From sequence record PQ850610.1: a DNA stretch of 64,000 nt; one strand, 5' to 3'. The notes under the pieces were generated by a model, which was not told the origin of the DNA, searched no databases, and worked only from the letters and a program-made list of their open reading frames with translations. This document shows, one piece after another, positions 1 to 64,000 of the stretch. Origin of the DNA: Escherichia phage JacquesWildberger_Bas92. How positions within the stretch are numbered: position 1 is the first letter of the stretch; every line of letters starts with the position of its first letter. A program made the translations under genes and the position numbers.

Positions 1-98
1 AACTCCAAAAGAAAGAAGCTAATGTAACTAAGAAAGAGCAACAAGCCTCTCTCAAAGATTCACGGATTCCAGGCAAACGTCTTGGAAGTAAAAAGTAA
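1..98 (+). CDS. 3' end of an upstream gene (partial; start lies outside the window)
   Basis: Frame open from position 3 to TAA at 96-98; no start codon in window; RBS of next gene follows. Confidence 0.35.
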   Translation, partial: LQKKEANVTKKEQQASLKDSRIPGKRLGSKK

Positions 99-107
99 GG
101 ACGTCGA

Positions 108-344
108 ATGAACATTAGGCATCAATTCAATAAAGAGCACGCCGCCGCTTTGGCGGCTCTCAACCTTAACGGCAGTCTTGACGCAGCATTAGAGGCATTG
201 AAAGAGAGACTCATGACAGAAATAGTTCAAACTGAACCTCATGAGAATAAGAAACGCGAAGATTGTTATCAAAAGTATAAAATGGTGGGTAGCTTAAAAG
301 AGGTCATAAAAGCTGCTATCAATAGTGCAGGAGATGTTTCATAA
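108..344 (+). CDS. hypothetical protein, 78 aa
   Basis: ORF track; AAGGA about 8 nt upstream of ATG; stop overlaps next start (TAATG). Confidence 0.5.
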   Translation: MNIRHQFNKEHAAALAALNLNGSLDAALEALKERLMTEIVQTEPHENKKREDCYQKYKMVGSLKEVIKAAINSAGDVS

Positions 345-1429
345 TGCCACAAGATAATTATATTGACCCGAACGATTTTAAATCTTTCCTCCAACTGGAT
401 GACCTGAAGGGTTCTTTCAAAGAAGAACTTGGTCGATTAGAATCTGAACAAGAACCAGAAGTGGACATTGACGATGAGTTCCCGGAAAAAGACGGTGACG
501 ATTTCGACTTTGATACCGACCTTCTCGGTGAAAGCGATGAGCTTAAGTTCGAAGATGAAGATGGTTGGGAAGATCGTGACGAGGAAGGCGAAGTCGAACA
601 AGATGAGGAAGAATCTGACGAATCAGACGAAAGTTCTGAAGCAGATGAGGAAGACTCAAGCGATGCAGGATATGGAGATGATTCTGCTGACGGTGAAGGT
701 GAAGTCTTTGATGTAGACTATGAAACCGTTATCACCCTTCCTGATGGACGTGAGATGACTATTGAAGAACTCTCCAATGGCTATCTTACTGGTGCTGATA
801 TGGCTGAACGTGAGACTACTCTTCAGCGTCACATGGAAGCATTTGAGGAACGTGTAGTAGGTTTGAAGGATGTATTAGAATTAGCGTCTTTAGAAGCAGA
901 CCGAGTAATTGAAGATTACAACGGTTTTGATTGGGACAAGCTTGCAGTAGAAGATCCTCAAGCATATGTTGAAAACAAACGTTTCCTAGAGAAGTATACA
1001 GCTCGTCGTAACCAGCTTGAACAGGCTCAGATCCGTATTAAGCAGGAAGCAGCAGCTAAAGAGCAGGAAGCTTTCCAAGCCAAGAGCATTGAATGTGTTA
1101 ATATTCTGAAACGTGAGATTCCAAATTGGGATGAAAACTTATATCAAAACTTAATGCAATACGCAATTGACTTAGGTGCTACTGAAGAAGAAGTATTGAA
1201 GGAAAACCGTCCGTCTATTTTCCTAGCCCTTCACAAAGCATACCAATTTGATAAAGGTAAGCAGCAGGTGATGGCTAAGATTAAACGTCCCGGTGCTCCA
1301 CGCAAGGTTGTGAAGTCTGATGCTGCAAAGTCTCGCACTTCCAATAAGCCAGACAACGCTAAGGTTGCCAAGGCATTCGCAGAGGGTCGCGTTAGTCACG
1401 AAGACGCATTCAAATTCCTCGTAGATTAA
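344..1429 (+). CDS. head scaffolding-like protein
   Basis: 361 aa; N-terminal half extremely acidic (D/E runs), C-terminal half helical and charged; sits immediately upstream of the capsid gene. Confidence 0.55.
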   Translation: MPQDNYIDPNDFKSFLQLDDLKGSFKEELGRLESEQEPEVDIDDEFPEKDGDDFDFDTDLLGESDELKFEDEDGWEDRDEEGEVEQDEEESDESDESSEADEEDSSDAGYGDDSADGEGEVFDVDYETVITLPDGREMTIEELSNGYLTGADMAERETTLQRHMEAFEERVVGLKDVLELASLEADRVIEDYNGFDWDKLAVEDPQAYVENKRFLEKYTARRNQLEQAQIRIKQEAAAKEQEAFQAKSIECVNILKREIPNWDENLYQNLMQYAIDLGATEEEVLKENRPSIFLALHKAYQFDKGKQQVMAKIKRPGAPRKVVKSDAAKSRTSNKPDNAKVAKAFAEGRVSHEDAFKFLVD

Positions 1430-1470
1430 TCGACAAATTAATTATTTAATAGTATAGGAGCTAACATAAC

Positions 1471-2532
1471 ATGGCTAATCCAACTTTATTTGTATCGTAT
1501 GACCAGAATGGTAAAAAACTTTCTTTTGCTAACTGGATTTCTGTTCTGTCCCCTCAGGATACTCCGTTCGTATCTATGACCGGTAAAGAGTCTATCAACC
1601 AGACTATCTTTAGCTGGCAGACCGATGCATTGGCAAGCGTTGACGCTAATAACGCACACGTTGAAGGTTCTCGTGCGGTTGATGGTGAAATGCAACCTAC
1701 CGTAATCAAATCCAACGTTACTCAGATTCTGCGTAAGGTTGTTAAAGTTTCTGATACCGCTAACACCACCGCTAACTACGGTCGTGGTCGTGAACTGATG
1801 TATCAGCTGGAGAAGAAAGGTAAAGAGATCAAGCGTGACCTCGAGAAAATCCTTCTGTCCGGTCAGGCTCGTACCGATGTTCTGGCTGACCAATACCTGA
1901 CTAACTCCGCAACTGATCCTTCAGCTGTTGGTCTGAACGACACCCACGCAGCTCGTAAGACTGGTGCTTTCCAGTTCCTGTGTGCACACAACGGTGTTTC
2001 TGCTGGTGTTGTTAAGAAAGAAAATGGCCCTGCTGATCCGGATACTGGTGCAGTAACTGTTAAAGTTGCACAGAATGCTTCTAACCCGACCACTAACGTT
2101 GGTTTTGATGAAGCTGATATCTTTGATATGACTCTGCAACTGTACACTGCTGGTTCTGAAGCAGATATCATCATGATCAACCCTGCTCATGCTAAGATCT
2201 TCGCTGGTCTGCAAGAAAACACTCAGGGTTCACGTAAGCGTATCTTTGAGAACACCAAGCAGTTCATCTACGAAGTTAACAGCATCACTGACCCGCTGGG
2301 CCAGAACTACAAAATCATCGTTAACCGTTGGATGCCTACCGATGCAGTTTACTTCTTCCGTAGCGCTGACTGGACTCAGATGGTCCTGCGTGCTCCGAAA
2401 CGTACTGAACTGGCAAAAGATGGTTCTTATGAGAAGTGGATGATTGAAATGGAAGTTGGTCTGCGTCACCGCAACCCTTATGCTTCCGGAGTTCTGTTCA
2501 CTGCTGCGGGAAAGTTGGATCCGCAACAGTAG
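1471..2532 (+). CDS. major capsid protein
   Basis: 353 aa ORF with strong RBS (taggagc) after the scaffold gene; followed by an Ig-like extension and a terminator; assignment by gene order and size, not by a specific motif. Confidence 0.7.
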   Translation: MANPTLFVSYDQNGKKLSFANWISVLSPQDTPFVSMTGKESINQTIFSWQTDALASVDANNAHVEGSRAVDGEMQPTVIKSNVTQILRKVVKVSDTANTTANYGRGRELMYQLEKKGKEIKRDLEKILLSGQARTDVLADQYLTNSATDPSAVGLNDTHAARKTGAFQFLCAHNGVSAGVVKKENGPADPDTGAVTVKVAQNASNPTTNVGFDEADIFDMTLQLYTAGSEADIIMINPAHAKIFAGLQENTQGSRKRIFENTKQFIYEVNSITDPLGQNYKIIVNRWMPTDAVYFFRSADWTQMVLRAPKRTELAKDGSYEKWMIEMEVGLRHRNPYASGVLFTAAGKLDPQQ

Positions 2533-3050
2533 ACAGTGTGACTGTTAGCCCTGCGTCTGTAGAAAGTCTAGAGACAGGGGCTACTCAGCAGTTTACTGCA
2601 AGCGCTGAGAAGAGTGACGGCTCTACCGAAACAACTGGCTTTACTTGGTCAGTAACAGGAGGCGGCTCTATCACTCAGTCTGGTTTGTATACTGCTCCGA
2701 GTGCGGCTCAATCCACTGATGTATCCATTACTGCGACTTTAGAGGGTGTTTCTGGTACAGCAACCATTTCTGAAATTGTTGATCCTGCCCCTACTATTGT
2801 AGCTAAGGGTCCAATTACAGGTAAAACTGGTGGTTCTTCCACTAACTTCACTACCATGTTTACTGTAACTAATTCTACTGCTGCGGATTACACGTTTGTT
2901 GTAACCCCTGAAGAAGCTGGTACAGTAAGCGCTGCTGGTGCGTTAACCTTAGATGATGCTGCAAGTGGCGAAGTTACTGTTCAAGCAAGTTTGACAGCTG
3001 ACCCGTCCATCAATGCAACATGCACTTTTACTGGTGTAACACCTGCTTAA
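2508..3050 (+). CDS. C-terminal extension of the capsid protein via -1 frameshift (Ig-like, Big_2-type domain)
   Basis: -1 frame is open from slippery heptamer GGGAAAG (2508-2514) to 3050; no RBS before the nominal GTG at 2538; translation shows a beta-rich Ig-like domain (TGATQQFTASAEKSDGS...WSVTGGGSITQSGLYTAP). Confidence 0.55.
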   Translation, partial: GKVGSATVDSVTVSPASVESLETGATQQFTASAEKSDGSTETTGFTWSVTGGGSITQSGLYTAPSAAQSTDVSITATLEGVSGTATISEIVDPAPTIVAKGPITGKTGGSSTNFTTMFTVTNSTAADYTFVVTPEEAGTVSAAGALTLDDAASGEVTVQASLTADPSINATCTFTGVTPA

Positions 3051-3057
3051 AATTAGA

Positions 3058-3081
3058 CCCTGCCTTCGGGCGGGGTTTTTT
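3058..3081 (+). terminator. rho-independent terminator after capsid module
   Basis: Hairpin ccctgcc-ttcg-ggcgggg followed by TTTTTT. Confidence 0.6.
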
Positions 3082-3109
3082 CGTTTTAAGACCTATACAA
3101 GCCAGCGTG

Positions 3110-3118
3110 TAATGTATA
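3110..3118 (+). promoter_or_regulatory. TAATGTATA motif (candidate phage-sigma promoter element)
   Basis: Exact TAATGTATA 34 nt upstream of the ATG at 3152, directly after a terminator; same 9-mer recurs upstream of other genes. Confidence 0.45.
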
Positions 3119-3151
3119 TTCTTTGTCTACATATAACAAGGAGGACAACCT

Positions 3152-3904
3152 ATGGCAATGCCAGATGTTCAATACCCCATCAATACCTATGGGTGGCTAA
3201 AGAAGGCCGTGGCCCTCTGGGCAGATAGGGACGATGACGAATTTGTTAATCAAATTCCAAACTTTATTAACTTTGCAGAGAAAGAGATTTATCGTAACTT
3301 ACGTATCCCTCCTCTGGAAAAAGAAGTGTATTTAGATATTAAAGATGGAGTAGCTTACATTCCTCCTGATTACCTAGAAGCTCAATGGATGATGAGAGCC
3401 AAAGATGGTACAATCTTCCAAGTAACCTCTCCTGAAGAGATTAGCTATCGTAGACAGCATGGAACAATTAATCCATCTCATTGGAATAACCAACCTGTTA
3501 ACTTTGCTCGTTTCGGTAGTCGTTTCATTTTCTACCCTAGCATCGAAGCAGATACTCCGTACTACCCTGATGATGGAAGCCCTTTGATTCCAGCAGAAAA
3601 CTCAGTAATTCTTAGCTATTATGCAGACCCACCGGAATTCCACGAAGATGAAGATACTAGTGCAATCCTCACTATCGCACCAGAACTTCTTCTGTATTTC
3701 ACTCTGCGTCATGCTTGCTTATTTGTTCAAGATGATAACGGAGTTCAGAAATGGTCAGCATTAGGAAAAGCTATCCTTGATGAAATGGTAGAACAGAATA
3801 AGAAACAAGAGTACTCAGGTTCACCTATCGCAATTCCGAATAACATGACTCGACTTCAGAGCAGCTTGCCTGATATTTATGGTATTCGTACTTCTCGTGT
3901 ATAA
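3152..3904 (+). CDS. virion structural protein (tail or adaptor region), function not assignable
   Basis: 250 aa ORF with AAGGAGG RBS; position between capsid and fibre genes. Confidence 0.55.
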   Translation: MAMPDVQYPINTYGWLKKAVALWADRDDDEFVNQIPNFINFAEKEIYRNLRIPPLEKEVYLDIKDGVAYIPPDYLEAQWMMRAKDGTIFQVTSPEEISYRRQHGTINPSHWNNQPVNFARFGSRFIFYPSIEADTPYYPDDGSPLIPAENSVILSYYADPPEFHEDEDTSAILTIAPELLLYFTLRHACLFVQDDNGVQKWSALGKAILDEMVEQNKKQEYSGSPIAIPNNMTRLQSSLPDIYGIRTSRV

Positions 3905-3913
3905 GGAGATAAT

Positions 3914-6562
3914 ATGATCGTTTATAATAACCAAGCACCTGATGCAGTGAATAACGTTGGGCAGTTTGGTGCTACTGAAGGTTCTATCGGAGCTTACAAG
4001 CAAGCAGCAGAATATGCAGCTGATTCTAAGTATTGGTCACTGTTGGCAGAGGCTAAGTTTGGTACAGTTGATGACTTGATTGCTCAGGTTGAGATTCTAT
4101 ACAAACAAGGTGTTCTATTAAAAGAAGATATTGAAGACTTAAAACAAGACTTCATTGCACAAGACTCTCGTTTGATGAACCTCATTGCTCAAACTAACGC
4201 AGCTGTAGCTGATGCAAATAATGCAGTTGCTCTGATTAATCAGAAACTTGTAGAAGTTCAGAATCAACTCGACGTTCTGTTGGGAATGTCTGTTGACGTA
4301 ACTACACTTCCTCCGGGAACTCCGGCTACTGGCTCTTTTAATCCGAACACTGGTGTAATCTCTCTGGGTATCCCAGAAGGTGATCCCGGAAAGGATGGTT
4401 CTGTTACTGACCTATCTGCTGCTCCTACCGGTACACCGGAGCTGGGGGACATCGGTTTCTATGTTGACAAAGATGATAACATTGTTCACAAAACAACTCT
4501 CGAAGATATTGCAAACCTGATCCCATCTGTTCGTTCTGTTTCAGTTAACGATGGCCCTGCGCTTGATGGTGAAGTTGCTCTTACACTCAACAAAGAGACG
4601 GTAGGTCTTGGGAACGTTTTGAACGTGGCTCAGTACAGCCGCCAAGAGATTAATGATAAGTTTGACAAAACAACTAAAACCTACCAATCGAAAGCCGAAG
4701 CTGATGCGGATGCTCAATACCGACAGGTAGGAGAAAAGGTTTTGGTGTGGGACTCAACGAAGTATGAATTCTATACTGTTGCAGCGAATAAAACCCTTAC
4801 TCCGGTTAAAACAGAAGGTCGTATCCTAACTGTTAACTCCCGTGCTCCTGATTCAACTGGTAACATCGATATCGTAATCCCAACAGGAAACCCATCTTTG
4901 TATTTAGGGGAGATGGTAATGTTCCCTTATGACCCAGCTAAAGCTGTCTCCTATCCGGGCATTCTTCCTGCGGACGGTCGTTTGGTGTCAAAAGAATCTG
5001 CTTTGGATTTAGGCCCATCCCTTATCAGTGGACAACTCCCTGTTGTTTCTGAAACAGAGTGGCAAGCTGGTGCTAAGCAGTATTTCTCTTGGGGTAAATT
5101 AGCCGATGGCATCACTGATGCAGATTCTACTAACTATATCAATATCCGTCTTCCTGATTGGACAGGCGGTGAGGCTATTCGATCCCCTGATTCTGTAAAA
5201 GACAGTGCATATAAAGGTAATGTTCAAAGTCAGGTCCCTTATGTAGTCACTGTAAATAACCAAGCTCCTGATGAGATTACAGGTAACGTCAATATCTCCA
5301 GATCTATCTTAGGTGCTGCTGCTGCTGGTGCAAACTCTGATATAACATCTATGACTGGACTTACGACAGCGCTGTCTGTTAATCAGGGTGGAACAGGGGC
5401 GAAGAATGCCAGTGACGCCAGATCTAACTTAGGACTTGGTTCTGTTTCTACATTAAACAATATTCCAGTAGAAAATGGTGGTACAGGTGCTAGTACTGCT
5501 GATGGTGCTAAGTCTAATTTAGGCGTAGACAGAATAGAACAAAGCTCTTGGGAGACTAAGATCTTTTCTCCGAATAGAGAAACCTACATGTTTGTCGATA
5601 ATAACGGATGGGGGTGTTACCGTACCACATCTGGATTGGCTGGTGATGTAGCTTTGTCAGTTGAAAGAGGGGGCACCGGAGCAACAAATGCTGTAGAGGC
5701 TAGATCTAACTTGGGTTTAGGTTCTGTTGCCACTCTTAGTAATGTACCAATCGCTAGTGGTGGTACAGGTGCTAGTGATGCTGCCGGTGCAAGGTTTAAT
5801 TTGGGGTTGGGAAATGTTTCTACTCTGGACAACGTACCAGTCGCTAGTGGTGGTACAGGTGCTAGTGATGCTGCCGGTGCCCGAAGCAACCTCGGAGCGC
5901 TGAGTAACACTCCAGCAAACACAGGTGCAGGTAATACTGGTGCGCGAGTCCAACATGCCACCGGAAGAGGTCTGTTTACTTTAGACATGTTTAACTGCTA
6001 CTGGTATATGCAGCCAGAGGATACTAACTTCTGGGTTGCCCACGGTGTGTCATATGCAGGGCCTAATGGCGAAGCCTCAGAGTATGGTCGTATATCTTAC
6101 GCAATAAAGATTGCAGATGGAACAACAAAATATGTCCATTGTCTTACAAACAAAAACACCATCATTGATACAGGCGGATTTATCAAAGCGGCATCTCCGG
6201 TAGTTAACATTTATGCCAACGGTCGGTATGAAACGAACGATGAGTCTGAGGGGGTTAGTGTCATCCGGCAGGGTATTGGTGAATATCTGATTACCGGTTG
6301 CCTCGGTCTTAACTCTGATGCAAGATGGGGTGGAGTGGATGGGGGGTTTGAAATCCCAACAGATCGCAACAAGCAACCTAGGATTTGGCTGGACTATGAG
6401 GTTAAAGAAGATGGTTCTATTTTAGTTAAAACCTATCACAGAACTCACCCAACCTCTCCAGTTTTTGCTAGAAACGAGATAGAAGGTTTTTCTGATGGGG
6501 ACCCTATTGATATTCCAAGTGATGCTTTTATCTCAGTTCGTGTAGAGATGCCAGCTGAGTAA
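3914..6562 (+). CDS. tail fibre-like protein with tandem Gly-rich repeats
   Basis: 882 aa; repeated ~30 aa units (SNLGLGSVSTL.NVP...GGTGAS.A.GA) typical of phage tail-fibre repeats; RBS aaggag. Confidence 0.65.
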   Translation: MIVYNNQAPDAVNNVGQFGATEGSIGAYKQAAEYAADSKYWSLLAEAKFGTVDDLIAQVEILYKQGVLLKEDIEDLKQDFIAQDSRLMNLIAQTNAAVADANNAVALINQKLVEVQNQLDVLLGMSVDVTTLPPGTPATGSFNPNTGVISLGIPEGDPGKDGSVTDLSAAPTGTPELGDIGFYVDKDDNIVHKTTLEDIANLIPSVRSVSVNDGPALDGEVALTLNKETVGLGNVLNVAQYSRQEINDKFDKTTKTYQSKAEADADAQYRQVGEKVLVWDSTKYEFYTVAANKTLTPVKTEGRILTVNSRAPDSTGNIDIVIPTGNPSLYLGEMVMFPYDPAKAVSYPGILPADGRLVSKESALDLGPSLISGQLPVVSETEWQAGAKQYFSWGKLADGITDADSTNYINIRLPDWTGGEAIRSPDSVKDSAYKGNVQSQVPYVVTVNNQAPDEITGNVNISRSILGAAAAGANSDITSMTGLTTALSVNQGGTGAKNASDARSNLGLGSVSTLNNIPVENGGTGASTADGAKSNLGVDRIEQSSWETKIFSPNRETYMFVDNNGWGCYRTTSGLAGDVALSVERGGTGATNAVEARSNLGLGSVATLSNVPIASGGTGASDAAGARFNLGLGNVSTLDNVPVASGGTGASDAAGARSNLGALSNTPANTGAGNTGARVQHATGRGLFTLDMFNCYWYMQPEDTNFWVAHGVSYAGPNGEASEYGRISYAIKIADGTTKYVHCLTNKNTIIDTGGFIKAASPVVNIYANGRYETNDESEGVSVIRQGIGEYLITGCLGLNSDARWGGVDGGFEIPTDRNKQPRIWLDYEVKEDGSILVKTYHRTHPTSPVFARNEIEGFSDGDPIDIPSDAFISVRVEMPAE
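5380..5900 (+). repeat. in-frame tandem repeat region inside the fibre gene (about 90 bp period)
   Basis: 47 bp at 5744-5790 and 5834-5880 identical except one base (gtacca[a/g]tcgctagtggtggtacaggtgctagtgatgctgccggtgc); more diverged copies upstream. Confidence 0.8.
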
Positions 6563-6571
6563 ATAAAACAT

Positions 6572-6590
6572 GCTCCCTTCGGGGAGCTTT
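6572..6590 (+). terminator. possible terminator
   Basis: Hairpin gctccc-ttcg-gggagc followed by a short T run. Confidence 0.4.
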
Positions 6591-6604
6591 ATGGAGGATT
6601 ATAA

Positions 6605-8794
6605 ATGTCTAGAGAATTAATGCCCAAATCTGGGATAATGATGCCTCATGTGGTAGTTACTAGAGATGCCGCAGTTGTGGGTGTGTCTACAGTTGATGGC
6701 GTGGCAGGTGCTGTTAATTTAACAGATAAATATCTACAAAAGTCTGATGCTGAAGCAACATATCAAACGAAAGCAGAAGGGGCTACTAAGCAATATGTAA
6801 CCGATGCTATTAACCCTATTATGACAAATGCTCTGTTTAAAGATGACCCTTTTGTCAATAATGATACACCTATCCGCTCTGGTGGTGGTAATGGTGTTGA
6901 ATCAGTGGATATGATTAAAGTTACTCCCGAGAACTCTATCAAACTAGGGAGTTATGCTTCTTCTGTTCAGGGGGTTGAGATTCACTCTGCTGGTCGTGTT
7001 CAGGTTGTTGATCAGAATGATGGTGGAGTAGAAACTAAGTATCCTGTTTATTCTAAACGTTATCGTCCTGAGATTGAGGATTTGCCTTTTGCTGCTATTG
7101 GTTCTTATGTTAAAGATTCCAAGGGTCGTACTATTGGGGTTACTCGTACAGGGATTAACTCTGATATCAAACAGCTTACTCAGAAGGTGACTTTCACTCA
7201 ACCAGTTACTGTTCCTGATGCAGTTGGAGATTATGATGCGGTTACTTTGAGACAGCTTCGAAACAGTGGTGGTGGTTCTGGTGGTCCTACCATGAGTGGT
7301 ATTTCTAACTTTGGTATTGGTGATTTCCACTTACGAGACAGTCGAGCTTTTATCCCAGCTTTTGAAGTGTTTTCTGATGGGCAGCTTCTAAATCGTGCTG
7401 ATTATCCAGACCTGTGGGCTTATGCACAGCTGTTATCCCCTATTGAAGACTCTTTGTGGCTAGAAGACCCTTATCAAAGAGGCAGATACTCTAAGGGTGA
7501 TGGCACAACTACTTTCCGTGTTCCAGACCGAAATGGTATTCAGTCTAATTCCCTTCCGGCTCTTTATGGACGAGGTGATGGTGGTGCTTCCGCAGCTAAT
7601 GGTCAAGTGTTTGATTCTGCGGCCCCAGACATTATCGGCTCTGTTGCATCATACTCTGCTGGAACTTATGCCCAGCTTTTTGGAATAGCTACCAATGCAT
7701 TTGAATCTAACAATGCCTTCTTTCCTGAAGGTGCAGGGGATACAATACCTCCGGGGTCTGGGCCAGTCGATGGTCGATATAACACTATTGAGTTTAAGGC
7801 TTCCAGATATAATGGAATTTACGGTCGCAGTAACTCAGAAATCATGGGTCGTAACTTTGTAGGTGTTTGGACTATTCGTGCGCATGGTGGTTTTACTGCT
7901 GCTAATACTTCTTGGTCAGTAATCAATAGTGATGCTTCAGAACCACCTACAGGTACTCCTATTACTGGTGGATTGGTTTCTTCTAAGTATGTAGTCGGAG
8001 GTGTTGATAAGTACCGTTCTTCCATACAACTACTAGGTGCTAACGAAGTTGATCTGTCTACGAGAATTACCACCATAAATGATAGATATGCAATTGGGGC
8101 AGCTACTTGGGATTTTAAACTGGATGGGAAACTACTTTTTAATAAATCACTTACCCCCAATGGGACAGGCTATTCTCCCGGAAACACCTATCTAACATTA
8201 GCCAACACTTGGATGACCTCTCCTTATAGTGGGTATGTTGGGTTTGTTGGGGGCGGCGTTGGTGTTTCTGGTGGCGGTTGGAGAAACTTCATCTCTTTAG
8301 GTTCTTTGATTTTCCCTGATACGAGTCATCCTACTGCTGTTATTTCTCAGGTTTATGATTATGACCTTTCTACAGGAAACCAACCTAATGGGGATATTGT
8401 CAGAAATACCTCTTTCAATGCTGGGAGTTATGATATCACTTTCGGTAACAACTCCGGTACAGTAAACTACCTCTTCAGTAAGTCCCCTGTGTCTGATGAG
8501 AATAAAAAGCATGATATCACCCCCATCAGTACAGAACAAGCCCTTCTTAATATAAACAAGATGAAATACAGCTCATTCATCTATAATTATGATGAGAAGA
8601 ATATTGTTCGCAGAGGCTTTATTGCTCAGCAACTAGAGAAGATTGACAGTCAATATGTACGTAAGTACAAAGATGCTACTGGAGGTGAAACACTCTCTTT
8701 GGATGAGAACGTTCTGCTTTTGGATGCACTAGCTGCAATCCAAGAACTTACCAAAAAGGTTGAAGTTCTAGAAGCGAAGTTAGCAGGTAAGTAA
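6605..8794 (+). CDS. tail fibre or tailspike with C-terminal intramolecular chaperone-like domain
   Basis: 729 aa; C-terminal about 100 aa (DENKKHDITPISTEQALLNINKMKYSSFIY...GFIAQQLEKIDSQYV...LLDALAAIQEL) resembles the self-cleaving chaperone domain of endosialidase or L-shaped fibre proteins. Confidence 0.65.
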   Translation: MSRELMPKSGIMMPHVVVTRDAAVVGVSTVDGVAGAVNLTDKYLQKSDAEATYQTKAEGATKQYVTDAINPIMTNALFKDDPFVNNDTPIRSGGGNGVESVDMIKVTPENSIKLGSYASSVQGVEIHSAGRVQVVDQNDGGVETKYPVYSKRYRPEIEDLPFAAIGSYVKDSKGRTIGVTRTGINSDIKQLTQKVTFTQPVTVPDAVGDYDAVTLRQLRNSGGGSGGPTMSGISNFGIGDFHLRDSRAFIPAFEVFSDGQLLNRADYPDLWAYAQLLSPIEDSLWLEDPYQRGRYSKGDGTTTFRVPDRNGIQSNSLPALYGRGDGGASAANGQVFDSAAPDIIGSVASYSAGTYAQLFGIATNAFESNNAFFPEGAGDTIPPGSGPVDGRYNTIEFKASRYNGIYGRSNSEIMGRNFVGVWTIRAHGGFTAANTSWSVINSDASEPPTGTPITGGLVSSKYVVGGVDKYRSSIQLLGANEVDLSTRITTINDRYAIGAATWDFKLDGKLLFNKSLTPNGTGYSPGNTYLTLANTWMTSPYSGYVGFVGGGVGVSGGGWRNFISLGSLIFPDTSHPTAVISQVYDYDLSTGNQPNGDIVRNTSFNAGSYDITFGNNSGTVNYLFSKSPVSDENKKHDITPISTEQALLNINKMKYSSFIYNYDEKNIVRRGFIAQQLEKIDSQYVRKYKDATGGETLSLDENVLLLDALAAIQELTKKVEVLEAKLAGK

Positions 8795-8800
8795 TCTAGT

Positions 8801-8818
8801 AGCCCCTTCGGGGGCTTT
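8801..8818 (+). terminator. possible terminator
   Basis: Hairpin agcccc-ttcg-ggggct followed by TT. Confidence 0.35.
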
Positions 8819-8888
8819 AGTAGTAAGTACCCTTAGTAAGTAATGAAACTAATATATCCCAAGAGGTTAATATATAGGAGACACTCAA

Positions 8889-9107
8889 ATGAAAATGATG
8901 AAACAAGCTGCATATGGTTTAGTTTGTTTAGGTGCAGGTGTTGTGGTGTCAACCGCAGTTCCTGTAGGCGCAGTTCTTCCATTAGTAACTGTCCCTGCTC
9001 CAGTAGAGAAACTTAGTTCTCAATGTAAGCAGCGAACCATTCAAAATAATCTAGTTGTTATTTGTCCTGATGCTGAATCTAACGCTCTGAGAAAGATACT
9101 ACCTTAA
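8889..9107 (+). CDS. small membrane protein (holin candidate)
   Basis: 72 aa with a single long hydrophobic segment; immediately upstream of lysozyme; RBS taggag. Confidence 0.4.
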   Translation: MKMMKQAAYGLVCLGAGVVVSTAVPVGAVLPLVTVPAPVEKLSSQCKQRTIQNNLVVICPDAESNALRKILP

Positions 9108-9136
9108 TTTAAAGGGACCACAAAAGGAGGTTAGAA

Positions 9137-9628
9137 ATGGATAACGCCGCATTGCCACCTGTACAACTAAACTTAAGTCCAGCTGGAATGGAATTCATCA
9201 TGAAGCATGAGGGTATGAGAACCAAGGCTTATAAAGATTCCGCAGGTATCTGGACGATATGTGTAGGGGCTACGCGCGATATGAATGGTTATCCGGTTAG
9301 ACAAGGATTAACGTATTCTATAGAGGATTGTCTAGCTCTGCTAGATAGAGACACACAAGACTCTGTTCGTGCTACTCAGAAGAACATAAAGGTTCCTTTA
9401 CTAGTTCATGAGTTTGATGCACTCACTTCTTTCAGCTTCAATGTTGGCAGTGGTGCTTTGAGCACATCTAAGTTAAGGAAGGTTATCAATGGAGAGGTCA
9501 AAGGTGATGTATACTCAGAGTTTCTTCGTTGGGATAAAATTACGGTGAATGGAGAGAAGCAGAGGAGTCAGGGTCTTCATAACAGAAGGGTTGCAGAAGC
9601 TGATCTTTACACCGAAGGTAAATATTAA
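9137..9628 (+). CDS. lysozyme (GH24, T4-lysozyme-like), likely endolysin
   Basis: 163 aa; catalytic pattern E-x8-D-x5-T (HEGMRTKAYKDSAGIWTICVG); RBS aaggagg. Confidence 0.8.
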   Translation: MDNAALPPVQLNLSPAGMEFIMKHEGMRTKAYKDSAGIWTICVGATRDMNGYPVRQGLTYSIEDCLALLDRDTQDSVRATQKNIKVPLLVHEFDALTSFSFNVGSGALSTSKLRKVINGEVKGDVYSEFLRWDKITVNGEKQRSQGLHNRRVAEADLYTEGKY

Positions 9629-9640
9629 TGGAGGTGCCTT

Positions 9641-10444
9641 TTGGCTATCGAAACTAATGCGGTAGTTGTTACCGATTTAAACCCGCTCTATCCTAGAGAC
9701 AGGGATTACATCTACGAAGGGGCGGCTCAAATCCGCCTCATTAAACAAACATTACAGAACACATTCCCAAATGTTACAGAGCCAGTTCAGTTGGACTCAG
9801 ATTCTCTCAATATTCTGGCTAGCAAAGTTACCTTTACTGGTGACTCTATGGATGTTGGTGGGTTGATGATCAAGAATGCCACTCCGGGTACAGGTGATAG
9901 CGATGTTGTCACTAAAGGCCAGATGGAAGCTTTCATGCAGAACTGGATGGCTAATAAACTTTACAGGATTGGCTCTTACTATATCACTGAAGAAGATATT
10001 AACCCCGGTGATAGTTCTTCTCTTGGTTTTGGCTCTTGGGCTAAAGTGACTGGTGTCATTATGGGTACTGGTGTAGTAAACCCTGATGGCTCTGTCCCTA
10101 ATGCTCAGAGAGTTGAGTTCCAAGCAGGTGGTACTGGTGGTCGTGTCTTCAATACCATTCGAACAGAGAACGTACCTTTGATGACAGTTAATGGCTCCAG
10201 CTTCTCCTTATCCAGTAACACCCACAGCCACAATATGGTATTTGGTCGTGGAGATGCTAGTGGTCATAACAGCTCACCAAACTGGTATAGTCCAGGTGGT
10301 GGTTACAGTCAGAGAACTGATAATGACACTCACACTCATACAATCTCTGGTAGTGTAAGTCTTGGTCGTGATGATATCTCTCGTCAACCTATTAACACTT
10401 TGCCACCATTCAGAGCAGCTCACATTTGGAGACGTATTAGCTAA
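9641..10444 (+). CDS. virion structural protein (fibre or collar-like)
   Basis: 267 aa ORF with apparent TTG start preceded by GGAGGT; Gly and Ser-rich C-terminus. Confidence 0.5.
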   Translation: MAIETNAVVVTDLNPLYPRDRDYIYEGAAQIRLIKQTLQNTFPNVTEPVQLDSDSLNILASKVTFTGDSMDVGGLMIKNATPGTGDSDVVTKGQMEAFMQNWMANKLYRIGSYYITEEDINPGDSSSLGFGSWAKVTGVIMGTGVVNPDGSVPNAQRVEFQAGGTGGRVFNTIRTENVPLMTVNGSSFSLSSNTHSHNMVFGRGDASGHNSSPNWYSPGGGYSQRTDNDTHTHTISGSVSLGRDDISRQPINTLPPFRAAHIWRRIS

Positions 10445-10453
10445 GGAGGAATT

Positions 10454-13400
10454 ATGGCGCTGTATCCAATAAAGTCACTAGGTGCTGTAGGCGTTATCGC
10501 TGATCAGGCTCCGACAGACTTAGCTCCTAATGCTTTCACTAATGCTATAAATGCTCGATTTGTTGAGCAGAGAGTGTTTAAGACGGGGGGCAATGCCCCT
10601 CTTTCTTATGTAGATGAAGATAAGGATTTAACCCCTCTGTCTTTCGTGTCTATGCCTTTCGATTATTATAGCGCAGGTAATAGCTTTCTTGTTGTAGGTA
10701 CGAATAAGAAGTTATATAAACTGACAGATGAAAGCTTGACTGACATTAGCCGTAAGGTTGCTACAGTCACTAAGAAGGCTTCTGCCTCAATTAAGATCTA
10801 TCCAGTTGTTTCTCAAATCGTTCCTAAAGAATCAACTATTTCAATGAACTTCAATCAGACTAAGAATCTAGAAGTTTCTCTTCTTCCTGCTGATGCTAAC
10901 AATACCGACCTTGTTTGGGAGGTTAGTAATTCAACCTATGGAAGTATTGCAGTAGACCCTAATGATTCTAAACTTGCTACTCTAACATCTTTTGAGAGAG
11001 AGGGGAATCTTGTAGTAACCATCTCTACTGCTGATGGTTCTGTAGTGGCTCAGATTGCTGTGAACATTATAGATGGTGATTCGGGAATCTTCTTGAGTCA
11101 GGACACTGTTACTATCCGTAAAGGAGGGACTACCACTCTTACGGCTGTTACTGGTAAAACCCCTGTTACTTGGTCTAGCAGTAATGCTTCTATTGTATCC
11201 GTAACCCCTAACGCTAATTCTCTAACTGCTGTTATTACTGCTAATGGTGAGGGCAACGTAACAATCACTGCCGATAATGGAACGAAGACTGCTTCTTGTG
11301 AGGTTGTTTCTATACCTCAGATTGATAGCATCTCTTTAAGCCAGTCGGATGTTATTGTAAGCAGAGGTTCTCAGTACATCTTAACTGCTACCCTTTCTCC
11401 TGCTGATGCCCCTAATCAAAACATTACTTGGACCTCTTCTAATCCAAATATTGCAACAGTATCAGGGACTAGTACACAAGGGACGATCAATGCCTTACTT
11501 GCTGGATTTACTGAGATTACGGCTACCACTGAAGAAGGTAACAGAGTTGCTGTCTGTACTGTACGAGTAGATTTAGCTGGAAGGGCGATGAGAACAAGTG
11601 CTATGGCATTTGCTGCACCTGCATCAGAACCAATTGAATCACAAGAGGAAGAAGTAGTAACTTCTCCTGAAAGTGAAGAGACGGTTTATTTTGCTGATCC
11701 TGTGTCTGGTATCGATACGTCAGGGATGTATGAAGGTAATAACTTCTACGACTACTCTAACGTGAACGACATTGAAGGTTTTGCAAGAGCTTCTTTACTA
11801 GAAACCCCTTTGTCATCCGTAACCTTGGATGTTGTCAGTGCTTCTCTTGATGTTGGTGAGGAAATAGTTATTACAGCTACAGCTTCTCCAGAAGGTGAGT
11901 ATTCCTATCAGTGGTCTGTCGATAAGACTGGTTATGTTTCTACAACTTCAGTTACTGGTAAATCTATCAAACTGGTTGCTCTTCGTAAAGGAGAGATTAA
12001 CGTAACATGTACTGTCAGTCAGATGACTCAGAAAGATTACGATGCTTTTGATGACTACCCTTGGTATCACGCTGTTATCTCTAACTGTGCAGTTGCTACA
12101 ACTCACTATGAAACTCCTCAGGTAAAAGAGTTCGAATCAGAATACTTTGTAGACCTTCCGGGGTGGGGTGAGCAAACAGTTGTTGATAGTGATGGAAACC
12201 CTTCAGTCAAAAAGTTTAACTGGAAATGTGAGAGAGTAAGATCTTTTAACAACCGTCTTTTTGCTCTGAATATGAGAGAGGCTAATGCTTCTGGTGTTAC
12301 CACTAACTACCCTCTTCGTCTTCGTTGGTCTAATTTTGCCAACGAGAACAAAGCTCCTACTTTATGGGATGACTTTGCCTATGATCGAGTTGTGTCTTCG
12401 GACTTGGCTTCTAACATCGTAGGACAGACTCAGGCTTTAGAAAATGGATATGCTGGTTACATCGACTTAGCTGACTCTAACGGCAGCTTGATTGATATCC
12501 TACCTCTTAAAGATTACTTGTTCGTTTATACAGAGTTTGAAACGTACATTGGTTCTCCAACTAATAACACGTACCAACCTCTGATGTTCAAGAAACTCTT
12601 TAACGATTCCGGTATCCTTGCTCCTGAGTGTGTAGTAGAAGTTGAAGGTAGTCATTTCGTAGTTACTCAGAACGATGTAATCTTACACAATGGTGCAACT
12701 AAGAAGTCAATCGCTTCTAACCGTGTTAAGAATATGCTAATTAATGAGATATGTCTGGTTAACCCTTTAGCTACTCGAGTACATTTGCATCAGGATAAGA
12801 AAGAAGTTTGGATTCTGTACGTAGGTCCGGGAGAACCAAAAGAAAGCTTCGCTTGTACTAAAGCTGCTGTATGGAACTACGAGTTTGATACTTGGTCCTT
12901 CCGTACTATTCCTTATGCTCAGTGTATCGGTCTAGTTGACCCTCCTGTTTTAGAGAGAGGTCCAATCTGGTCTGACTTCCAAGAGATCACTTGGGATGAC
13001 CAATCTATCAAAGAACTCGTTTGGAGAAAGGATGCAACAAACTTTAGACAGAGGGTTACGATAGTAGGTTCGTTCTTGAGGGGGTTCTATCAAGTGGATG
13101 TAGGTGCTCTTGATTATTTCTATGATAGGCTTAATGATAAGATTATAGAAAAACCACTGGAGATGAGGTTAGAGAGAACTGGCATTGATTTTGATAACAT
13201 CACTAATGAGTGGAATCAAAAGCATATCAATAGGTTCAGACCTCAGACGACAGGTTCTGGTACGTATACTTTTGAGGCGGGTGGTAGTCAATTCTCTAAC
13301 GAGTATGGTCATCCACATACATCCAAGACGTATACGATTGGTGTTGATAGGCATGTCTCGGTGAGACTGAACCATCCATACCTTTTCTATAATGTTATAG

Positions 13401-13471
13401 ATAATGATGTTAACAGCAATGCTGCTATCAATGGATTAACGATAGAGTTTGCTGTTGGCGGGCGGAGATAA
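10454..13471 (+). CDS. large tail-associated structural protein with Ig-like (Big_2-type) domains
   Basis: 1005 aa; several Ig-like segments (e.g. residues about 120-380); RBS aaggagg. Confidence 0.6.
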   Translation: MALYPIKSLGAVGVIADQAPTDLAPNAFTNAINARFVEQRVFKTGGNAPLSYVDEDKDLTPLSFVSMPFDYYSAGNSFLVVGTNKKLYKLTDESLTDISRKVATVTKKASASIKIYPVVSQIVPKESTISMNFNQTKNLEVSLLPADANNTDLVWEVSNSTYGSIAVDPNDSKLATLTSFEREGNLVVTISTADGSVVAQIAVNIIDGDSGIFLSQDTVTIRKGGTTTLTAVTGKTPVTWSSSNASIVSVTPNANSLTAVITANGEGNVTITADNGTKTASCEVVSIPQIDSISLSQSDVIVSRGSQYILTATLSPADAPNQNITWTSSNPNIATVSGTSTQGTINALLAGFTEITATTEEGNRVAVCTVRVDLAGRAMRTSAMAFAAPASEPIESQEEEVVTSPESEETVYFADPVSGIDTSGMYEGNNFYDYSNVNDIEGFARASLLETPLSSVTLDVVSASLDVGEEIVITATASPEGEYSYQWSVDKTGYVSTTSVTGKSIKLVALRKGEINVTCTVSQMTQKDYDAFDDYPWYHAVISNCAVATTHYETPQVKEFESEYFVDLPGWGEQTVVDSDGNPSVKKFNWKCERVRSFNNRLFALNMREANASGVTTNYPLRLRWSNFANENKAPTLWDDFAYDRVVSSDLASNIVGQTQALENGYAGYIDLADSNGSLIDILPLKDYLFVYTEFETYIGSPTNNTYQPLMFKKLFNDSGILAPECVVEVEGSHFVVTQNDVILHNGATKKSIASNRVKNMLINEICLVNPLATRVHLHQDKKEVWILYVGPGEPKESFACTKAAVWNYEFDTWSFRTIPYAQCIGLVDPPVLERGPIWSDFQEITWDDQSIKELVWRKDATNFRQRVTIVGSFLRGFYQVDVGALDYFYDRLNDKIIEKPLEMRLERTGIDFDNITNEWNQKHINRFRPQTTGSGTYTFEAGGSQFSNEYGHPHTSKTYTIGVDRHVSVRLNHPYLFYNVIDNDVNSNAAINGLTIEFAVGGRR

Positions 13472-13477
13472 CAACAA

Positions 13478-13505
13478 GGGGCTTCGTGCCCCTTTTATTG
13501 TTTTT
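13478..13505 (+). terminator. rho-independent terminator
   Basis: Hairpin ggggc-ttcgt-gcccc followed by ttttattgttttt. Confidence 0.55.
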
Positions 13506-13515
13506 GGAGGAACTT

Positions 13516-14484
13516 ATGGGTGCAGGTGGTTTTCGTAAGAACACTGGTCGCAATAACACCACACTCCCGTACAACGTTGGGTTTCTCAATAATGTACAGG
13601 ACACAGAAACTTATAACGTAGCCGTTTATGATGAACTACAGAAAGTCAGCACAGCTACTAACCAAATGTTCCAAGCTATAGATGAAATTCACGAAGAGAT
13701 TGATGTTCGTATCAAAGCTCTTCATGCGATGAATCTACAATTTGATGAGCTTGAGAATAGAATTACTACAGAGATAGAAACAGCTATTGCAGACATTCAA
13801 ACACAGATGGGGAACCTCTCCACTGATGATATTTGGGATAACTCTGTTCAACCTCCGGTAAAGCTAGAAAGCACAGTATCTGGCTTTAAGACAAGTATTG
13901 AAGGTAACACAACTAAAATACAGACTGTCGAAGGTATTGTTAATGATCAAGGTCAAGAGATTGCTTTAGTTCAGACAGAGATTCAAAACATTAATGGAAG
14001 CCTATCTCAGTATATGAAGCTCTCTGAGTATGAAGCTACGTGGGGTGTTAACTCTTCTGTTAATGGTCAGTACGCTGGAGTTAAGCTAACTAACAACGGA
14101 ACAAACAGTCAATTCCAAGTAACCGCTAACAAGTTTGTTGTCGGTGATGGTACGACAGGGAATACACCATTTGTGTTTGAGAATGGAAGAGCTAGGATGG
14201 AGTTCGCTGATATAAAGAACGTCAACATCACAACAGCTCAGGTTGCCAACGCTAGGATTCAGTGGGCACAGATTGATAACGTATCCATCTCCAACGCCCA
14301 AATTCAGAACTTGTCAGCGGATAAAATCACTGCTGGTTCTATGTGGGGTTCTAACTGGAGACTTACTGTTGGGGGTGACTTTGTTATGGGCGGCACAGGT
14401 GGGGCACAATTGTGGATGAATGGGAACAGGATAGACTTCTATGATGGAAGTGGTGCTCTGAGAATTAGGATAGGGAGTTGGTGA
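13516..14484 (+). CDS. virion structural protein
   Basis: Track ORF begins at 13486 inside the terminator; the ATG at 13516 preceded by GGAGG is the likelier start. Confidence 0.5.
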   Translation: MGAGGFRKNTGRNNTTLPYNVGFLNNVQDTETYNVAVYDELQKVSTATNQMFQAIDEIHEEIDVRIKALHAMNLQFDELENRITTEIETAIADIQTQMGNLSTDDIWDNSVQPPVKLESTVSGFKTSIEGNTTKIQTVEGIVNDQGQEIALVQTEIQNINGSLSQYMKLSEYEATWGVNSSVNGQYAGVKLTNNGTNSQFQVTANKFVVGDGTTGNTPFVFENGRARMEFADIKNVNITTAQVANARIQWAQIDNVSISNAQIQNLSADKITAGSMWGSNWRLTVGGDFVMGGTGGAQLWMNGNRIDFYDGSGALRIRIGSW

Positions 14485-14485
14485 T

Positions 14486-15505
14486 ATGGCATATGGAATA
14501 TGGTGTCAACCGGTAGGTCCGGGGCCAGCCGCCCCTGCCTCTCTTTTTATAGATAGTAATTTAACATTTCCACAATATCTAGGAGCATACAACATATCTC
14601 CTTCGTGGAGTGCTAGAAATGCTTCTTTTAACGTAGGCTCTTTTGATGGTCAAGGTGAGTTATTAATTGTCCCGACTAGTAGACTTATTCAAGATTATTA
14701 TGTAGGGACAGATTTAATGCCTAGTTTTAGTTATGTAACAGGTATAGGGACTTCTGGACAAACAGTAAATATTAACATAGAGCCTGCTGGAGCTAGTGGT
14801 AACAATAACAGAAACTTCCCAATGTCTTTCCAAGCATATAAACTCTGGCCTAGAGGTAATAGAAGCTACGGAATAACTTTCTCAAACTCAGCAGATTTCT
14901 TTTCTATCTCTGATAGTGGGGTTGTTGGTCAGTGTGTTTGGGCGTACAGAGGGGCTGTAGGAGACGGTTTTACTGTCCCTAATGCTGGCCCCAACGCTCT
15001 AGTATTTGCCAACTGGAATCAGGGTGGGGTGTGTGCTTCTTACAACGCAAGCAACGGTCAAATGATCATAACCCACGATAGATCAAACCAGTCTGGCAGT
15101 AACAGAGGTGCAGTAATATATGATATGAGAATTGCTGTTTTTGCTAGTGGTGTGGGTGTACCAGAACATAATGGAGGTCTGAATATATACTCTCCCGGAA
15201 CTACAACTTGTGTATTCTCTACTTACAGGACTCCGTTTGCTATCAGCAGGTTCTTCCCATCTAGTGGGGGTTATACAGGTCTAGGCATTCCTATGATGTG
15301 TATGAATGTCACTAATGGAGCCATAACAGCGCAAGGTGGTGGATGGATGTGGGTTCATGAAAGATCTCATACAATGAGTGGTACGTCAGTAGGAACAGGC
15401 TTTGGCCCACTCGTGGCTAACTGGACTGACCGATACCCAATCAACGTTAACATAAACCTAGGATTCAATTACCCAATGTTGGAAGGTTCTTTAATTTATG
15501 CATAA
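14486..15505 (+). CDS. virion structural protein
   Basis: 339 aa ORF tightly packed after the previous gene. Confidence 0.5.
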   Translation: MAYGIWCQPVGPGPAAPASLFIDSNLTFPQYLGAYNISPSWSARNASFNVGSFDGQGELLIVPTSRLIQDYYVGTDLMPSFSYVTGIGTSGQTVNINIEPAGASGNNNRNFPMSFQAYKLWPRGNRSYGITFSNSADFFSISDSGVVGQCVWAYRGAVGDGFTVPNAGPNALVFANWNQGGVCASYNASNGQMIITHDRSNQSGSNRGAVIYDMRIAVFASGVGVPEHNGGLNIYSPGTTTCVFSTYRTPFAISRFFPSSGGYTGLGIPMMCMNVTNGAITAQGGGWMWVHERSHTMSGTSVGTGFGPLVANWTDRYPINVNINLGFNYPMLEGSLIYA

Positions 15506-15514
15506 GGAGATATT

Positions 15515-16297
15515 ATGGCAATTAGAATGGGTATCGAAGAACTAGACCCAATGGTGCAACAGGCTTCAAAGAAGTATGGAATACCAGCTGCTTTGATTCA
15601 TGCTGTAATCCAAAGGGAGTCTAGCGGTCGTCCTACGGTGGCCTCCGGAACTGGTCCTGTAGGTTTAATGCAGATCAGTAAAGGGGTAGCCAAAGATTAT
15701 GGTTACAAACTAGAAGATAGACTTGACCCGGCAAAGAACATTGATATGGGTGCTCGTTACATCAGAGACAATCTGAAAGCTTTTAATGGTGATGTTAAGA
15801 AAGCGATGGTTGGTTATTCAGAAGGTATTAGTGGTGCTAAGCAGATGTTCGCTGGTAAAAGAGGTTTTACTTCTCAGGCTCTTGACTCAATGAATAACAA
15901 ACACTTTCTCCCTTTCTATGGTGACGCATCTTCTCAGATTGCTAACCCTATTGGAGCTTTACAAGCTGTTCAGCCCGTCAACCAGTTCAGTTCGGACTAT
16001 TTAGATAGAGAGAAGGCTGCACAAGCTCCAACTCAGGCAGAGATTGCTGCTTCTAAGACAGGTGCTTTAGGCGGTAATCCTGTAGGGTTTTACTCTGATG
16101 AAGTGCAGGAAGGTGAAGACCAGAAGCCCCAACAGAACTTTGGTAATGCAGTATTAGGGGTGGCTGCTATGCTTGCTGGTAAACCTCCTACCTCTCAAAC
16201 AGTTCAGAGGGCAAGTGCACCTCATGCAGCAGGTTCTCAGTACAGCCCACAAACACAAGCAGTGCTTAGACGTCTGGCTAGCATTGGTGTTAAGTAA
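15515..16297 (+). CDS. lytic transglycosylase (SLT domain) virion protein
   Basis: 260 aa; SLT catalytic region (AVIQRESSGRP...GLMQI...Y). Confidence 0.7.
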   Translation: MAIRMGIEELDPMVQQASKKYGIPAALIHAVIQRESSGRPTVASGTGPVGLMQISKGVAKDYGYKLEDRLDPAKNIDMGARYIRDNLKAFNGDVKKAMVGYSEGISGAKQMFAGKRGFTSQALDSMNNKHFLPFYGDASSQIANPIGALQAVQPVNQFSSDYLDREKAAQAPTQAEIAASKTGALGGNPVGFYSDEVQEGEDQKPQQNFGNAVLGVAAMLAGKPPTSQTVQRASAPHAAGSQYSPQTQAVLRRLASIGVK

Positions 16298-16316
16298 TAA
16301 TCGTTAAGGAGGACTT

Positions 16317-17369
16317 ATGTCTTTATTTGGAAAATCAGCTTCTAGCAAAACCTCAGTGGCTCCTTCCTCTCAGGTTGATGCCCTGCTGAAGCAGATTGTT
16401 GCTAATGCTCAGAATATGCAGAACAACGATCAGGGATTCATTTCCCAACAGCTGGCTGGGTTTAATGGCAACCAACAAGGTGCTCTGAACAACTTGGCAG
16501 CTTCTACTACTCAAAAGCAATTGGCTGATATGTACACACCTCGTACACAGCAAGGGCTAGACCAACTGAATTCTCTTGCCCAGCAGTATCAGAATATTGT
16601 TAATGGTGGTGGCCTGACTGCTGACGGTGTTAATAACTTTAGTAGAGGTTTAAACAACTCAGCTCTTGCTCAAGCTACCAGTAAAGCAGCTTCCAATGTA
16701 TCTCTTGGAAATGGTTCTGACTCAGGCTCTCTTCGTAGAGCTGCTGCTCAGGGTGCTGCTCTTAATGGTGCTAATACAAATCTCTCTCGTACCATCAATG
16801 GTAAGAACATGGGAATTAGTGCTCTTCAACAAGATCAAAACTTCCAGAGAGGTTTGCTTGGTGCTCAGTCTGGTTTAGCTGGACAGAACCTCAATCTCGG
16901 TGCACAAGGTGTTCAGGCAACTCAGCAAGCTATCCAGAATCAACTCATGGCTGGTAATTTACAACAGCAACAAGCTCAAGCTCAAGCAGATATCAATTGG
17001 CAGAATACTATTGGTTCTCGGCAGTATGGGTGGAATCAGCTTAATAATCAGCTTAATGTATTAAACAGTGTAAGCCCGATGGCTGGATATACGATTAAGA
17101 ATGCTGCTCCGGGTATTAATACAGGACAACAGCTCCTAGGTGCTGGTATTACTGGTTTAGGTATTGCAGGTCGTTTGGGTGCTTTCTCTCCTGACCAACA
17201 GACTCAGAATGCTTGGAGTTCCTATAACAATTCAGGCGGGCAATCTGGAATGGCTGGTCCTATGATTGGGGGTTCTAATCTTTCTCAACAGAAAGGTCAG
17301 TCTAACTGGTTATCCACAATGGGTAATAATATCTTAGGTGGTGTCTTAGGGGCATTCGGAGCAAACTAA
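16317..17369 (+). CDS. Q/N/G-rich low-complexity virion protein
   Basis: 350 aa, strongly biased composition; RBS aaggagg. Confidence 0.5.
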   Translation: MSLFGKSASSKTSVAPSSQVDALLKQIVANAQNMQNNDQGFISQQLAGFNGNQQGALNNLAASTTQKQLADMYTPRTQQGLDQLNSLAQQYQNIVNGGGLTADGVNNFSRGLNNSALAQATSKAASNVSLGNGSDSGSLRRAAAQGAALNGANTNLSRTINGKNMGISALQQDQNFQRGLLGAQSGLAGQNLNLGAQGVQATQQAIQNQLMAGNLQQQQAQAQADINWQNTIGSRQYGWNQLNNQLNVLNSVSPMAGYTIKNAAPGINTGQQLLGAGITGLGIAGRLGAFSPDQQTQNAWSSYNNSGGQSGMAGPMIGGSNLSQQKGQSNWLSTMGNNILGGVLGAFGAN

Positions 17370-17381
17370 AGGAGATTTGAT

Positions 17382-18350
17382 ATGGCTTTATTTGGAGGAG
17401 GGAATAGTAAAACTACTTCCCAAATGATTCGCCCTGAATACATTCAACAGTATATTGACCAGCTTAACCAACTGATTGGTAATACTAGTTCAGGGGATTA
17501 TGTTTATCGTGACAATGTAGGGTTTAATAATAACCAGATAGAAGCTCTTAACAACTTAGCACAATCTGGTGCTCTAGGGACTCTCTCGCAGCAATATATG
17601 GATGCAGCAGGTCAAGGGTTAGGTTATCTGGATAATGCCTATAAAGGTTATCAGAGCCTTTCTGGACAAGGCGGAGTTACTGGAGAACAGATTGGTGCTC
17701 TTGCTGGTCAACTATATGATGACGATGCTGTGCAAGCAGCTATTACAGCTAATAATGAACAAGTTCAACAAAACCTAGCACGTAATGCTCTTCCTCAGCT
17801 AGCTCAACAATATGCTGGTCAGCAGGGTTCAGGTGCTCGTATGGCTAAATCTTTTGCTCAAGGCGATGCTCTGAATCAGATGCAAGGACAAGCAACAGAT
17901 ATTACCAACAGTGCCTATAATTCGGCTATCAGTCAAGCTGAAAGCATTCTCTCTGGTAATAGACAGAATCAGGCAGCTGCTCTCTCAGGTCTTTCCAATA
18001 TTGGTTCTAACCTTTCTAACTTAGGTCAGCAAGGTGCTAATTTGTCTCAACAGCAAATGTTGAATCAATGGAATGCAGGGTTGCAGCAACAACAGCAACA
18101 ACAGAATGAATATGATAATGCCTACCAGAATGCCCAGAATGCAGCTAACTGGGGATGGCAGGATATCAATAACCAACTCGGTGCAGCAGGTGTACTTAAC
18201 GGCGCTCTTGGACAAACTACAACTACCAAAACATCTGGTGGTGGCGGTGGTTTCTTAGGTGGAGCTATGAGTGGTGCAGCGGCAGGTTCTTCCTTTGGAC
18301 CTTGGGGTGCATTGGCAGGGGGCGTAATCGGTGGGTTGGCTAGTAATTAA
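17382..18350 (+). CDS. Q/N/G-rich low-complexity virion protein
   Basis: 322 aa, poly-Q stretch, Gly-rich C-terminus; RBS aaggag. Confidence 0.5.
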   Translation: MALFGGGNSKTTSQMIRPEYIQQYIDQLNQLIGNTSSGDYVYRDNVGFNNNQIEALNNLAQSGALGTLSQQYMDAAGQGLGYLDNAYKGYQSLSGQGGVTGEQIGALAGQLYDDDAVQAAITANNEQVQQNLARNALPQLAQQYAGQQGSGARMAKSFAQGDALNQMQGQATDITNSAYNSAISQAESILSGNRQNQAAALSGLSNIGSNLSNLGQQGANLSQQQMLNQWNAGLQQQQQQQNEYDNAYQNAQNAANWGWQDINNQLGAAGVLNGALGQTTTTKTSGGGGGFLGGAMSGAAAGSSFGPWGALAGGVIGGLASN

Positions 18351-18363
18351 TTAGGAGACAAGT

Positions 18364-20037
18364 ATGCAACAGACAACTTACGCTCAGGTCAGAAGTCGTG
18401 ACCCGAGAAATACTTTCTATGGTGTTAATCCGGGAGCGGCTTCGGCCTCTCCTTATATGGCTAGACCTATTCAGACAGCAGATATTTCTATGTACCAACG
18501 TCCTGCTGTACCTGCTGGACTTTCTCGTCTTGTAGGTCAAACTTCAGTAGATTATCAGAATATGCTGAACCCTGTTCAGAGTAATGGACTTCCTTCTGAT
18601 ATTCCTAATGACGTACAACCTCAAGCACAACAAGCTGTAACTCTTCCTGAGCCTGACAATAAAGAAACTGTGCAAGATGCCGGACCTTCTCCTTCTTCTG
18701 TTCCTCAAGAATCAGAGCCTCTTCCGGTGACGCCTCCTACTAAACCGCTAGAAGATGGCCCTATGGAGTTTACTCCTTCTCAAGTGGAACAGGCACAAGG
18801 TGTTGTTACTACTCTTGCTCAAGGTCAGGACACTGGAGACGGAATGGCTGGGGCTACTCGTATTAAAGATCAGGAACGTGTTAATAATGATATCATGCAA
18901 ATTGCTAAAGCTAAAGACCCTTCCGAAGCTTGGAATAAACTACAGAAAGAACCTTTCTATCAGAACTCTAGTTTCTACACAGGTTTGATGGGTGTAGGTC
19001 TTTCAATCATGTCAGGTAAATCTCCTATTGAAGCATTCCAAATTGGTCAGGGAATGGCTAATCAAGATGAGACTAAGAAGCAACTAGAAGCTAACCGTGA
19101 TGCTCTGATTGAACAAGGTTTCTCTCAAGACTCAATTGCAGCTGCTATTGCTAACGGAGATCCATCTCTTCTGAAGATGAAATCTATAGACCCTGCTCAA
19201 AAAGAAGCGTGGTATGCTGAGCGTGAAAGACGTCAGAATGAGGAGTGGGATAGACGTCAAGCTATCAGTGAAGCTTCTGCTGAAAAAGGTCGTAAGGCTA
19301 CTTTTGAAAACCAATTAGCTCTGGCTGAAGCTCGTGGTGAGATTACTCGTGACAACCAGTTGTTCAAGAATGAACACAGTGTTCGTAAAACATCTCCTAA
19401 GTGGGAAAAATCAGAGGAGCTTGGTGGTATTACTCCTAATTTACGAGACAAGTTACAGCAATCTTATCGTCCTGTTATTAACGTCCTGTCTTCTCGAAAC
19501 AAGTGGATGGCTCCTACAGAAGCTGCTATTGCTAAACTGGGAACTGGTACAAACTCACAAGAGAGTGCAGCTCAGCAACGTGCTGCTATTGAGAACTTAA
19601 CTAAACTTATTCAAGGTGGTTTAGCTTCTATTAATGGCGAAGTTATGAATGAGCTTACAGGCGATCCAGATTGGGTTAACAACAAGTTGAATAAGATTCA
19701 GATGATGGCAGGTCAAGGTCCGACCGAATCTAATATCAAGTGGCTTAAAGCACTTGGTAAAGAGATTCAAGAAATTGATAAAGAGGCAACTAAGTATCAA
19801 GTAGCACCTCTAGTTGAATCTTTGATACTTGACAGCAAACTCTCTCCTGAGAATGCTATCCGTGCTGCTAACTCTATCTTTGCTCCGGGTTCTGTTCGAC
19901 TCACTACTGAAGAGTTTAAAGAATGGTCTCGTGGACATAGCAAAGTTCATGATAAGACATTCCCTGATGACAAGCCTTCTAAATTGAAGGGTGGTGCTTT
20001 ATCTGGTTCTTCAGATACTAGCTGGTTCACTGAGTAA
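18364..20037 (+). CDS. internal virion or ejection-type protein
   Basis: 557 aa ORF in the structural block; RBS taggag. Confidence 0.5.
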   Translation: MQQTTYAQVRSRDPRNTFYGVNPGAASASPYMARPIQTADISMYQRPAVPAGLSRLVGQTSVDYQNMLNPVQSNGLPSDIPNDVQPQAQQAVTLPEPDNKETVQDAGPSPSSVPQESEPLPVTPPTKPLEDGPMEFTPSQVEQAQGVVTTLAQGQDTGDGMAGATRIKDQERVNNDIMQIAKAKDPSEAWNKLQKEPFYQNSSFYTGLMGVGLSIMSGKSPIEAFQIGQGMANQDETKKQLEANRDALIEQGFSQDSIAAAIANGDPSLLKMKSIDPAQKEAWYAERERRQNEEWDRRQAISEASAEKGRKATFENQLALAEARGEITRDNQLFKNEHSVRKTSPKWEKSEELGGITPNLRDKLQQSYRPVINVLSSRNKWMAPTEAAIAKLGTGTNSQESAAQQRAAIENLTKLIQGGLASINGEVMNELTGDPDWVNNKLNKIQMMAGQGPTESNIKWLKALGKEIQEIDKEATKYQVAPLVESLILDSKLSPENAIRAANSIFAPGSVRLTTEEFKEWSRGHSKVHDKTFPDDKPSKLKGGALSGSSDTSWFTE

Positions 20038-20057
20038 GACCTAAGTCCTGCCTTCTA

Positions 20058-20066
20058 TAATGTATA
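20058..20066 (+). promoter_or_regulatory. TAATGTATA motif (candidate phage-sigma promoter element)
   Basis: Exact TAATGTATA 39 nt upstream of the ATG at 20105; the track ORF start at 20060 is the ATG inside this motif. Confidence 0.45.
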
Positions 20067-20104
20067 TAGGAGGTAGGACATTTTTATTTATAAAAGGAGA
20101 CGTT

Positions 20105-23100
20105 ATGGCTAACATTAAACCGTGGGAAGAAGCTTCCAAAGCTCCTGCGTATCTGAATGCCTCTCCAGAGCGTCAAGCTCAAATGAGAGAACAATATAAG
20201 GCAGCAGGTGGCTTTATTCCTGAGGAACAACCAGTAGCACAACCACAACAAGAAGAACGTGGTGTTATAGGTGAGTTTGCTCAAGGTGTGTCAAATGCTC
20301 TTCAGTCCGGCAGTGCTAATATCTCTGCTAACCTTTCTAGAGGTATTGGCGGTTTAGTTGAGATTGGTGAAGACCTAGTTGGAGCACAAACCGGCTATGG
20401 TAAACGTATGCAAGAGAACGCCCAGAATCTTCTTAAAGAACGTATGGATAAGATCGAGGATGGGATTGGTAAGACAGCTGGGCAGTATGCTGGGGTGGTT
20501 GCTGATGTAGGTTTGACGGTTGCTAACCCAGCTTTGGCTGCTGCTGTCATTGCTGGACGTGAAGCAGGTCGTGCTTATGCTGACCAAACCCCAGAAGAGG
20601 GGGAAGACAAGTCAGTGTTAGATGCTGCTCTTGTTGGTGGTGCTAACTTTGTAGCTCAGAAGATTCTTCCGGGTGCCGTTGGTACAGCTGAATCCACACT
20701 TGGTCGTATCGGTCAGAACGTTGCTAGTAACGCAGTGGCTGGTGCTAAGGGTGGTGCTATTGTTGGTGCTGCTGAAGCTCAAAACAAATATGGGGATGAT
20801 AACAATCTAGCTAGGACATTAGAAGGTGTTATCGAAGAAGGGGGCATAGGTGCTGCATTCGGTGGTGCAGTTGGTGGTGTTCATGGTTTGATTAGCCGTC
20901 CGGATTCTGCTGTCTTCAAGAATACTCCAGAATATGCAAAGACTGACATTGCTGCTGACGATGAGCTGATTCGTAGTGCTAAGACTGTTGATGAACTGAA
21001 AGAAGCCTACTCTAAAGCTGAAACTGCTAACGCCGCTTCCGCTCTTAATCTTCTGGATGAGAATGGATTCCGTATTACTGATGCTGTTGCTTTAGATTCT
21101 CCTGCTGCTCAGCGTATTCTTAATACAGACCAAGCCAGTGCTGAGAAAGCTGCTTCTGCTCAGAAAGAGCATTCTAACATTCCGGGCCTCAATCCTTTGG
21201 CTCCTCCTGCTAAGACTCGTGGTAAAGCATTCGCTGATAACGAGCACAACCAGAAGAAAGCTGTCGCTATGAAAGATGCAATGGCTGACTACACCAAGGA
21301 TAACACGAAAGCTCTTACAGATGTTCTAGATAACCTAGACCGTGAATTAACTGCTTACCGAGCTGCTGATGATTTTACTGGCAATCCACTTGATGTCAAG
21401 AATCGCACACAAGCTGACCGTGACTTCGTTGATGCTTATAAGACTTTCTATAATGAAGCAAATCGATTCAAAGCTCGTGATGGTGAAGACTTTAACAACT
21501 TTGTAGAGAAAGCTACTGAGCTACGGAAGATGGCTGATAACGTTTCTCCAGAGATGAAGAAAGCTATTAGTGGGTTGAAGAAACTGAAAGGTATGCCTGA
21601 AGGTTTTAACCCTATTCAAGATGCTTATACTCTGAACAATGCAGCTAAGTTCATGAGCAACCAAGACCGTGGTTGGACTTCCCTGACCGATGATGGATTC
21701 CGTGAGGCTTCTTCTCCTAGTCTGGTTATGAACACACTCGGTGCTGCTAAGTATGCTCTGAATCGCTTCTCTTCTCAGCGTGCTCGCTCTCAACGTGTTA
21801 AGCAACAAGAAGCTAACAGCGAAGCTATCCGCTCTCTGGCTCGTGGTGATTTGGAAGTTGCTCGTGCTAAATCTACTGCTGATGAAGCTCGTGCTAAAAT
21901 GGAAGAAGAACCAGTTGTTGATGACATTAAATTTAAGACGCAAAATGACGTGGAAACCGAACCGGTTCGGGAGCCTTCTTCTAGTACTGTGACGGAAGAA
22001 AATCTTCCTTCTTCCACTCCTCAAGAAGCCCCTCTTACAGCTCGCGATTTAGTTGCTCAAAGACGTGCAGTTAAGCAGGCAGAACAGCGTCGTGCTCAAG
22101 AAGAGGCCGCACAGGCTCCAGAACCCACTGTAGAGGAACCAACAGTCAAAGCCGAGCCATTACCTGCCCGTGCTCCTAAAGCTCCTAAGGAGTCTATACA
22201 GGACGTTAAACCGGCAAGTGGTGTAGAACGTTTAGCTGCCATGTCTAGTGCTGCTCGTCAGGCTACTATAGATCGTGCAGAACGTTTTGCTCGTTCTCTG
22301 TACTCTCAGACTGCTAAGGCTAAGGCCACTGCTGAAAACTTCTTGGCTTACAAGGGAAGTTATAGGGAGTTGATGCGTCGGATTCGTCAGGAAGATAATG
22401 CTATCAACACTGAGCGTCATGAAGAGATGGCTCGTAATCAGCTAGCTTCTCAGCAAGGTATTGCTACTGCTAAGAACAACACTGTACGAACTAACTTTGC
22501 TGAATGGGTTAAGGAACGTGGTCTGCCAGAAGACATTGCTACTAAGGCATTACGTGCTGAAGAGAAGGGTTTAGATGGGAACGTGACTAACTTAGATAGT
22601 CTGAAACGTCGTGCTGAAAGGTTGTATCAGAAGCAGCGTGAGGACGAGTTTGATAGACTGTATCAACAGGCTCTGGAAGAGAATAAAGCTTTTGATAAGA
22701 AGAATGCTCCTAAACTGGCTGACCAGAAGAAAGAGCTTCAATCTGAGATTGACACTTTGATTGATTCAGAACCTTTACGTCCTGCTCAGAAAGATGCTAT
22801 GCGTAAACTAATGAATGACTTTGTAGATGAGAAGTTTAAATCTTCAGAGAAGGCTGGTAGGGAAGAAGCTTTGGAAGTAGGTCAGATGAAGGATATTTGG
22901 GATGGGTTTATTAACACCTATAACAGAGAAGTGAATGCCTTCAACAAAGCTAACAAGAACTCTCAGTATGAGGCTGCTGCTAAACACTTGCAGGCTCGTG
23001 AGGAGCGTCTTATCTCTTTACGTAACAGAGCAGAAGCTCGTGCTCAAGCGAAAGCTACAGCAGAAGCTGAACGTCAGTTACTCGAAGCTATTGCTGGTCA

Positions 23101-24412
23101 GAAGACTGAGATAGAGAAGATGTTTGATGAGTTACCTAAACCTGTCCGCGAGGCTCAGGAAAGCCGTACTCTGAAACAGCTTGCAGCTCACCATGATAAG
23201 AACTCCCCTGTTCCTCCAGAACGTTTCCGTAGTATTATCGAACGTATCCACAACGCCGAGTCAGATTACCTTGATCGTCAGCGTCGTTTAACTGATGCAG
23301 AAGAAGATGCTCGTCAGGCTAAGTGGAACAAAATGTATGAGCAAGCGGAAGAGATGGACCGTAAGTTTGAGATAGACAAAAGGGTTAAGCGCAGTGAAGA
23401 GCTTAAAGCGGCTCAGAAGCGTGAGAATGACCTTATGGCGGTACAACGTCAACGTGACGACATCCATCGTCGCCTGATGCATACTTTGGAGGATAGGGGA
23501 ATATCTAAAGAGGATGCTGAAGCATTTGCTGGTTCCTACATGGATAACCGTTATGCACTTCTTGATAAGCCTATGACTCCTACTGAACATCAGAATGCTC
23601 GTTCTCGTATTGAGGCTGATGTTGAGAAGTTTGCTAAGAAGTACGAATCAATGACTCCTATTGAGAAAGAGATTGTTAAGGTTACTGGAGATACTGAAGG
23701 TAAGCTTGATAACTTGGATGCGGATACTAGGAAGGCTATTGAGGAGGCTCAGAAGGTAGACTCTGATATTAAGAAACTGCAAGAGGAAGAGATGGAGATG
23801 GAGAAGATTCGTTCTGCTCTGCCTGATGATGAAAGATCTCAAGCAAATTCTGATATCTTGGAAAGCATTAAACAGCAGGAAGAAGCCTTTGCTGATAAAG
23901 CAGAGAAAGCTTTCTTGAATGGGAAGAGCTTGGATGAGTTGGCTAGTGTGGCTGAAGTTTTAGACAGGGTTCATGGTGCAGACAAGGCTGGTAACAACCG
24001 TCGCTTTGTACGTGCATTGCAGACTGCTGCTGAAAACAAGAAGAAGTATGGTGATAATCCGGTAGCTTGGTTTAGTGCTGATGATTATTCTGCTATTGCT
24101 AAACTTGGTGCTTCTTCCGCAGGTGGTAACAAATCTAGAGCACTGGAGAAAATCTTTGGTTCTACAGCTGAACAGGCTAAGAGTAAGTTGCTTGGCAGGG
24201 ATGATGTAGCGAAGATGAGACGTGTAATTGAAGAGAACCCTGATATTAAGATTCCTTCTTACAAGACAACGAATCGTACTGAGTACTTGCAGTTCTTGGA
24301 GAAGTTTAATGACGAAGGGAAGCCGAAGATTAAACGTGGCTCATTGTCAGAGAAGCTTGAACGCAGTAAGCGTCAATCGAGACTCCGTGTAAGAGTTCGA
24401 TCTAAGGAGTGA
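20105..24412 (+). CDS. large internal virion or ejection protein (1435 aa, coiled-coil rich)
   Basis: Long ORF; start moved to ATG at 20105 (MANIKPWEE) preceded by aaaaggaga; extensive charged helical segments. Confidence 0.6.
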   Translation: MANIKPWEEASKAPAYLNASPERQAQMREQYKAAGGFIPEEQPVAQPQQEERGVIGEFAQGVSNALQSGSANISANLSRGIGGLVEIGEDLVGAQTGYGKRMQENAQNLLKERMDKIEDGIGKTAGQYAGVVADVGLTVANPALAAAVIAGREAGRAYADQTPEEGEDKSVLDAALVGGANFVAQKILPGAVGTAESTLGRIGQNVASNAVAGAKGGAIVGAAEAQNKYGDDNNLARTLEGVIEEGGIGAAFGGAVGGVHGLISRPDSAVFKNTPEYAKTDIAADDELIRSAKTVDELKEAYSKAETANAASALNLLDENGFRITDAVALDSPAAQRILNTDQASAEKAASAQKEHSNIPGLNPLAPPAKTRGKAFADNEHNQKKAVAMKDAMADYTKDNTKALTDVLDNLDRELTAYRAADDFTGNPLDVKNRTQADRDFVDAYKTFYNEANRFKARDGEDFNNFVEKATELRKMADNVSPEMKKAISGLKKLKGMPEGFNPIQDAYTLNNAAKFMSNQDRGWTSLTDDGFREASSPSLVMNTLGAAKYALNRFSSQRARSQRVKQQEANSEAIRSLARGDLEVARAKSTADEARAKMEEEPVVDDIKFKTQNDVETEPVREPSSSTVTEENLPSSTPQEAPLTARDLVAQRRAVKQAEQRRAQEEAAQAPEPTVEEPTVKAEPLPARAPKAPKESIQDVKPASGVERLAAMSSAARQATIDRAERFARSLYSQTAKAKATAENFLAYKGSYRELMRRIRQEDNAINTERHEEMARNQLASQQGIATAKNNTVRTNFAEWVKERGLPEDIATKALRAEEKGLDGNVTNLDSLKRRAERLYQKQREDEFDRLYQQALEENKAFDKKNAPKLADQKKELQSEIDTLIDSEPLRPAQKDAMRKLMNDFVDEKFKSSEKAGREEALEVGQMKDIWDGFINTYNREVNAFNKANKNSQYEAAAKHLQAREERLISLRNRAEARAQAKATAEAERQLLEAIAGQKTEIEKMFDELPKPVREAQESRTLKQLAAHHDKNSPVPPERFRSIIERIHNAESDYLDRQRRLTDAEEDARQAKWNKMYEQAEEMDRKFEIDKRVKRSEELKAAQKRENDLMAVQRQRDDIHRRLMHTLEDRGISKEDAEAFAGSYMDNRYALLDKPMTPTEHQNARSRIEADVEKFAKKYESMTPIEKEIVKVTGDTEGKLDNLDADTRKAIEEAQKVDSDIKKLQEEEMEMEKIRSALPDDERSQANSDILESIKQQEEAFADKAEKAFLNGKSLDELASVAEVLDRVHGADKAGNNRRFVRALQTAAENKKKYGDNPVAWFSADDYSAIAKLGASSAGGNKSRALEKIFGSTAEQAKSKLLGRDDVAKMRRVIEENPDIKIPSYKTTNRTEYLQFLEKFNDEGKPKIKRGSLSEKLERSKRQSRLRVRVRSKE

Positions 24413-24421
24413 TAAAAGAAA

Positions 24422-24456
24422 AGCCCTCAACCGAAAGGAAGAGGGCTTTATTGTTT
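24422..24456. terminator. bidirectional terminator at the strand switch
   Basis: Hairpin agccctc...gagggct flanked by A-rich and T-rich runs, between convergent gene blocks. Confidence 0.55.
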
Positions 24457-24458
24457 CT

Positions 24459-24617
24459 AGAGGTTATTGATGAAATTAATCAGACGTTCTTCACTATCAT
24501 CAAAAGCTTTTCCAGCTGCTTCCATGTCCCAAGTATTGGCATTGTCAATAAAGCTCTGAGCTTCTAATAGATCGTGGATTAAGTCGAAGAGTTTATTTTT
24601 ATCTGATTGTGTGATCA
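24459..24617 (-). CDS. small hypothetical protein (52 aa)
   Basis: My own translation of the minus strand; below the track length cutoff. Confidence 0.3.
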
Positions 24618-24626
24618 TGTAAGTTC

Positions 24627-24854
24627 CTAGATTAAATCGTAATATTGAATAATGTCAGAGAGTTTGAACTCTCGAATCTCGTCTTTCTCTACATCTATCG
24701 CTGTCATAATCCAACAAGGTTTGCCACAGTTATGAAAACGGGAGCTAGCAACGGAGGTTCGGAGTGGAATAACGGACCGGTCAGCAACCTCGCCTCTCCA
24801 ATTGCGATAGCGAAAGCGAAGCACTTGTTGCGTAGATTTTTGATCATCACTCAT
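24627..24854 (-). CDS. small hypothetical protein
   Basis: Track ORF 24627..24995 overlaps the HNH gene; an internal ATG near 24854 with aagga just upstream is the likelier start. Confidence 0.3.
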   Translation of the reverse strand: MSDDQKSTQQVLRFRYRNWRGEVADRSVIPLRTSVASSRFHNCGKPCWIMTAIDVEKDEIREFKLSDIIQYYDLI

Positions 24855-25248
24855 TTCCTTTTTTGAATTGTTTTCTTGCATCATTCTCTTCTTTTGTTTT
24901 AATCTTATGACAAGGATCTTTACACAGAACCTGAAAACCTTCTTTCTCACACAGAGCACGAGAGATGATTTCATCCCAAGTAGCTTCATGGTCAAGAGGT
25001 ACTATAGGCTCTATGTGGTCAATAGCCATATCCTTTACAGGGTGGTCAGAACCACACATGGCACACCTAAAGTGCATTGCCAGTCTACCTGTCTTTGGAT
25101 TAATCTTCTGCTCTGTCTTGGCTTCTGCTAGTGCATCGAACATGGGCTTCCACTTTCTAGTCAGAGAACGAATCCCTGACTTAATGAAAGAGTTGTAACG
25201 AGCTTCAGTCCAAGTTCCACTACAGCGTGTCTTCTCAGACTTCGCCAT
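24847..25248 (-). CDS. HNH endonuclease
   Basis: 133 aa; Cys pairs and His motif (CAMCGSDHPVKDMAIDHIEP...CKDPCHKIK). Confidence 0.7.
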   Translation of the reverse strand: MAKSEKTRCSGTWTEARYNSFIKSGIRSLTRKWKPMFDALAEAKTEQKINPKTGRLAMHFRCAMCGSDHPVKDMAIDHIEPIVPLDHEATWDEIISRALCEKEGFQVLCKDPCHKIKTKEENDARKQFKKGNE

Positions 25249-25414
25249 AATCAGCTTCTTCCCAAACTCGTTTGTTTACACGATGACTCACTTTGCCCTC
25301 ACGAGGAATACGACCTGTCCGCTGATCAAACAGTTGATGTTTAATCTTTTGATCTTTACGAGATTCACGATTGGAGGAGTTTTCATCATATGAACGATAA
25401 TCAAATTTACCCAT
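25236..25414 (-). CDS. small hypothetical protein (59 aa)
   Basis: My own translation; AAGGA 8 nt upstream of ATG. Confidence 0.3.
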
Positions 25415-25427
25415 TATAATATCCTTA

Positions 25428-26246
25428 TTACCAAGATTTATCTAACCATGTCCAGTCGAACAGGTCTTCCGGAGCCTGACCAACAAAGAGAAGCCGAGCA
25501 TTCTCAAGCATTTTCTCTTCATCTTCAGTATCGAACTTCTTATAATATTCCATTCGTACTATATGATACATGGTCCACTTATCTGTAACCCCAGCCAACA
25601 ACTTAGCTGCTGCTTTCTTCCCTATCCCTTGACGTCGAAGCTGGAGCTTACCGCCCCACATCACTTCTTTACGTTCACCACATCCGGGAATATTATCTGT
25701 TCCATCTCCAATCAGCATCTGATAGAAGAAATTTTGCCATGAAACTAAATCAGATACGTAGTGAGGAGGAACCTCTTTTTGTCTTTCTCCACAAGCCCAA
25801 CGGTAATGCCATCCGGGAGTTATTAACAAATCTTTGTCTCTAGTACAGATGATAGTGTTCTTATCTCTACGTTGCCTTTCAGCTAGTGCATCATCAGCCT
25901 CTCTCCCAAATACATCTATGTATTCATACTTACCTTTAATATAATCACCGACATTTTGCCAGTGAAAAGGTCTTTCTCCGGGAGGTCTGTTTGCTTTGTA
26001 GTCTTGCTGCTTAGCAACATCGAAACGGAAGTTACCGCCTTCGCTGAAGTAGAACACAACCTTGCTGCAACCTGAGCGAGCAATGATAGTATCTATCTTG
26101 TACTGAAGTCGTTCAATCATGAAATTATAATCAACTGGAACACGTCCTGTGTCAAGAAAGGGATGCTCCTGAGTAAGAGCACCCACTTCATATCGAAGAA
26201 CGTCAGCATCCACTATAGCTATTTCAGGGAGCTTAACGTCTTCCAT
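25428..26246 (-). CDS. 5'-3' exonuclease (T7 gene 6-like, FEN family)
   Basis: 272 aa; pattern ...YKANR...DDA...TRDKDL...GDGTDNIPG resembles T7 gp6. Confidence 0.7.
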   Translation of the reverse strand: MEDVKLPEIAIVDADVLRYEVGALTQEHPFLDTGRVPVDYNFMIERLQYKIDTIIARSGCSKVVFYFSEGGNFRFDVAKQQDYKANRPPGERPFHWQNVGDYIKGKYEYIDVFGREADDALAERQRRDKNTIICTRDKDLLITPGWHYRWACGERQKEVPPHYVSDLVSWQNFFYQMLIGDGTDNIPGCGERKEVMWGGKLQLRRQGIGKKAAAKLLAGVTDKWTMYHIVRMEYYKKFDTEDEEKMLENARLLFVGQAPEDLFDWTWLDKSW

Positions 26247-26247
26247 A

Positions 26248-27421
<1,174 letters not shown>

Positions 27422-27664
27422 GCATCTCTTTATAAATAGTTTCCGTGTTCTTCTTCCAGTTAGATAAACCGGTAAGAACCCTCTGAGCAACTTCATCAGC
27501 TGCCTTACTTCTTTCAATCTCTAACTCTTGTTGATGCTTTTCTTTATCCAGATTGTTACTATCTGTTCTGTACTCATTAAACTTCATTCCGCCAAAGAAC
27601 ACCAGAGCAGAGAAGATAACAAATCCTAGATTATCACTTAAAGTGCTTTGCATATTGACCCCAA

Positions 27665-27690
27665 CGAAAAAAGCCACCCGAAGGTGGCTA
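27665..27690 (-). terminator. rho-independent terminator (minus strand)
   Basis: Minus-strand hairpin agccacc-ttcg-ggtggct followed by TTTTTT. Confidence 0.55.
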
Positions 27691-27710
27691 AGCTATAACA
27701 AGGAGAGTTA

Positions 27711-28457
27711 TTAGAATGGGCTGTCGTTGTCGTCTTCGTAGGTAGAAGCAGGCTCTTTATCAATCGTAGGGATTGAAGGGGTAGCTTCTTTCTGTTCTGT
27801 TTCAGAAGCACGAGTAATTTCACGACCAGCCAGAGGAATGTTCTTAGCGTCATTAGCTTGAGTAAGCAGGTTGCGCTGGAACGGGAACATCAGTTGATAA
27901 GATGCTACGTTCTCATCGGTTTCCGCATACGGTTCGAAGAATACCAGAGGACTACGAGCTTCACCAACTGCTGCACGATATTTGGTTGGGATTGGAGAAA
28001 TGGTTTTGATGGAGTTTTTAACTTCACCAGCTTTGTTAGTGTAGGAGTTAACCAGAATGTTAACAGGCTGACCTAACAGCACATCCTTAAACCAAGACAG
28101 ATCACCTTTCAGTGCTTGAATGCTTGGGTCAATCATCTTGCAAAGATCAAGGATACCAGAGTTCTTAGCTCGTGGGTTTACATCATAACTCTTGAACTGG
28201 CAAGCAGGACGTGGTTCTAATGCCTTACCATCGGAATCTTTACCCGTAGCATCAACACCAATCAGCTCGAAAGCCAAATCCATACGGAAAGCTGGATTCT
28301 TAGGAGTTACTGCTTTGGTCTTCGGGTCAATCCAAGGGTCACGATTGTGAACACCCAAACCTACTACACGAACAATACGTGCTTCGTATTCACCATCAGG
28401 GATTACATCGTAGTTGGATTTACGAGAAGAAGTTGCGATAGTTGGAATCATAGACAT
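27711..28457 (-). CDS. ssDNA-binding protein (T7 gp2.5-like)
   Basis: 248 aa; acidic C-terminal tail ending in Phe (YEDDNDSPF). Confidence 0.55.
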   Translation of the reverse strand: MSMIPTIATSSRKSNYDVIPDGEYEARIVRVVGLGVHNRDPWIDPKTKAVTPKNPAFRMDLAFELIGVDATGKDSDGKALEPRPACQFKSYDVNPRAKNSGILDLCKMIDPSIQALKGDLSWFKDVLLGQPVNILVNSYTNKAGEVKNSIKTISPIPTKYRAAVGEARSPLVFFEPYAETDENVASYQLMFPFQRNLLTQANDAKNIPLAGREITRASETEQKEATPSIPTIDKEPASTYEDDNDSPF

Positions 28458-28516
28458 ATTTTAATTTCCTTATTTAATTTGAAAGATTGTTGCTCTCTTT
28501 GAGCGGTTATGTATAG

Positions 28517-28525
28517 TATACATTA
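28517..28525 (-). promoter_or_regulatory. TAATGTATA motif, minus strand
   Basis: Plus-strand tatacatta; about 60 nt upstream of the SSB start. Confidence 0.4.
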
Positions 28526-28588
28526 CGCTTATACCGATAAGAGTACTATATAATATAAGTATCTTTGGTAGTAGATATAACACACTAG

Positions 28589-28597
28589 TAATGTATA
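28589..28597 (+). promoter_or_regulatory. TAATGTATA motif, plus strand, no obvious plus-strand gene downstream
   Basis: Exact 9-mer in a 420 bp intergenic region. Confidence 0.3.
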
Positions 28598-28693
28598 TAT
28601 TGTATAGCTGATAAAGTTATTGCAGGCTTGTATATTGGGCAATTCATAGAATCCCTTGCAAGTACCGAAGGGCAGGAGCCACCTGCGAGATAA

Positions 28694-28759
28694 AAATAGA
28701 GAATTAAGGAATCCTTGATTTAGGTTGTAGGGACTCCTAGGGACTTTGATTCTCTATTT
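28694..28759. repeat. 11 bp inverted repeat (aaatagagaat / attctctattt) flanking a tagggact direct repeat
   Basis: Read directly from the sequence. Confidence 0.7.
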
Positions 28760-28878
28760 AAAAGAATAAATAATTACTATATCTAATACTAAACAGACTG
28801 AAACAAAGATAAGAAACTTCTTATAAATACTCATTACTTATCATCTAAATAGTTAACTAATCTCTGATATAAAGAAGT

Positions 28879-29067
28879 TTAAATCAAGCATCCATCACAA
28901 ACATAGTCTCCACTAAGAGACTCTTGTAACAAACGATTTTGTTCCTCTGAATATAGAGAATTTACTAATTCTTTTAACTCTGAAAGAGTGATGAAATCAA
29001 TAGTATTTCCATTATCTAAAATAGAAGAGTTAAGTAAATATTCATTGTCTTTAATTTTATTAATCAT
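28879..29067 (-). CDS. hypothetical protein
   Basis: 62 aa ORF; start overlaps upstream small ORF stop (ATGA). Confidence 0.4.
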   Translation of the reverse strand: MINKIKDNEYLLNSSILDNGNTIDFITLSELKELVNSLYSEEQNRLLQESLSGDYVCDGCLI

Positions 29068-29364
29068 TCTTCATTTCCTTTTACTTCAGCGTAGACTTTG
29101 ATAATGCCCTTAAGAACTTCCTTAGAAGCAATAGCACTTTCTTCAGAGGTGTGAATAGTAGAAAACTCTTTCTTTCCAATCTTGTAAGTGTGAACCCAAA
29201 TCATACTTATTCCTCGTATTCCCAATTTCTTTCATAATATCCAGAGTTATAATTTAGAGCGCATCTCTCAGCCTCTTCTATGTCATCAGTGTTTAGGATA
29301 TTTACCCACCCACCAACTTCATCAAAACCTTCTTCCTCTTCGTTAAACCATACACTATACTTTT

Positions 29365-29757
29365 TCATCGAATCACCAAAGGCTCTTCAGAGTACACAGG
29401 AGCGGCTATTTCTACAGGAGGTGCTGCCCTAAGGTCATTAAGTCTTACTCCCTTCAGCATCCCATCTAGGTGGTCCTTTTTGGGTATTCCAACAGGGAAG
29501 TCGTCAATCCAGATATCTACAAAGAAACCTAACTGGCGACATACGTCATCTTTCTGAACACCATTGCAAAAGATGATAGGAATCTGCAAACGCTCTGCAT
29601 CAATCTTAATGTCATGATTATCATACCCATTAGGCTCTGCAAAGCGATAAGTTACAAAACGTACATCATAACCTTTGGCTTGCATTAATGCCACCACAGA
29701 TCGCCACAGCTCTTTATCTGAGGTGTAAGTATCATCGTAATCTAAACCAATATTCAT
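29365..29757 (-). CDS. HAD-superfamily phosphatase-like protein
   Basis: 130 aa; N-terminal DxDxT motif (GLDYDDTYT) and later K and DD motifs (VDIWIDD). Confidence 0.45.
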   Translation of the reverse strand: MNIGLDYDDTYTSDKELWRSVVALMQAKGYDVRFVTYRFAEPNGYDNHDIKIDAERLQIPIIFCNGVQKDDVCRQLGFFVDIWIDDFPVGIPKKDHLDGMLKGVRLNDLRAAPPVEIAAPVYSEEPLVIR

Positions 29758-29774
29758 GTTGAATCCTTTTAGAC

Positions 29775-29800
29775 AAGAAAAGCCGCCCTAAGGCAGCTTC
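29775..29800 (-). terminator. possible terminator (minus strand)
   Basis: Minus-strand hairpin gctgcc-ttag-ggcggc followed by ttttcttg. Confidence 0.4.
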
Positions 29801-29805
29801 TTATT

Positions 29806-29980
29806 TAACTATTCACTTTAGCTTCAAGTGTTTCATTTTCAATACTCAAGTCAATCACTACGCCAGTAAGCTCAACGACTGCTTGGCGAAGGGCGTCTTT
29901 ACCCATAGAATGTACTTGAGATAAGAAGAAAGCTTTACCTTCTTCCGTGGATAGGGTTTCTTTTAATTCAGAAGCAGTCA
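29806..29980 (-). CDS. small hypothetical protein (57 aa)
   Basis: My own translation; AAGGA upstream of ATG. Confidence 0.3.
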
Positions 29981-29995
29981 TTGATATTCCTTATT

Positions 29996-30187
29996 TTACA
30001 TTGTATAAATTCGCATGATTGTACCACCATCAGCTTCAATAGCAGAAACAACTTCATCTCGTTCTTCATCCGTGTACACTAGTACGCTTTTAAACGAGCC
30101 AGTCACATCTGTGTACAAAATGTTGTACTTGGGAGGTGGTTTACGGTAAATACCTTCCATCATTCTTTCTCCTCTCGTTCTTTCCAC
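29996..30187 (-). CDS. hypothetical protein
   Basis: 63 aa track ORF. Confidence 0.4.
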   Translation of the reverse strand: MERTRGERMMEGIYRKPPPKYNILYTDVTGSFKSVLVYTDEERDEVVSAIEADGGTIMRIYTM

Positions 30188-30357
30188 AGTTCAGCAAGCT
30201 CTAGGTAGAACTCAGCTTCATCAGGACGTCCTTGTTCATTACAGATGGCGCTTTGACGATAACACCAATCTGATGGCATCTCTTCCACTTCAATCTCCTT
30301 ATTATGAACTAATCAATAAGACTAGTTCATTTGTATTTCAATCTTTCAGTTCTGAAT

Positions 30358-32202
30358 TTAGTGTGTATGCATCCAGTTTAACCCAATCTGACAATCAGAA
30401 GCCAGAGGACATTCCATGTTCAAGTACTCACCAGCCTTCTTAACACAAAGCTCGGTGTACTCTTTGAGTTTCTGTACATCATTACGGTTCACTGAGAACT
30501 GGCCCTCATCGTGCATATCAATTACCTTAGCACAACGAACTCCATCTTTCTCAATCCACTTGTTAAGGAACATCATAGCATATTTCATAACAACAGCACC
30601 AGCACATTGCAGGAGTGTGTTAAGGGCTTTATGAACCATAACCTTACCAGTGGCATCCCGTCTCATTGTAATCTTACGACCATCAACGCCAATCAAATAC
30701 CCTTGAGCAGCTTTCTCTGTCATACGATCAATGAGGATTGCAATACATGGGTTCTCTGCCAAGAAGCGTGCTCGCATCACTGAACCTTCGTCAGCTCCAC
30801 CACCTACGATTGAACCAAGCTTAGCATCACCAGCACCATAGTTAAACGCGTAGATAAACGTTTTAGCGTTGTCACGAGTAGGAAGACCAGCAAGTTTCTG
30901 GTTGTGGGAGTGGATATCACCTTCAAGAAGGATATCACGATACATAATAGCAGAAGCTAAACCACGTTCTGCCAGAGCTTTCTTAGCTGGATTATTCTCT
31001 TCGATTGCTTCAGCAAGCATATCCCTACACTCTTTAATGAGGTAGTGAGCGAGCATACGAAGTTCAAGTCCAGAACCATCATACCCTAAGAATACTTCTT
31101 TACCAGCGGGTATGTAATATTTGTAAGCACCTACAGGCTTATCTTTCTTCCCCGGCTTACCTTTCTCGTAAATTACGTTAGTACCTTTTCGTATATAACA
31201 ACCATCAGGAACAACGTTAGTAATAACGAAAGGACGAGAGTGATCACTGTCTGAATTATAGTCAGACTCAAACAAACTGCGACACTCATGACCAAACAAA
31301 CCACGGGAGGGAATATTAACCACGATACGATGTTTGAATCGAAAAGTTGGCGTAGCGCAGCTGTTAGCTTCTGCCGAAAGTTTACCATCTTCGCGTTCCT
31401 TTGCTATGAGTCCACTGATAAGACCTAGCCTGTGAGCCGCTACAACGCGCCTCTTAAGCAAACTTCCAACACTCCCTAGCTCGCCCCCTAACCCTTCTTC
31501 AAGAGTCTCCTCGAGGTTTGTAGGAGCTGTAGGCCACTTGTTTGAGGTAGCTAGTGCTATCTTAATCTCATCAAACGTGATAGGTCTACTTCGGTTAGGG
31601 TTTAAACCTAAACCAAACACATAAGCCTTCATATAGTTCTTAGTCTTAAACCTAAAATGCTTCTCTAAGAACCTCCTAATATCTGCGTCAACCATCTCGG
31701 CTGTCTGCTTCTGTTTAGCATTACCTCGCATCCAAGCTGAATACCATGCTTGGTATGTCCCATACTTTCGAATATCTTTCTTGATTTCAAAAGTATTCCA
31801 AGGTTTCTTTGATACGTTAAACTCTGGAGGAAGAAAACCCTCATCCATAAGGGCTTCTTTAACTCGTGCATCTTTCGATGGGTCAAAGTCTACATACTCA
31901 ACACAGGTGAATGCTCCACCAATGTCTTCTCTCTTAAGGCCAACTCTATCACAGTAGGCTTGAGGCCACTTCTGTAAAGCTCCAGACTTCTTAAATGGCT
32001 TCATATAAGTAGAGCCATCTAATCTCATCTTAGGTAAGAGAGGGATCAGTTCTTTGTCGATATTAACAATAATCTCTTTAAGGAGGTGAACATACCACCG
32101 AGCATTTCTTCGGTTGAAACTCACTCCGTGCTTCGCTTGCTTAGAGATTATATCAGCGACAGTCATCTCTGTCAAAAATGGGAGAGCGTCCGGGTTGCTC
32201 AC
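30358..32202 (-). CDS. DNA polymerase, family A, polymerase domain only
   Basis: 614 aa; motif A (LGYDGSGLELRMLAHY), motif B (RDNAKTFIYAFNYGAG), motif C (IDMHDEGQF); no 3'-5' exonuclease motifs in this ORF. Confidence 0.85.
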   Translation of the reverse strand: MSNPDALPFLTEMTVADIISKQAKHGVSFNRRNARWYVHLLKEIIVNIDKELIPLLPKMRLDGSTYMKPFKKSGALQKWPQAYCDRVGLKREDIGGAFTCVEYVDFDPSKDARVKEALMDEGFLPPEFNVSKKPWNTFEIKKDIRKYGTYQAWYSAWMRGNAKQKQTAEMVDADIRRFLEKHFRFKTKNYMKAYVFGLGLNPNRSRPITFDEIKIALATSNKWPTAPTNLEETLEEGLGGELGSVGSLLKRRVVAAHRLGLISGLIAKEREDGKLSAEANSCATPTFRFKHRIVVNIPSRGLFGHECRSLFESDYNSDSDHSRPFVITNVVPDGCYIRKGTNVIYEKGKPGKKDKPVGAYKYYIPAGKEVFLGYDGSGLELRMLAHYLIKECRDMLAEAIEENNPAKKALAERGLASAIMYRDILLEGDIHSHNQKLAGLPTRDNAKTFIYAFNYGAGDAKLGSIVGGGADEGSVMRARFLAENPCIAILIDRMTEKAAQGYLIGVDGRKITMRRDATGKVMVHKALNTLLQCAGAVVMKYAMMFLNKWIEKDGVRCAKVIDMHDEGQFSVNRNDVQKLKEYTELCVKKAGEYLNMECPLASDCQIGLNWMHTH

Positions 32203-32218
32203 TTTATACTCCTTTAAA

Positions 32219-32641
32219 TTATTGGTAAAGTAAATCTGTAAATGCTTGGTTGTCTTCTACTACATCTAGCAAGGTTGCTTCGTTACTATAAGACCTAACC
32301 GTCCCGTTGACAACTGTCCGAGTAGGAGAGGGAGGTGGTGTATGGTTAGCTCTAGCTTCGCGAGGTTGCTCTCGTACTAAATGAGCCATAGCCATTTGGT
32401 TAGCGACTTCTTCTCTTTCTCGAATAGCTCTCTGAATATAAGCTAGCTTCATGCCCCAAGCTTCTTCAAATTCTTGAGGATGTTTGTCACTGATAACCAC
32501 ATATTGACGTTCAGGGATACCAGAGCGAATCTCTGATAAGAGTTCACAGAACAAATCCAGTTCGTGTTCAGTGAGATTCATTTCGATATCATCCCACTTG
32601 AGAACTAGGAAACGGTTTTGATATCTAGTCGGTAATGGCAT
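32219..32641 (-). CDS. hypothetical protein
   Basis: 140 aa ORF upstream of polymerase. Confidence 0.45.
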   Translation of the reverse strand: MPLPTRYQNRFLVLKWDDIEMNLTEHELDLFCELLSEIRSGIPERQYVVISDKHPQEFEEAWGMKLAYIQRAIREREEVANQMAMAHLVREQPREARANHTPPPSPTRTVVNGTVRSYSNEATLLDVVEDNQAFTDLLYQ

Positions 32642-32644
32642 AGC

Positions 32645-32899
32645 TTAACCTTTAGGGAATGGGATGAGGTTTTCTACTGCAACACGGAATTCTTTCTCTA
32701 CATCTTTATTCTTATAAGAAATAAATTTCCCATCAGCACCACGGAGGATTACGTTAGTACGAGCTGTTTTTGGGTTATGACTGATTTGGTTTGCAATGAG
32801 ACTAATGTTGAGTTTAGTGTTGTGGTTATTGGTGAATTTCCACTTAGCCAGACGATTAGTCATTACATCAATGATAGTTACAGTTTTTACAATAGACAT
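32645..32899 (-). CDS. hypothetical protein
   Basis: 84 aa ORF. Confidence 0.45.
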   Translation of the reverse strand: MSIVKTVTIIDVMTNRLAKWKFTNNHNTKLNISLIANQISHNPKTARTNVILRGADGKFISYKNKDVEKEFRVAVENLIPFPKG

Positions 32900-32934
32900 A
32901 GTTATTACCTAAGAAGTTTAGTTTGGTTTATATA

Positions 32935-32965
32935 AAAGAAAAGGCCACCCATTTGGGTAGCCTCA
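32935..32965 (-). terminator. rho-independent terminator (minus strand)
   Basis: Minus-strand hairpin ggctaccc-aaat-gggtggcc followed by ttttcttttat. Confidence 0.5.
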
Positions 32966-32967
32966 TA

Positions 32968-33285
32968 TTACGATGAGCTTAAAGCTCCTTTGCGTGCTCC
33001 AGCTGCCTTCCCAGTTCGATCTCCACTTTTGCCGCCAGCTGAACGATTTCCGCTGACTGTTTCAACACGTAAGTTGCTTGACGCATTAGAGCCTCCTGAC
33101 TTGATAGCTCGTTTGTGTCCAACGTCTTTACCTCTGACAGCAGCTTTTCCATCGCGCTTTTCAACGATGCGACGTGCACGGTGGCGCTGAGCATCTCCGC
33201 TCTTGCTACCAATTCCCGTTTCACCCCTTGCGATGGCGGTACGTCTTTCTTGTGCATAATCTCTCTTTCCTACATGGTCTGCCAT
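32968..33285 (-). CDS. basic Gly/Lys/Arg-rich protein
   Basis: 105 aa; TAAGGAG RBS 6 nt upstream; TAATGTATA motif upstream; preferred over the overlapping frame 32979..33257. Confidence 0.5.
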   Translation of the reverse strand: MADHVGKRDYAQERRTAIARGETGIGSKSGDAQRHRARRIVEKRDGKAAVRGKDVGHKRAIKSGGSNASSNLRVETVSGNRSAGGKSGDRTGKAAGARKGALSSS

Positions 33286-33321
33286 TTAGAACTCCTTAAT
33301 ATATCAGTGTACACTAAGGAG

Positions 33322-33330
33322 TATACATTA
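33322..33330 (-). promoter_or_regulatory. TAATGTATA motif, minus strand
   Basis: Plus-strand tatacatta; about 40 nt upstream of the 33285 start. Confidence 0.45.
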
Positions 33331-33339
33331 TGAATGATG

Positions 33340-33585
33340 TTAAAACTCTGCTAAGTATTTAATATCAGAGGCATATACCTCATCAAAGGAAATAATTTCT
33401 CCATTGTAAAGAAGTTCTATCTTCAATATACCAGAGCATTTGGTGTCTTTAGAATCAACCCTGATAGAGAGCTTATCAACTATCTGAGCTTTAATCTCTT
33501 CTATCATTAACTCTTGAGTGTTATTCACTCCACCCTCCCGGTGGTACAAAATCATCAGGAACGTCAATGATAGTAGGTTCTCCAT
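33340..33585 (-). CDS. hypothetical protein (start uncertain)
   Basis: Track ORF overlaps 33521..33706 by 65 nt in another frame; a later start is likely. Confidence 0.3.
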   Translation of the reverse strand: MENLLSLTFLMILYHREGGVNNTQELMIEEIKAQIVDKLSIRVDSKDTKCSGILKIELLYNGEIISFDEVYASDIKYLAEF

Positions 33586-33706
33586 TATTCATGCAGGTGT
33601 CTTCATTGAACTCTTCACACTCAAAGCATGCTCGTTCGATATTTTTGTAGAAGTCGATGGTTGCTGAACCATCACCACAATCTCGGATAACTAGAGCTAC
33701 TTTCAT
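33521..33706 (-). CDS. small Cys-containing hypothetical protein
   Basis: 61 aa with CxxC-like pairs (CGDG...CFECEE...C). Confidence 0.4.
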   Translation of the reverse strand: MKVALVIRDCGDGSATIDFYKNIERACFECEEFNEDTCMNNGEPTIIDVPDDFVPPGGWSE

Positions 33707-34446
33707 TTCTCTTGTCCTTTTTCCATTGCTTTAACAATAGCTTTACAGAAACCAGAACGAACAATGTCATCTGATTCACCATCTACAATCTCAGCGAACT
33801 CATACAGATCATGTTCATCAATAAAGTTAGTAGCCCAAGTAAGACCACTCTCACGACCACGCATGTCATGCTGGTTAGTATCACCCATGCAGAACAGTTG
33901 AGAGGTTTCTCCCAATCGAGTCATGATTGAGAAGGCTTCATCTTTAGTGGTGTTCTGGAATTCATCAACAATAACAACAGCATCATTGAAAGAACGACCA
34001 CGGAGATATTCCAGAGGTACGAACTCAATATTACTGTTACCAAGCTGGCATTCATAGAACCCCTTACCATATCGCTGAGTAATAACATCGATGATAGGCA
34101 TCAGGTATGGTTCAAACTTCTCACGCATCCCTCCCGGAAGTAACCCAAGAGAGTTGCCCATACCAACTGAAGGACGGCTAAGAATGATCTTCTGAATCTT
34201 ACCACTCTTCAGAGCATCGATAACTGTAGAAGTGATTACATAGGTCTTACCACAGCCCGCAGGAGCGTCTGTGAACACCACTTGTTTAGTCTTGATAGCA
34301 TTGAGTAGCTCAGATTGAAACTGATTCTGAGGAACCACTGGCTTCGCTAAAACAACCTCTTCATACTCACGCTTACCTTTCTTAGTGACCAAGGCTTCAC
34401 GACGTAAATCTTTACGAGATTCTCTACGGGACTGTCTACGGCTCAT
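33703..34446 (-). CDS. PhoH-like P-loop ATPase
   Basis: 247 aa; Walker A (APAGCGKTYV) and Walker B (VIVDEFQN). Confidence 0.75.
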   Translation of the reverse strand: MSRRQSRRESRKDLRREALVTKKGKREYEEVVLAKPVVPQNQFQSELLNAIKTKQVVFTDAPAGCGKTYVITSTVIDALKSGKIQKIILSRPSVGMGNSLGLLPGGMREKFEPYLMPIIDVITQRYGKGFYECQLGNSNIEFVPLEYLRGRSFNDAVVIVDEFQNTTKDEAFSIMTRLGETSQLFCMGDTNQHDMRGRESGLTWATNFIDEHDLYEFAEIVDGESDDIVRSGFCKAIVKAMEKGQEK

Positions 34447-34628
34447 TTGCGCTCTCCTAGCTCTTCGTAATTAAATACAGAGGTTCGACAATCTTTACAT
34501 GTTGTTGTATAGACTCGAACATTAATGTACTTCTTGTTCTTCCCTTTGGTTGGAGAGCCTTTAGCAAGCTCTCTGATAACCTTGTTACTTAAGTGAAGGT
34601 TTGTGCCTTCGCATTTAGAGCACTTCAC
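34443..34628 (-). CDS. zinc-ribbon protein
   Basis: 61 aa with CxxC...CxxC; apparent GTG start. Confidence 0.45.
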   Translation of the reverse strand: MKCSKCEGTNLHLSNKVIRELAKGSPTKGKNKKYINVRVYTTTCKDCRTSVFNYEELGERK

Positions 34629-34795
34629 TCAGGCTCACCAACAGTAACTTCCCATACAACTTGAGAGATGATATTGTTGATCTGTTTGATTTGCTCGTAA
34701 GTCAGTTGCATACCTTTCATCTTCCGAGAGGCATTGCTTCGTGCTCTTCGCTGACGGTAGAAGTTATTCTTTTTAGTAGAGTGTAATCTACTCAT
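34625..34795 (-). CDS. small basic protein (57 aa)
   Basis: My own translation; Arg/Lys-rich. Confidence 0.25.
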   Translation of the reverse strand: MSRLHSTKKNNFYRQRRARSNASRKMKGMQLTYEQIKQINNIISQVVWEVTVGEPE

Positions 34796-34849
34796 TTCAC
34801 AAGCTCCACTTCTTCAATACTGTACCCTTCAAAATACTCACCATCTTGA

Positions 34850-35206
34850 TCATACTGGTTGATTGCTCTTGTTAGTACCCACACTTTCATTATTCTTCTC
34901 TTTATGAAGTCTATAAACAGCTGTCGCCATGCAAGCAACAGCTTCATTGTGTGGGAGATGCATCCCTGTAGAACCATCCCAATCTTTGAACTCATTGTCA
35001 AAGACTCCGGTAGGCTCTGGATACAGAGCTTGCAGCTCAACCAAATCATTAGCAACTTGTTGCCATTTATCATCAGACCAGATAGGGTCATCCAACCAGT
35101 AATACAAATAGGAATGGATGATTAATTGCCTTCTGTGCCGATTAATTACTTCAGCGGGACTTATCTCACTTCCATTTGAAGTCCTAAATGTATTACTGTC
35201 AATCAT
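34850..35206 (-). CDS. stand-alone protein resembling NAD+-dependent DNA ligase domain Ia
   Basis: 118 aa; RHRRQLIIHSYLYYWLDDPIWSDDKWQQVANDLVELQALYPE parallels E. coli LigA N-terminus ([37 protein letters not shown], from memory); no adenylation domain nearby. Confidence 0.55.
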   Translation of the reverse strand: MIDSNTFRTSNGSEISPAEVINRHRRQLIIHSYLYYWLDDPIWSDDKWQQVANDLVELQALYPEPTGVFDNEFKDWDGSTGMHLPHNEAVACMATAVYRLHKEKNNESVGTNKSNQPV

Positions 35207-35208
35207 GA

Positions 35209-35865
35209 TTAATTATTCCAAGTAGTTGATAAGGCTTTCCAAGAGATAGGATAAAGTTTCTTCATTTCTTCATCAATAGTTTGTGCAAACAGTCGGACCT
35301 CATACTGAGCGTGCTCTGACAGACGTTGACGGCACACATCTGACCAGCCATATAGAGAGCCAGTCCACACCCACTCAGTGATCATCCCCTGAGGAAGAAC
35401 AAATCGAGCTTGCTCTGGTGCAACAAATTCAATCAACTTATCATATGCTGCTAGAGAGGATTCATATGCATCGTTAATCAGCATTAATGCTTCAGCTCGT
35501 TCTCCATCGATGAGTTGAATCCCTGAACCTGCATGGAGGTCCGAAGGTCTCGCAAAAATCTCTTTAGGGATGAAGACTTCAACTGCTCCATCTTTATACC
35601 GACGGGACATTTCGTTCCACGAGAATCCAACCTGATGCTTGCCCAGCTGTCTCGCAATTGCGATAGGTGCTTTGCATCGGAAACTGACTTGTGGGTGTCG
35701 GAATGGAGTAACATGCTTTTCTCTTGCGAGGAAGTTGATGAGACGTTCATCACGTTCATTTAAATCACCTTCACGGGTTACGCCAAAGGAAACTCGAGCT
35801 GCGTTTACTACGCTACGATCGCTTCCCATAGCTTCGATTAATGTTGCTTGTAGTTGTTCATTCAT
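35209..35865 (-). CDS. ThyX-like (flavin-dependent thymidylate synthase family) with altered signature motif
   Basis: 218 aa; conserved ARVSFG, TPF.H, KAPI.IARQ and SxxSxRY blocks, but the RHR signature reads KHQ. Confidence 0.7.
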   Translation of the reverse strand: MNEQLQATLIEAMGSDRSVVNAARVSFGVTREGDLNERDERLINFLAREKHVTPFRHPQVSFRCKAPIAIARQLGKHQVGFSWNEMSRRYKDGAVEVFIPKEIFARPSDLHAGSGIQLIDGERAEALMLINDAYESSLAAYDKLIEFVAPEQARFVLPQGMITEWVWTGSLYGWSDVCRQRLSEHAQYEVRLFAQTIDEEMKKLYPISWKALSTTWNN

Positions 35866-35880
35866 CCGTGAATATCCTTA

Positions 35881-36156
35881 TTATTTATTGCTCAGTGCTG
35901 TGTCCAAAAATGCTTTCAGGTTTGCTTCAGTCTGCATACCAGAGAGGCTGTAATGTGCGCCACTATTCCGGTCAGGCACAACGAAAGCAGGAATGCTTCG
36001 TACACCATACTTAACAGCTTGTTCACGACCGTCACCCTCAAGGATATTAATCTCTTCCACTTCTACATCGAACTCCTTAACAACCTTCTCAAAGATAGGA
36101 GCCATTGCTTTACATGGAGCACACTGATCACTATAAAACTTAATTACTTTAGACAT
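35881..36156 (-). CDS. thioredoxin
   Basis: 91 aa; CAPC active site in thioredoxin-like context. Confidence 0.75.
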   Translation of the reverse strand: MSKVIKFYSDQCAPCKAMAPIFEKVVKEFDVEVEEINILEGDGREQAVKYGVRSIPAFVVPDRNSGAHYSLSGMQTEANLKAFLDTALSNK

Positions 36157-36166
36157 GTAAATCCTT

Positions 36167-36346
36167 ATGCAGTCAGGAGGTGAAGCAGGAATGGGATAAC
36201 AACAGCTACGACAACCATGATAGTTGATGCTGTTTGAATCTCACCTTTCTTGTCAGGGGTTTCTTCGATAAGCTTACCAGAAGCCCAATAGATACCACCA
36301 CCAATAAAGATAGCCCAAATACCCCATACAATAGCTGATAACATAT
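36167..36346 (-). CDS. small membrane protein, two predicted transmembrane segments (59 aa)
   Basis: My own translation (MLSAIVWGIWAIFIGGGIYW...VVVAVVIPFLLHLL). Confidence 0.3.
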
Positions 36347-36365
36347 ATTCATATCCTTATAAATA

Positions 36366-36395
36366 GAAAACCCCGTCTATTCCTAGACAGGGCTT
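36366..36395 (-). terminator. rho-independent terminator (minus strand)
   Basis: Minus-strand hairpin ccctgtcta-ggaa-tagacgggg followed by ttttctatt. Confidence 0.5.
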
Positions 36396-36401
36396 GAGTT
36401 T

Positions 36402-36965
36402 TTAGTAAGACACATCACCACTTGAGTGGGACATGTTGCTCTTGACGAAGTAGCAATACTTGCCAAGACCTTCATTGATTTCTTGAAGCATACTTTGATC
36501 GACTGGATAAGTGGCTAAATCGCCATCAAACTCATCCATCTTCTCAATAATACACATCAAGGTCATGCACATATCAGAGAGCATACCGTCCATGTCTAGA
36601 TCAGCGTTACCCTCTGAGAACCAAGCATGAGAGAGGTAGTTAGCTGCTGTAGCATCCACTTTAACACAGTGGTAACGCATACGTTCAGCAATACGATCTC
36701 CTACTTGTCGTGCGTAATCTTCCAGCTCGTCAAACATACCATGAACACCCTGAAATCCTGCACCAGAGACGTTCCAGTGGTAGTTTTTAGCTTTGATGTG
36801 CAAGAGTTCCATATTAGCTTGTAAGCAGCTCAGGATGTGTTCTAGGCTGTTTCCGCTAATCATGCCTTGCATTGTTTCAAGGCGAGAGATTGAAAGCTCA
36901 GACCGGTCTAACATGCTGTAGCTGTCACGACCAATCTCAGGTAAATCAAAGACATTCTTATGCAT
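36402..36965 (-). CDS. Dps-like ferritin-family protein
   Basis: Motif KAKNYHWNVSGAGFQGVHGMFDE..IAER resembles the Dps signature; start set at ATG 36965 (GGAGAAA upstream; overlaps upstream stop). Confidence 0.55.
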   Translation of the reverse strand: MHKNVFDLPEIGRDSYSMLDRSELSISRLETMQGMISGNSLEHILSCLQANMELLHIKAKNYHWNVSGAGFQGVHGMFDELEDYARQVGDRIAERMRYHCVKVDATAANYLSHAWFSEGNADLDMDGMLSDMCMTLMCIIEKMDEFDGDLATYPVDQSMLQEINEGLGKYCYFVKSNMSHSSGDVSY

Positions 36966-37287
36966 TTGGGTTTTCTCCATCAAGTTCAACTGAGTTAGCA
37001 ACGTTACGTGCAATATTGTCCATTACCTGCTGGGTAATTACGATGCAGTTCTGTGGGTCTACTGACTTAGAACGCCCCATTTCTGGGTCATACACCTTAA
37101 CACGCTTAGCAGTTGAACCTGTAACCTGAAGAACCTTCAACAGATATCCCTGATTACCGATAGACCAAGCAACAACATCACGATTCTTGATAAAGCGACC
37201 AAGCATATCACGATGATAAAACTGTTGCATCACCTTGGATTTTGTAATCTCTTCAGTGGGCGGGGCCACTTTACTCAAATCTAACAT
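36958..37287 (-). CDS. hypothetical protein
   Basis: 109 aa ORF; AAATGTATA (1 mismatch to TAATGTATA) at 37327-37335 upstream. Confidence 0.45.
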   Translation of the reverse strand: MLDLSKVAPPTEEITKSKVMQQFYHRDMLGRFIKNRDVVAWSIGNQGYLLKVLQVTGSTAKRVKVYDPEMGRSKSVDPQNCIVITQQVMDNIARNVANSVELDGENPNA

Positions 37288-37359
37288 AACTCTCTCCTGT
37301 AAAATACAAACTCTTATTGTACTCTATATACATTTGAGAGTTACCATATCTACTACCAA

Positions 37360-37569
37360 TCAGTAGTGAACTTTTCCGCTAATATAAACACGACCAGAGG
37401 AATACTCTTTGGCCTTATGGATACTGATACTCTTAGTTAAATCTGTATTGAACATAGACTTTTTAAAATCTCGAGCCTGTTGACGAGTAGGAAGTGCAGT
37501 CATGGTCATACCACCTGATGCCCACTTAATCTTTGCTAACCAAAACTGTCTCATAATGATTGGCCTCAT
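37360..37569 (-). CDS. hypothetical protein
   Basis: 69 aa track ORF. Confidence 0.35.
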   Translation of the reverse strand: MRPIIMRQFWLAKIKWASGGMTMTALPTRQQARDFKKSMFNTDLTKSISIHKAKEYSSGRVYISGKVHY

Positions 37570-38103
37570 TTACACACCTTTAGATGCAACTACACCTTCA
37601 GAGTTATTATAACGACCCTTCACTGCATAGGAATGCTCCCCTGCATGAGAGTGCTCAAACATGACCATCTGACCAACACGCATACCAGCACGAACTCGTA
37701 AGCTGTGGTGCTTTGTTACGTTATGAAATTCAAATGTCAGCTTACTGCTATTAAATCCAGCGTCTGCCCACCCAGCGTGGAGGTGGTTCAAACCACAACG
37801 AGCCATAGATGAACGCAGGACAAACAGGCTTGAAATGTTATCTGGAAGGTTAAACTCCTCCATAGAGTGAGCCAAGAAGAACTGACCCGGAGTGATAACC
37901 AAACCCTCTTCAGGAATTTTTACTTCCTTCCACTGAAGATTCTCTTTCGCATCAATATCAACGATGCCATCAGCCTGTTCTTCAACAAGGATAGTATCAC
38001 CAATACGGATATCCACACTAGCAGCGTTAACATACTTATGCTCCGCATCCAGATAGCCATTGTCAATTACATCATGCAGTTCAATACTTCCTAGTAAACT
38101 CAT
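37570..38103 (-). CDS. dCTP deaminase
   Basis: 177 aa; SVDIRIGD, LRSSMARCGL and GRYNNSEGVVASK blocks parallel E. coli Dcd. Confidence 0.75.
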   Translation of the reverse strand: MSLLGSIELHDVIDNGYLDAEHKYVNAASVDIRIGDTILVEEQADGIVDIDAKENLQWKEVKIPEEGLVITPGQFFLAHSMEEFNLPDNISSLFVLRSSMARCGLNHLHAGWADAGFNSSKLTFEFHNVTKHHSLRVRAGMRVGQMVMFEHSHAGEHSYAVKGRYNNSEGVVASKGV

Positions 38104-38112
38104 TCTTATTCC

Positions 38113-48318: not shown

Positions 48319-49125
48319 TTATGCTACCTGAAGGCGTTTAATCTGCTGGTCCGCTTCTTTAACGTTATTACCGTTAATGATTTCATGAAGCTTCTCAATC
48401 GGAAGGCGAGAGTGCAATGCCATCAGAGTGGACATGTCACACTGCTGAACAACCTTGTCAACCTGATCATAAACAAACTTACGGTTTTCACGATCACTAA
48501 TCCAGAAGTTAGACAGGGAACGATATTCAATACCATAGTCCTTGTAGCGGATTGCAGATGCTTTACCGTAGAGTTCTTTACGGCGAGTGTCTTTATCCAT
48601 AATAACTGCTGGGAGGGATAGGAAGTAGTCACACAGCACACCCAGCATCATCTGAGTTTGCAGGGTGATATCCAAAGCACCAACTACGCCAAGATGTACG
48701 TGACCACCGGCAGTACGAAGCCCCTTATTTTGAGAAGTCGGGGATGGGTTCTTCTGACCAGTGAAAGCGTTGAAATCAGGAGTACATCCAAAGATGAACG
48801 CTGATTCATTGAAAGTCTTCATCTCTTCTTCAGTGAAGATGTGAGAGCTAACACCCGGAGCTGTTTCCATGTCCAGTTTGTTCAGGACATTATTGGTGAG
48901 ATCGATACCACGTTGCATGTTGTCATTAAACGCTTCAAAACCACTCTGTGGGTCAATATCAAACTCAGCCAGTACGTTGTCCTCTTGAAGACGAACATCC
49001 TTAGCCAGAGCGATCTTATCGTCCTTAGAACAACCTAACAGACCAGCTACAGAAGTGATGATTCCTTTGCTGGTACGAACGAACATTTCCGGATCCGATC
49101 CTATTAAGAATTTGCGCTTAGTCAT
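48319..49125 (-). CDS. COOH-NH2 ligase-like protein (phage amidoligase type 2)
   Basis: 268 aa; resemblance recalled from memory to the family named after phiEco32-like phages; not verified. Confidence 0.4.
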   Translation of the reverse strand: MTKRKFLIGSDPEMFVRTSKGIITSVAGLLGCSKDDKIALAKDVRLQEDNVLAEFDIDPQSGFEAFNDNMQRGIDLTNNVLNKLDMETAPGVSSHIFTEEEMKTFNESAFIFGCTPDFNAFTGQKNPSPTSQNKGLRTAGGHVHLGVVGALDITLQTQMMLGVLCDYFLSLPAVIMDKDTRRKELYGKASAIRYKDYGIEYRSLSNFWISDRENRKFVYDQVDKVVQQCDMSTLMALHSRLPIEKLHEIINGNNVKEADQQIKRLQVA

Positions 49126-50089
49126 TGTAATACTCCACTAGTTCAGAAAAGAGAGATGAGATTGTGTTACCGATTTCTTCAGGATTAAGACCAGAATCTA
49201 TTCCAGTACGCTGAATTATTCGTGCTGTAAAGTTTTGTACTGTAATGTTTTCCAACTTATTATCTATTGCTTCACGTTTGTGACCATAACAGTTGGACCA
49301 GAGTTTTAACCACTCTGACATTGTTTCATACTCATCTGGATCTTGATCTTTAGCACGAGCAAATCTTCGTAAGACATCTGTGTTGTGGTTACGAACATAA
49401 CCATTCTCGTTGTCACCAACACCGAAGGGGTTTTGAACCCATACTTGCTTCGTGTATTCATCAGAGTCAACAACCAAAGGAAGGAATGCTGCTGCTGACA
49501 TATTGTTGTCAATAACAACAGACGTGCTTTCACTACTCCCATTGGAAGCTCCTCGTTGAGACCACCTACCAAAGAAGTCACGACCCAACCCAGCTAACAA
49601 CAGAGCGATGCCAATGCGTTTACGCTTCAGCCACTCTTCCCTGTCTTCAATTCCTTCTGCTAGGAAATCCATTCCACGATACTGCCCTTCCAAAATGCTA
49701 CGGAAGAGCATAAGTCCTGTGAAGATTTGATCTGCTGGATGCTCACGGAGGTTGACAGCTACGCTATTCGCTGAAGTGATTGTGAATACATCGCGATAGC
49801 AAGACATGGAGTTCATAATATCTGCTGTTTCAACCAAGTTCTTTTCAATATAAGATGCATCATGACCGTGAAAAGAGTGAGTCCAGTAATTCAGCATCTC
49901 CAGTTGCAAGTTGATATCACGGTTGAAGCGTCTATAACGCCCCTCTTCCATGATAACTTCGCCATTAATATCGCTTACACATTGGCCTTGCATGTAGTTG
50001 TGAATACCGAAGCACCCACGACCTAAGAACTTCTGTTCCCCTAAATCTTGTTGAAGATTCAGAGGTACGATCGTTGTGGAGATTGACAT
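49118..50089 (-). CDS. hypothetical protein (part of ligase operon)
   Basis: 323 aa ORF, start overlaps upstream stop. Confidence 0.45.
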   Translation of the reverse strand: MSISTTIVPLNLQQDLGEQKFLGRGCFGIHNYMQGQCVSDINGEVIMEEGRYRRFNRDINLQLEMLNYWTHSFHGHDASYIEKNLVETADIMNSMSCYRDVFTITSANSVAVNLREHPADQIFTGLMLFRSILEGQYRGMDFLAEGIEDREEWLKRKRIGIALLLAGLGRDFFGRWSQRGASNGSSESTSVVIDNNMSAAAFLPLVVDSDEYTKQVWVQNPFGVGDNENGYVRNHNTDVLRRFARAKDQDPDEYETMSEWLKLWSNCYGHKREAIDNKLENITVQNFTARIIQRTGIDSGLNPEEIGNTISSLFSELVEYYND

Positions 50090-50099
50090 AACTAACCTT

Positions 50100-51296
50100 T
50101 TATTTTCCTAAAAATAATCCGCTCATAATACCATCCCACTCAGAGGATGGAATCACTGAATACTCCGAACTTTGGTCCAGAGTTCCACTACTAAATCTCT
50201 GAACAATGTTATAGATGTTGAACAGGTCTTTAGCCTCAGTACGGATACCGTAGACTAATTTATCAGATGTTCTTTCATCTTTAGATACCCGACGAGCAAA
50301 ATTAACCAGAAGGTTGTCACATTTAAGCGTTTCTGACCCACTCTCTACCAAATCAGGGTGCATCACAGGCAAGAACATCGAGTTATTGACTCGCAACTCT
50401 GCTGTTTCGTCATTCTCATAATGAATCCACTTAAAGTCTTCATCACGGAAGTGACCACAACCGTCTCTGTACGACTGCTGACGCCAAGGCACTTTAAATG
50501 CTTTAGCATACTTATCAGCCATGCCAACTGTAAACAACGACGCTGGGAAGATGCAAGCATCCCAATCATTACCGACCAGAGTTGCTTTCGTTTCACCCAA
50601 GAGGTTAGTATAAGTGCTAATCATTCGGGAATAAATATAAGCCTGAAGGATTGTCCAACCTTCAATCAACCATTTATGAAGGAAGGTTTCAACTTGACTC
50701 TCTTCGTCTTCGCAATAGAAGGTTCGGTCTAGCATTAAATAGAACAGACAACGATCAGCAGGGATGTTCTCAGTTGCTACACCCATAAAACCTTTCTCGT
50801 GCCAGCGTAAACAGGAGGGACGATCTTTGTCCACAAATGCTTCCATAGCTTCCAGTACAGCACGAGGTGAGGTTTGGTATTCAGGGTTTTTACTATTCCA
50901 ACGATCAATGTTGTTCTTAGGAGGTGTGTCTTCATCTTCATACGAACACCAACTTAAAGCTTCAGATACGTGCTTTTCATCACACCAATGCCTAAAACCT
51001 AACATCTTCATGTGAGTTCCGGAGTTCCAGATATGCTTGATTTTACACATATCCATCTCTCGGCTTAACAGGAACTCTTCCCCATCAGCGCTACGAACGT
51101 TAGCTTCTTCATTCCACACTCGAACGTGCATATTCCACCCATAAGTTGCCTCATACGTGTTAGGGTCGAAGTATTCATATTCGTCATCATCTTCATCAAC
51201 GCCACCGTTATAGTTGCGGAGCTGAAGGAATCCATAGCAAGGAGGATAGACCGTTAAAACTCTACCTTCAATATCTTCTAATGTTACTGGAAACAT
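50100..51296 (-). CDS. hypothetical protein (first gene of ligase operon)
   Basis: 398 aa ORF. Confidence 0.45.
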   Translation of the reverse strand: MFPVTLEDIEGRVLTVYPPCYGFLQLRNYNGGVDEDDDEYEYFDPNTYEATYGWNMHVRVWNEEANVRSADGEEFLLSREMDMCKIKHIWNSGTHMKMLGFRHWCDEKHVSEALSWCSYEDEDTPPKNNIDRWNSKNPEYQTSPRAVLEAMEAFVDKDRPSCLRWHEKGFMGVATENIPADRCLFYLMLDRTFYCEDEESQVETFLHKWLIEGWTILQAYIYSRMISTYTNLLGETKATLVGNDWDACIFPASLFTVGMADKYAKAFKVPWRQQSYRDGCGHFRDEDFKWIHYENDETAELRVNNSMFLPVMHPDLVESGSETLKCDNLLVNFARRVSKDERTSDKLVYGIRTEAKDLFNIYNIVQRFSSGTLDQSSEYSVIPSSEWDGIMSGLFLGK

Positions 51297-51307
51297 TATA
51301 CCAACCT

Positions 51308-51670
51308 CTATTGGTTTTTAATCAACTCAATAGACTTACGGATATAAAGAATATCTCGGAAGTTTCTGTAGTTGTTCATAAATTGATGCTTCTGGAACTC
51401 AGCTTCTTCCAGAGCTTTCTTTGCGTCTGCATAGCCCTTACGAGCAAGATATACAACACGCTCTGGTAACATGTTTGCACGATGGATTAGATACTTGTGA
51501 GCTTTCATGTTGCTTTGCTCACGAGCAATCTTACCTTTAGCAACTTTGATACCATTTGCAATCCAAGCAAGTTCTTGCTCAAGCTCATCGTTGGACATTC
51601 CACCGAGGTTTGATGCAACCTTGTTCAGAGTTTCAATATTAACGTTGCCCTTGATGGGACGTGTATTCAT
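51308..51670 (-). CDS. hypothetical protein
   Basis: 120 aa ORF. Confidence 0.45.
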   Translation of the reverse strand: MNTRPIKGNVNIETLNKVASNLGGMSNDELEQELAWIANGIKVAKGKIAREQSNMKAHKYLIHRANMLPERVVYLARKGYADAKKALEEAEFQKHQFMNNYRNFRDILYIRKSIELIKNQ

Positions 51671-51672
51671 AC

Positions 51673-51825
51673 TTACTCCTGTTGTTTACACTCGTCAATA
51701 ACCCACTGATAAGTGGATTGCCCAGAAAAGAAACACTGAATAAATCCAGACGTTCTCTGCGTTACCAGTGCTAGTGCACAAATCACTACCGCTGCTGCTA
51801 GCAGTTTTAAATCTAATTTAGACAT
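51673..51825 (-). CDS. small membrane protein
   Basis: Track ORF 51673..51900 contains a terminator-like hairpin near its 5' end; internal ATG 51825 (MSKLDLKLLAAAVVICALALV) with AGGA upstream preferred. Confidence 0.35.
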   Translation of the reverse strand: MSKLDLKLLAAAVVICALALVTQRTSGFIQCFFSGQSTYQWVIDECKQQE

Positions 51826-52055
51826 ATTTCCTCTCTTTGAATTTAAAAAAGGACTCTCCGAAAAGAGCCAAGCTTTAAATCCAAAAAAGATATTACCCAA
51901 TATCTGTGGATAACCTGCTCTTAAAATATCTATCCGACGGATGTTTGAGGAACACTCCTCGCCCTAGCATCGGCCCCATACGGGAAATAAATTAAGATTA
52001 GGTTAGTTGAGTCAGAATAACTCACATAGCCTTCTCCGGAAGAAGGCTATAGATG

Positions 52056-52289
52056 TTACTCGCCTTTCTTAGCACGATCTTTGGCAGTTTTGCCAGTGCG
52101 GATGCGGTGTGAAACGTTAACCAGAGTGCCGCCATCAACTACGGTAACGCTCTTGTTTTTAGCCAGATCAAACACAGCCTTCTCTGTGCCACCCAAGCGA
52201 ATTTGCTTAGGCTCACTGAAGGTTTGGGTTGATTTGGATTGGAACTGGAACGGTTGACGGATTGCATCAATTGCACTTACTTTAGACAT
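52056..52289 (-). CDS. hypothetical protein
   Basis: 77 aa ORF. Confidence 0.4.
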   Translation of the reverse strand: MSKVSAIDAIRQPFQFQSKSTQTFSEPKQIRLGGTEKAVFDLAKNKSVTVVDGGTLVNVSHRIRTGKTAKDRAKKGE

Positions 52290-52358
52290 AGGGGAAATTC
52301 CTTAAAAATTCATGGCTGCGTAGAGGGAATTCCCTACGCAAATTGGGCCGCCTAAAAA

Positions 52359-52383
52359 GAGGCGTCATAGTACTAAAAGGAGG
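52359..52383. repeat. copy 1 of repeated element ...GCGTCATAGTACTAAAAG...
   Basis: 18 bp identical to 57906-57923, similar flanks. Confidence 0.8.
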
Positions 52384-52589
52384 AGAGAAGAGGGCTTATT
52401 TAGCTACCTTTTTCTGACCATTTACGAACCAGATAATTGTGCCATCAGGCTGCCGTTGACCGAAGCCTTTAATAGTTAGCATGTCTTCCGAAAACTCTTT
52501 AAAAGTAATCATTTACTTATCCTTACATTAGAGTTAATATGATCTCTGCTTTGGCAAACTTCTCACCAACTTCGAGAGTATCAGCAATC

Positions 52590-52835
52590 CTACTCCTGAA
52601 CCACAGACATACGAATCATTTCCACCGGAGTGTCACCCTTCATAACACCCAGCACACCAGACATAAGGTTAACTGTGGTAATCCAGTCTTTTTCTACAGA
52701 GATTTTGCTGGACACATTGGCAACACGCATATAATACTGAGGTGATGCTGAACCTCGCTGGACTACGAAAGGATTTCCGGGGATGATAGTATCCAGCGGA
52801 TGTGTGTTATCTTTAATCTTAGGGATAATTTTCAT
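52590..52835 (-). CDS. hypothetical protein
   Basis: 81 aa ORF. Confidence 0.4.
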   Translation of the reverse strand: MKIIPKIKDNTHPLDTIIPGNPFVVQRGSASPQYYMRVANVSSKISVEKDWITTVNLMSGVLGVMKGDTPVEMIRMSVVQE

Positions 52836-52843
52836 CTTGATTC

Positions 52844-53155
52844 CTATTTAAGTTTGAGGCTGATATTAAGGTGCATACACGCCCTGTTCTGTACAGCGGC
52901 ATAACTTCTGCCGAGCATGTCTGCCATTCTCTGAATAGGCATGAACCCAGCATTACGAATAACAAACTGATCTTCTTCTTCCGTCCACTTGACACGAAGA
53001 GTAGCTCTGGAAATTTTGAACTTGGTACAGGCTGTGTTAACAGCATTCTCTGTAACATTCATAATCTGAGCAACCTCTTGAACCGAGTACTCTTTGATCA
53101 GTCTCCGAAGATTTTCAATCTGCATCGGAGTCCATATAGTTCTTCGTGCTTTCAT
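52844..53155 (-). CDS. DNA-binding protein with two tandem HTH-like units
   Basis: 103 aa; two similar segments starting WTPMQIENL... and WTEEEDQFV..., each followed by a helix-turn-helix-like stretch. Confidence 0.45.
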   Translation of the reverse strand: MKARRTIWTPMQIENLRRLIKEYSVQEVAQIMNVTENAVNTACTKFKISRATLRVKWTEEEDQFVIRNAGFMPIQRMADMLGRSYAAVQNRACMHLNISLKLK

Positions 53156-53649
53156 ATACCCTCCAATTAAACATTTATATAAGACTTGCTTAGATAAAGA
53201 TTCAATAAAATAGGGGGAGGGGACGAATCCTCCCTTATCCTATTAATTAGTATTGCATGTAAGACCTAACAATCGGTTTCCTTTGTAGGAATAAGCGTTA
53301 TGCTCATCCAGCACTAAACTCCCGCCCCCTTAGTGGGCTGGGTTATTAAAGGGTAACGCCCTTATGGGCTAGTTACGTGAATGTTAGTTTGATAGGAGAT
53401 CTGAAGTCCTATCTCAAAGGACTCTCGTAAGAATCCTTCACGATAAGCTCTTAATATACTAATCCGTGTAAGAGAAACACTCTCTTAGTTAACTCTGCTT
53501 TAGCTCTGTAATAAGCCGTAGAACCTAACAGGCGGCTCTTAACAAAGAACTTGATGTCATTGCTTACGTCTTGTATTAAACGCTCCTGTACAGCTTCTGA
53601 GGAGCTATTAATTGAATCAATTAACACCTTTGTAGATGTGTAATTCACA

Positions 53650-53931
53650 TCACCACTCCTTACCGGTTGTAGTTGTAGAGCCACCACACCACTGTGCATT
53701 AGATAAGGTTTTAGTCTCCTCATCCATTGCTGCACCATTCATGCATGAGATACCATTGTAACGCATATCAATTTCGCCAGAAGGAACCTTCTCACCTTTA
53801 TGCCAGCGAGATACACAAATACCTTCCACTGCTACTGCACACCATCCATCAGGACGGCTCTGTACGCAGCCTGTAAGGGCCACACAGACAATGAAGATAC
53901 AGATTAAGGATATTACACCACCCCAACTCAT
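53650..53931 (-). CDS. lipoprotein
   Basis: 93 aa; signal peptide with lipobox LTGC (ICIFIVCVALTGC). Confidence 0.5.
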   Translation of the reverse strand: MSWGGVISLICIFIVCVALTGCVQSRPDGWCAVAVEGICVSRWHKGEKVPSGEIDMRYNGISCMNGAAMDEETKTLSNAQWCGGSTTTTGKEW

Positions 53932-53950
53932 AACTATCTCCTAATTGATT

Positions 53951-53980
53951 TGGTGCGCCCTACAGGATTTGAACCTGTAA
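53951..53980 (-). pseudogene. tRNA 3' fragment (T-arm, acceptor 3' strand and CCA) without a 5' half
   Basis: Minus strand reads ACAGGTTCAAATCCTGTAGGGCGCACCA; no complementary GCGCCCT 5' strand or D/anticodon arms could be folded in the 79 nt up to the next tRNA. Confidence 0.35.
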
Positions 53981-54029
53981 CCAATAGCTTAGAAGTAAAA
54001 CTTCTATCCTTGTAATGAAGTTTTCATTG

Positions 54030-54104
54030 TGGCGTTCCCTCGTGGAATCGAACCACGAATAAGAGCTTAGAAGGCTCCAGTTATATCCGTTTAACTAAGG
54101 GAAC
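54030..54104 (-). tRNA. tRNA-Arg (anticodon UCU)
   Basis: 75 nt cloverleaf folded by hand: acceptor GTTCCCT/AGGGAAC, D stem GTTA/TAAC, anticodon stem GGAGC/GCTCT with loop CTTCTAA, T stem CGTGG/CCACG with loop TTCGATT, discriminator G, encoded CCA. Confidence 0.8.
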
Positions 54105-54110
54105 ATTACA

Positions 54111-54461
54111 ATGAAAACTTGCACAACCTGTCACACCCAAAAGGAAGATTCAGATTTTTACAAGAAAGGAGATCGACTTCATTCTATGTGTAAACAATGT
54201 TTCAATGCCTACTGTATTGAACGTTGGAGGCAAAGAAAGACTCAAGCGGTTAAAGATTTCGGAGGTAAATGTCATGACTGCAATCAAGAATACCCCGATG
54301 CAGTCTTTGATTTCCACCACCTAGACCCCTCTGAAAAAGATTTTGATTGGAATAAACTTAGACTCCGATCTATTGACTCTATCAGAGAAGAGTTAAGCAA
54401 GTGCGTAATGCTCTGTGCTAACTGCCACCGTATTCGTCACATTGATTACCCTATCCATTGA
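54111..54461 (+). CDS. HNH endonuclease (lone plus-strand gene in the minus-strand block)
   Basis: 116 aa; CxxC...C.DC...HHLDP...NCHRIRH pattern. Confidence 0.7.
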   Translation: MKTCTTCHTQKEDSDFYKKGDRLHSMCKQCFNAYCIERWRQRKTQAVKDFGGKCHDCNQEYPDAVFDFHHLDPSEKDFDWNKLRLRSIDSIREELSKCVMLCANCHRIRHIDYPIH

Positions 54462-54535
54462 GCTAAGAGCGCTTAATTTATTTAGATCATATCTCGCTTG
54501 GTGATAGGACCACACACTTTACATTCATACCAACC

Positions 54536-54787
54536 TTAAGCACATGCAGGGAGTGTGATGATTTCAGGTTTACCTTCGAACTCTTCAAACAAACCCAAGA
54601 ATGTAGGGCTATACGTACCAGTACAAACAAACTCATCAAAGAGTTCATTGTATGAGGGCTTAATCTTCCAAGCCCACACATAGCCCATCTTATCAATTGC
54701 AATGTAACGAGTGTTTAGAGGAACAGTCATCATCACACCATCAACTTCGACCACTTTAGTGATTGGTGCAGCTTGGAAGTTTTTCAT
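54536..54787 (-). CDS. hypothetical protein
   Basis: 83 aa ORF. Confidence 0.4.
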   Translation of the reverse strand: MKNFQAAPITKVVEVDGVMMTVPLNTRYIAIDKMGYVWAWKIKPSYNELFDEFVCTGTYSPTFLGLFEEFEGKPEIITLPACA

Positions 54788-54812
54788 ACTTTACCCTTAA
54801 TTAAAACAACAA

Positions 54813-54836
54813 AGGCCACCCGATTGGGCAGCCTTT
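54813..54836 (-). terminator. terminator-like hairpin with T runs on both sides
   Basis: aaaggccaccc-gatt-gggcagcc-tttttt; the same hairpin type recurs at 32935 and 27665. Confidence 0.45.
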
Positions 54837-55286
54837 TTTATTTGTTAACTGTTATAGATCCAATTACCTTGCTTGTTACGGATAGTGGACATTGCATGAA
54901 CCCAGAAGCCTTCCAGTTTCAGAGCACCATTAGTTACTGCATCCATACGTTCAGGGCGGTTCATACGTTTGGTTGATACTTTCATACCTATCTCTCTCTT
55001 TGTTAGTGGAGGCATTATTGCCAGTTGATATAGCAGATAACCCTATTAAAAGGACTACCGACTATCTAAACTGGTGAAGACTCCCTACCCCTAGAGAGTC
55101 TCCTGAATCCCAAACCAATATGTACCCCTACATATCGGAAAGTCTACCGAAAATTAACAGGTTTTAGTCTAACACCGGATGTTCGAGCAAGCTCTCCCTA
55201 GCGGTGTGGCATATGCCTGATTTAATAAGTTAATGAGGAACACCCTCACATAGCCCTCTGATAAGCACAAGGGCTATAAGTCGGTG

Positions 55287-55583
55287 TTACTTGTCGGCTT
55301 CAATCTCTTGATGCTTAGCTATAGCTACTCTCAAGTCCTCATTAGCACGAGTAAGGCGTAATACTTCATGGTTGAGATTCTGAAGACGCTTGTTTCTATC
55401 TTCAACTTGCGTAATAAGATCATTAAGAGTTTCTTTAACTTTCTCACTATACATCTCATCCACTCGGACTAGAGATTTGTACATTCTCTCCCAGCTTGCT
55501 GCTTTGTTCCTAAGGATAATAAATCCTATAACGCTGATAGTTAAACAGCTTACAAAAAGGAATTTATATATCTCTAAAGTCAT
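55287..55583 (-). CDS. membrane-anchored coiled-coil protein
   Basis: 98 aa; N-terminal hydrophobic segment then charged helix. Confidence 0.4.
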   Translation of the reverse strand: MTLEIYKFLFVSCLTISVIGFIILRNKAASWERMYKSLVRVDEMYSEKVKETLNDLITQVEDRNKRLQNLNHEVLRLTRANEDLRVAIAKHQEIEADK

Positions 55584-55782
55584 ATTATTTACCCTTTATC
55601 AGAGATTAAAAGTAATATTATTTAAGTAAGTTATATTTAGTAAACTTATTTTCTAAGAAATTTTCAAAGGGTCTATATACAGAGCATTACCCATAGTCCC
55701 AGAACACTACCATCTTTTTCAATAAATTTACTAAGTGGTTGGTTTATAAAGGAATTTAGTTTGTCAAATCTGGCACTAGAGA

Positions 55783-56172
55783 TTATTCCCTAGAGCTATT
55801 ATCGAACACTAAATCACCACAATACATAGGATTGGCATACCATTTTGGCACCCCTTCGCTCTTACTCTGAAAGTAAGTCCCACTATACAGCGGAACATAA
55901 TTCTTCTTAAGGGCACGTTTAGCAAGTCGCTCGCTTTCTCCAATGGCTTGCTTAGTCATCGGATTTTTATCACGAATCAGCTTTACATAACGTTTATAAG
56001 GTTTCTCCTGTTTTAATAGTACCGGAATCCACTCAAACTGGTTCTTTTGTCTTATCACCTGTTCAGCGGTCAGTTTTCGTTGGGCCATTCTATTTATCAC
56101 GGTATCCGCAACTAAAGCCTTACATGCGGTTGGCTGATTCCCTGCCTCATAATAAATAGTCAATGTCAACAT
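55783..56172 (-). CDS. cell-wall hydrolase (SleB-like)
   Basis: 129 aa; YYEAGNQ...VADTVINR...QF.W pattern of the SleB-type family. Confidence 0.55.
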   Translation of the reverse strand: MLTLTIYYEAGNQPTACKALVADTVINRMAQRKLTAEQVIRQKNQFEWIPVLLKQEKPYKRYVKLIRDKNPMTKQAIGESERLAKRALKKNYVPLYSGTYFQSKSEGVPKWYANPMYCGDLVFDNSSRE

Positions 56173-56426
56173 TAGCTGGGCCGTTGTTATCAGAACTTGC
56201 TACCTCCTCTCAGGATAAAACACCTTTCATGTATGCCTTACTCGAAGCCCTCCTTGTGGCTTTTAGTATGGATTGCTTAGCCTTAGTCTTAGCTTCTTCT
56301 GTCATTCCATCAAAAACACCGAGCTTAGTTAGCTCCTTACTAGGAGGCTTATAGGAAGGGTTTAAAGCATTAGATAAATTATGACCATAGGCATGACCAC
56401 GGCACAATAAAGAAGAAAGATTAAGC

Positions 56427-56792
56427 CTATGGATTTACACATTGACCGTTACCGGATGCGATTTCATTCATTGACTCATCAAACAAGGTTAGGGATGAGC
56501 GCATCAAGTGATCGACCGTGATTTGTTTACCGGTAGTTTCATTTACCAGTTGAATAGTTTTATCATATGATTGCACATGATCGAAATCATTTACATGCAA
56601 AATAATAACTTTAGGTGACTTTTTACCAGTCGAATAGTTTTCTATCAAATAGGTGCACTGTAAACCTTCCACCGTATCAGGGGAAAATGTTGCAGCCTTT
56701 ACACTACCCATAGCCGATAGGAGAACGCCCAGCAGGAGAACGACCAGAAAAAAACCTACAACCATTTTAATGATGAATTTAATAAACCACAT
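56427..56792 (-). CDS. secreted or membrane-anchored protein
   Basis: 121 aa; N-terminal hydrophobic signal-like segment. Confidence 0.4.
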   Translation of the reverse strand: MWFIKFIIKMVVGFFLVVLLLGVLLSAMGSVKAATFSPDTVEGLQCTYLIENYSTGKKSPKVIILHVNDFDHVQSYDKTIQLVNETTGKQITVDHLMRSSLTLFDESMNEIASGNGQCVNP

Positions 56793-56895
56793 AACTATAA
56801 ACCTTTTAATCAGAGGATGTAAGAATAAAGCATATCAGCGACGAATAACGCCACTGTAACGACGAATAAGCAACGCCAGAAAAAATCATTAAGCA

Positions 56896-57141
56896 TCATT
56901 TTAATCCGTGATTCAGTAGGTTCGCCAGTGATAGCCCACCGTCAAAATAAATTGAACGGAAGTCATCGCGGGTAATTTCAATCCCTACAGCAGATAACCA
57001 ATCTTTGGCCTTTTTAAAATCCATGACGCAGAAAGTAACGGTCGGGATTATTACATCACCAGCTTGCAAGCTAAACGCAATAAAAGTATCACACACAAAA
57101 CAAGAAAATCCGCTAGACAATTTAACTTCTTTGATAGCCAT
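56896..57141 (-). CDS. hypothetical protein
   Basis: 81 aa ORF. Confidence 0.35.
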   Translation of the reverse strand: MAIKEVKLSSGFSCFVCDTFIAFSLQAGDVIIPTVTFCVMDFKKAKDWLSAVGIEITRDDFRSIYFDGGLSLANLLNHGLK

Positions 57142-57155
57142 AATTTTAACCCTTA

Positions 57156-57644
57156 TTATTTAGCACTGATGCAATTAGCTAGGTTGATGTGTACGGTATA
57201 AACCGCATTATTCTCACTATTGTAAACCGTGGTGGCAAGCATTGATTCGTTTATCGGGCCATAACTGACTAGATTTGTAACAGCTTTCGCATGTTTGTAA
57301 CGTTGTACAGTGCCAAATGTAACTAGTTCGGGATCGTTATCAGTGCGCTTTAATAGCAAATCATCATTGCCCTGATTATCTAGTGTTTTGGTACTAACGA
57401 CCAGACCATCACGGGAAACGTTACTAAATTTAACCTTTAAGACGATTTGATTGGTGTCACTATCCGCACCGTTACAGATTAACCATTTGTTAGGTGCATC
57501 CTTCACGAACAAACTAGCGGCATTATTAGCAGAAGCAGAACTAGCGATAGCGTTGTCAGAAAAAGAAGTTACCAGTGCACTGACACCGATGGCTGTAACC
57601 AGTGCATAACTTGCCAGATTAATAGTCTGCATTACTTTCGCCAT
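57156..57644 (-). CDS. secreted protein with signal peptide
   Basis: 162 aa; N-terminal signal-like sequence (LASYALVTAIGVSALVTSFS). Confidence 0.45.
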   Translation of the reverse strand: MAKVMQTINLASYALVTAIGVSALVTSFSDNAIASSASANNAASLFVKDAPNKWLICNGADSDTNQIVLKVKFSNVSRDGLVVSTKTLDNQGNDDLLLKRTDNDPELVTFGTVQRYKHAKAVTNLVSYGPINESMLATTVYNSENNAVYTVHINLANCISAK

Positions 57645-57751
57645 TTTTGCTACTCCTTAGATAGAATCAATTAACTATTGCCACTTCTATAATACAAAGA
57701 CGGTATTCAAGGTTACTACTCATACTTATACCTCCTGTTTTACGGGCATAA

Positions 57752-57781
57752 AAAGCCCCAGCCGTAGCCGGGGCAAACCTG
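57752..57781 (-). terminator. rho-independent terminator (minus strand)
   Basis: Minus-strand hairpin ccccggc-tacg-gctgggg followed by TTTTT. Confidence 0.5.
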
Positions 57782-57901
57782 AAAGCAACGCATGACCGTT
57801 GCTATAAATACACTCGCAAATGCACTTACAGCAACGCAAAAAGCCGCTCAAAGGCGGCTATGTGGAAGCTTCAAATGGGGAGAGGGCACGACGCGGCAGA
57901 A

Positions 57902-57929
57902 AGAGCGTCATAGTACTAAAAGAGGGGGG
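57902..57929. repeat. copy 2 of repeated element ...GCGTCATAGTACTAAAAG...
   Basis: Matches 52359-52383. Confidence 0.8.
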
Positions 57930-57940
57930 CTGCATTCCTA

Positions 57941-58384
57941 CTACTTAACCCTTGCTTCTTTGATGGGGTCAATGTATTTTTCAACTCCCCACTTGCGTTT
58001 ACTGTCAGCGTAGAAAACATCAGGTGCACACTGGCTTGTCTTAGGAAATGCTTGCGGGTCTTTCGTGCTACCTTTAAACTTCTGTTTACCACGGGTGCGA
58101 CCATTACAGAAGATCTCTAACTTCTTCTCTTCTTCTGTTTTAGCGCCACCGCTCCGTAATAAAGAGCGTTTATGATCGGCTAACAATAACGCATCAGCAC
58201 GATGGACACGATGACCTAAACGTTTTGCCACACTGGAAGGAATATGAGATTCAGCTTCAGCCTTTGCAGCACGACGCTTTAAACTACGCTTGCTAACGTG
58301 ATTGGTTGCCTTTGGTTTCTCTTTCTCCAATTCAGAAATAGAAAAACAACGCCCGCCCTTCATGCTGATTTTAGATTTAGCCAC
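57941..58384 (-). CDS. basic hypothetical protein
   Basis: 147 aa, Lys/Arg-rich. Confidence 0.4.
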   Translation of the reverse strand: MAKSKISMKGGRCFSISELEKEKPKATNHVSKRSLKRRAAKAEAESHIPSSVAKRLGHRVHRADALLLADHKRSLLRSGGAKTEEEKKLEIFCNGRTRGKQKFKGSTKDPQAFPKTSQCAPDVFYADSKRKWGVEKYIDPIKEARVK

Positions 58385-58453
58385 TATCTTATTCCTTTCA
58401 GTGATAAGTTATATCGGGCAAGCCCATCAAGGCGATAGGCTTGAACAAATAAC

Positions 58454-58663
58454 TCAACCAAGTAAACCAAATGATTTCCAACTACGCAGTAAGATCGTAC
58501 CATCATCCATAGTTACGCATAATTTTAGTAGTCGCTTACTGGTACTGCTCACCGTTGTGATTCGTCCGGTTGTGCATTTACCTTTATTGCTATAAAGATA
58601 TATAACACGATGGCCTAACAAACGAGATGGCGCTTTCTTAAATTCTGAGATGTTAGTGATCAT
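58454..58663 (-). CDS. hypothetical protein
   Basis: 69 aa ORF. Confidence 0.35.
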   Translation of the reverse strand: MITNISEFKKAPSRLLGHRVIYLYSNKGKCTTGRITTVSSTSKRLLKLCVTMDDGTILLRSWKSFGLLG

Positions 58664-58881
58664 TATCCATATACCTTAACATGATTGATTCGACGTGAAT
58701 GATGATAAGAAGACTCAACAGCCATTGCCTTTAATTCTTCTTTTCGTTGGTTAGTGTGTACAATATCCCAATGATTATGATCGTGTTGGCGCTGTAATAT
58801 CTTACTACATTTGCGATGGTTTCCCGTGCTGCGACGTTTCTCACAAATAGGACACTTGCCAAAATTATTACTGAATATCAT
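58663..58881 (-). CDS. Cys/His-rich small protein
   Basis: 72 aa; CPICEK...H..C...HDHNH. Confidence 0.35.
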   Translation of the reverse strand: MIFSNNFGKCPICEKRRSTGNHRKCSKILQRQHDHNHWDIVHTNQRKEELKAMAVESSYHHSRRINHVKVYG

Positions 58882-59105
58882 TTTCTCAATCCTAACTTTC
58901 TTAAGACACGGCCTAACGTTGTTTCTTGGGTGATAATATACCTGACCGCTTCACGTTCCAACGTTTCAATCTTCATTGGCGACGGATACCATTCACCGGT
59001 AAGCATACACCTATACTCAACGCCATACTTTTTAGATAGGCGGTAATGTTGACCGTTGATAAGGTTCCTATAAATCGTGGTATGCGTCGTTAACATAATC
59101 GTCAC
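58878..59105 (-). CDS. hypothetical protein
   Basis: 75 aa ORF. Confidence 0.35.
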   Translation of the reverse strand: MTIMLTTHTTIYRNLINGQHYRLSKKYGVEYRCMLTGEWYPSPMKIETLEREAVRYIITQETTLGRVLRKLGLRK

Positions 59106-59208
59106 CTTTGATTAGATTCTTTGATTAGTACACTGAATCAATGCACTGATAAAAGAAAAGGCGCTACCCGTTAAAGATAGCGCCTCATGTTTATTTAGAT
59201 TGTCTTAC

Positions 59209-60117
59209 TTATGCCGCCTGACGTGCCGCCATAATTTCAGCCGCTTTACGCAATACTTCTTCCTCTTCTGCTTTCGCCGCTTGTTCGGTACGGGTAGCAA
59301 CCGTTGAAGAGATACGACCGCGCAGACTTTCTAACTTCTCTTGCATAGCTGCGATGGTCTTTTCCATTTCATCAGCGTATGAATCCAGTGATTCCAATTC
59401 CTTGCTTGATGCGTTCATCAGATAATCATCCGAGATCGCTACCGTTGAGGCCGTCACTTTCTTGATGAGTGAGTCGAATGACTTCTTAACCTTGCCGACT
59501 TCTTCACTTAAGGCAATAGTGTTATCACTGGTAGCGCCGTTGCGCTCATCGGCCAACAATTTTGCTTCAATACGGATTGCATTCAAGCGTTCAACTAAAG
59601 CGTAAATATCCTGATTAAAATCTTCCTTGTTTTTCGCCGGGATTTGCAGATGGGCCGCCACGTTGTCATTGCAACCTTTATAAAAGTTAGGATTATCCAC
59701 TTCAATTGCACGACCTAAAGCAAAATTCTCGAAAGCATTCGACCAGCGAGCGCGGTTTTGTTCCATTTTGGCCTTAATTTGCGCTTCTTTCGCATCTTCT
59801 TTCGCTTTCGCCTCGCCTTCCAGATTAATCCATTTTTTACGACCGTTCGCCGCCTCGGTGTTAAACTTGATTGGAGTTAAGAAAGTAATTGCAGTGGCAA
59901 TAACATCCATATCGCGGAAACGTTCAGTTAACAGAAAATCGACCGCCGCTTGCAATACATCTAACTTTTTACCGTTGCTGCGAAAGTGCTGCAAATGCCC
60001 TAAAAGGAAGTTAGAAACATCTTGTTTAATCGCCGCGTTATTTTTGCGGATGTTGTTTGCCAGCGCGTTAAAACCGGATTCTTTTACCAGATTAAAAACT
60101 TTAGCCATGATATTCAC
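59209..60117 (-). CDS. hypothetical early protein (helical, 302 aa)
   Basis: First long ORF downstream of the leftward promoter array. Confidence 0.45.
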   Translation of the reverse strand: MNIMAKVFNLVKESGFNALANNIRKNNAAIKQDVSNFLLGHLQHFRSNGKKLDVLQAAVDFLLTERFRDMDVIATAITFLTPIKFNTEAANGRKKWINLEGEAKAKEDAKEAQIKAKMEQNRARWSNAFENFALGRAIEVDNPNFYKGCNDNVAAHLQIPAKNKEDFNQDIYALVERLNAIRIEAKLLADERNGATSDNTIALSEEVGKVKKSFDSLIKKVTASTVAISDDYLMNASSKELESLDSYADEMEKTIAAMQEKLESLRGRISSTVATRTEQAAKAEEEEVLRKAAEIMAARQAA

Positions 60118-61035
60118 CTTTCAATTATAAGGGCACTATTGCCCCGCTCGCTATGAGCTTTTAAGCCATTATTGACTTAGCTATAGTCACTCACTAATAA
60201 ATAACTATAGGTAAGCGGAGCGGTCTTATCAGGAGTTAACCTTGCCGCTCCCTTATCCGTGGTCTTTCATCTGGTGGATTCAATTAATCGCTATAAAGAA
60301 AGCCGATTTGCCAGCGATGATCAATCACCACAATAAGGCTAGTGTGTCCGACCCTAATTAGTTACAATAATGCAACCGTCGGCAATATCGTTTACTTTGC
60401 TTTCGCTCCCGCCTATCCTTTTATATCAGCTCTTTATCGCTAGTCATCGCCCACTACGGGATACTATTGCGAAAAAGTCACTAACCGCCTATTATTCCGG
60501 CGTTTTATATCTTTCAACGGGTTTACTACATTACCCGACTATGTACTTTCATCATCAGACGAATCTCAAGCCGTTCGCATCGTAAACGTTCACACTGACA
60601 CCTTATTGTTAAATAGCAATTCGCTACTCTTTAACCGTTCGCCGCCGCTCTCAATTGAGCGTTAATTCGTCGGGATTGCCTACCCTGATCAACTTCTTTC
60701 ACCGTAGCGCCTTTTTAGCTAGGCCGCCGCTACCCATTAACCGTGGGCGATTAGTTTTAGCCTTGCGTGCACTCGATGAATCCGCTTATCAGTGGTGACG
60801 TTTCCAGTTAAGGGATTGTAAAGCTGTTTACCCTGATAATTTAGGGAGCTTTACGCCGTTTTATCTGGTATGTTTTCCGATGGTCATTATCATCCAACAT
60901 ATGCAACCGATATAGGGGAACGTTTAAATTATTAAAGAGCGGTAAATCTGTCAGTGTGCTTTCTCACACTACGCAACTGTTAGCCGTTGTGTCGCTTTTT
61001 CACTGAAGCGGTGATTTGCTTAGTGACTTGTGCTC

Positions 61036-61064
61036 ATTATGAACCATGTTGTTTTAGTTGTCAA
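61036..61064 (-). promoter_or_regulatory. sigma70-type promoter, leftward (TTGACA-17-CATAAT)
   Basis: Minus strand reads TTGACAactaaaacaacatggttCATAAT. Confidence 0.5.
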
Positions 61065-61195
61065 TCACTTTTTTAATCTTTTTTCGTCGCTCCCCTTATT
61101 GGGAGGATATATCAATCAGCTATATTTGATTGAAGATTAAGCGATGAATGCTTAAACTTATGATTCATATTTTTAAAGAGCGGTGGAGCATTTAC

Positions 61196-61224
61196 AGCTT
61201 AACACGTCGTGTTAGCTTGTCAAT
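61196..61224 (-). promoter_or_regulatory. weaker sigma70-type promoter, leftward (TTGACA-17-TAAGCT)
   Basis: Perfect -35 but poor -10; A-rich tract upstream on minus strand. Confidence 0.3.
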
Positions 61225-61345
61225 CTCTTTTTTTATCGTCTTCTTTGATTCTCTTCCCTTATCTCGCTTGATTCTATGCGAAAGGGCAAGACGATAATTT
61301 TTTAAAGAGCGAGATGTTTTAAGTCATCGCTGACCTTGTACACTC

Positions 61346-61373
61346 ATTATAGGTTAGGCTTTTCAGTTGTCAA
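61346..61373 (-). promoter_or_regulatory. consensus sigma70 promoter, leftward (TTGACA-16-TATAAT)
   Basis: Minus strand reads TTGACAactgaaaagcctaaccTATAAT. Confidence 0.6.
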
Positions 61374-61789
61374 ATACTTTTTCAAGTATTTTTTCACTTT
61401 CTAGCCTGATTTTTAAAGAGCGGGGCAATTTCTTGCCTTGTATGTTTTACATCGTACCCGATGGAAATGAGTATACGCGAGCCTTTAGAAAGTGCAATAG
61501 GGGAAAGCAAATTATTTTAAACTTTTTCACTGTAGGGAAGATAGAAGAGCGGGCTGACGTGGTACACCATAGAAAACGGCTTGTAAAGCGATAAGAAACG
61601 GCCTTGAACGCGCTACAGTGAGCTAAAAGGGAGTAAGGAATACAACCCCCTTAGAAAAGAGAAAAGCCTCATGGTGAGGCTTATGGGAATGATTTAAAGC
61701 ATCAGATAGATTATGACCGCAGAACAGACCACGGGAAACGTGCCAGATAATGCGGTAGTAATATTCCACTTAAATAATCATCAACTCAT

Positions 61790-61863
61790 AAAAGAAAAGA
61801 ATAAAAGAAACGCTGAAAAAGAAAAGAATAAAAGAAACGCTGAAAAAGAAAAGAATAAAAGAA
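61790..61863. repeat. 27 bp tandem direct repeat, 2.7 copies
   Basis: aaaagaaaagaataaaagaaacgctga at 61790-61816 and 61817-61843, partial third copy. Confidence 0.9.
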
Positions 61864-62053
61864 ATAATCATCCACTTTATTAATATATACATCATTATTG
61901 CACTCATAATTATCACCATTGAAACTATTATCAACGTAACTATGGGGATGGCGATAGTTGCTATCCGGTATTAATAGCCTCGATATAATCAAGCCTTTAC
62001 TAGTTCGTTATCAGTGCTAGCCTTTCCCATACTCTTTAAGGGGGCACTAAATA

Positions 62054-62062
62054 AACGGGTAT
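62054..62062 (+). promoter_or_regulatory. AAATGTATA (1 mismatch to TAATGTATA), about 200 nt upstream of the first rightward gene
   Basis: Read from sequence; weak. Confidence 0.25.
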
Positions 62063-62261
62063 TAAATGTATAGGATGGTATACACGGGGCAATAACTGCA
62101 CGGGATAGGGCACGGGAAAAGTGGAACGTTGAAAAAGAAGGTAAAGGCATTGCCAATATCCCTTTTTTAAATGAGGACTCCCCCTTTTTAACAATTCGCC
62201 GCGGAGTGCCTAGCCCCACTCGGTCAAATCAGAATTTTAAACTCTTATATATAAGGATGAG

Positions 62262-62409
62262 TATGAATCTGGACACTAAAGAGTTCATTGAGATTGCAAT
62301 AGAAAACAACTTAAAGAAAGTATCAAATCCCTCTCTTCCAGATGGTGAACGGGTAGAAGCAGTCTCTTTAGTATTAATGCTAACTAAGGCTTTACGGGAG
62401 ATGGAATGA
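62262..62409 (+). CDS. small hypothetical protein (49 aa)
   Basis: Second ATG of the track ORF, preceded by AAGGA with 5-nt spacer. Confidence 0.35.
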
Positions 62410-62567
62410 ATCTAATTAAAGTATTTAGACGAATGAAATGTAAGCACAATTACTATCTTCTTCGTAAAGCTTACGGGGATGAAAGAATACACGGGCTATA
62501 CTTATCAACATGGAAATGTAAGGAATGTGGTAAGCTTAAACACAGCACATGGATGGATAGGCCTTAA
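62406..62567 (+). CDS. small Cys-containing protein (53 aa)
   Basis: My own translation (MNLIKVFRRMKCKHNYY...WKCKECGKLKH); start overlaps previous stop. Confidence 0.3.
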   Translation: MNLIKVFRRMKCKHNYYLLRKAYGDERIHGLYLSTWKCKECGKLKHSTWMDRP

Positions 62568-62706
62568 CGTGACTAGGCCTTAACATGATGTCCCCTTTAT
62601 GACATGCCCTTTACTTCAGCGTACACGGGTTATTGGTATGAGGGTAGTCATCAGAGATGACATGGCCTTTACGGGTAGGTCTTATGATGTGCCCTTTATA
62701 CTTCAG
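62559..62706. repeat. cluster of short direct repeats (TGATGTSCCCTTTA..., AGGCCTTAAC x2, GACATGSCCTTTAC x2)
   Basis: Read from sequence upstream of the 62748 gene. Confidence 0.7.
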
Positions 62707-62747
62707 AGACAGCTACTACGTAGCGTCGTATTCAGAGGAGAAGAATT

Positions 62748-62969
62748 ATGAATTTAGTATTAGACTTTTTATCAGAGGTTGTGCCTCGCTTTCGTACGGA
62801 GACTTGTGCCTTCGTTAAAATATCCCCTGAAGAATTAGAATGCATTGGTCGTCTGGTTGACTTGGATGACGATGAAGAATTTGATGCAACGATGGAAGTT
62901 AGTAGCCTAGGATGGTTATTCTTCCGAGCGTTCACCACTATCAAACCACACACTTATAAGGAATACTAA
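62748..62969 (+). CDS. acidic small protein
   Basis: 73 aa; RBS agaggag; D/E-rich core. Confidence 0.45.
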   Translation: MNLVLDFLSEVVPRFRTETCAFVKISPEELECIGRLVDLDDDEEFDATMEVSSLGWLFFRAFTTIKPHTYKEY

Positions 62970-63002
62970 TTTATGTTAGATTGTAAATATCAAGGAGATG
63001 AT

Positions 63003-63404
63003 ATGTTAGATTTAATCCACACTACTCGCCCTAATTCTAAAACTAAAACACAACCATCTACTCTGGAAGTAATTGAATACGAATCTACTAAACATGATCA
63101 CCTCCCTGACTATGCTCGTGCAATGATTGAGATGATTGAAGAAGCTGAATATGAAATGCTCCATGATTACATCACCTCCAAAGATGAATGGCATCGTGAT
63201 GTTCGAATCGAAGAAGATGGTACAGAAATAATTACGTGGGTTCACAAGAGCGAGTTAGTAGACGACGCACTGCGAGACTACGAAAAATTTTTGGTCGACG
63301 GCTCTATTCTTTTAGAGGAAGAGAAGGGTGTAGAACTTCCGTGGGAGGGTGAGACAGTTGCTTTAGGTAAGATGTTTAACCTGTCCGTTGGTGATTGTAA
63401 GTAA
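63003..63404 (+). CDS. acidic protein (133 aa)
   Basis: Start moved to ATG 63003 preceded by caaggag; about 25 percent D+E. Confidence 0.45.
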   Translation: MLDLIHTTRPNSKTKTQPSTLEVIEYESTKHDHLPDYARAMIEMIEEAEYEMLHDYITSKDEWHRDVRIEEDGTEIITWVHKSELVDDALRDYEKFLVDGSILLEEEKGVELPWEGETVALGKMFNLSVGDCK

Positions 63405-63409
63405 TGTTT

Positions 63410-63432
63410 GCCTCTTTTGGGAGGCTTTTTGT
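63410..63432 (+). terminator. rho-independent terminator
   Basis: Hairpin gcctc-ttttgg-gaggc followed by TTTTT. Confidence 0.5.
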
Positions 63433-63460
63433 GTTGTTGATAATGTAGAAGGAGTATAAA

Positions 63461-63931
63461 ATGTTTGGAGAAAACGGAGAACTCACACCTGCACAGGTAG
63501 CTGAGATTACAGGAAGATTACCCGGAGTAACGGAAGAACTTGAATCCAAGGGTATGAACCCAAGCAATGGGAAGTTTCAAAAGGGAAATAAATTCGGACG
63601 ACCCAAAGGTAGTAGAGGTAAACTGACACAATTAATGTTGGACCGTGTTGCTGCAAGTCATTTGTCTCCTGATGAAGTGTTAATTCAAATTTACGAAGAT
63701 CCTAATATTCCACCTGATCTTAGATTCAAGGCTGCATCAAAAGTTGCAGATCTGGTATATCCTAAGGCGGCCTCTGTTGAAGTTAAGATTGAGGAAGAGA
63801 ATGTAGTCAACGAAGAATCACTGAATGCACAAATCAAGGACTTCTTGACTGGAGCACTTGGTATCGACGTTATGCCTCCAGAAGACAACTCCGAGGACGC
63901 TGAAAAGGGGGAGGAAGCGGACGAGAGTTAA
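63461..63931 (+). CDS. possible terminase small subunit (GRPKG-motif DNA-binding protein)
   Basis: 156 aa; N-terminal NGKFQKGNKFGRPKGSRGK motif and acidic C-terminus; RBS aaggag; position at start of rightward block. Confidence 0.35.
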   Translation: MFGENGELTPAQVAEITGRLPGVTEELESKGMNPSNGKFQKGNKFGRPKGSRGKLTQLMLDRVAASHLSPDEVLIQIYEDPNIPPDLRFKAASKVADLVYPKAASVEVKIEEENVVNEESLNAQIKDFLTGALGIDVMPPEDNSEDAEKGEEADES

Positions 63932-64000
63932 GTAAAGGAAAGAAGGGGAGGTTCTTTGACGAAGGGACTTTCCCTTTTCTATTTTTAAACTGGAGGAAGT

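Follow-up and report, generated by a model that had tools for sequence, protein, structure and literature searches.

In the DNA of Escherichia phage JacquesWildberger_Bas92 (PQ850610.1; the 64,000-nucleotide stretch analyzed is referred to here as the window), a gene for a ThyX-type thymidylate synthase carries Lys-His-Gln where the Arg-His-Arg signature of the family is expected. This raises the question of whether the protein still makes thymidylate and, if so, how it holds its cofactor. The motif R-H-R-x7-S (Myllykallio 2002) is held to be family defining and has served as an inclusion filter that removes sequences from evolutionary analyses of ThyX (PMC2826268), and the mechanistic and structural work on ThyX found in the literature concerns RHR enzymes. 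The window protein does not match this motif and presents K-H-Q-x8-S instead.

The thyX reading frame is intact on the minus strand, and the plus-strand translation is riddled with stops. It starts with ATG, preceded at approximately 10 nt by an AAGGA Shine-Dalgarno sequence, and ends with TAA. The product matches Pfam PF02511 with 150 bits (cutoff, 24.8) over profile positions 1 to 190 of 191, the TIGR02170 equivalog model with 127.3 bits (cutoff, 87.9), the thymidylate synthase family phrog_85 (3.2e-64), and ThyX structures in the PDB (best match, 7.5e-30). This protein belongs to the ThyX family, and the earlier description of it as a member with RHR replaced by KHQ was confirmed by PF02511, TIGR02170, and HMMER alignment. 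A ligand-free AF2 monomer model (mean pLDDT, 88.8; pTM, 0.84) predicts the ThyX α/β fold; the best 50 Foldseek matches of this model are all ThyX, with E values of about 2e-16, and it aligns to the Thermotoga maritima FDTS with TM scores of 0.76 to 0.80. The features of the locus are collected in Table 1.

Table 1. Positions of thyX, its altered and retained motifs, and its neighboring genes in the window
Feature	Position	Strand	Basis or remark
thyX CDS, SRRY-type flavin-dependent thymidylate synthase	35209..35865	-	218 aa; ORF list and profile matches
K76-H77-Q78 codons (AAG CAT CAG), RHR position	35632..35640	-	Sequence and alignments
S87-R88-R89-Y90 codons	35596..35607	-	S, R89, and Y, canonical dUMP recognition; R88, clade-specific extra Arg
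Y172 codon, at the FAD-phosphate Arg site (T. maritima R165/M. tuberculosis R190)	35350..35352	-	Alignments
Stand-alone Nlig-Ia (DNA-ligase Ia-like, NAD+-binding) domain gene	34850..35206	-	Pfam PF22745, 2.5e-35; phrog_6466
Thioredoxin-fold gene (CAPC), directly upstream of thyX	35881..36156	-	Pfam PF00085, 3.5e-13
dCTP deaminase	37570..38103	-	Pfam PF22769, 3.6e-34; TIGR02274, 107.6 bits (cutoff, 92.8)

HMMER alignments with the solved ThyX enzymes of T. maritima and T. thermophilus place K76, H77, and Q78 on R78, H79, and R80, with one additional residue before the first motif serine. The segment ARQLG-KHQ-VGF-SWNEM-SRRY of the window protein is the counterpart of ARQWF-RHR-IA-SYNEL-SGRY in T. 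maritima, and residues 75 to 90, which span KHQ to SRRY, read GKHQVGFSWNEMSRRY. The codons of K76 and Q78 are each a single transition away from an arginine codon. The earlier note had proposed an alignment check for shifted arginines; HMMER and MAFFT agree on K/H/Q, which excludes an arginine hidden at or shifted from this position, and the only relocated arginine in the alignments lies elsewhere, in S-R-R-Y, so that the refuting observation named in the note applies in a modified form. This residue, R88, occupies a column that holds glycine in T. maritima, glutamine in M. tuberculosis and PBCV-1, and alanine in PolB. Both arginines that serve as FAD-phosphate ligands are absent, with T. maritima R80 (M. 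tuberculosis R97) replaced by Q78 and T. maritima R165 (M. tuberculosis R190) replaced by Y172. All the ThyX landmark blocks listed in the earlier note are present, namely, ARVSFG (residues 23 to 28), TPFRH (53 to 57), KAPIAIARQ (65 to 73), the SRRY block, and RLSEHAQ (181 to 187), although the serine spacing is S-x4-S-R-R-Y and not S-x-x-S-R-R-Y as given there.

ThyX enzymes are homotetramers with bound FAD, each active site drawing on three subunits. The published roles of these residues point mainly to the flavin. RHR forms hydrogen bonds with the AMP phosphate of FAD, the FMN phosphate, and the ribityl chain, with the first arginine also touching the isoalloxazine and dUMP, and M. tuberculosis R190 (Hp R165) is described as an FAD-phosphate ligand (PMC6514825). 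This does not bear out the earlier view of the two RHR arginines as contacts of the dUMP phosphate; in contrast, R78 and R80 are named in one paper as hydrogen-bonding partners of dUMP, and the side chain of Gln89 in PBCV-1 ThyX is found there to be able to enter the dUMP phosphate pocket (PMC3498832). PolB binds the dUMP phosphate through R82/H83 (equivalent to T. maritima R74/Q75), S96, A97, R98, and R166, its first RHR arginine contacts the ribose O3', and the phosphate contact Ala97 lies at the position of R88 in the window protein (PMC5003785). The suggestion of altered binding in the earlier note is still a plausible one, for the flavin rather than the substrate.

The residues on the substrate side present a different picture. 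T. maritima H53, Q75, E86, S88, and R90 correspond in the alignments to H51, Q73, E85, S87, and R89 of the window protein, and Y91, E144, R147, and R174 correspond to Y90, E151, R154, and R181. All nine catalytic or substrate residues are conserved in at least 143 of the 149 clade members aligned: R154, the arginine of the dUMP phosphate, and R181, the uracil-activating arginine that reads uracil O4/N3, in all 149; H51 in 146; Q73 in 143; and the Ser-x-Arg-Tyr loop with its upstream glutamate (E85, S87, R89, and Y90) in at least 147 at each position. Judged from these alignments, every residue that binds or activates dUMP is retained. Because the catalytic residues on the uracil, phosphate, and folate sides are intact, the altered pyrimidine substrate or product raised in the earlier note finds no positive support.

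The substituted motif is a stable property of a lineage. KHQ is present in 120/120 of the nearest 90%-identity protein clusters, which are 55% to 87% identical to the window protein, and 117 of these match the full motif pattern, a conservation far beyond chance. Column counts over the 149 clade members show that the third motif position is other than arginine in 147 and arginine in 2, that the spacing to the motif serine is 8 residues (one extra) in 132, and that the R88 column holds arginine in 142, as it does in 82/82 motif matches from IMG/VR; in the column of T. maritima R165 (M. tuberculosis R190), arginine occurs in 0/149. The loop at positions 81 to 83 is remodeled, with one residue added and Gly80 invariant. 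Codon counts in the IMG/VR loci reveal synonymous turnover at both substituted positions (AAG 49 and AAA 33 for the lysine, CAG 38 and CAA 32 for the glutamine). Since synonymous codons change while the residues stay, K, H, and Q are maintained by purifying selection, and the KHQ change is neither private to the Bas92 phage nor a sign of decay. Some clade members also carry inteins within the motif, which points to an essential active site, as is typical of inteins.

Members of this lineage, termed here the SRRY type, include Kuravirus-like coliphages, N4-like phages, Pakpunavirus, Barbavirus, Streptomyces and Bacillus phages, and many marine T7-like podoviruses. SRRY-type ThyX is abundant among viral contigs, and hundreds of phages unrelated to one another carry the motif package. 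A scan of 185,579 reference prokaryote species genomes with the clade patterns retrieved no more than two contigs, both tiny (526 and 1,983 nt). The SRRY type is apparently a very large branch of ThyX that, in the sequences surveyed, is confined to viruses. A cellular home, considered as functional proof, was rejected on the basis of this near-empty scan. A representative of an RHT variant (P0156) lies on a 559-kb contig, apparently from a eukaryotic assembly. No assayed SRRY-type ThyX was found in the literature searched, nor is there an SRRY-type structure among the PDB ThyX matches, the solved enzymes having RHR and S-[G,Q,A]-R-Y.

The gene lies in an operon, as the earlier note had recognized: thyX is on the same strand as the thioredoxin, dCTP deaminase, and ligase-Ia-like genes and is separated by 15 nt from the thioredoxin gene and by 2 nt, counted from its stop codon, from the Nlig-Ia gene. 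The NCBIfam matches of the thioredoxin-fold gene fall below the equivalog cutoff. The dCTP deaminase likely supplies deoxyuridine nucleotides to ThyX. Within the 64-kb window, thyX is the sole thymidylate synthase homologue, and no homologue of ThyA, Dut, or DHFR was found. The window match to the dNMP kinase ORF annotated in Bas93 is truncated to 87 residues, so the host Tmk probably must accept the ThyX product.

Across 80 diverse IMG/VR loci, with identities assigned by sequence inspection, the commonest neighbors of clade ThyX genes are RNR (34 loci), a T7-like primase-helicase (33), and a family-A DNA polymerase (32), followed by MazG (13) and an adjacent dCMP deaminase (8). The neighbors seen in the window are nearly absent from these loci, with Nlig-Ia in 0/80, thioredoxin in 1/80, and dCTP deaminase in 1/80, and Nlig-Ia and thioredoxin were therefore rejected as general partners of ThyX. 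The complete, T7-like, 41-kb genome of Roseobacter phage CRP-118 has an SRRY-type enzyme as its sole thymidylate synthase, together with RNR, MazG, and glutaredoxin.

The comparison with characterized systems helps to locate what has changed. The window protein is 30 to 33% identical to canonical ThyX (T. maritima TM0449, M. tuberculosis Rv2754c, and PBCV-1 A674R), with the same fold and the shared residues H53, ARQ, E86, S88, R90, Y91, R147, and R174 (T. maritima numbering), and the same reaction is expected. It differs from them by RHR to KHQ, a serine spacing of 8 instead of 7, S-[G/Q]-R-Y to S-R-R-Y, N163 to serine, and R165 to tyrosine. Mycobacteriophage L5 gp48 and the ThyX of cyanophage S-TIP37 are likewise encoded by phages within a nucleotide-metabolism module. 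Unlike the window protein, they keep RHR, S-Q-R-Y, and the arginine equivalent to R165, and these two, like the T. maritima and M. tuberculosis enzymes, have the opposite state to the SRRY type at all four features of the package. L5 gp48 had been considered as a characterized phage ThyX of the SRRY type and was rejected, being a canonical RHR enzyme. The existence of such RHR enzymes in phages indicates that there are two phage lineages of ThyX and that residence in a phage alone does not explain KHQ.

Homologues with altered chemistry provide a second reference. PolB, the polyoxin UMP/dUMP C5-methylase (PDB 4P5A), is a ThyX homologue of altered specificity and serves here for nucleotide contacts; its overall similarity to the window protein, on which the comparison rests, is weaker in the PDB search (6.8e-15) than that of T. 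maritima ThyX (5.5e-25). Its shift in specificity involves Loop 1, Loop 2, and Tyr99/124/126, with Tyr124 and Tyr126 of these loops gating the use of UMP, and a T. maritima-like FAD pocket is kept (PMC5003785). The window protein, unlike PolB, changes the FAD-phosphate ligands. Bacillus phage SP-15, the DNA of which contains hypermodified thymine, has two Thy1-family genes. Its gp9 is also of the SRRY type (K-Y-R ... N-E-A-S-R-R-Y) and is assumed by the authors of that study to be an ordinary thymidylate synthase (PMC5977210), whereas most of the motif residues, among them R147 and the Ser-x-Arg-Tyr loop, are missing from gp130, the hypothesized hydroxymethyl-dUMP synthase, whose type is also marked by a long C-terminal extension. 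An alignment of the window protein with T. maritima ThyX, gp9, and gp130 shows that everything lost in gp130 is retained in the window protein. In phage homologues of ThyA, such as the T4 dCMP hydroxymethylase and the RB69/DLP3 5-hydroxy-dCMP synthase, a few substitutions can alter substrate, product, and even cofactor (PMC13326640). Their fold and mechanism are unrelated to those of ThyX, and their diagnostic changes affect base-recognition and water-exclusion residues, which are unchanged in the window protein; the 5-hydroxycytosine study (PMC13326640), confined to ThyA homologues, was rejected as a ThyX precedent.

Taken from the residues kept and lost, the protein is probably a working dTMP synthase with a rebuilt site for the flavin or cofactor phosphates. 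It would convert dUMP, CH2-H4folate, and reduced flavin into dTMP, making DHFR unnecessary, and, acting downstream of the phage dCTP deaminase, would feed thymidylate to a phage of 42% G+C in a host of about 51% G+C. The changes behind this reading comprise, in the lineage, a first motif arginine mostly turned into lysine and a third that is nearly always something other than arginine (glutamine in the window protein), a following loop longer by one residue with an invariant glycine, the loss of the FAD-phosphate arginine contributed by the neighboring subunit (T. maritima R165/M. tuberculosis R190; tyrosine in the window protein), and a new arginine between the serine and arginine of the substrate-recognition loop. 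Arg88 may take over phosphate binding, for the FAD pyrophosphate, the dUMP phosphate, or both. FAD would remain the cofactor, and the product is most likely dTMP. The counterweight is that two to three FAD-phosphate ligands are missing; the 29 EcoRV sites in the window, which are not avoided, were also counted against this reading.

A motif held to be family defining has been replaced across a large viral lineage, in which RHR and the second FAD-phosphate arginine were exchanged and a different arginine was gained. If SRRY-type enzymes are active, which the evidence favors, the list of essential residues of ThyX needs revision, the lineage represents a natural experiment on how a flavin is held and reduced, and ThyX inhibitors and annotation rules based on RHR may fail to transfer.

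The loss of RHR and of one further FAD ligand could also mean a catalytically dead ThyX fold, kept for the binding of dUMP or flavin or for regulation. This is extremely improbable, since all the other catalytic residues are conserved across the clade, some members have inteins in the motif, the curated TIGR02170 equivalog cutoff is passed, and no second thymidylate synthase accompanies the enzyme in the window or in other complete phage genomes; the last of these, together with the purifying selection on K/H/Q, makes the inactive paralogue considered in the earlier note very unlikely. A more serious alternative keeps dTMP as the product and changes the cofactor regime, through weak flavin binding, FMN or a diffusible reduced flavin, or a donor other than NADPH. 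Losing R80 and R165 would leave the ADP half of FAD unclamped, the lost residues being those that hydrogen bond the AMP and FMN phosphates of FAD (PMC6514825), and the remodeled 81-83 loop fits this as well. A switch to a loosely bound, FMN-like flavin has a precedent among phage homologues of ThyA (PMC13326640), and in three phages not related to one another (the window phage, Barba15S, and CRP-118) the gene immediately upstream of thyX encodes a small thiol-disulfide oxidoreductase of the Grx/Trx type. However, the Thr/Ser that matches M. tuberculosis Ser71, another FAD-phosphate ligand, is retained, as is H77, and the new Arg88 could make up for the lost charge. True thioredoxin or glutaredoxin genes within 3 kb of clade ThyX are rare (about 2 of the 80 IMG/VR loci), and in most phages RNR can account for their presence. 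Such a regime is unlikely for the window protein, and it is similarly doubtful that the whole viral SRRY-type lineage makes dTMP with a flavin that is different or differently bound.

Far less probable than a retained dTMP product is a neofunctionalized ThyX that acts on another pyrimidine or releases a 5-substituted dUMP for a DNA modification that protects against restriction; 5-hydroxymethyl-dUMP, for example, would form if water trapped the exocyclic-methylene intermediate. This is conceivable because the reported, remarkable resistance of Gordonclarkvirinae to restriction-modification (RM) systems has no known modification pathway, and the BASEL authors suspect covalent modification (PMC11990801). 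The phage also bears amidoligase, glutamine-amidotransferase, ATP-grasp, and GGCT genes, domain kinds that are seen beside thymidine-hypermodification genes (PMC8989533), a ThyX-family hydroxymethylase has been hypothesized for SP-15 gp130 (PMC5977210), and one or two active-site changes switch the chemistry of phage ThyA-family enzymes (PMC13326640). The substitutions in the window protein nevertheless lie at cofactor-phosphate ligands, away from uracil C5/O4 and the folate site, R181 is unchanged, as is every ligand of the phosphate and the ribose, and gp130, unlike the window protein, lacks nearly the whole ThyX motif. The same motif package is found in minimal T7-like genomes, where nothing but RNR, MazG, and dCMP deaminase surrounds it, and the truncated kinase would leave any unusual product to the host Tmk. 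The narrower proposal that the Gordonclarkvirinae ThyX releases a 5-substituted deoxyuridylate, seeding a thymidine modification behind the broad RM resistance, has a very slim chance of being correct, and thyX is a candidate in that question even though the evidence points away from it. Restriction profiles and subclones were used to map the termini of phiEco32 (PMC9965538), so DNA from this group of phages is amenable to cutting and cloning. CCWGG, PstI, KpnI, and SacI sites are strongly avoided in the window, which indicates that the phage DNA meets restriction in nature.

The gene is a single intact open reading frame with an ATG start preceded by AAGGA and a TAA stop, and the plus-strand translation of the same interval contains many stops. 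Its product matched the full length of Pfam PF02511 with a score of 150 bits, the NCBIfam equivalog TIGR02170 at 127 bits (cutoff, 88), a PHROG annotated as thymidylate synthase, and the ThyX structures of Thermus thermophilus (7.5e-30) and Thermotoga maritima (5.5e-25) in the PDB. An AlphaFold2 model (pLDDT 88.8) superimposed on T. maritima FDTS with a TM score of ~0.79. Membership of the ThyX family, as proposed in the earlier note, is borne out by these results; the textbook R-H-R-x7-S motif was the only family-membership test that the protein failed. Within the Gordonclarkvirinae, the phage belongs to the Kuravirus-like coliphages. Phages LAMP and AidaStucki_Bas93 (Bas93) encode the same ThyX (100% identity), and the enzymes of phiEco32, SU10, NJ01, and others are 92 to 94% identical to it.

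Features of the window phage discussed in the text, with the Bas93 equivalent where it was used
Feature	Position	Strand	Remark
thyX	35865 to 35209	minus	one intact ORF, 218 aa
Thioredoxin gene	35881-36156	minus	immediately upstream of thyX
Nlig-Ia domain protein	34850-35206	minus	118 aa; Pfam Nlig-Ia, 2.5e-35
Dps/ferritin-like protein	36402-37013	minus	Pfam Ferritin, 2.9e-07
"Nucleotidyltransferase"	38113-39414	minus	433 aa; adjoins dCTP deaminase gene
Match to Bas93 "deoxynucleoside monophosphate kinase" ORF	26251-26511	minus	87 residues
Amidoligase/ATP-grasp cluster	probably about 41.9-49.1 kb		Bas93 L002:15628-18711 and L008:96-4739

HMMER alignment with the solved enzymes placed K76-H77-Q78 on R78-H79-R80 of T. 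maritima ThyX (Tm), with one added residue ahead of the first motif serine (KHQ-VGF-S versus RHR-IA-S). This confirms, together with a wider alignment, that KHQ replaces RHR. The wider alignment also revealed that Tm G89 corresponds to R88, turning S-G-R-Y into S-R-R-Y, and that Tm N163 and R165 correspond to S170 and Y172. Mycobacterium tuberculosis ThyX (Mtb) was mapped with a sequence that reproduces all residue numbers quoted in PMC6514825; on this mapping, Mtb R97, R190, and S71 equal Q78, Y172, and T53. All residues that bind or activate dUMP are intact in the alignment with T. maritima (Tm H53 is H51 here, R74/Q75 are R72/Q73, E86 is E85, S88 is S87, R90 is R89, Y91 is Y90, E144 is E151, R147 is R154, and R174 is R181).

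The premise that both RHR arginines contact the dUMP phosphate is at best partly right. R78 and R80 do appear in one published list of residues that hydrogen bond dUMP (PMC3498832), whereas two other papers give the motif mainly different contacts. In the first of these, a structural review, RHR hydrogen bonds the AMP phosphate of FAD, the FMN phosphate, and the ribityl chain, joined in the FAD contacts by Ser71 and Arg190 (Mtb) from the neighboring subunit, and the first arginine touches the isoalloxazine and dUMP (PMC6514825). In PolB, the ThyX-like UMP/dUMP C5-methylase of polyoxin biosynthesis, the nucleotide phosphate is bound by R82/H83 (Tm R74/Q75), S96, A97, R98, and R166, and R86, the first RHR arginine, binds the ribose O3′ (PMC5003785). 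The residues lost in the lineage, R80 and R165, are principally FAD-phosphate ligands. The position of the gained arginine is annotated in UniProt/HAMAP as an FAD contact. At this position, Ala97 of PolB is listed as a phosphate contact (PMC5003785), and the side chain of Gln89 of the PBCV-1 enzyme can enter the dUMP-phosphate pocket (PMC3498832). We infer a relocation in which phosphate-binding charge would have moved from R80 and R165 to R88. Within the family, nonequivalent sites for phosphate-binding arginines have a precedent: on the mapping above, the counterpart of Mtb R87 is Tm I70, and that of PolB R82 is Tm R74 (PMC5003785).

KHQ was present in all 120 of the nearest 90%-identity clusters, at identities down to 55%. 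In an alignment of 149 sequences of the clade with the S-R-R-Y loop (SRRY-type; 20 close relatives and 129 sequences from among the best 150 representatives at 50% identity), arginine occupies the third motif position in 2 and the R165 column in none, while the residue between the motif serine and arginine is arginine in 142. The spacing to the motif serine is 8 residues, not 7, in 132 of them, and the first motif position is lysine in 125 and arginine in 23. Two clade patterns matched at least 600 IMG/VR stretches; among 80 such loci and three earlier ones, the motif reads KHQ in 70, KHK in 10, and KHT in 2, with S-R-R-Y in 82/82 motif matches. Although a single transition would turn either codon into one for arginine (AAG to AGG, CAG to CGG), the lysine and the glutamine are each encoded by both of their synonymous codons (AAG 49 and AAA 33; CAG 38 and CAA 32, IMG/VR loci), which argues that these identities are selected rather than frozen. 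Judged from the alignments, KHQ is a lineage signature and no private oddity of this phage.

Among the GenBank phages sampled, the SRRY-type package was found in Pakpunavirus PPAT, Barbavirus, Vibrio phage Vp_R1, an N4-like Klebsiella phage, jumbo phage SonariX, Bacillus phage 276BB001, Streptomyces phage BoomerJR, SP-15 (gp9), and the Roseobacter T7-like phage CRP-118. In contrast, ThyX of T. maritima, M. tuberculosis, mycobacteriophage L5 (gp48), and cyanophage S-TIP37 show the opposite state at all positions. The clade patterns matched only two very short contigs among 185,579 prokaryotic species (one genome each), and no PDB chain carries the SRRY-type motif, a 41-aa motif peptide finding T. 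maritima ThyX as its best match (E = 7.5e-4). Two clade homologues, P0121 (480 aa) and P0188 (380 aa), have apparent inteins within the motif: that of P0121 separates ...KHQSGF from SWNERSMRY, with CLTGDT... at its start and ...VVHN at its end, next to the serine, and that of P0188 starts directly after ...GVINE. A related R-H-T ... S-R-R-Y variant (P0156, 318 aa) lies on the 559-kb contig JACCDX010832861 of GCA_013572995.1. The size of this contig, the more than 800,000 contigs of the assembly, and the flanking VWA, AAA, and "Branch" glycosyltransferase genes suggest a eukaryotic or giant-virus-derived copy of the lineage.

The gene is best described as a member of a previously uncharacterized, apparently virus-restricted SRRY-type branch of ThyX. 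The variant is already known only as a database annotation ("thymidylate synthase"), and no paper describing or testing it was found in the literature searched; in one evolutionary study, only ThyX sequences with the RHR motif were included (PMC2826268), which may explain why the lineage was overlooked. The interpretation in the earlier note is supported in part. Most likely, the protein is an ordinary dTMP synthase with a rewired cofactor/phosphate site. Such a variant would come as a surprise to ThyX enzymologists and lends itself to testing, a normal product being the most probable outcome.

A noncanonical product, through which ThyX would take part in a DNA modification behind the restriction-modification resistance of the Gordonclarkvirinae, is very improbable. 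Covalent modification has been speculated for these phages, reported to be remarkably resistant (PMC11990801), and a ThyX-family hydroxymethylase has been hypothesized in SP-15 (PMC5977210). The window phage also has genes for amidoligase, GAT, ATP-grasp, and GGCT proteins, and similar amidoligase and glutaminotransferase domains are reported from viral metagenomes as neighbors of thymidine-hypermodification genes (PMC8989533). However, the substitutions lie away from the uracil and folate side, the same package occurs in hundreds of unrelated phages, and SP-15 gp130, the hypothesized neofunctionalized paralogue, has, unlike this protein, lost nearly the whole motif. Moreover, phiEco32 DNA has been restriction mapped and subcloned (PMC9965538). 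In the window, EcoRV (29 sites), SspI, DraI, HpaI, NdeI, and GATC occur at the expected frequency; counted on both strands, CCWGG (8 versus ~160 expected) and PstI CTGCAG, KpnI GGTACC, and SacI GAGCTC (0 each versus ~34, ~20, and ~33 expected) are strongly avoided. This avoidance implies exposure of some sites to restriction, which bears on the reported resistance. The Bas93 cluster, placed upstream of the replication module, comprises gamma-glutamyl cyclotransferase, RimK-like ATP-grasp, GlmS-like glutamine amidotransferase, amidoligase, and COOH-NH2 ligase genes.

For an ordinary dTMP synthase, a conventional route to more dTTP runs from dCTP deaminase through host dUTPase to ThyX. The phage (42.3% G+C) has a dCTP deaminase that passes TIGR02274, and no ThyA, dUTPase, or DHFR homologue was found in the 64-kb window. 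The grouping of thyX with thioredoxin, dCTP deaminase, and Nlig-Ia genes holds for this phage, where a codirectional block comprises PhoH, Nlig-Ia, ThyX, thioredoxin, Dps/ferritin-like, dCTP deaminase, nucleotidyltransferase, and replication genes, but these neighbors are not conserved across the clade (Nlig-Ia, 0/80 IMG/VR loci; thioredoxin and dCTP deaminase, 1/80 each). By inspection of representative sequences, the commonest neighbors there resemble RNR (34/80), T7-like primase-helicase (33), and family A DNA polymerase (32), followed by MazG (13/80) and a directly adjacent dCMP deaminase (8/80). In CRP-118, a complete 41-kb phage, the SRRY-type ThyX is the sole thymidylate synthase; this setting is the classic dTMP-supply module.

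A small thioredoxin/glutaredoxin gene lies directly upstream of thyX in three unrelated phages, the present one, Barba15S (L090:1-28), and CRP-118 (L098:38971-39210), and in only ~2/80 IMG/VR loci; no RNR is annotated in the window phage. The window counterpart of the 176-aa Bas93 kinase ORF (L007:30405-31321) is truncated, so that the ThyX product must probably be accepted by the host thymidylate kinase. The N terminus of the Bas93 protein is unlike that of a P-loop kinase, and its annotation may therefore be unreliable; the neighboring "GTP-binding domain" gene of Bas93 is absent from the window. The nucleotidyltransferase gave a subthreshold match to the PolyA_pol head domain (18.9 bits; cutoff, 23), a strong match to the phage-specific phrog_12715, and none in NCBIfam; the BASEL authors flagged its pairing with dCTP deaminase as a possible DNA modification module (PMC11990801). 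The Nlig-Ia gene, only 2 nt downstream of the thyX stop codon, encodes a stand-alone DNA ligase Ia-like NAD+-binding domain without an adenylation domain and is annotated "DNA ligase" in related phages. The Dps/ferritin-like gene, "DNA binding protein" in Bas93, lies between the thioredoxin and dCTP deaminase genes and is an unusual cargo in a podovirus replication module.

Follow-up and report, generated by a model that had tools for sequence, protein, structure and literature searches.

Genomic context of the phage Dps gene

The stretch of DNA analysed here (64,000 nucleotides of Escherichia phage JacquesWildberger_Bas92, sequence record PQ850610.1; hereafter the window) encodes a Dps family mini-ferritin on its minus strand, directly behind a small gene orthologous to phiEco32 gene 68 (Table 1). 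The source phage is a Kuravirus (phiEco32-like), and the members of this group, which falls within the subfamily Gordonclarkvirinae, are virulent podophages whose prolate (C3) heads are very long. The 2.4 kb tested around the gene share 99.6 % identity with AidaStucki_Bas93, 97.8 % with phage LAMP and approximately 95 % with phiEco32 and SU10. The Dps gene is the orthologue of phiEco32 gene 67 (gp67, phi32_67, ABY52868), the product of which has been labelled "DNA-binding protein" and "member of the Dps family" in the phiEco32 GenBank record (EU330206) since 2008. As both this record and the SU10 genome paper (PMC4281155) name Dps, the identity of the gene and its family assignment were already known. 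The orthologues phiEco32 gp67, SU10 CDS67, Bas93_0056 and that of LAMP share 99.5–100 % amino acid identity, occupy the same site between gp68 and gp66/thioredoxin and display the same 8 nt overlap with the preceding gene. There is no substantive difference among these Kuravirus orthologues, with the Bas93 CDS starting 15 nt further upstream at a non-conserved ATG.

Replication and nucleotide metabolism genes flank the Dps gene, in agreement with the replication module setting that had been ascribed to it in an earlier note made from the sequence alone. Upstream, and on the same strand, a primase/helicase, a DNA polymerase exonuclease subunit, a nucleotidyltransferase and a dCTP deaminase are encoded, while a 59 amino acid membrane protein, thioredoxin, ThyX, a ligase-like protein, PhoH and DNA polymerase are encoded downstream. 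The order gp68, Dps, thioredoxin and ThyX is kept in relatives with 53–68 % Dps identity, and in some of these it is joined by an anaerobic ribonucleotide reductase. Redox-sensitive enzymes of dNTP synthesis are thus consistent neighbours of the Dps gene. An intron or homing endonuclease insertion in the DNA polymerase gene, hinted at by the Bas93 annotation, was also considered and dropped, with the ORF in the window (30358..32202) being intact (614 amino acids) and no Rfam match being obtained.

Table 1 Positions of the features identified at the gp68-Dps locus (window coordinates)
Feature	Position	Strand	Remarks
Dps family mini-ferritin gene, phiEco32 gp67 orthologue	36402..36965	-	ORF of 187 aa plus stop, from ATG 36965 to TAA 36402; 21.2 kDa, pI 4.7
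N-terminal extension, residues 1–45	36831..36965	-	Tip MH(K/N)NxFDLP, variable linker, predicted helix 18–37 with S-x-x-R-L-E/D-x-M
Ferroxidase-centre segment, residues 58–96	36678..36794	-	KAKNYHWNVSGAGFQGVHGMFDELEDYARQVGDRIAERM; carries H63, W64, H75, D79, D90 and E94
Shine-Dalgarno GGAG for Dps	36975..36978	-	9 nt ahead of the ATG, within the gp68 3' end
gp68 orthologue, first gene of the unit	36958..37287	-	109 aa, SH3-like beta-barrel; stop overlaps the Dps start
Candidate phage-sigma promoter motif AAATGTATA	37327..37335	-	~48 nt upstream of the gp68 start codon
Intrinsic terminator-like hairpin and T-rich tail	36358..36395	-	Stem 36395..36368, starting 6 nt past the Dps stop

Reading frame and start codon

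As the earlier note had observed, the start codon of the Dps gene (ATG, 36965..36963) overlaps the stop codon of the upstream 109 amino acid ORF (TAA, 36960..36958), the two genes sharing the 8 nt ATGCATAA. The overlap likewise comprises 8 nt in the relative loci L022 and L023, and 11 nt in L024. The Shine-Dalgarno sequence sits within the conserved C-terminal DGE codons of gp68, and GGAG is found at the same position in L001, L008, L022 and L023, with GGGGAGG in L024. Other starts were considered and rejected, including a TTG at 37013 (203 amino acid ORF) and the ATG at 36980, 15 nt upstream, which serves as CDS start in Bas93; the latter codon is absent in L008 and L022, while the ATG at 36965 and its GGAG are conserved. 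The nearly invariant M32, from which a canonical 156 amino acid Dps would be produced, was rejected as sole start on the basis of codons 4–45, where dN/dS lies below 1 and the frame is kept across indels, although internal initiation at M32 may still occur. The G + C content of the Dps gene (43.8 %) matches that of the window (42.3 %).

The gp68-Dps transcription unit

The gp68 protein, with its KOW/Tudor-like fold, is more conserved than Dps, with 84–94 % identity among the Kuravirus-type relatives as opposed to 53–68 % for Dps. Within the 72 nt gap between ORFs that precedes gp68 lies the motif AAATGTATA, which fits the single-element consensus (tAATGTAtA) of the promoters recognised by the phage sigma factor phi32_gp36. 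The sequence nAATGTATA, with varying flanks, is found 45–55 nt upstream of the gp68 homologue in phiEco32 and in the relatives L008, L009, L022, L023 and L024, and this conservation extends to phages whose Dps is just 53–56 % identical. With one mismatch allowed, the motif occurs 21 times in the window where 20 occurrences are expected, which is no excess over chance, and the promoter call therefore rests on the position and conservation of the motif. Gene 68 of phiEco32 is among six genes located downstream of experimentally mapped gp36-dependent promoters (PMC8948821).

The terminator which had been noted behind the Dps gene could be recovered as a hairpin with a 12 bp stem (five G-C pairs), a 4 nt loop and the tail TTT TCTATTT. 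Its predicted folding energy of -17.8 kcal/mol (z = -3.7) is not reached by any of 200 shuffled sequences. Hairpins with different stem sequences occur at the same place in L022–L024, while the T-run is weaker in phiEco32 and L008. Since the promoter motif and terminator are both conserved in the relatives, the predicted unit consists of the promoter, gp68, Dps and the terminator, and this operon anatomy, as read from the sequence, is added here to what had been recorded for the gene, together with the clade-specific N-terminal extension and the lack of a lysine-rich tail.

Family membership, fold and active site of the phage Dps

The gene encodes a Dps-type mini-ferritin, with the Dps fold in its predicted structure and every residue of the E. 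coli ferroxidase centre. The only Pfam match is to PF00210 (Ferritin; 31.1 bits against a gathering score of 24.5, E 2.5e-7), and the protein falls in PHROG 3636 (E 2.6e-55). Using the single sequence as query against the PDB, 62 matches were obtained, nearly all to Dps proteins and down to E 2.6e-9, with two near the limit of E = 1 being unrelated. A profile constructed from sixteen homologues (alignment A1) matched fifty PDB sequences, nearly all named Dps and the remainder closely related ferritin-like proteins, the best being Dlp-2 of Bacillus anthracis (E 5e-15, residues 39–171). Among 1.84 billion representative proteins, a profile search identified 3422 matches at E ≤ 1e-3, and just seven at E ≤ 1e-30. 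The AlphaFold2 single-chain model (pLDDT 79.7, pTM 0.72) comprises helices A (41–65), B (72–98), C (125–150) and D (154–176) in a four-helix bundle, with a short BC helix (107–112), and the top fifty Foldseek matches in the PDB are all Dps or Dps-like. The earlier note, which had taken the product for a Dps-like ferritin-fold protein and named a profile search and structure prediction as means of checking this, is borne out on both counts, the best profile matches being Dps and ferritin proteins rather than members of a non-ferritin family.

The best matches in both sequence and fold are bacterial Dps proteins without DNA-binding tails, namely B. anthracis Dlp-2 (1jig), B. subtilis MrgA (2chp), Staphylococcus aureus Dps (2d5k) and Mycobacterium smegmatis Dps2 (2z90), with profile E values of 5e-15 to 1e-13, target TM-scores of 0.79–0.90, the latter being the highest obtained with Foldseek, and rmsd values down to 1.3 Å. 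These proteins share the helix A-B-BC-C-D topology and the ferroxidase ligands with the phage protein, but their identity to it is just 22–27 %, and the phage protein adds a 45-residue extension, a Met/Cys-rich helix C and a phage operon with an SH3-like partner. The phage Dps is rich in methionine (15 residues) and cysteine (5 residues), and its helix C incorporates the sequence DMCMTLMC, of which the DMCM motif is invariant or nearly so.

The segment KAKNYHWNVSGAGFQGVHGMFDELEDYARQVGDRIAERM, which had been singled out as a Dps ferroxidase signature, holds all the centre residues of E. coli Dps. In a gapless BLASTP alignment with the E. coli sequence (identical to PDB 1f30), residues 55–95 pair with residues 43–83 (39 % identity over 41 residues), and H63, W64, H75, D79, D90 and E94 correspond to H51, W52, H63, D67, D78 and E82, respectively. 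E. coli Dps (1dps/1f30) thus has all its ferroxidase residues matched, and the C-terminal motifs are similar (KFLWFIESN in E. coli, KYCYFVKSN in the phage). The ligands H63, H75, D79, D90 and E94 are invariant both in A1 and in a second alignment (A5) of twelve sequences, which includes Kuravirus-type phages, Privateer, 7-11, Aeromonas phage LAh_8, two metagenomic phage lineages and E. coli Dps, with identities down to 18 %; W64 is invariant in A1 and nearly so in A5. A proper alignment of these residues, the further check that the earlier note had proposed, thus finds every ligand present and invariant across phage homologues down to 18–31 % identity. The Dps core is under strong purifying selection (pN 0.08–0.27, as compared to pS 0.6–0.9).

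The scores of the phage protein against the NCBIfam Dps/DpsA equivalogs fall far below their cut-offs (NF006975, 34.5 against 114 bits; NF041388, 32.2 against 170 bits; NF052461, 17.6 against 300 bits), and it is therefore a divergent member of the family and no equivalog of the cellular Dps. E. coli Dps is detectable with BLASTP over those 41 residues only, and with phmmer at E 0.12, and the gene is therefore not a recent capture from the host. These sequence comparisons place the phage Dps on an old branch of the family that is specific to phages. The PDB entries that match it closely are all dodecamers, which by analogy is suggestive of a 12-mer for the phage protein. Three aspartates (D147, D149 and D156) are located in the C-D loop or at the start of helix D, the region in which acidic side chains would line a three-fold pore of the ferritin type. 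D156 is nearly invariant in the Kuravirus-type clade, but the column holds a threonine in the other phage Dps proteins and in E. coli.

The N-terminal extension and the DNA-binding label

The extension is found in the Kuravirus-type homologues and is absent from the homologues of 7-11, Privateer and LAh_8. It is evidently translated, as dN/dS across its codons is 0.03–0.48 and the frame is kept through in-frame indels, although it evolves faster than the core, and the structural model has low confidence here (pLDDT 45–62). The extension is net acidic (four K/R against seven D/E, pI 5.0), where E. coli Dps has a lysine-rich, DNA-binding N-terminus, and the eleven C-terminal residues of the phage protein include no K/R. 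A Lys/Arg-rich DNA-binding tail of the E. coli type was looked for in both tails of the phage Dps and is absent. Given an acidic protein (pI 4.7) with neither tail rich in lysine or arginine, DNA binding through a lysine tail as in E. coli is unsupported by the sequence, as is the protection of DNA by way of binding. Direct DNA binding would not be predicted for this protein, and its label as a "DNA-binding protein" derives from the name of the family.

A different misnomer, "integrase", is attached to the protein in GenBank records including those of ES17, IME267 and CHD5UKE1. This was rejected as a misannotation, with PF00210 remaining the sole Pfam match even at E ≤ 10 and the structural matches all being Dps. 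The mislabel is widespread in the genomes of therapeutic phages, and could result in strictly lytic phages being flagged as temperate.

The tip and helix of the extension are conserved within a single clade, as might be expected if the Dps fold had been repurposed, perhaps to act through the peptide MH(N/K)NxFDLP as a decoy or an inhibitor directed at a host factor or a defence system, with the iron chemistry being incidental. The greater conservation of gp68 than of Dps in the Kuravirus-type relatives would suit such a function, as would the unusual resistance of the Gordonclarkvirinae to restriction-modification systems (PMC11990801). All ferroxidase ligands are, however, invariant even in the lineages without the extension, which argues for retained catalysis and makes a repurposed fold highly improbable.

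Distribution of Dps among phages

At the DNA level the region matches 98 phage records, 97 of which encode a protein at least 80 % identical across at least 80 % of the query length. Protein-level matches occur in 136/50,697 phage records. The gene was found in essentially all Gordonclarkvirinae records, and also in the other C3 podophages examined (7-11, Privateer, and Cronobacter and Aeromonas phages), so that every C3-morphotype podophage lineage examined carries Dps. The same had been observed in the SU10 genome paper, where a CDS with a Dps domain was reported to be common to all five C3 phages then known (PMC4281155). The view that a phage-encoded Dps is unusual, expressed in the earlier note, is thus correct across all phages, but not within this lineage, where it is universal and was recorded in EU330206, and Dps is further known from gut and Lactobacillus phages (PMC8008677). 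A scan of viral contigs yielded seventeen loci, mostly of known phages, and more divergent loci were collected by exact-protein match. In L028, a 148 amino acid ORF was considered as a displaced Dps and rejected (hhalign probability 0.02).

Salmonella phage 7-11 gp73, Proteus phage Privateer gp068, Cronobacter phage GAP52 and Aeromonas phage LAh_8 gp125 belong to the same PHROG (3636), with 31–45 % identity, the same ferroxidase residues and the same nucleotide metabolism block. A gp68-like gene is situated immediately upstream of Dps in Privateer and LAh_8, while the gp68 homologue of 7-11 is not adjacent. The Dps proteins of these other C3 podophages differ in their length (146–156 amino acids, without the extension), and their genes are followed by an ATP-cone gene instead of a terminator and gp66. 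More distant are the Dps-like genes of gut phages ('Gratiaviridae' and 'Flandersviridae') and Lactobacillus phages, which have been proposed to raise tolerance of oxidative stress in infection (PMC8008677). The Dps proteins of Lactobacillus phages LP65 and Semele were recovered as fold matches (Foldseek against BFVD). These gut and Lactobacillus phage proteins belong to other lineages, with anaerobes or Gram-positives as hosts, and share 16–24 % identity with the phage Dps described here; a shared operon structure is not known.

Predicted role of Dps in infection

Starting from the family, fold, conserved active site, operon anatomy and gene order established above, the phage Dps is probably a catalytically active mini-ferritin by which Fe2+ and H2O2 are cleared while the phage DNA is replicated. 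By analogy with the solved Dps proteins, the subunits would assemble into a hollow 12-mer, with Fe2+ being bound between two subunits by H63, H75 and D79 of the one and D90 and E94 of its partner. Dps proteins prefer H2O2 as oxidant. The Fe2+ would be oxidised preferentially by H2O2 and then kept as a ferric core, and the combination of iron storage and H2O2 use would remove both Fenton reagents. Dps would be transcribed together with gp68, from the gp36-type promoter to the hairpin terminator, as part of the middle-gene cluster. It is proposed to shield the replicating phage DNA and the enzymes of nucleotide synthesis from iron and peroxide damage. ThyX flavoenzymes, one of which is encoded nearby, leak H2O2 in air. 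In phiEco32-type phages, the timing would coincide with the shutting off of host sigma-70 transcription by gp79, and it is proposed that this shut-off keeps the host from mounting a Dps and catalase response of its own.

This physiological role is deduced from context and from the literature, as would be any partnership with gp68. In another lytic infection, the host genes with the strongest induction include those for Dps, catalase and peroxiredoxin (PMC7354516), the inhibition of sigma-70 transcription by phiEco32 gp79 is documented (PMC8948821), and the same protective role was proposed by Benler et al. for the Dps of gut phages (PMC8008677). The literature that could be searched yielded annotations and two proteomic detections of phage Dps proteins, but neither biochemical nor genetic tests of them. 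Against an antioxidant role, the host has a Dps of its own. Phage 7-11, furthermore, has Dps but does not shut off host transcription (PMC8948821), and the argument that the phage protein replaces a silenced host response can therefore not be general. A simple antioxidant role also fails to account for the conservation of the N-terminal extension and for the translational coupling of gp68.

The tight linkage of Dps to nucleotide metabolism genes can be read in another way, with the protein serving as an iron store or chaperone for nucleotide synthesis enzymes, such as the host class Ia ribonucleotide reductase or the [4Fe-4S] activase NrdG of the phage, in the dNTP burst, rather than mainly in detoxification. 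The intact ferroxidase site is in line with this, and in relatives Dps adjoins NrdD, NrdG and ATP-cone proteins: a standalone ATP-cone gene directly follows Dps in Privateer, 7-11 and LAh_8, with NrdD/NrdG nearby in LAh_8. However, NrdD/NrdG were not seen in the gene block of the window or in the Bas93 and phiEco32 annotations examined, where Dps is nevertheless retained, and no iron-dependent enzyme is strictly co-conserved with Dps. In general, Dps proteins are not known to donate iron to the assembly of cofactors. Iron supply as the main function is accordingly considered distinctly unlikely.

The conservation of Dps across the C3-morphotype lineages examined (PMC4281155) raises the alternative of a structural or delivery role, with Dps packaged in or bound to the long prolate capsid, or coating and condensing the phage DNA, possibly by means of the extension or with gp68 as adaptor. 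In its favour, mass spectrometry of virions purified in CsCl identified Privateer Dps as one of approximately ten proteins (PMC7881722), which hints at a particle-associated role and counts against the antioxidant reading. The late genes are also driven by the gp36-type promoter class (PMC8948821), the KOW/Tudor-like fold of gp68 often serves nucleic acid or protein binding, and Foldseek comparison against BFVD retrieved Dps-fold domains within proteins of uncultured Caudovirales named 'prohead protease'. The Dps of Privateer, however, which is the one reported in virions, is without the N-terminal extension, the gene is located in the replication block rather than the structural block, and the protein and both its tails are acidic, without a lysine-rich tail. 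Dps shells filled with iron are dense and might band together with phage in CsCl, so that the Privateer detection may have this origin. SU10 gp67 has likewise been observed by mass spectrometry (35.8 % coverage, six peptides; PMC4281155), but this 2014 proteome was derived from a PEG-precipitated lysate rather than from CsCl-purified phage, and shows expression only, given that DNA polymerase and thioredoxin were also present. In the cryo-EM and mass spectrometry study of SU10, gp20–24 are named as the ejection proteins, while Dps is absent from the main text and the structural protein table. Taken together, a particle-associated or DNA-condensing function is judged to be distinctly unlikely.

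Marginally less probable is a more specific form of association, in which Dps and the translationally coupled gp68 would constitute a dedicated two-protein module physically associated with phage DNA or particles. The Dps shell would be carried inside the capsid or attached to it, or else be placed on replicating or packaged DNA via gp68 or the extension. If this were the case, the phage would take a protection against iron and peroxide, or a shell that condenses DNA, with it into or through the infection cycle, in parallel to the ferritin-like cargo of the HK97-fold encapsulins.

If, on the other hand, the probable function in the removal of iron and peroxide is correct, these phages bring their own detoxification system for a fast burst of DNA synthesis, and would provide an example of a virus substituting for a host stress response which the virus itself has silenced. 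The interest of this is modest, as the annotation dates from 2008 and the idea was raised earlier for other phages; what remains of interest is that the gp68-Dps operon is conserved, that the N-terminal extension is specific to one clade and that an association with virions has been reported. A tractable system is available in the BASEL phages Bas86–94, which plate on E. coli K-12 with restored O-antigen.

The 'integrase' annotation and helix C of Dps

The Dps gene is designated 'integrase' in many deposited Kuravirus genomes in GenBank, including those of ES17, IME267, CHD5UKE1 and KBNP1711. A Pfam search found no integrase domain in the Dps protein, and the label could falsely imply a temperate lifestyle for therapy-candidate phages. 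Helix C incorporates a Met/Cys-rich stretch (MLSDMCMTLMC) unlike that of cellular Dps proteins. Within it, M128, M132 and M134 show no variation, and C133 almost none, in the alignment of the Kuravirus-type homologues, the clade whose Dps carries a 45-residue N-terminal extension.

Features of the window and of the Dps loci of related phages
Feature	Sequence	Position	Strand	Remark
Dps gene	window	36402-36965	-	
Met/Cys-rich stretch	window	36552-36584	-	Dps residues 128-138
dCTP deaminase and 433-aa nucleotidyltransferase	window	37573-39414	-	just upstream of the gp68-Dps unit
DNA polymerase ORF	window	30358-32202	-	intact, 614 aa
tRNA-Arg	window	54030-54104	-	anticodon TCT; single gene, early-gene region
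TAATGTATA exact copy	window	3110-3118	+	
TAATGTATA exact copy	window	20058-20066	+	
TAATGTATA exact copy	window	28517-28525	-	
TAATGTATA exact copy	window	28589-28597	+	
TAATGTATA exact copy	window	33322-33330	-	
ATP-cone gene	Privateer locus (L002)	4398-4694		PF03477
ATP-cone gene	7-11 locus (L003)	4411-4710		PF03477
ATP-cone gene	LAh_8 locus (L004)	4429-4701		PF03477

Dps-fold domains in other viral proteins

Using the AlphaFold2 model of Dps as query, Foldseek comparison against BFVD identified Dps-fold domains in larger proteins of uncultured Caudovirales, some named 'Prohead protease' (333-763 aa) and others 'DNA-binding protein Dps' (290-680 aa). Entries noted with such domains, all outside the window, include A0A6J7XDU5, A0A6J7WPK9 and A0A6J7WIS1. 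The presence of the fold within proteins named 'Prohead protease' suggests that some phages may have Dps domains joined to proteins located inside the capsid. A further match to the Dps profile (E 5.7e-26), also from outside the window, is the 1156-aa protein P0032. The match is spread over 20 short stretches of a protein with ~20 tandem repeats and is most likely a repeat artefact, P0032 probably not being a Dps.

Gene content around Dps and elsewhere in the window

Privateer, 7-11 and LAh_8 each have, directly downstream of Dps, a gene for a standalone ATP-cone protein (90-99 aa; Pfam E-values 2e-20 to 2.5e-7), annotated as 'ribonucleotide reductase' in Privateer. In the Kuravirus-type loci its place is taken by a terminator plus the gene of a 59-aa membrane protein. 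The dCTP deaminase and nucleotidyltransferase may, as suggested in the BASEL paper (PMC11990801), underlie a DNA modification that would account for the restriction-system resistance of the group.

While the polymerase ORF is uninterrupted in the window, the record of the close relative AidaStucki_Bas93 gives the polymerase as a join of two pieces that enclose an endonuclease VII ORF. This discrepancy reflects either a true difference between the two phages or inexact coordinate mapping; no Rfam match to an intron was found at the window ORF. The exact phage-sigma promoter consensus TAATGTATA occurs in five copies within the window, two of which, at 28517 and 28589, form a back-to-back pair, apparently located where the rightward late genes meet the leftward middle genes.

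Follow-up and report, generated by a model that had tools for sequence, protein, structure and literature searches.

The locus considered here raises the question of why a phage with a single intact tRNA gene should carry directly beside it a further piece of tRNA, an HNH endonuclease gene and a perfect inverted repeat. It lies in a 64,000-nucleotide stretch of Escherichia phage JacquesWildberger_Bas92 (record PQ850610.1), referred to below as the window, whose genome is that of a Kuravirus, a phiEco32-like coliphage. The explanation in which we have good confidence is that the resident tRNA-Arg(UCU) gene was interrupted by a 451-bp mobile cassette that brought in two genes, one for a free-standing HNH homing endonuclease and one, complete and foreign, for tRNA-Arg(UCU). 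The features of the site are, from left to right:

53951..53995, minus strand: 3′ part of the resident tRNA-Arg(UCU) gene, matching the intact tRNA of phage LAMP at 45/45 positions
53996..54446, no strand: inserted cassette, 451 bp, with bounds from the alignment to LAMP and three cassette-bearing kuraviruses
53996..54029, plus strand: left-end spacer of the cassette, where the promoter and 5′ leader of the HNH gene are presumed to lie, containing the left arm of the inverted repeat
54018..54030, no strand: left arm of the inverted repeat, 13 bp, AAGTTTTCATTGT, its last base being the A of the tRNA CCA end
54030..54104, minus strand: intact cargo tRNA-Arg(UCU) with encoded CCA, from ARAGORN and Rfam
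54108..54120, no strand: right arm of the inverted repeat, ACAATGAAAACTT, holding the HNH start codon and codons 2–3
54111..54461, plus strand: free-standing gene for an HNH endonuclease of 116 aa, running divergently from the cargo tRNA
54447..54472, minus strand: 5′ part of the resident tRNA-Arg(UCU) gene, tRNA positions 1–26, comprising the acceptor 5′ strand and the D arm

In most relatives, among them LAMP and phiEco32, a single uninterrupted tRNA-Arg(UCU) gene is located directly after the lipoprotein gene (about 50 records among those listed), and the 3′ part in the window occupies the same location, approximately 20 nt from the lipoprotein gene start. This part, of 45 nt, spans sequential tRNA positions 32–76, is identical to the same positions of the LAMP tRNA-Arg, and comprises the anticodon loop with UCU, the anticodon-stem 3′ strand, the variable loop, the T arm, the acceptor 3′ strand and CCA. 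The original prediction, made from the sequence alone, had described an orphan fragment of 28 nt without a matching 5′ half. Those 28 nt are present at 53951–53978, but they are only the last 28 nt of the 3′ part, and the partner denied to them exists: it is found at 54447–54472, past the HNH gene and 451 bp away from the 3′ part. Its acceptor strand pairs 7/7 with that of the 3′ part, and it carries two substitutions, at 54448 and 54450, so that it matches LAMP at 23/25 positions in the window and at 25/25 in phage Ptacy1532. The remnant of the resident D arm overlaps the end of the HNH gene, encoding its last five sense codons and the TGA stop (54447–54461). The resident tRNA-Arg(UCU) gene is thus split in the window and continuous in LAMP, and the 3′ part at 53951–53995 is now a dead remnant. 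A complete second tRNA at 53951–54029, which the original prediction had taken as an observation that would count against it, was found neither by ARAGORN nor by Rfam, which gives 17.1–18.6 bits against a gathering score of 29.

The cassette stands in place of 5 nt (GTAGC), which form the anticodon-stem 5′ strand of the resident tRNA gene. Its borders are also apparent from phage Bas93, which along the 4.6-kb Bas93 stretch compared is near-isogenic with the window and has a different cassette at the site: the two agree at 99.8% of positions up to 53934 and at 100% from 54451, and differ exactly at 53935–54450. The left-end spacer weakly resembles a tRNA 5′ half (TCTATCC; Rfam 17 bits over 53954–54021), and the cassette may therefore have originated either by simple insertion or with partial duplication of the target.

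The intact tRNA within the cassette was correctly placed by the original prediction. In the 64 kb ARAGORN recognizes a single tRNA, the tRNA-Arg(tct) located on the minus strand at 54030–54104, which makes it the only tRNA of this phage in the window, and the Rfam tRNA model matches it over its full length with 59.3 bits, the gathering score being 29. Judging from its cloverleaf, score, anticodon and arginine-type features it is probably a functional tRNA-Arg(UCU) of the bacterial type; it has GGAUA in the D loop, C35/U36 and G73, which we take to be identity elements for ArgRS, and an encoded CCA. It is identical (75/75) in the window and in phages TH38, Ptacy1532 and Ptacy1479, clearly unlike the resident kuravirus allele, and closest in phage records to the tRNA-Arg of Klebsiella phage KP12, a member of the Vequintavirinae (90.7% identity). 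The intact tRNA is therefore of foreign origin, and can be considered a putative replacement for the destroyed resident one. That its UCU anticodon reads the rare AGA codon had been stated earlier, correctly, and bears on this point, as AGA accounts for 18.5% of the arginine codons in the long ORFs of the window and is concentrated in the structural genes, the AGA-rich ones being located at about 3900–16300. In a kuravirus the AGA share of arginine codons was given as 20.2%, compared with 3.6% in E. coli K-12 (PMC9965538). Such codon usage would be a reason to carry a spare tRNA. The earlier suggestion of tRNA gain or decay, possibly mediated by the adjacent homing endonuclease, had the direction right, namely an incoming tRNA and a resident remnant, but missed the splitting of a gene by insertion.

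The HNH gene is the only ORF in the 451-bp insert, and its ATG at 54111 does lie within the right arm of the inverted repeat, as previously claimed. In a PHROGs search the 116-aa ORF matches phrog_2255, "HNH endonuclease", with an E value of 1e-31. An alignment of 28 homologues contains the catalytic HNH motif, with invariant C54, C57, H69, H70, C102, N104, C105 and H106 and a nearly invariant H110; the family profile matches the HNH domain of McrA (E 3.7e-4) and the En domains of group II introns, and 11/28 family members match Pfam PF01844 (best E 9e-6). The window protein alone gave no match to the Pfam HNH models at E up to 0.1, and single-sequence searches of Pfam, NCBIfam and PDB with the ORF returned only spurious matches of the zinc-finger type. 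The PHROGs match, the family motif and the profile matches thus argue together for an HNH protein. Over the first 112 codons, comparison of the window, TH38 and the two Ptacy phages reveals 0 nonsynonymous and 7–9 synonymous codon differences; the HNH gene is under purifying selection.

The cassette is sporadic in its distribution. The original prediction had pointed to related phages as informative on the presence or absence of the tRNA and the HNH gene, and so they proved: 98 phage records match the neighbourhood, and only three of them, TH38, Ptacy1532 and Ptacy1479, in addition to the window, carry the cassette, with approximately 97% identity, while most of the listed kuraviruses (LAMP and phiEco32 included) have an uninterrupted tRNA. 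Close relatives with intact empty-site alleles are what is expected for a free-standing homing endonuclease gene. The resident halves bordering the cassette are of various types. In TH38 the 5′ half and the right flank are of the SGF2/MN05 allele (25/25), whereas the 3′ half is the ev_rybdy3 allele (45/45, versus 41/45 to SGF2). Ptacy1479 combines a Bas89-like 5′ half (24/26) with a 3′ half of the ev_rybdy3 type, as in TH38 (33/45 to Bas89). In these two phages the acceptor strands, derived from different alleles, are mismatched (6/7); in the window both halves are of the LAMP type. The cassette has therefore entered at least three resident alleles. The crossover on the side of the 5′ half is always within a few nucleotides of the junction, and on the other side the 3′ half was co-converted, so that in the chimeric TH38 and Ptacy1479 genes the 5′ half is the recipient's and the 3′ half the donor's. 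This comparative evidence points to homing by the HNH cassette.

The main alternative, which we regard as unlikely, is that the cassette arose once by illegitimate recombination and was then spread by ordinary homologous recombination, the HNH gene having another role or being a mere passenger. The kuravirus genomes are indeed mosaic around the site, with left and right neighbours that differ among Ptacy1532, TH38 and Ptacy1479, and the scan for sigma-70 promoters (53400–55000) detected 0 sites for the HNH gene, i.e., no clear promoter. Ordinary crossovers would, however, be expected anywhere in the flanks, whereas the resident allele is kept up to the junction on the 5′-half side in three backgrounds. 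Neither the strong purifying selection on the HNH gene nor the fact that in unrelated phages its homologues recur beside tRNA genes and orphan halves fits a passenger, and this one kuravirus site is occupied by three unrelated HNH genes. The HNH protein of Bas93 has no detectable relationship to that of the window and represents an independent invasion of the site. Since the tRNA-like element accompanying it in the Bas93-type cassette has no D arm, a working spare may not come with every cassette.

The possibility that the insert is an intron, of group I or another kind, in the anticodon region of the tRNA, spliced so that the split tRNA works, is very remote. Group I introns sit in the anticodon loops of bacterial and phage tRNAs, often together with homing endonuclease genes, and the break in the window is at the boundary of the anticodon stem and loop. 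However, Rfam detected no intron family in 53500–54700 even at E up to 10, the tRNA and the oppositely oriented ORF leave only about 40 nt of the insert, and the acceptor strands of TH38 and Ptacy1479 do not fully pair. Moreover, exact removal of the insert cannot restore the tRNA, because the 5 nt of the anticodon-stem 5′ strand are gone and the window copy has two substitutions. With no ribozyme family in Rfam and exon ends that do not rejoin, the insert was not assigned to the group I introns. Equally negligible is the view of the fragment as a remnant of an integrase-element attachment site, the "att-like remnant" of the original prediction, or as a tandem paralogue of the intact tRNA that has decayed. 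It is true that tRNA genes are common targets of integrative elements, which leave parts of the tRNA behind as repeats, and that UCU is present in both fragment and intact tRNA. However, neither an integrase nor a direct repeat of the tRNA 3′ end that would regenerate the gene is present, the break is at the anticodon stem with 5 nt missing, the 5′ half that matches is found past the HNH gene, so that the pieces are complementary halves of one gene and not repeats, and the fragment is the resident kuravirus allele while the intact tRNA is a different, Vequintavirinae-like one, and hence the two are not paralogues by duplication.

Under the homing explanation, cleavage by the HNH enzyme, its target site, the immunity of the cargo tRNA to it and the part played by the inverted repeat are what we infer, as follows. 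In a mixed infection with a kuravirus that lacks the cassette, the enzyme would nick or cut the latter's uninterrupted tRNA-Arg gene near the boundary of the D stem and the anticodon stem, and repair of the break from the cassette-bearing genome would copy the cassette into the gene. The insertion would destroy the resident tRNA by removing the anticodon-stem 5′ strand and placing the halves 451 bp apart; the spare tRNA of the cassette has the same anticodon, and therefore the phage would retain the reading of AGA. Further cleavage would be prevented by the splitting of the target and by the different sequence of the spare in the region of the D arm and anticodon stem. The cassette can thus be viewed, with a probability that we consider high, as a selfish element in which a putative homing nuclease travels with its own arginine tRNA, replacing the one that it destroys. 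The cargo tRNA would be present in antisense orientation in the 5′ leader of the HNH mRNA, where its acceptor stem and the 13-bp repeat could form a long helix burying the ribosome binding site (RBS) and ATG, and nuclease expression would probably be kept low.

The perfect 13-bp inverted repeat reported at 54018–54030 and 54108–54120 is present. Together with the acceptor stem it forms arms of 23 nt (54018–54040 and 54098–54120) that are 87% complementary. A search of the whole window (11-nt seed, spacing ≤150 nt) gave just two local inverted repeats, of which this is the longer. Its arms are identical in all four cassette-bearing phages, a conservation that is uninformative since the four cassette copies are approximately 97% identical. 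No such repeat was found in the donor context, that is, in the flanks of the KP12 relative of the cargo tRNA and of four IMG/VR loci with related HNH genes (L012, L013, L015 and L033), and the repeat is specific to the kuravirus cassette.

Three readings of the repeat were considered. Tentatively, it may act in the plus-strand HNH mRNA, where the helix would hide the RBS and ATG and throttle translation of the nuclease. The predicted plus-strand fold (z = −5.6) has a long stem in which both the SD-like AAGGGAA (54097–54103) and the ATG are paired, and the right arm is constrained by coding, so that the left arm would be the adapted side. [quoted passage not shown] In the distant cassettes of L015 and L033, sigma-70-like promoters at the equivalent place (TTGCAA-17-TATAAA and TTGACA-16-TATAAC) point into the antisense tRNA and the HNH gene, a placement that would make the antisense tRNA the HNH leader; L033 also has TTCTATCCTGTA in common with the window's TTCTATCCTTGTA. 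On the other hand, these two loci have no such repeat, and the repeats that flank the tRNA in phages Paul and Bas93, of equal length, leave the HNH start uncovered. As for the promoter in the window, the spacer contains AATGAA at 54014–54019, a weak 5/6 match to the phage-sigma consensus AATGTA that was not counted as evidence; the phage-sigma (gp36) motif TAATGTATA, with at most one mismatch, occurs 21 times in the window against 20 expected, i.e., without enrichment, and is absent from the spacer.

A second, rather doubtful reading places the function in the minus-strand early transcript, in which leader and trailer would pair in a long helix beneath the cargo tRNA and serve as a processing site, e.g., for RNase III, releasing the tRNA from polycistronic RNA. 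The minus strand is predicted to fold equally well (z = −5.0), as a cloverleaf on a 13-bp stem with a 3×3 internal loop at the CCA, and in 3/3 HNH-bearing kuravirus variants a tRNA or tRNA-like element stands on a helix of 20–23 nt in the sense orientation. However, no such helix accompanies the resident tRNAs of LAMP and phiEco32, which occupy the same place in the operon, and it is likewise missing from Bas94, where the tRNA-like element of Bas93 occurs without an HNH gene; the helix thus tracks the HNH gene and not a need for tRNA processing. According to the third reading, on balance also improbable, the repeat is functionless, a footprint of repeated nuclease-induced repair in which template switching extended and perfected the palindrome of the acceptor stem. 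Correction of quasipalindromes by template switching is an established mutational mechanism; the extension is found in 3/3 HNH-bearing and 0/3 HNH-free kuravirus variants, the three extensions are unrelated in sequence and nearly perfect in complementarity (100%, 95% and 13/13), and Bas93 resembles a "perfected" version of the imperfect Bas94 flank. This reading is purely inferential, from a small sample, and is compatible with a later regulatory use of the helix.

The HNH family is linked to tRNA genes outside the kuraviruses as well. tRNA genes lie within 1.5 kb of the HNH homologues in 21/51 IMG/VR loci, and the closest homologues, in L012, L013, L015, L033 and KP12, adjoin tRNA-Arg(tct). 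In L015, L033 and L041/L042 an orphan tRNA 5′ half on the opposite strand follows directly after the HNH 3′ end, as in the window, and in L033 the TGA stop of the HNH gene is at the same place in the D arm. In phage records the nearest homologues from outside Kuravirus (about 52% identity) are located inside the tRNA arrays of Felixounavirus.

Among the known systems, SegB of phage T4 is a homing endonuclease encoded in the tRNA cluster, which recognizes a conserved tRNA-gene motif and, in homing, takes neighbouring tRNA genes along into related phages, where recipient markers are lost (PMC2330249). The window shares with it a free-standing homing endonuclease gene among phage tRNA genes, but SegB is a GIY-YIG enzyme located between the genes of a tRNA cluster, whereas the HNH gene lies inside one tRNA gene, splitting it, in a cassette with a substitute of the same anticodon, and its phage has only one tRNA. 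MobE of Aeh1, an HNH homing endonuclease gene, reportedly splits nrdA into "genes in pieces". It resembles the window in that a free-standing HNH gene interrupts a useful gene in the absence of any intron or intein, and in hairpin control of translation, for the window only from the predicted fold; in Aeh1, though, function is kept by reassembly of two protein fragments, whereas here the split gene is dead and the spare copy would serve. Group I introns in tRNA anticodon loops likewise target a tRNA at nearly the same position and carry an endonuclease gene, but the window insert has no ribozyme, 5 nt were lost, the ORF is on the opposite strand and the halves are not rejoined; the introns restore tRNA function, and the cassette would replace it. 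Mobile endonuclease ORFs of mitochondria (e.g., Allomyces atp6) are said to bring a replacement gene part and to leave the resident part as a pseudogene. There, too, the invader carries a substitute for what it disrupts and the resident remnant adjoins it, but the replacement is partial and in frame, in an organelle protein gene, as opposed to a whole tRNA gene in a phage. Integrase islands and prophages also target tRNA genes and have a partial tRNA copy at one end; the window differs from them in the lack of an integrase and a regenerating repeat, the size of the insert (451 bp), the break in the anticodon stem and the loss of sequence. A full-text literature search gave no account of an HNH gene that splits a phage tRNA gene and brings a replacement tRNA.

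It is conceivable, though we would put it at somewhat less than an even chance, that the cassette belongs to a widespread, undescribed class of homing-endonuclease cassettes that are specialists of tRNA genes, carry a spare of the same anticodon and use the antisense tRNA as a structured leader controlling translation; in the same joint reading, the clade of the window would specialize in tRNA-Arg(UCU). If so, unrelated phage families would exchange tRNA genes by way of such cassettes; here the closest match of the cargo in phage records is in the Vequintavirinae, and the nearest nuclease homologues outside Kuravirus are in the Felixounavirus tRNA arrays. Repair beside a tRNA palindrome would also generate long perfect inverted repeats around each cargo tRNA. 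Homing endonuclease genes usually spare their host by lying between genes or inside self-splicing introns or inteins. The predicted third way into a useful gene is to destroy the target and to carry a working substitute. Single tRNA genes would thereby have a concrete path from one phage family to another, unrelated one, and the tRNA fragments scattered through phage tRNA regions would find an explanation. The window phage and Bas93, near-isogenic over the 4.6-kb stretch, together with the empty sites in LAMP and other kuraviruses, constitute an experimental system, and as the putative target is a short conserved tRNA-gene sequence, the enzyme may serve as a tool in phage engineering.

Annotation of these loci is uneven. 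The start of the HNH gene is annotated differently in Ptacy1532 and Ptacy1479, and the ORF of the KP12 homologue is unannotated. Finally, tRNA finders and annotators register at such a site "one tRNA plus an HNH gene", and the split gene goes unseen.

In megablast, 53400-55000 matches 98 phage records, and almost every one comes from an Escherichia or Shigella phage in the phiEco32 group (Kuravirus and relatives, Gordonclarkvirinae). The top matches are AidaStucki_Bas93, 99.8% identical where it aligns, and LAMP. The genes around the site are all on the minus strand. In LAMP and phiEco32 the single tRNA-Arg(UCU) gene lies about 20 nt from the start of a lipoprotein gene, and most kuraviruses among the matches listed carry this resident gene uninterrupted. 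Through 53934 the window and Bas93 are 99.8% identical, and from 54451 onward identity is 100%; what sets the two apart is precisely the content of the tRNA site.

The window has the resident gene in two parts. The plus-strand sequence of the LAMP gene is tggtgcgccctacaggatttgaacctgtaaccaatagcttagaag-gctac-tgctctatccattgagctaagagcgc; its first 45 nt are unchanged in the window, where, read on the tRNA strand, they begin with the first anticodon-loop base, include the UCU anticodon and end with CCA, and its last 26 nt lie beyond the HNH gene with two substitutions, at 54448 and 54450. Between these parts, 451 bp stand in for the five nucleotides GTAGC that form the anticodon stem's 5' strand. 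The elements of the site are as follows:

53951-53995, minus: 3' part of the resident tRNA-Arg(UCU) gene
53996-54446: cassette, on the plus strand a 34-nt spacer, an intact tRNA-Arg(UCU) on minus, 6 nt and the HNH ORF on plus
54030-54104, minus: the intact (cargo) tRNA
54111-54461, plus: HNH ORF of 116 aa
54447-54472, minus: 5' part of the resident gene

The original prediction correctly recognized the intact tRNA-Arg, the one tRNA that ARAGORN finds in the 64 kb (tRNA-Arg(tct); Rfam 59.3 bits, gathering score 29), and a 28-nt fragment with T arm, acceptor strand and CCA at 53951-53978, where neither ARAGORN nor Rfam (17.1 and 18.6 bits) finds a complete second tRNA. The fragment occupies the exact place of the intact gene in LAMP and phiEco32. 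Only the claim that it has no matching 5' half was wrong: since that half is at 54447-54472, the "orphan" has its partner across the HNH gene. No record annotates the split tRNA, a gap worth correcting.

The HNH ORF runs into the resident 5' half, its last five codons and TGA stop (54459-54461) being tRNA D-arm sequence. The cargo tRNA shares 90.7% identity with tRNA-Arg from Klebsiella phage KP12 (Vequintavirinae), and its acceptor, D and T arms depart throughout from the LAMP allele; judged by its sequence, it is no copy of the resident tRNA. The motif TCTATCC in the spacer recurs at the start of the resident 5' remnant, 53954-54021 threads weakly through the Rfam tRNA model (17 bits), and TTAGA-GT...TTCTATCCTGTA across the left junction is common to the window and the IMG/VR locus L033. 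Together these features suggest that the left end may hold a rearranged piece of an older target copy, which leaves the conclusion that the resident gene is split unchanged.

At about 97% identity the cassette occurs in only three other records, TH38, Ptacy1532 and Ptacy1479, and the cargo tRNA is identical in all four phages. Both resident halves are LAMP-type in the window. In the other three the 3' half is the ev_rybdy3-type allele (45/45), and the 5' halves follow the local background, being LAMP/ev_rybdy3-type in Ptacy1532 (25/25), SGF2/MN05-type in TH38 (25/25), whose right flank is also SGF2-type, and Bas89-like in Ptacy1479 (24/26). Because their halves come from different alleles, the acceptor strands mismatch in TH38 and Ptacy1479 (6/7); the differing half alleles also mean that the cassette entered at least three resident alleles. 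As read from these alleles, one side of the junction retains resident sequence all the way to the insert, and the opposite side has taken on the donor allele. Gene conversion started by a break at the insertion site is expected to produce this pattern, and ordinary long-flank recombination is not; the pattern also shows that the two halves are under no selection to pair.

The HNH ORF matches phrog_2255 "HNH endonuclease" (E 1e-31), and on its own gives no match to a Pfam HNH model or a PDB sequence. An alignment of 28 homologues has the invariant motif C54xxC57 ... H69 H70 ... C102xN104 C105 H106; the family profile matches the McrA HNH domain and group II intron En domains, and 11 of the 28 members match Pfam PF01844. 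Comparison of the window, TH38 and the two Ptacy phages over the first 112 codons shows 7-9 differing codons, every one synonymous; the Ptacy1532 and Ptacy1479 ORFs are identical to each other. In these two sister records the gene is annotated with different start codons, an inconsistency worth correcting (Ptacy1532, L004 1697-1972; Ptacy1479, L006 1622-1978). Homologues are associated with tRNA genes, which lie within 1.5 kb in 21 of 51 IMG/VR loci encoding them. The closest (44-58% identity, alignment A1), in L012, L013, L015 and L033, touch tRNA-Arg(tct). L015 and L033 share the architecture of the window, a minus-strand tRNA-Arg, a divergent HNH gene and then an orphan tRNA 5' half on the opposite strand, and the HNH TGA stop of L033 is at the same D-arm position; an orphan 5' half also follows the HNH gene in L041/L042. 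Among phage records outside Kuravirus, the nearest homologues (about 52% identity) are found within tRNA arrays of Felixounavirus. KP12 (L007) has an unannotated 140-aa HNH ORF (2562-2984, minus; 31% identity to the HNH of the window, E 2e-11) directly upstream of, and overlapping the 5' end of, its tRNA-Arg(UCU), which resembles the cargo tRNA.

Orphan 5' halves (acceptor strand and D arm, opposite strand) adjoin HNH homologues in unrelated metagenomic phage contigs, including ones of 149-395 kb, and would be missed by tRNA finders:

L041/L042, ~1775-1800
L012, ~1927-1957
L015, 1860-1882
L033, 1795-1820

In KP12, a tRNA 3' fragment (T arm, acceptor, CCA; ~2452-2500) directly follows the tRNA-Arg(UCU), and ARAGORN reports at 3396-3470 an odd "tRNA-???" with a 2-nt anticodon.

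Under the reading that we prefer, when a phage with an uninterrupted gene co-infects, the HNH enzyme would cut or nick that gene close to where D stem and anticodon stem meet, and repair would then copy the cassette into it. Around the site AGAGCA-N5-CTTCTAAG is common to the three invaded alleles; the cargo tRNA has ATAACT-N5-CTTCTAAG at the equivalent stretch, a difference that may explain its putative immunity to the presumed cleavage. AGA makes up 18.5% of the Arg codons (9.8 per thousand codons) in 50 long ORFs of the window and is concentrated in plus-strand structural genes; the published share is 20.2% in a kuravirus versus 3.6% in E. coli K-12 and was linked to the single tRNA-Arg(UCU) (PMC9965538). 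Destroying the resident tRNA without replacement would probably be costly, and bringing a gene with the same anticodon close to neutral. A one-off insertion spread by ordinary recombination is improbable, as it leaves unexplained the crossovers hugging the junctions, the purifying selection on the HNH gene and the link of the whole family to tRNA genes. Also rejected were an intron (no Rfam intron match, 5 nt missing, an antisense ORF, mismatched halves in two phages), the att-like remnant suggested earlier (no integrase, no regenerating repeat) and a decayed tandem paralogue (the two tRNAs differ in origin).

The documented analogue of the proposed homing is SegB of T4, which is encoded in a tRNA cluster and recognizes a motif of tRNA genes; through its action segB and the tRNA genes next to it are driven into T2L (PMC2330249); MobE and group I introns are further precedents. 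In the literature searched, no description was found of a free-standing HNH gene that splits a tRNA gene of a phage and carries a replacement tRNA. The element would belong to a known kind, the free-standing homing endonucleases.

The tRNA-Arg site is a hot spot for HNH genes, with three unrelated types (phrog_2255, phrog_14913, SPO1-like) in different kuraviruses, each accompanied by a UCU tRNA or tRNA-like element of its own and by what is left of the resident tRNA:

Window, 53951-54472: phrog_2255 type
Bas93, L001 2044-2608: phrog_14913 type, with no similarity found to the window's HNH, adjoining the same resident 5' half
Paul, L010 1679-2310: SPO1-like type, together with a tRNA-Arg(UCU) of its own; a short piece of the resident 3' end remains

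Bas93 (L001 2056-2134, minus) and Bas94 (L011 ~850-930, minus) have, instead of a canonical tRNA, a tRNA-like element in which the anticodon loop (UCU), T arm and acceptor stem are present, just 4 nt take the place of the D arm, and the variable region measures about 22 nt. It scores 29.7 bits with Rfam tRNA, just over the gathering score, and ARAGORN reports nothing. Sequences with ~82% identity are found in over 100 records of large myoviruses of E. coli and Klebsiella (phi92-like and others), and a few of them bear the annotation "tRNA-OTHER"; if functional, a tRNA-like RNA that is conserved and lacks the D arm would be unusual in bacterial viruses.

The 13-bp inverted repeat predicted around the cargo tRNA is present (54018-54030 and 54108-54120), its right arm holding the ATG of the HNH ORF. 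Only one other local inverted repeat, a shorter one, was detected across the window; with the acceptor stem the 13-bp repeat forms 23-nt arms, 87% complementary. The region 54005-54135 is predicted to fold as a cloverleaf on a long stem on both strands (z = -5.6 plus, -5.0 minus). Equally long repeats surround the tRNA or tRNA-like elements of Paul (20 nt, 95%) and Bas93 (20 nt, 100%):

Window, 54018-54120
Paul, L010 2210-2310
Bas93, L001 2044-2147

All three extend the acceptor stem, to 20-23 nt, and their arm sequences are unrelated. No such repeat was found in the HNH-free kuraviruses LAMP, phiEco32 and Bas94, nor in the non-kuravirus cassettes examined; present in 3/3 HNH-bearing and 0/3 HNH-free kuraviruses, it tracks the HNH gene. 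Throttling of HNH translation is a possible, tentative function: in the HNH mRNA the predicted stem pairs the SD-like AAGGGAA (54097-54103) and the ATG, resembling the RBS-sequestering hairpins of I-TevI/II/III, segB and Aeh1 mobE (PMC2988022), but the repeats of Paul and Bas93 leave the HNH start uncovered, which speaks against a purely translational role. A helix for RNA processing in the early transcript seems rather unlikely, and so, to the same degree, does a footprint left by template switching during repeated repair, induced by the nuclease, next to the palindrome of the acceptor stem. The arms are identical in the four cassette copies, so covariation cannot choose between these readings. 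L015 and L033 have sigma-70-like promoters exactly at the position of the window's spacer, so in those cassettes the antisense tRNA is the HNH leader; no good HNH promoter was found in the window.

Elsewhere, about 1.5 kb of the window (56209-57728) is missing from Bas93 and LAMP, both of which join 56208 directly to 57729. This is another variable cassette, with three minus-strand ORFs, two of them with hydrophobic N-termini:

56427-56792, minus
56896-57141, minus
57156-57644, minus

The sequence TAATGTATA, which we take to be an extended form of the phage-sigma (gp36) promoter element, occurs in five exact copies, at 3110, 20058, 28517 (minus), 28589 and 33322 (minus). The published core of this promoter is AATGTA only. 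Three copies are placed near 28500-28600, beside the only other local inverted repeat of the window (28694-28759), and this is probably a divergent middle/late promoter region.

Follow-up and report, generated by a model that had tools for sequence, protein, structure and literature searches.

The rrn operons of Escherichia coli combine tandem P1 and P2 promoters with UP elements, a boxB-boxA-boxC anti-terminator and a long, structured, untranslated product, and on these ribosomal RNA operons host anti-termination factors are loaded through the RNA signal boxA. The use of boxA by lambdoid phages, together with N, is textbook knowledge. The early leader of T7 is short, and to our knowledge T7 carries no boxA array. 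The boxA consensus is GYTCTTTAANA (PMC5725501). The rrn boxA UGCUCUUUAACAA and the lambda boxA CGCUCUUA are functional consensus forms that serve for comparison (PMC5725501, PMC2724277), and the rrn-type CUUUA is the consensus form of boxA (PMC2724277). BoxA protects long untranslated RNAs (rRNA, CRISPR arrays) and aids rRNA folding (PMC7665894, PMC5725501, PMC10250234). In SU10, the early sigma70 promoters ttgacaccgaaaacagcctgatatatagt, ttgacaagctaacacgatgtgttaagctgtaaatg and ttgacagcgaaaacaacatgattcataatgagcaca have been described 'between CDS120 and CDS121' (S2 Table, PMC4281155), and phiEco32 has the same three promoters (PMC4281155). The upkeep of early transcription in phage 7-11 is still to be defined (PMC8948821). 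Our literature search, which did not extend to Savalia 2008 and Pavlova 2012, found phiEco32 and Kuravirus nowhere tied to boxA, anti-termination or non-coding RNA.

Promoters and boxes of the probable early control region

The 64-kb stretch of DNA analysed here (the window) comes from a phiEco32-like E. coli podophage (Kuravirus, LAMP/Bas94 clade). A sequence-only reading had described a non-coding gap in it, and this gap is indeed present between the starts of the first open reading frames (ORFs), at 60108 leftward and at about 62206/62264 rightward. It is probable that the region controls the early transcription of the phage and is made of promoter-boxA modules. Leftward sigma70 promoters are arranged in the order P4 to P1, and each is followed by a boxA located 8-88 nt into the transcript, counted from start points predicted from promoter sequence:

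61664..61682, minus strand: intrinsic terminator that ends transcription arriving from the right; its homologue in SU10 is at 74441
61542..61552, minus strand: degenerate boxA-like sequence CGCUCUUCUA upstream of P4; CGCUCUUUUA in most relatives
61470..61497, minus strand: P4, candidate fourth and upstream-most promoter; TTGCAC (61497..61492)-16-TATACT (61475..61470); predicted start about 61463
61423..61440, minus strand: hairpin GGCAA-GAAA-UUGCC directly 5' of boxA4; kept with loop insertions in relatives
61409..61422, minus strand: boxA4, CGCUCUUUAAAAAU; about +41 from the predicted P4 start; perfect GYTCTTTAANA; kept in relatives
61346..61373, minus strand: P3, TTGACA-16-TATAAT, 12/12; A-tract upstream; predicted start about 61339; its homologue in SU10 is at 73996
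61298..61311, minus strand: boxA3, CGCUCUUUAAAAAA(UUAUCG); about +28 from the predicted P3 start
61196..61223, minus strand: P2, TTGACA-16-TAAGCT, 9/12 plus TG extended -10; predicted start about 61189; its homologue in SU10 is at 73668
61169..61182, minus strand: boxA2, (CAC)CGCUCUUUAAAAAU; about +8 from the predicted P2 start
61036..61064, minus strand: P1, TTGACA-17-CATAAT, 11/12; predicted start about 61029; its homologue in SU10 is at 73511
60953..60970, minus strand: hairpin AGUGUG-AGAAAG-CACACU, 12 nt 5' of boxA1
60929..60941, minus strand: boxA1, CGCUCUUUAAUAA(UUUA); about +88 from the predicted P1 start; last box before the leader RNA

The promoter part of this arrangement is already known, as it is annotated in SU10 and reported for phiEco32. 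The leftward promoters named in the sequence-only reading are homologues of the SU10/phiEco32 early sigma70 promoters and are kept in 28/28 related loci. Three of the four promoters have a perfect TTGACA -35 box and upstream A-tracts, P1 is preceded by the UP-element-like AAAAAAGTG, and the spacer of P2 is an imperfect palindrome. P4 is a weaker consensus match than P1-P3 and was missed by the consensus scan because its -35 box matches at 3/6 positions only (the -10 box at 5/6). In 10 related phages its hexamers are (nearly) invariant and enclose a scrambled 16-nt spacer; hexamers that are kept while spacer sequence drifts are characteristic of sigma70 promoters. In the promoter scan, the sites claimed earlier proved to be of high quality and conserved, but the total of promoter-like sequences was not raised (8 vs 6.2 in shuffles). 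The array, which points inward, is separated from the physical right end by 840-1180 bp, as judged by homology to the phiEco32/SU10 terminal repeat, and this makes the likeness to the T7 A1-A3 promoters that had been drawn an apt one. On the plus strand, only the copy at 61420-61441 resembles a terminator. The clade of the window is without gp125-128, the genes found upstream of the array in phiEco32, and the gp125-like ORF of the window is located elsewhere (56427-56792).

On the strand that is transcribed (minus), the repeated box is an almost perfect boxA in sequence. As DNA it reads ATT(A/T)TTAAAGAGCG(G/A) and is found at 60928-60942, 61169-61183, 61298-61312 and 61409-61423, the first copy with one mismatch (TTATT for TTTTT); the four boxes and the three leftward sigma70 promoters are thus where they had been placed from sequence alone. 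On the minus strand the box reads CGCUCUUUAA(A/U)AAU, all four copies match the gamma-proteobacterial consensus GYTCTTTAANA perfectly, and the boxes of the window have the CUUUA of rrn type. Within the 64 kb, the minus-strand 13-mer CGCTCTTTAAAAA with at most one mismatch picks out the four boxes only, on one strand; GCTCTTTAA has 4 matches vs 0.81 expected, and GYTCTTTAANA has 5 vs 0.54 expected, 4 of the 5 within the 500-bp cluster of boxes. Relatives read GCTCTTTAACAATTTA, which has 16/16 identity to the rrn boxA-spacer oligo (PMC2724277). At boxA3, SU7-type relatives have CGCTCTTTAACAATTTATCG, identical to rrn boxA plus spacer, and boxA2 is directly preceded by CAC, as in the rrn leader oligo CACugcucuuuaacaauuua. 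BoxA1 agrees with rrn boxA plus spacer at 15/16 positions in the window and at 16/16 in NC-B, PAS59 and others, and is invariant in 25 aligned sequences except for one U/C position.

The boxes are all on the transcribed strand, each downstream of a promoter and at a variable distance from its predicted start, which fits an RNA signal and not a promoter element. The earlier suggestion of an independent protein-binding or RNA element without fixed promoter distance was in this sense correct but unspecific, the element on the transcribed strand being boxA. A role of the box as UP element of the next promoter is ruled out by its position 49, 88 or 118 nt upstream of the next -35 box. The tandem repeat of about 120 bp that had also been proposed is not there: Tandem Repeats Finder reported none, a regular period is refuted by the spacing of boxes (241/129/111) and promoters (159/150), and self-comparison, put forward at the time as a check, detected only two short blocks common to the modules. 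One is the A-tract plus TTGACA (33-40 nt, about 79-80% identity) and the other is the box (13-15 nt); the modules of the window have no further sequence in common.

In order to follow conservation, we compared 28 loci from 27 related phages. Promoter and boxA alternate in every array, while the number of modules varies (3-5 strong promoters and 3-6 boxA each). A search with GCTCTTTA gathered 116 boxes from these loci. Outside the searched 8-mer, positions -1 (C/U), +8 (A), +10 (A), +11 (A) and +12 (U) are near-invariant, and the sole variable position of the box is the one that is C in rrn boxA and N in GYTCTTTAANA. The 5' and 3' flanks are recombined in differing combinations among phages with the box core unchanged, and this core is invariant across genera whose leaders diverge by up to 29%. 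Across the 116 copies, then, the box is conserved as a unit independently of its mosaic flanks, as would be looked for in a boxA. Other module types have different hairpins at the position of the one 5' of boxA4, and in the hairpin 5' of boxA1 3/6 pairs covary (AU/GC; GC/AU; UA/CG/AU/GC). BoxA1 is unpaired in the consensus fold, save for three invariant, unsupported pairs that were removed; in single-sequence folds parts of boxA2-4 are weakly paired, and boxA is not clearly single-stranded in every module. A scan of IMG/VR with the bare 14-mer CGCTCTTTAAAAAT gave scattered single matches only and was uninformative.

The leader RNA and the first early gene

Counted from the promoters, 0.84-1.3 kb of untranslated RNA precede the first start codon. 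They include a previously undescribed, highly structured leader, followed by the first early gene:

60130..60928, minus strand: untranslated structured leader RNA, about 800 nt (about 840 nt including the 5' hairpin and boxA1), running to the first early gene
60928..60630, minus strand: leader domain I
60629..60611, minus strand: leader hairpin
60609..60330, minus strand: leader domain II
60329..60261, minus strand: leader domain III
60251..60217, minus strand: leader hairpin with an invariant 21-nt loop
60210..60181 and 60145..60130, minus strand: leader hairpins
59209..60108, minus strand: first early gene, 299 aa, phiEco32 gp124 homologue; ribosome-binding site AAAGGUGA at about 60117-60124
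59158..59186, minus strand: strong intrinsic terminator directly after the first early gene; 12-bp stem and U-rich tail UUCUUUUAUC

The fold of the leader comprises 226 pairs in 37 helices, and 78 of the pairs show compensatory changes (229 pairs and 77 of them in the RNAalifold consensus of 25 distinct sequences). Pairing is maintained at 99.1%, vs 92.8% in shuffles and 36-46% when the structure is slid along the alignment, and covarying pairs number 78 vs 41 (shuffles) and 8-11 (slid). The strand is fixed by 569 G.U vs 19 A.C cells, which also excludes a DNA-level (cruciform) structure. The first long-range helix begins at the first nucleotide past boxA1. A leader-trailer helix formed by the 12-nt perfect complement 61418-61429/60138-60149, the one long-range candidate, is not supported, as it shows no covariation; its 3' segment is engaged in two local hairpins with one compensatory change each.

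A coding origin of the conserved gap is rejected, as there is no minus-strand ORF of more than 23 aa. Variable columns are distributed evenly over the three phases in the leader (127/127/123, no codon periodicity), in contrast to 85/56/247 in the adjacent gene, and the leader is better conserved than that gene. GenBank records have up to a dozen spurious 'hypothetical proteins' annotated on this stretch. Rfam gave nothing at E<=1 in 59500-63000 on both strands, no exact motif was found in 185,579 species genomes, and a host origin is rejected because 5,426 E. coli genomes gave no match. Both the region and the gp124 homologue occur in about 97 Escherichia/Shigella phages only, to which IMG/VR added 5 further loci only and a metagenome scan 6 further kuravirus-like contigs. 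The first early protein belongs to a PHROG without assigned function, and no Pfam domain was found in it.

Proposed function and alternative explanations

Tandem strong promoters, boxA and a long structured untranslated RNA occur together at this locus. We consider it likely that the array and the leader form an rrn-operon-like unit, in which the tandem promoters and boxA would recruit NusB/S10 and partners. Upon DNA entry, for which the leading end is presumed, host RNA polymerase would start at any of the promoters, and the host NusB-NusE(S10) dimer would bind the nascent boxA. With NusA, NusG and SuhB added, the polymerase would become an anti-termination/RNA-chaperone complex of the rrn type, cross the leader of about 840 nt without ribosomes in a Rho-resistant form and aid formation of the long-range helices. 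Transcription would then enter the first early gene and perhaps pass the terminator that follows it. With one box for each promoter, every transcript would have a box near its 5' end, whichever promoter is used. The rationale for anti-termination is that the RNA is long, structured and untranslated, and that boxA is known to protect such RNAs. However, the leader RNA is G-rich and not C-rich (GC skew of the plus strand -0.2 to -0.3) and may be a poor Rho substrate regardless, as argued for rRNA, which counts against this rationale. Since strong intrinsic terminators are present within the early operon, boxA alone may not explain expression of the downstream early genes. In the distant relative 7-11, neither boxA nor similarity to the leader was found at the right end; its leader of about 1 kb without boxA counts against the boxA reading. 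A further proposal, possible but less likely than not, is that array and leader are a phage-borne imitation of a rRNA operon that yields an abundant, first-made, multi-domain RNA of about 840 nt, of an undescribed family and with a function of its own beyond that of a 5' UTR. Such an RNA could help to take over the host, counter its defences, or capture Nus factors or another host protein.

Some of the evidence can be read differently. Most boxes are flanked by hairpins, such as GGCAA-GAAA-UUGCC 5' of boxA4 and the covarying AUACUU-GAAA-AAGUAU, with an A-rich, GNRA-like loop, 3' of it; boxA3 plus spacer is similar to lambda nutL (cgcucuuaaaaauuaa), and strong intrinsic terminators lie downstream. 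These would suit lambda-type nut sites, in which boxA, an adjacent hairpin as boxB analogue and an N-like phage protein let polymerase pass the intrinsic terminators of the early operon. We regard this as unlikely, as the hairpins vary in sequence and position among modules whereas N protein requires one defined boxB, and the boxes are of the consensus CUUUA form, which is functional without N in rrn; that 0/20 early ORFs match an anti-termination family in PHROGs is a weak argument, given that N-like proteins are short and diverse. A DNA site (operator or iteron), at which a host or phage protein acts in shut-off of the early promoters, replication initiation or genome-entry control, would account for a 13-15-mer that recurs in non-coding control sequence close to a genome end and for its variable distance from the promoters. 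It is quite improbable in view of the strict orientation of 116 copies, the lack of dyad symmetry, and the invariable location of the box within transcribed sequence, after a start site and before the next promoter. Moreover, it leaves the 12-13-nt match to boxA, with natural variants that approach rrn (U at position 1, C at position 10), as an unexplained coincidence.

The number and quality of the boxes (four to six after 3-5 strong promoters, with several per transcript from upstream promoters) and the nanomolar affinity of NusB/E for boxA (PMC2724277) could also point to a decoy, where boxes on abundant early RNA titrate NusB/S10/SuhB off the host rrn operons and so shut off the host. We give this a very small probability because one box per promoter in a kept order fits a role in cis better, although the two roles are compatible with each other. 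Finally, module duplication and loss do happen, as phages with 3 to 5 promoters demonstrate, and boxes might be alike merely because the modules are young leftovers of a recent tandem duplication, the box having no function of its own. The conservation pattern already contradicts this barely credible explanation: the stretches that separate the two short blocks are no longer recognisably alike, flanks are reshuffled, and the core is the same across genera with leaders up to 29% different.

Comparison with known systems

The rrn-like unit that we prefer has the following in common with the E. coli rrn leader: tandem strong sigma70 promoters with upstream A-tracts, a consensus CUUUA boxA with spacer AAUUUA (16/16 in relatives, 15/16 in the window), a hairpin often 5' of boxA (the rrn order), and a long-range helix directly after boxA that is followed by a long structured untranslated RNA. 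It differs in that the phages have 4-6 boxes, one per promoter, and rrn has one per leader and one in the spacer. Unlike in rrn, no boxC motif was recognised on inspection of the phage region, and the phage product is a leader of about 840 nt that continues into mRNA and is dissimilar to rRNA or any E. coli sequence.

Lambda engages host NusB/E through the boxA of nutL/nutR, which likewise lies just downstream of early promoters, and boxA3 plus spacer resembles nutL. The lambda boxA CGCUCUUA is weaker, however, and requires boxB and N, whereas the phage boxes are consensus and repeated, the hairpins are non-uniform and a N homologue was not found among 20 early ORFs (PHROGs, a weak search). 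The phage of the window is also virulent and unrelated to lambdoids. If our reading is true, phages would have a second route to the host Nus machinery, one that is independent of N; the phage that takes it is a virulent, sigma-factor-encoding podophage in which every early promoter is followed by a consensus rrn-type boxA.

With phiEco32/SU10 the locus shares three promoters in the spacer between gp124 and gp125 homologues; published promoter descriptions (PMC4281155) mention neither boxA nor a structured leader, and the clade of the window has a candidate fourth promoter. The boxA array is a candidate answer to the question of early transcription for the phiEco32 subgroup, not for 7-11. Like T7 with its A1/A2/A3 promoters, the phage has at least three strong, inward-pointing host-polymerase promoters 110-160 bp apart, clustered no more than about 1 kb from a genome end that is terminally repeated.

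Like the leader, GOLLD, ROOL and OLE RNAs are multi-domain, hundreds of nt in size, associated with phages and without an assigned function; the difference is that the phage RNA is a 5' leader continuous with mRNA, is confined to Gordonclarkvirinae and has no Rfam match. Among large RNAs that belong to no family, the leader has some of the better covariation support. About 100 coliphages that are candidates for therapy carry it, and it can be tested in phages that grow on E. coli K-12 (BASEL Bas86-94). The boxA of CRISPR arrays and of the suhB 5' UTR (PMC7665894, PMC5725501) is of consensus form as well and is used outside rrn for a long untranslated RNA or for regulation of a downstream gene; those are single chromosomal boxes, in contrast to the phage boxes, which form an array coupled to tandem promoters.

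Genome end and the early promoter array

About 98 records of Escherichia and Shigella phages in the phiEco32 group (Gordonclarkvirinae) match the 2.2 kb at 60100-62300. The closest are ManiMatter_Bas94 (90.5%), AidaStucki_Bas93, O18-011, MN05 and LAMP, and they place the window in the 67-69-kb Kuravirus clade of PMC11990801. phiEco32 and SU10 have a 193-bp direct terminal repeat, which aligns with positions 62019-62190. The homologue of this repeat carries the CCCTTTTTTA-N10-CCCTTTTTA motif, which sits 21 nt from the end of the repeat (PMC4281155), and CCCTTTTTTA-N10-CCCCCTTTTTA is found within it at about 62160-62190. Because the homologue lies inside the window, we read the assembly as a circular permutation with a collapsed terminal repeat, the physical ends being at 62019-62211 and the right end near 62211. 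Genes start leftward from 60108 and rightward from about 62206/62264. The following features are relevant here.

62019-62211: terminal-repeat homologue, by alignment to the phiEco32/SU10 repeat
61664-61682, minus strand: intrinsic terminator that closes the gp128-gp125 operon in SU10/phiEco32
61497..61492 and 61475..61470, minus strand: candidate P4, TTGCAC and TATACT separated by 16 nt
61373..61346, minus strand: P3, TTGACA-16-TATAAT
61223..61196, minus strand: P2, TTGACA-16-TAAGCT, with a TG extended -10
61064..61036, minus strand: P1, TTGACA-17-CATAAT
59186..59158, minus strand: strong intrinsic terminator after the first early gene

The window retains the 61664-61682 terminator; its clade lacks the genes that precede this terminator in SU10/phiEco32. 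Between this terminator and the terminal repeat, an A-rich stretch (61790-61870) contains 2.8 copies of a 27-bp unit, AAAAGAAAAGAATAAAAGAAACGCTGA, two of them 100% identical. The promoter motif of the phage sigma factor gp36 (tAATGTAtA) is matched on the plus strand by TAAATGTATAGG at 62064-62075, within the terminal repeat, where phiEco32 reads AATGAATA, and by GATAATGTAGAAGG at 63441-63452, upstream of an ORF at 63461.

The three leftward TTGACA promoters proposed by the sequence-only reading are borne out, with hexamers and spacing located on the minus strand. They are not new: three sigma70 promoters listed as early lie "between CDS120 and CDS121" in SU10 (PMC4281155, S2 Table), and the same three occur in phiEco32 together with one further upstream and a terminator. 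Judged by sequence, P3, P2 and P1 are plainly their homologues; the phiEco32 spacer that holds them, between gp124 and gp125, is 1.94 kb long. P4 is likely a fourth promoter: ten phages keep both hexamers although the intervening spacer is scrambled, a pattern characteristic of a promoter. An imperfect palindrome, AGCTTAACAC-GTC-GTGTTAGCT (61197-61219), occupies the P2 spacer, is kept in relatives with the TAAGCT form of P2, and could be an operator. The tandem repeats of about 120 bp that had been proposed for this region did not hold up: TRF reports none there, spacing is irregular, and what recurs from module to module is limited to an A-tract/-35 block and the box described below.

A boxA in the predicted early transcripts

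Four copies of a repeated box, also noticed earlier, were found at 60928-60942, 61169-61183, 61298-61312 and 61409-61423 (boxA1 to boxA4), and minus-strand CGCTCTTTAAAAA (at most one mismatch) has no further match in the 64 kb. GCTCTTTAA has 4 matches in the window against 0.81 expected; by our own calculation, the chance of four boxes falling on one strand within 500 bp is about 1e-7 for that placement alone. On the transcribed strand the box reads CGCUCUUUAA(A/U)AAU. The rrn boxA is UGCUCUUUA with flanks CACugcucuuuaacaauuua, lambda nutL is cgcucuuaaaaauuaa, and CUUUA is the consensus, and stronger, form (PMC2724277). The functional consensus GYTCTTTAANA (PMC5725501), a pattern 9-fold over-represented in the window, is matched perfectly by 4/4 boxes. 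Several copies in relatives are GCTCTTTAACAATTTA, which agrees with the rrn oligo at 16/16 positions, and some share the initial U of rrn. By these matches the repeated box is a boxA.

The comparison covered 28 loci in 27 distinct phages, which represent three genera, and 6 metagenomic contigs. Every array alternates boxes (3-6) with TTGACA promoters (3-5), and nearly every strong promoter is separated from the following one by a box. Among 116 boxes (75 distinct 40-mers), which were collected via an 8-mer, positions around that 8-mer are also nearly fixed (-1 is C/U, the 3' side A-N-A-A-U); the sole variable position is the C of rrn boxA and the N of the published consensus. The 5' and 3' flanks are combined differently from phage to phage while the box stays, and therefore selection keeps the box itself. 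This pattern contradicts a neutral leftover of duplication.

The predicted start-to-box distance varies (+41, +28, +8 and +88 for P4, P3, P2 and P1), as does that from box to next -35 (49, 88 and 118 nt). These distances rule out a promoter element, in line with the earlier suggestion that the box is independent of the promoters, and an RNA signal fits. A DNA operator or iteron would leave the strict strand, the position within the transcript and the boxA match unexplained. Another rival is a lambda-type nut site, at which boxA would act with an N-like phage protein; hairpins do adjoin the boxes and the early region does contain intrinsic terminators, but a uniform boxB is absent and no anti-termination family was found in 20 early ORFs. 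It is also possible that the boxes serve as a Nus decoy alongside a role in cis.

A structured leader RNA

About 800 nt separate boxA1 from the ribosome-binding site of the first early gene (59209..60108, minus strand), and they contain no sense-strand ORF longer than 23 aa. This leader exceeds the adjacent gene in conservation (mean pairwise identity 86.6% vs 82.9%), and its variable columns lack codon periodicity (127/127/123 by phase, vs 85/56/247 in the gene). RNAalifold on 25 distinct sequences predicted 229 pairs, with compensatory changes in 77. After removal of three unsupported pairs, the 226 remaining (37 helices) are 99.1% paired, vs 92.8% in shuffles and 36-46% with partners slid; both sides change in 78 pairs, vs 41 +/- 3 in shuffles (0/500 reach 78) and 8-11 when slid. 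The helices contain 569 G.U cells and just 19 A.C cells; therefore the leftward RNA folds, and DNA or the opposite strand is ruled out as the folded molecule. The fold has three domains, closed by long-range helices, and several invariant loops; the first long-range helix begins at the nucleotide directly following boxA1.

No match to the leader was found among Rfam families, E. coli genomes or genomes of bacterial species. The distant relative Salmonella phage 7-11 has no counterpart at its right end, where the non-coding DNA preceding the first early gene (about 1 kb; L132, 88864-89916) is without boxA or sequence similarity to the leader. In LAMP (L004), domain II of the leader is enlarged at its periphery by about 35 additional unrelated nt (columns 485-505 and 557-567 of alignment A1), the remaining fold being kept, which marks this arm as tolerant and variable. 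A perfect 12-nt complement links boxA4 and its hairpin arm (61418-61429, AUUGCCCCGCUC) to 60138-60149 (GAGCGGGGCAAU), immediately ahead of the ribosome-binding site, bracketing the entire leader like an rRNA leader-trailer helix. Such a helix is not supported: the complement does not covary in relatives, and its 3' segment is taken up by a pair of local hairpins that both show a compensatory change. Some GenBank records, among them UKE3 (L010, 2330-4000), H10 and H16, annotate both strands of the array and leader with 6-11 "hypothetical proteins" of 30-50 aa, which are almost certainly spurious.

Possible function and known systems

Terminators seem to divide the early region into segments, with 15 terminator-like sites at 52000-60200 against 5.9 expected; within the leftward operon, strong intrinsic ones lie at 59158-59186, 57842-57859, 57755-57774 and 54811-54836 (all minus strand). 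The region also encodes a tRNA-Arg (anticodon TCT; 54030-54104, minus strand). Minus-strand ORFs at 56896-57141, 56427-56792 and 55287-55583 fall in PHROGs named "polymerase", "terminase" and "DNA helicase", labels that are implausible because the proteins are only 81-121 aa and that GenBank records of relatives repeat (e.g. SU10 gp121, "terminase").

We propose that host RNA polymerase initiates at P4-P1 and that nascent boxA would bind NusB-S10. By analogy, an rrn-type complex with NusA, NusG and SuhB could then assemble, withstand Rho on the ribosome-free leader and bring its distant helix strands together, and polymerase would go on to the first early gene. Within the literature searched (the two primary phiEco32 papers aside), no paper links phiEco32-group phages with boxA, anti-termination or non-coding RNA. 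Rho resistance and help with helix pairing have been described for rRNA and CRISPR arrays (PMC5725501, PMC7665894, PMC10250234). Anti-termination of the rrn type acts only at Rho-dependent terminators (PMC2724277), which bears on whether boxA-modified polymerase would pass the intrinsic terminator at 59186..59158. Finally, the array lies 0.8-1.2 kb from the genome end and points inward, a position that is reminiscent of T7 A1-A3 and, we infer, would suit transcription-assisted DNA entry.
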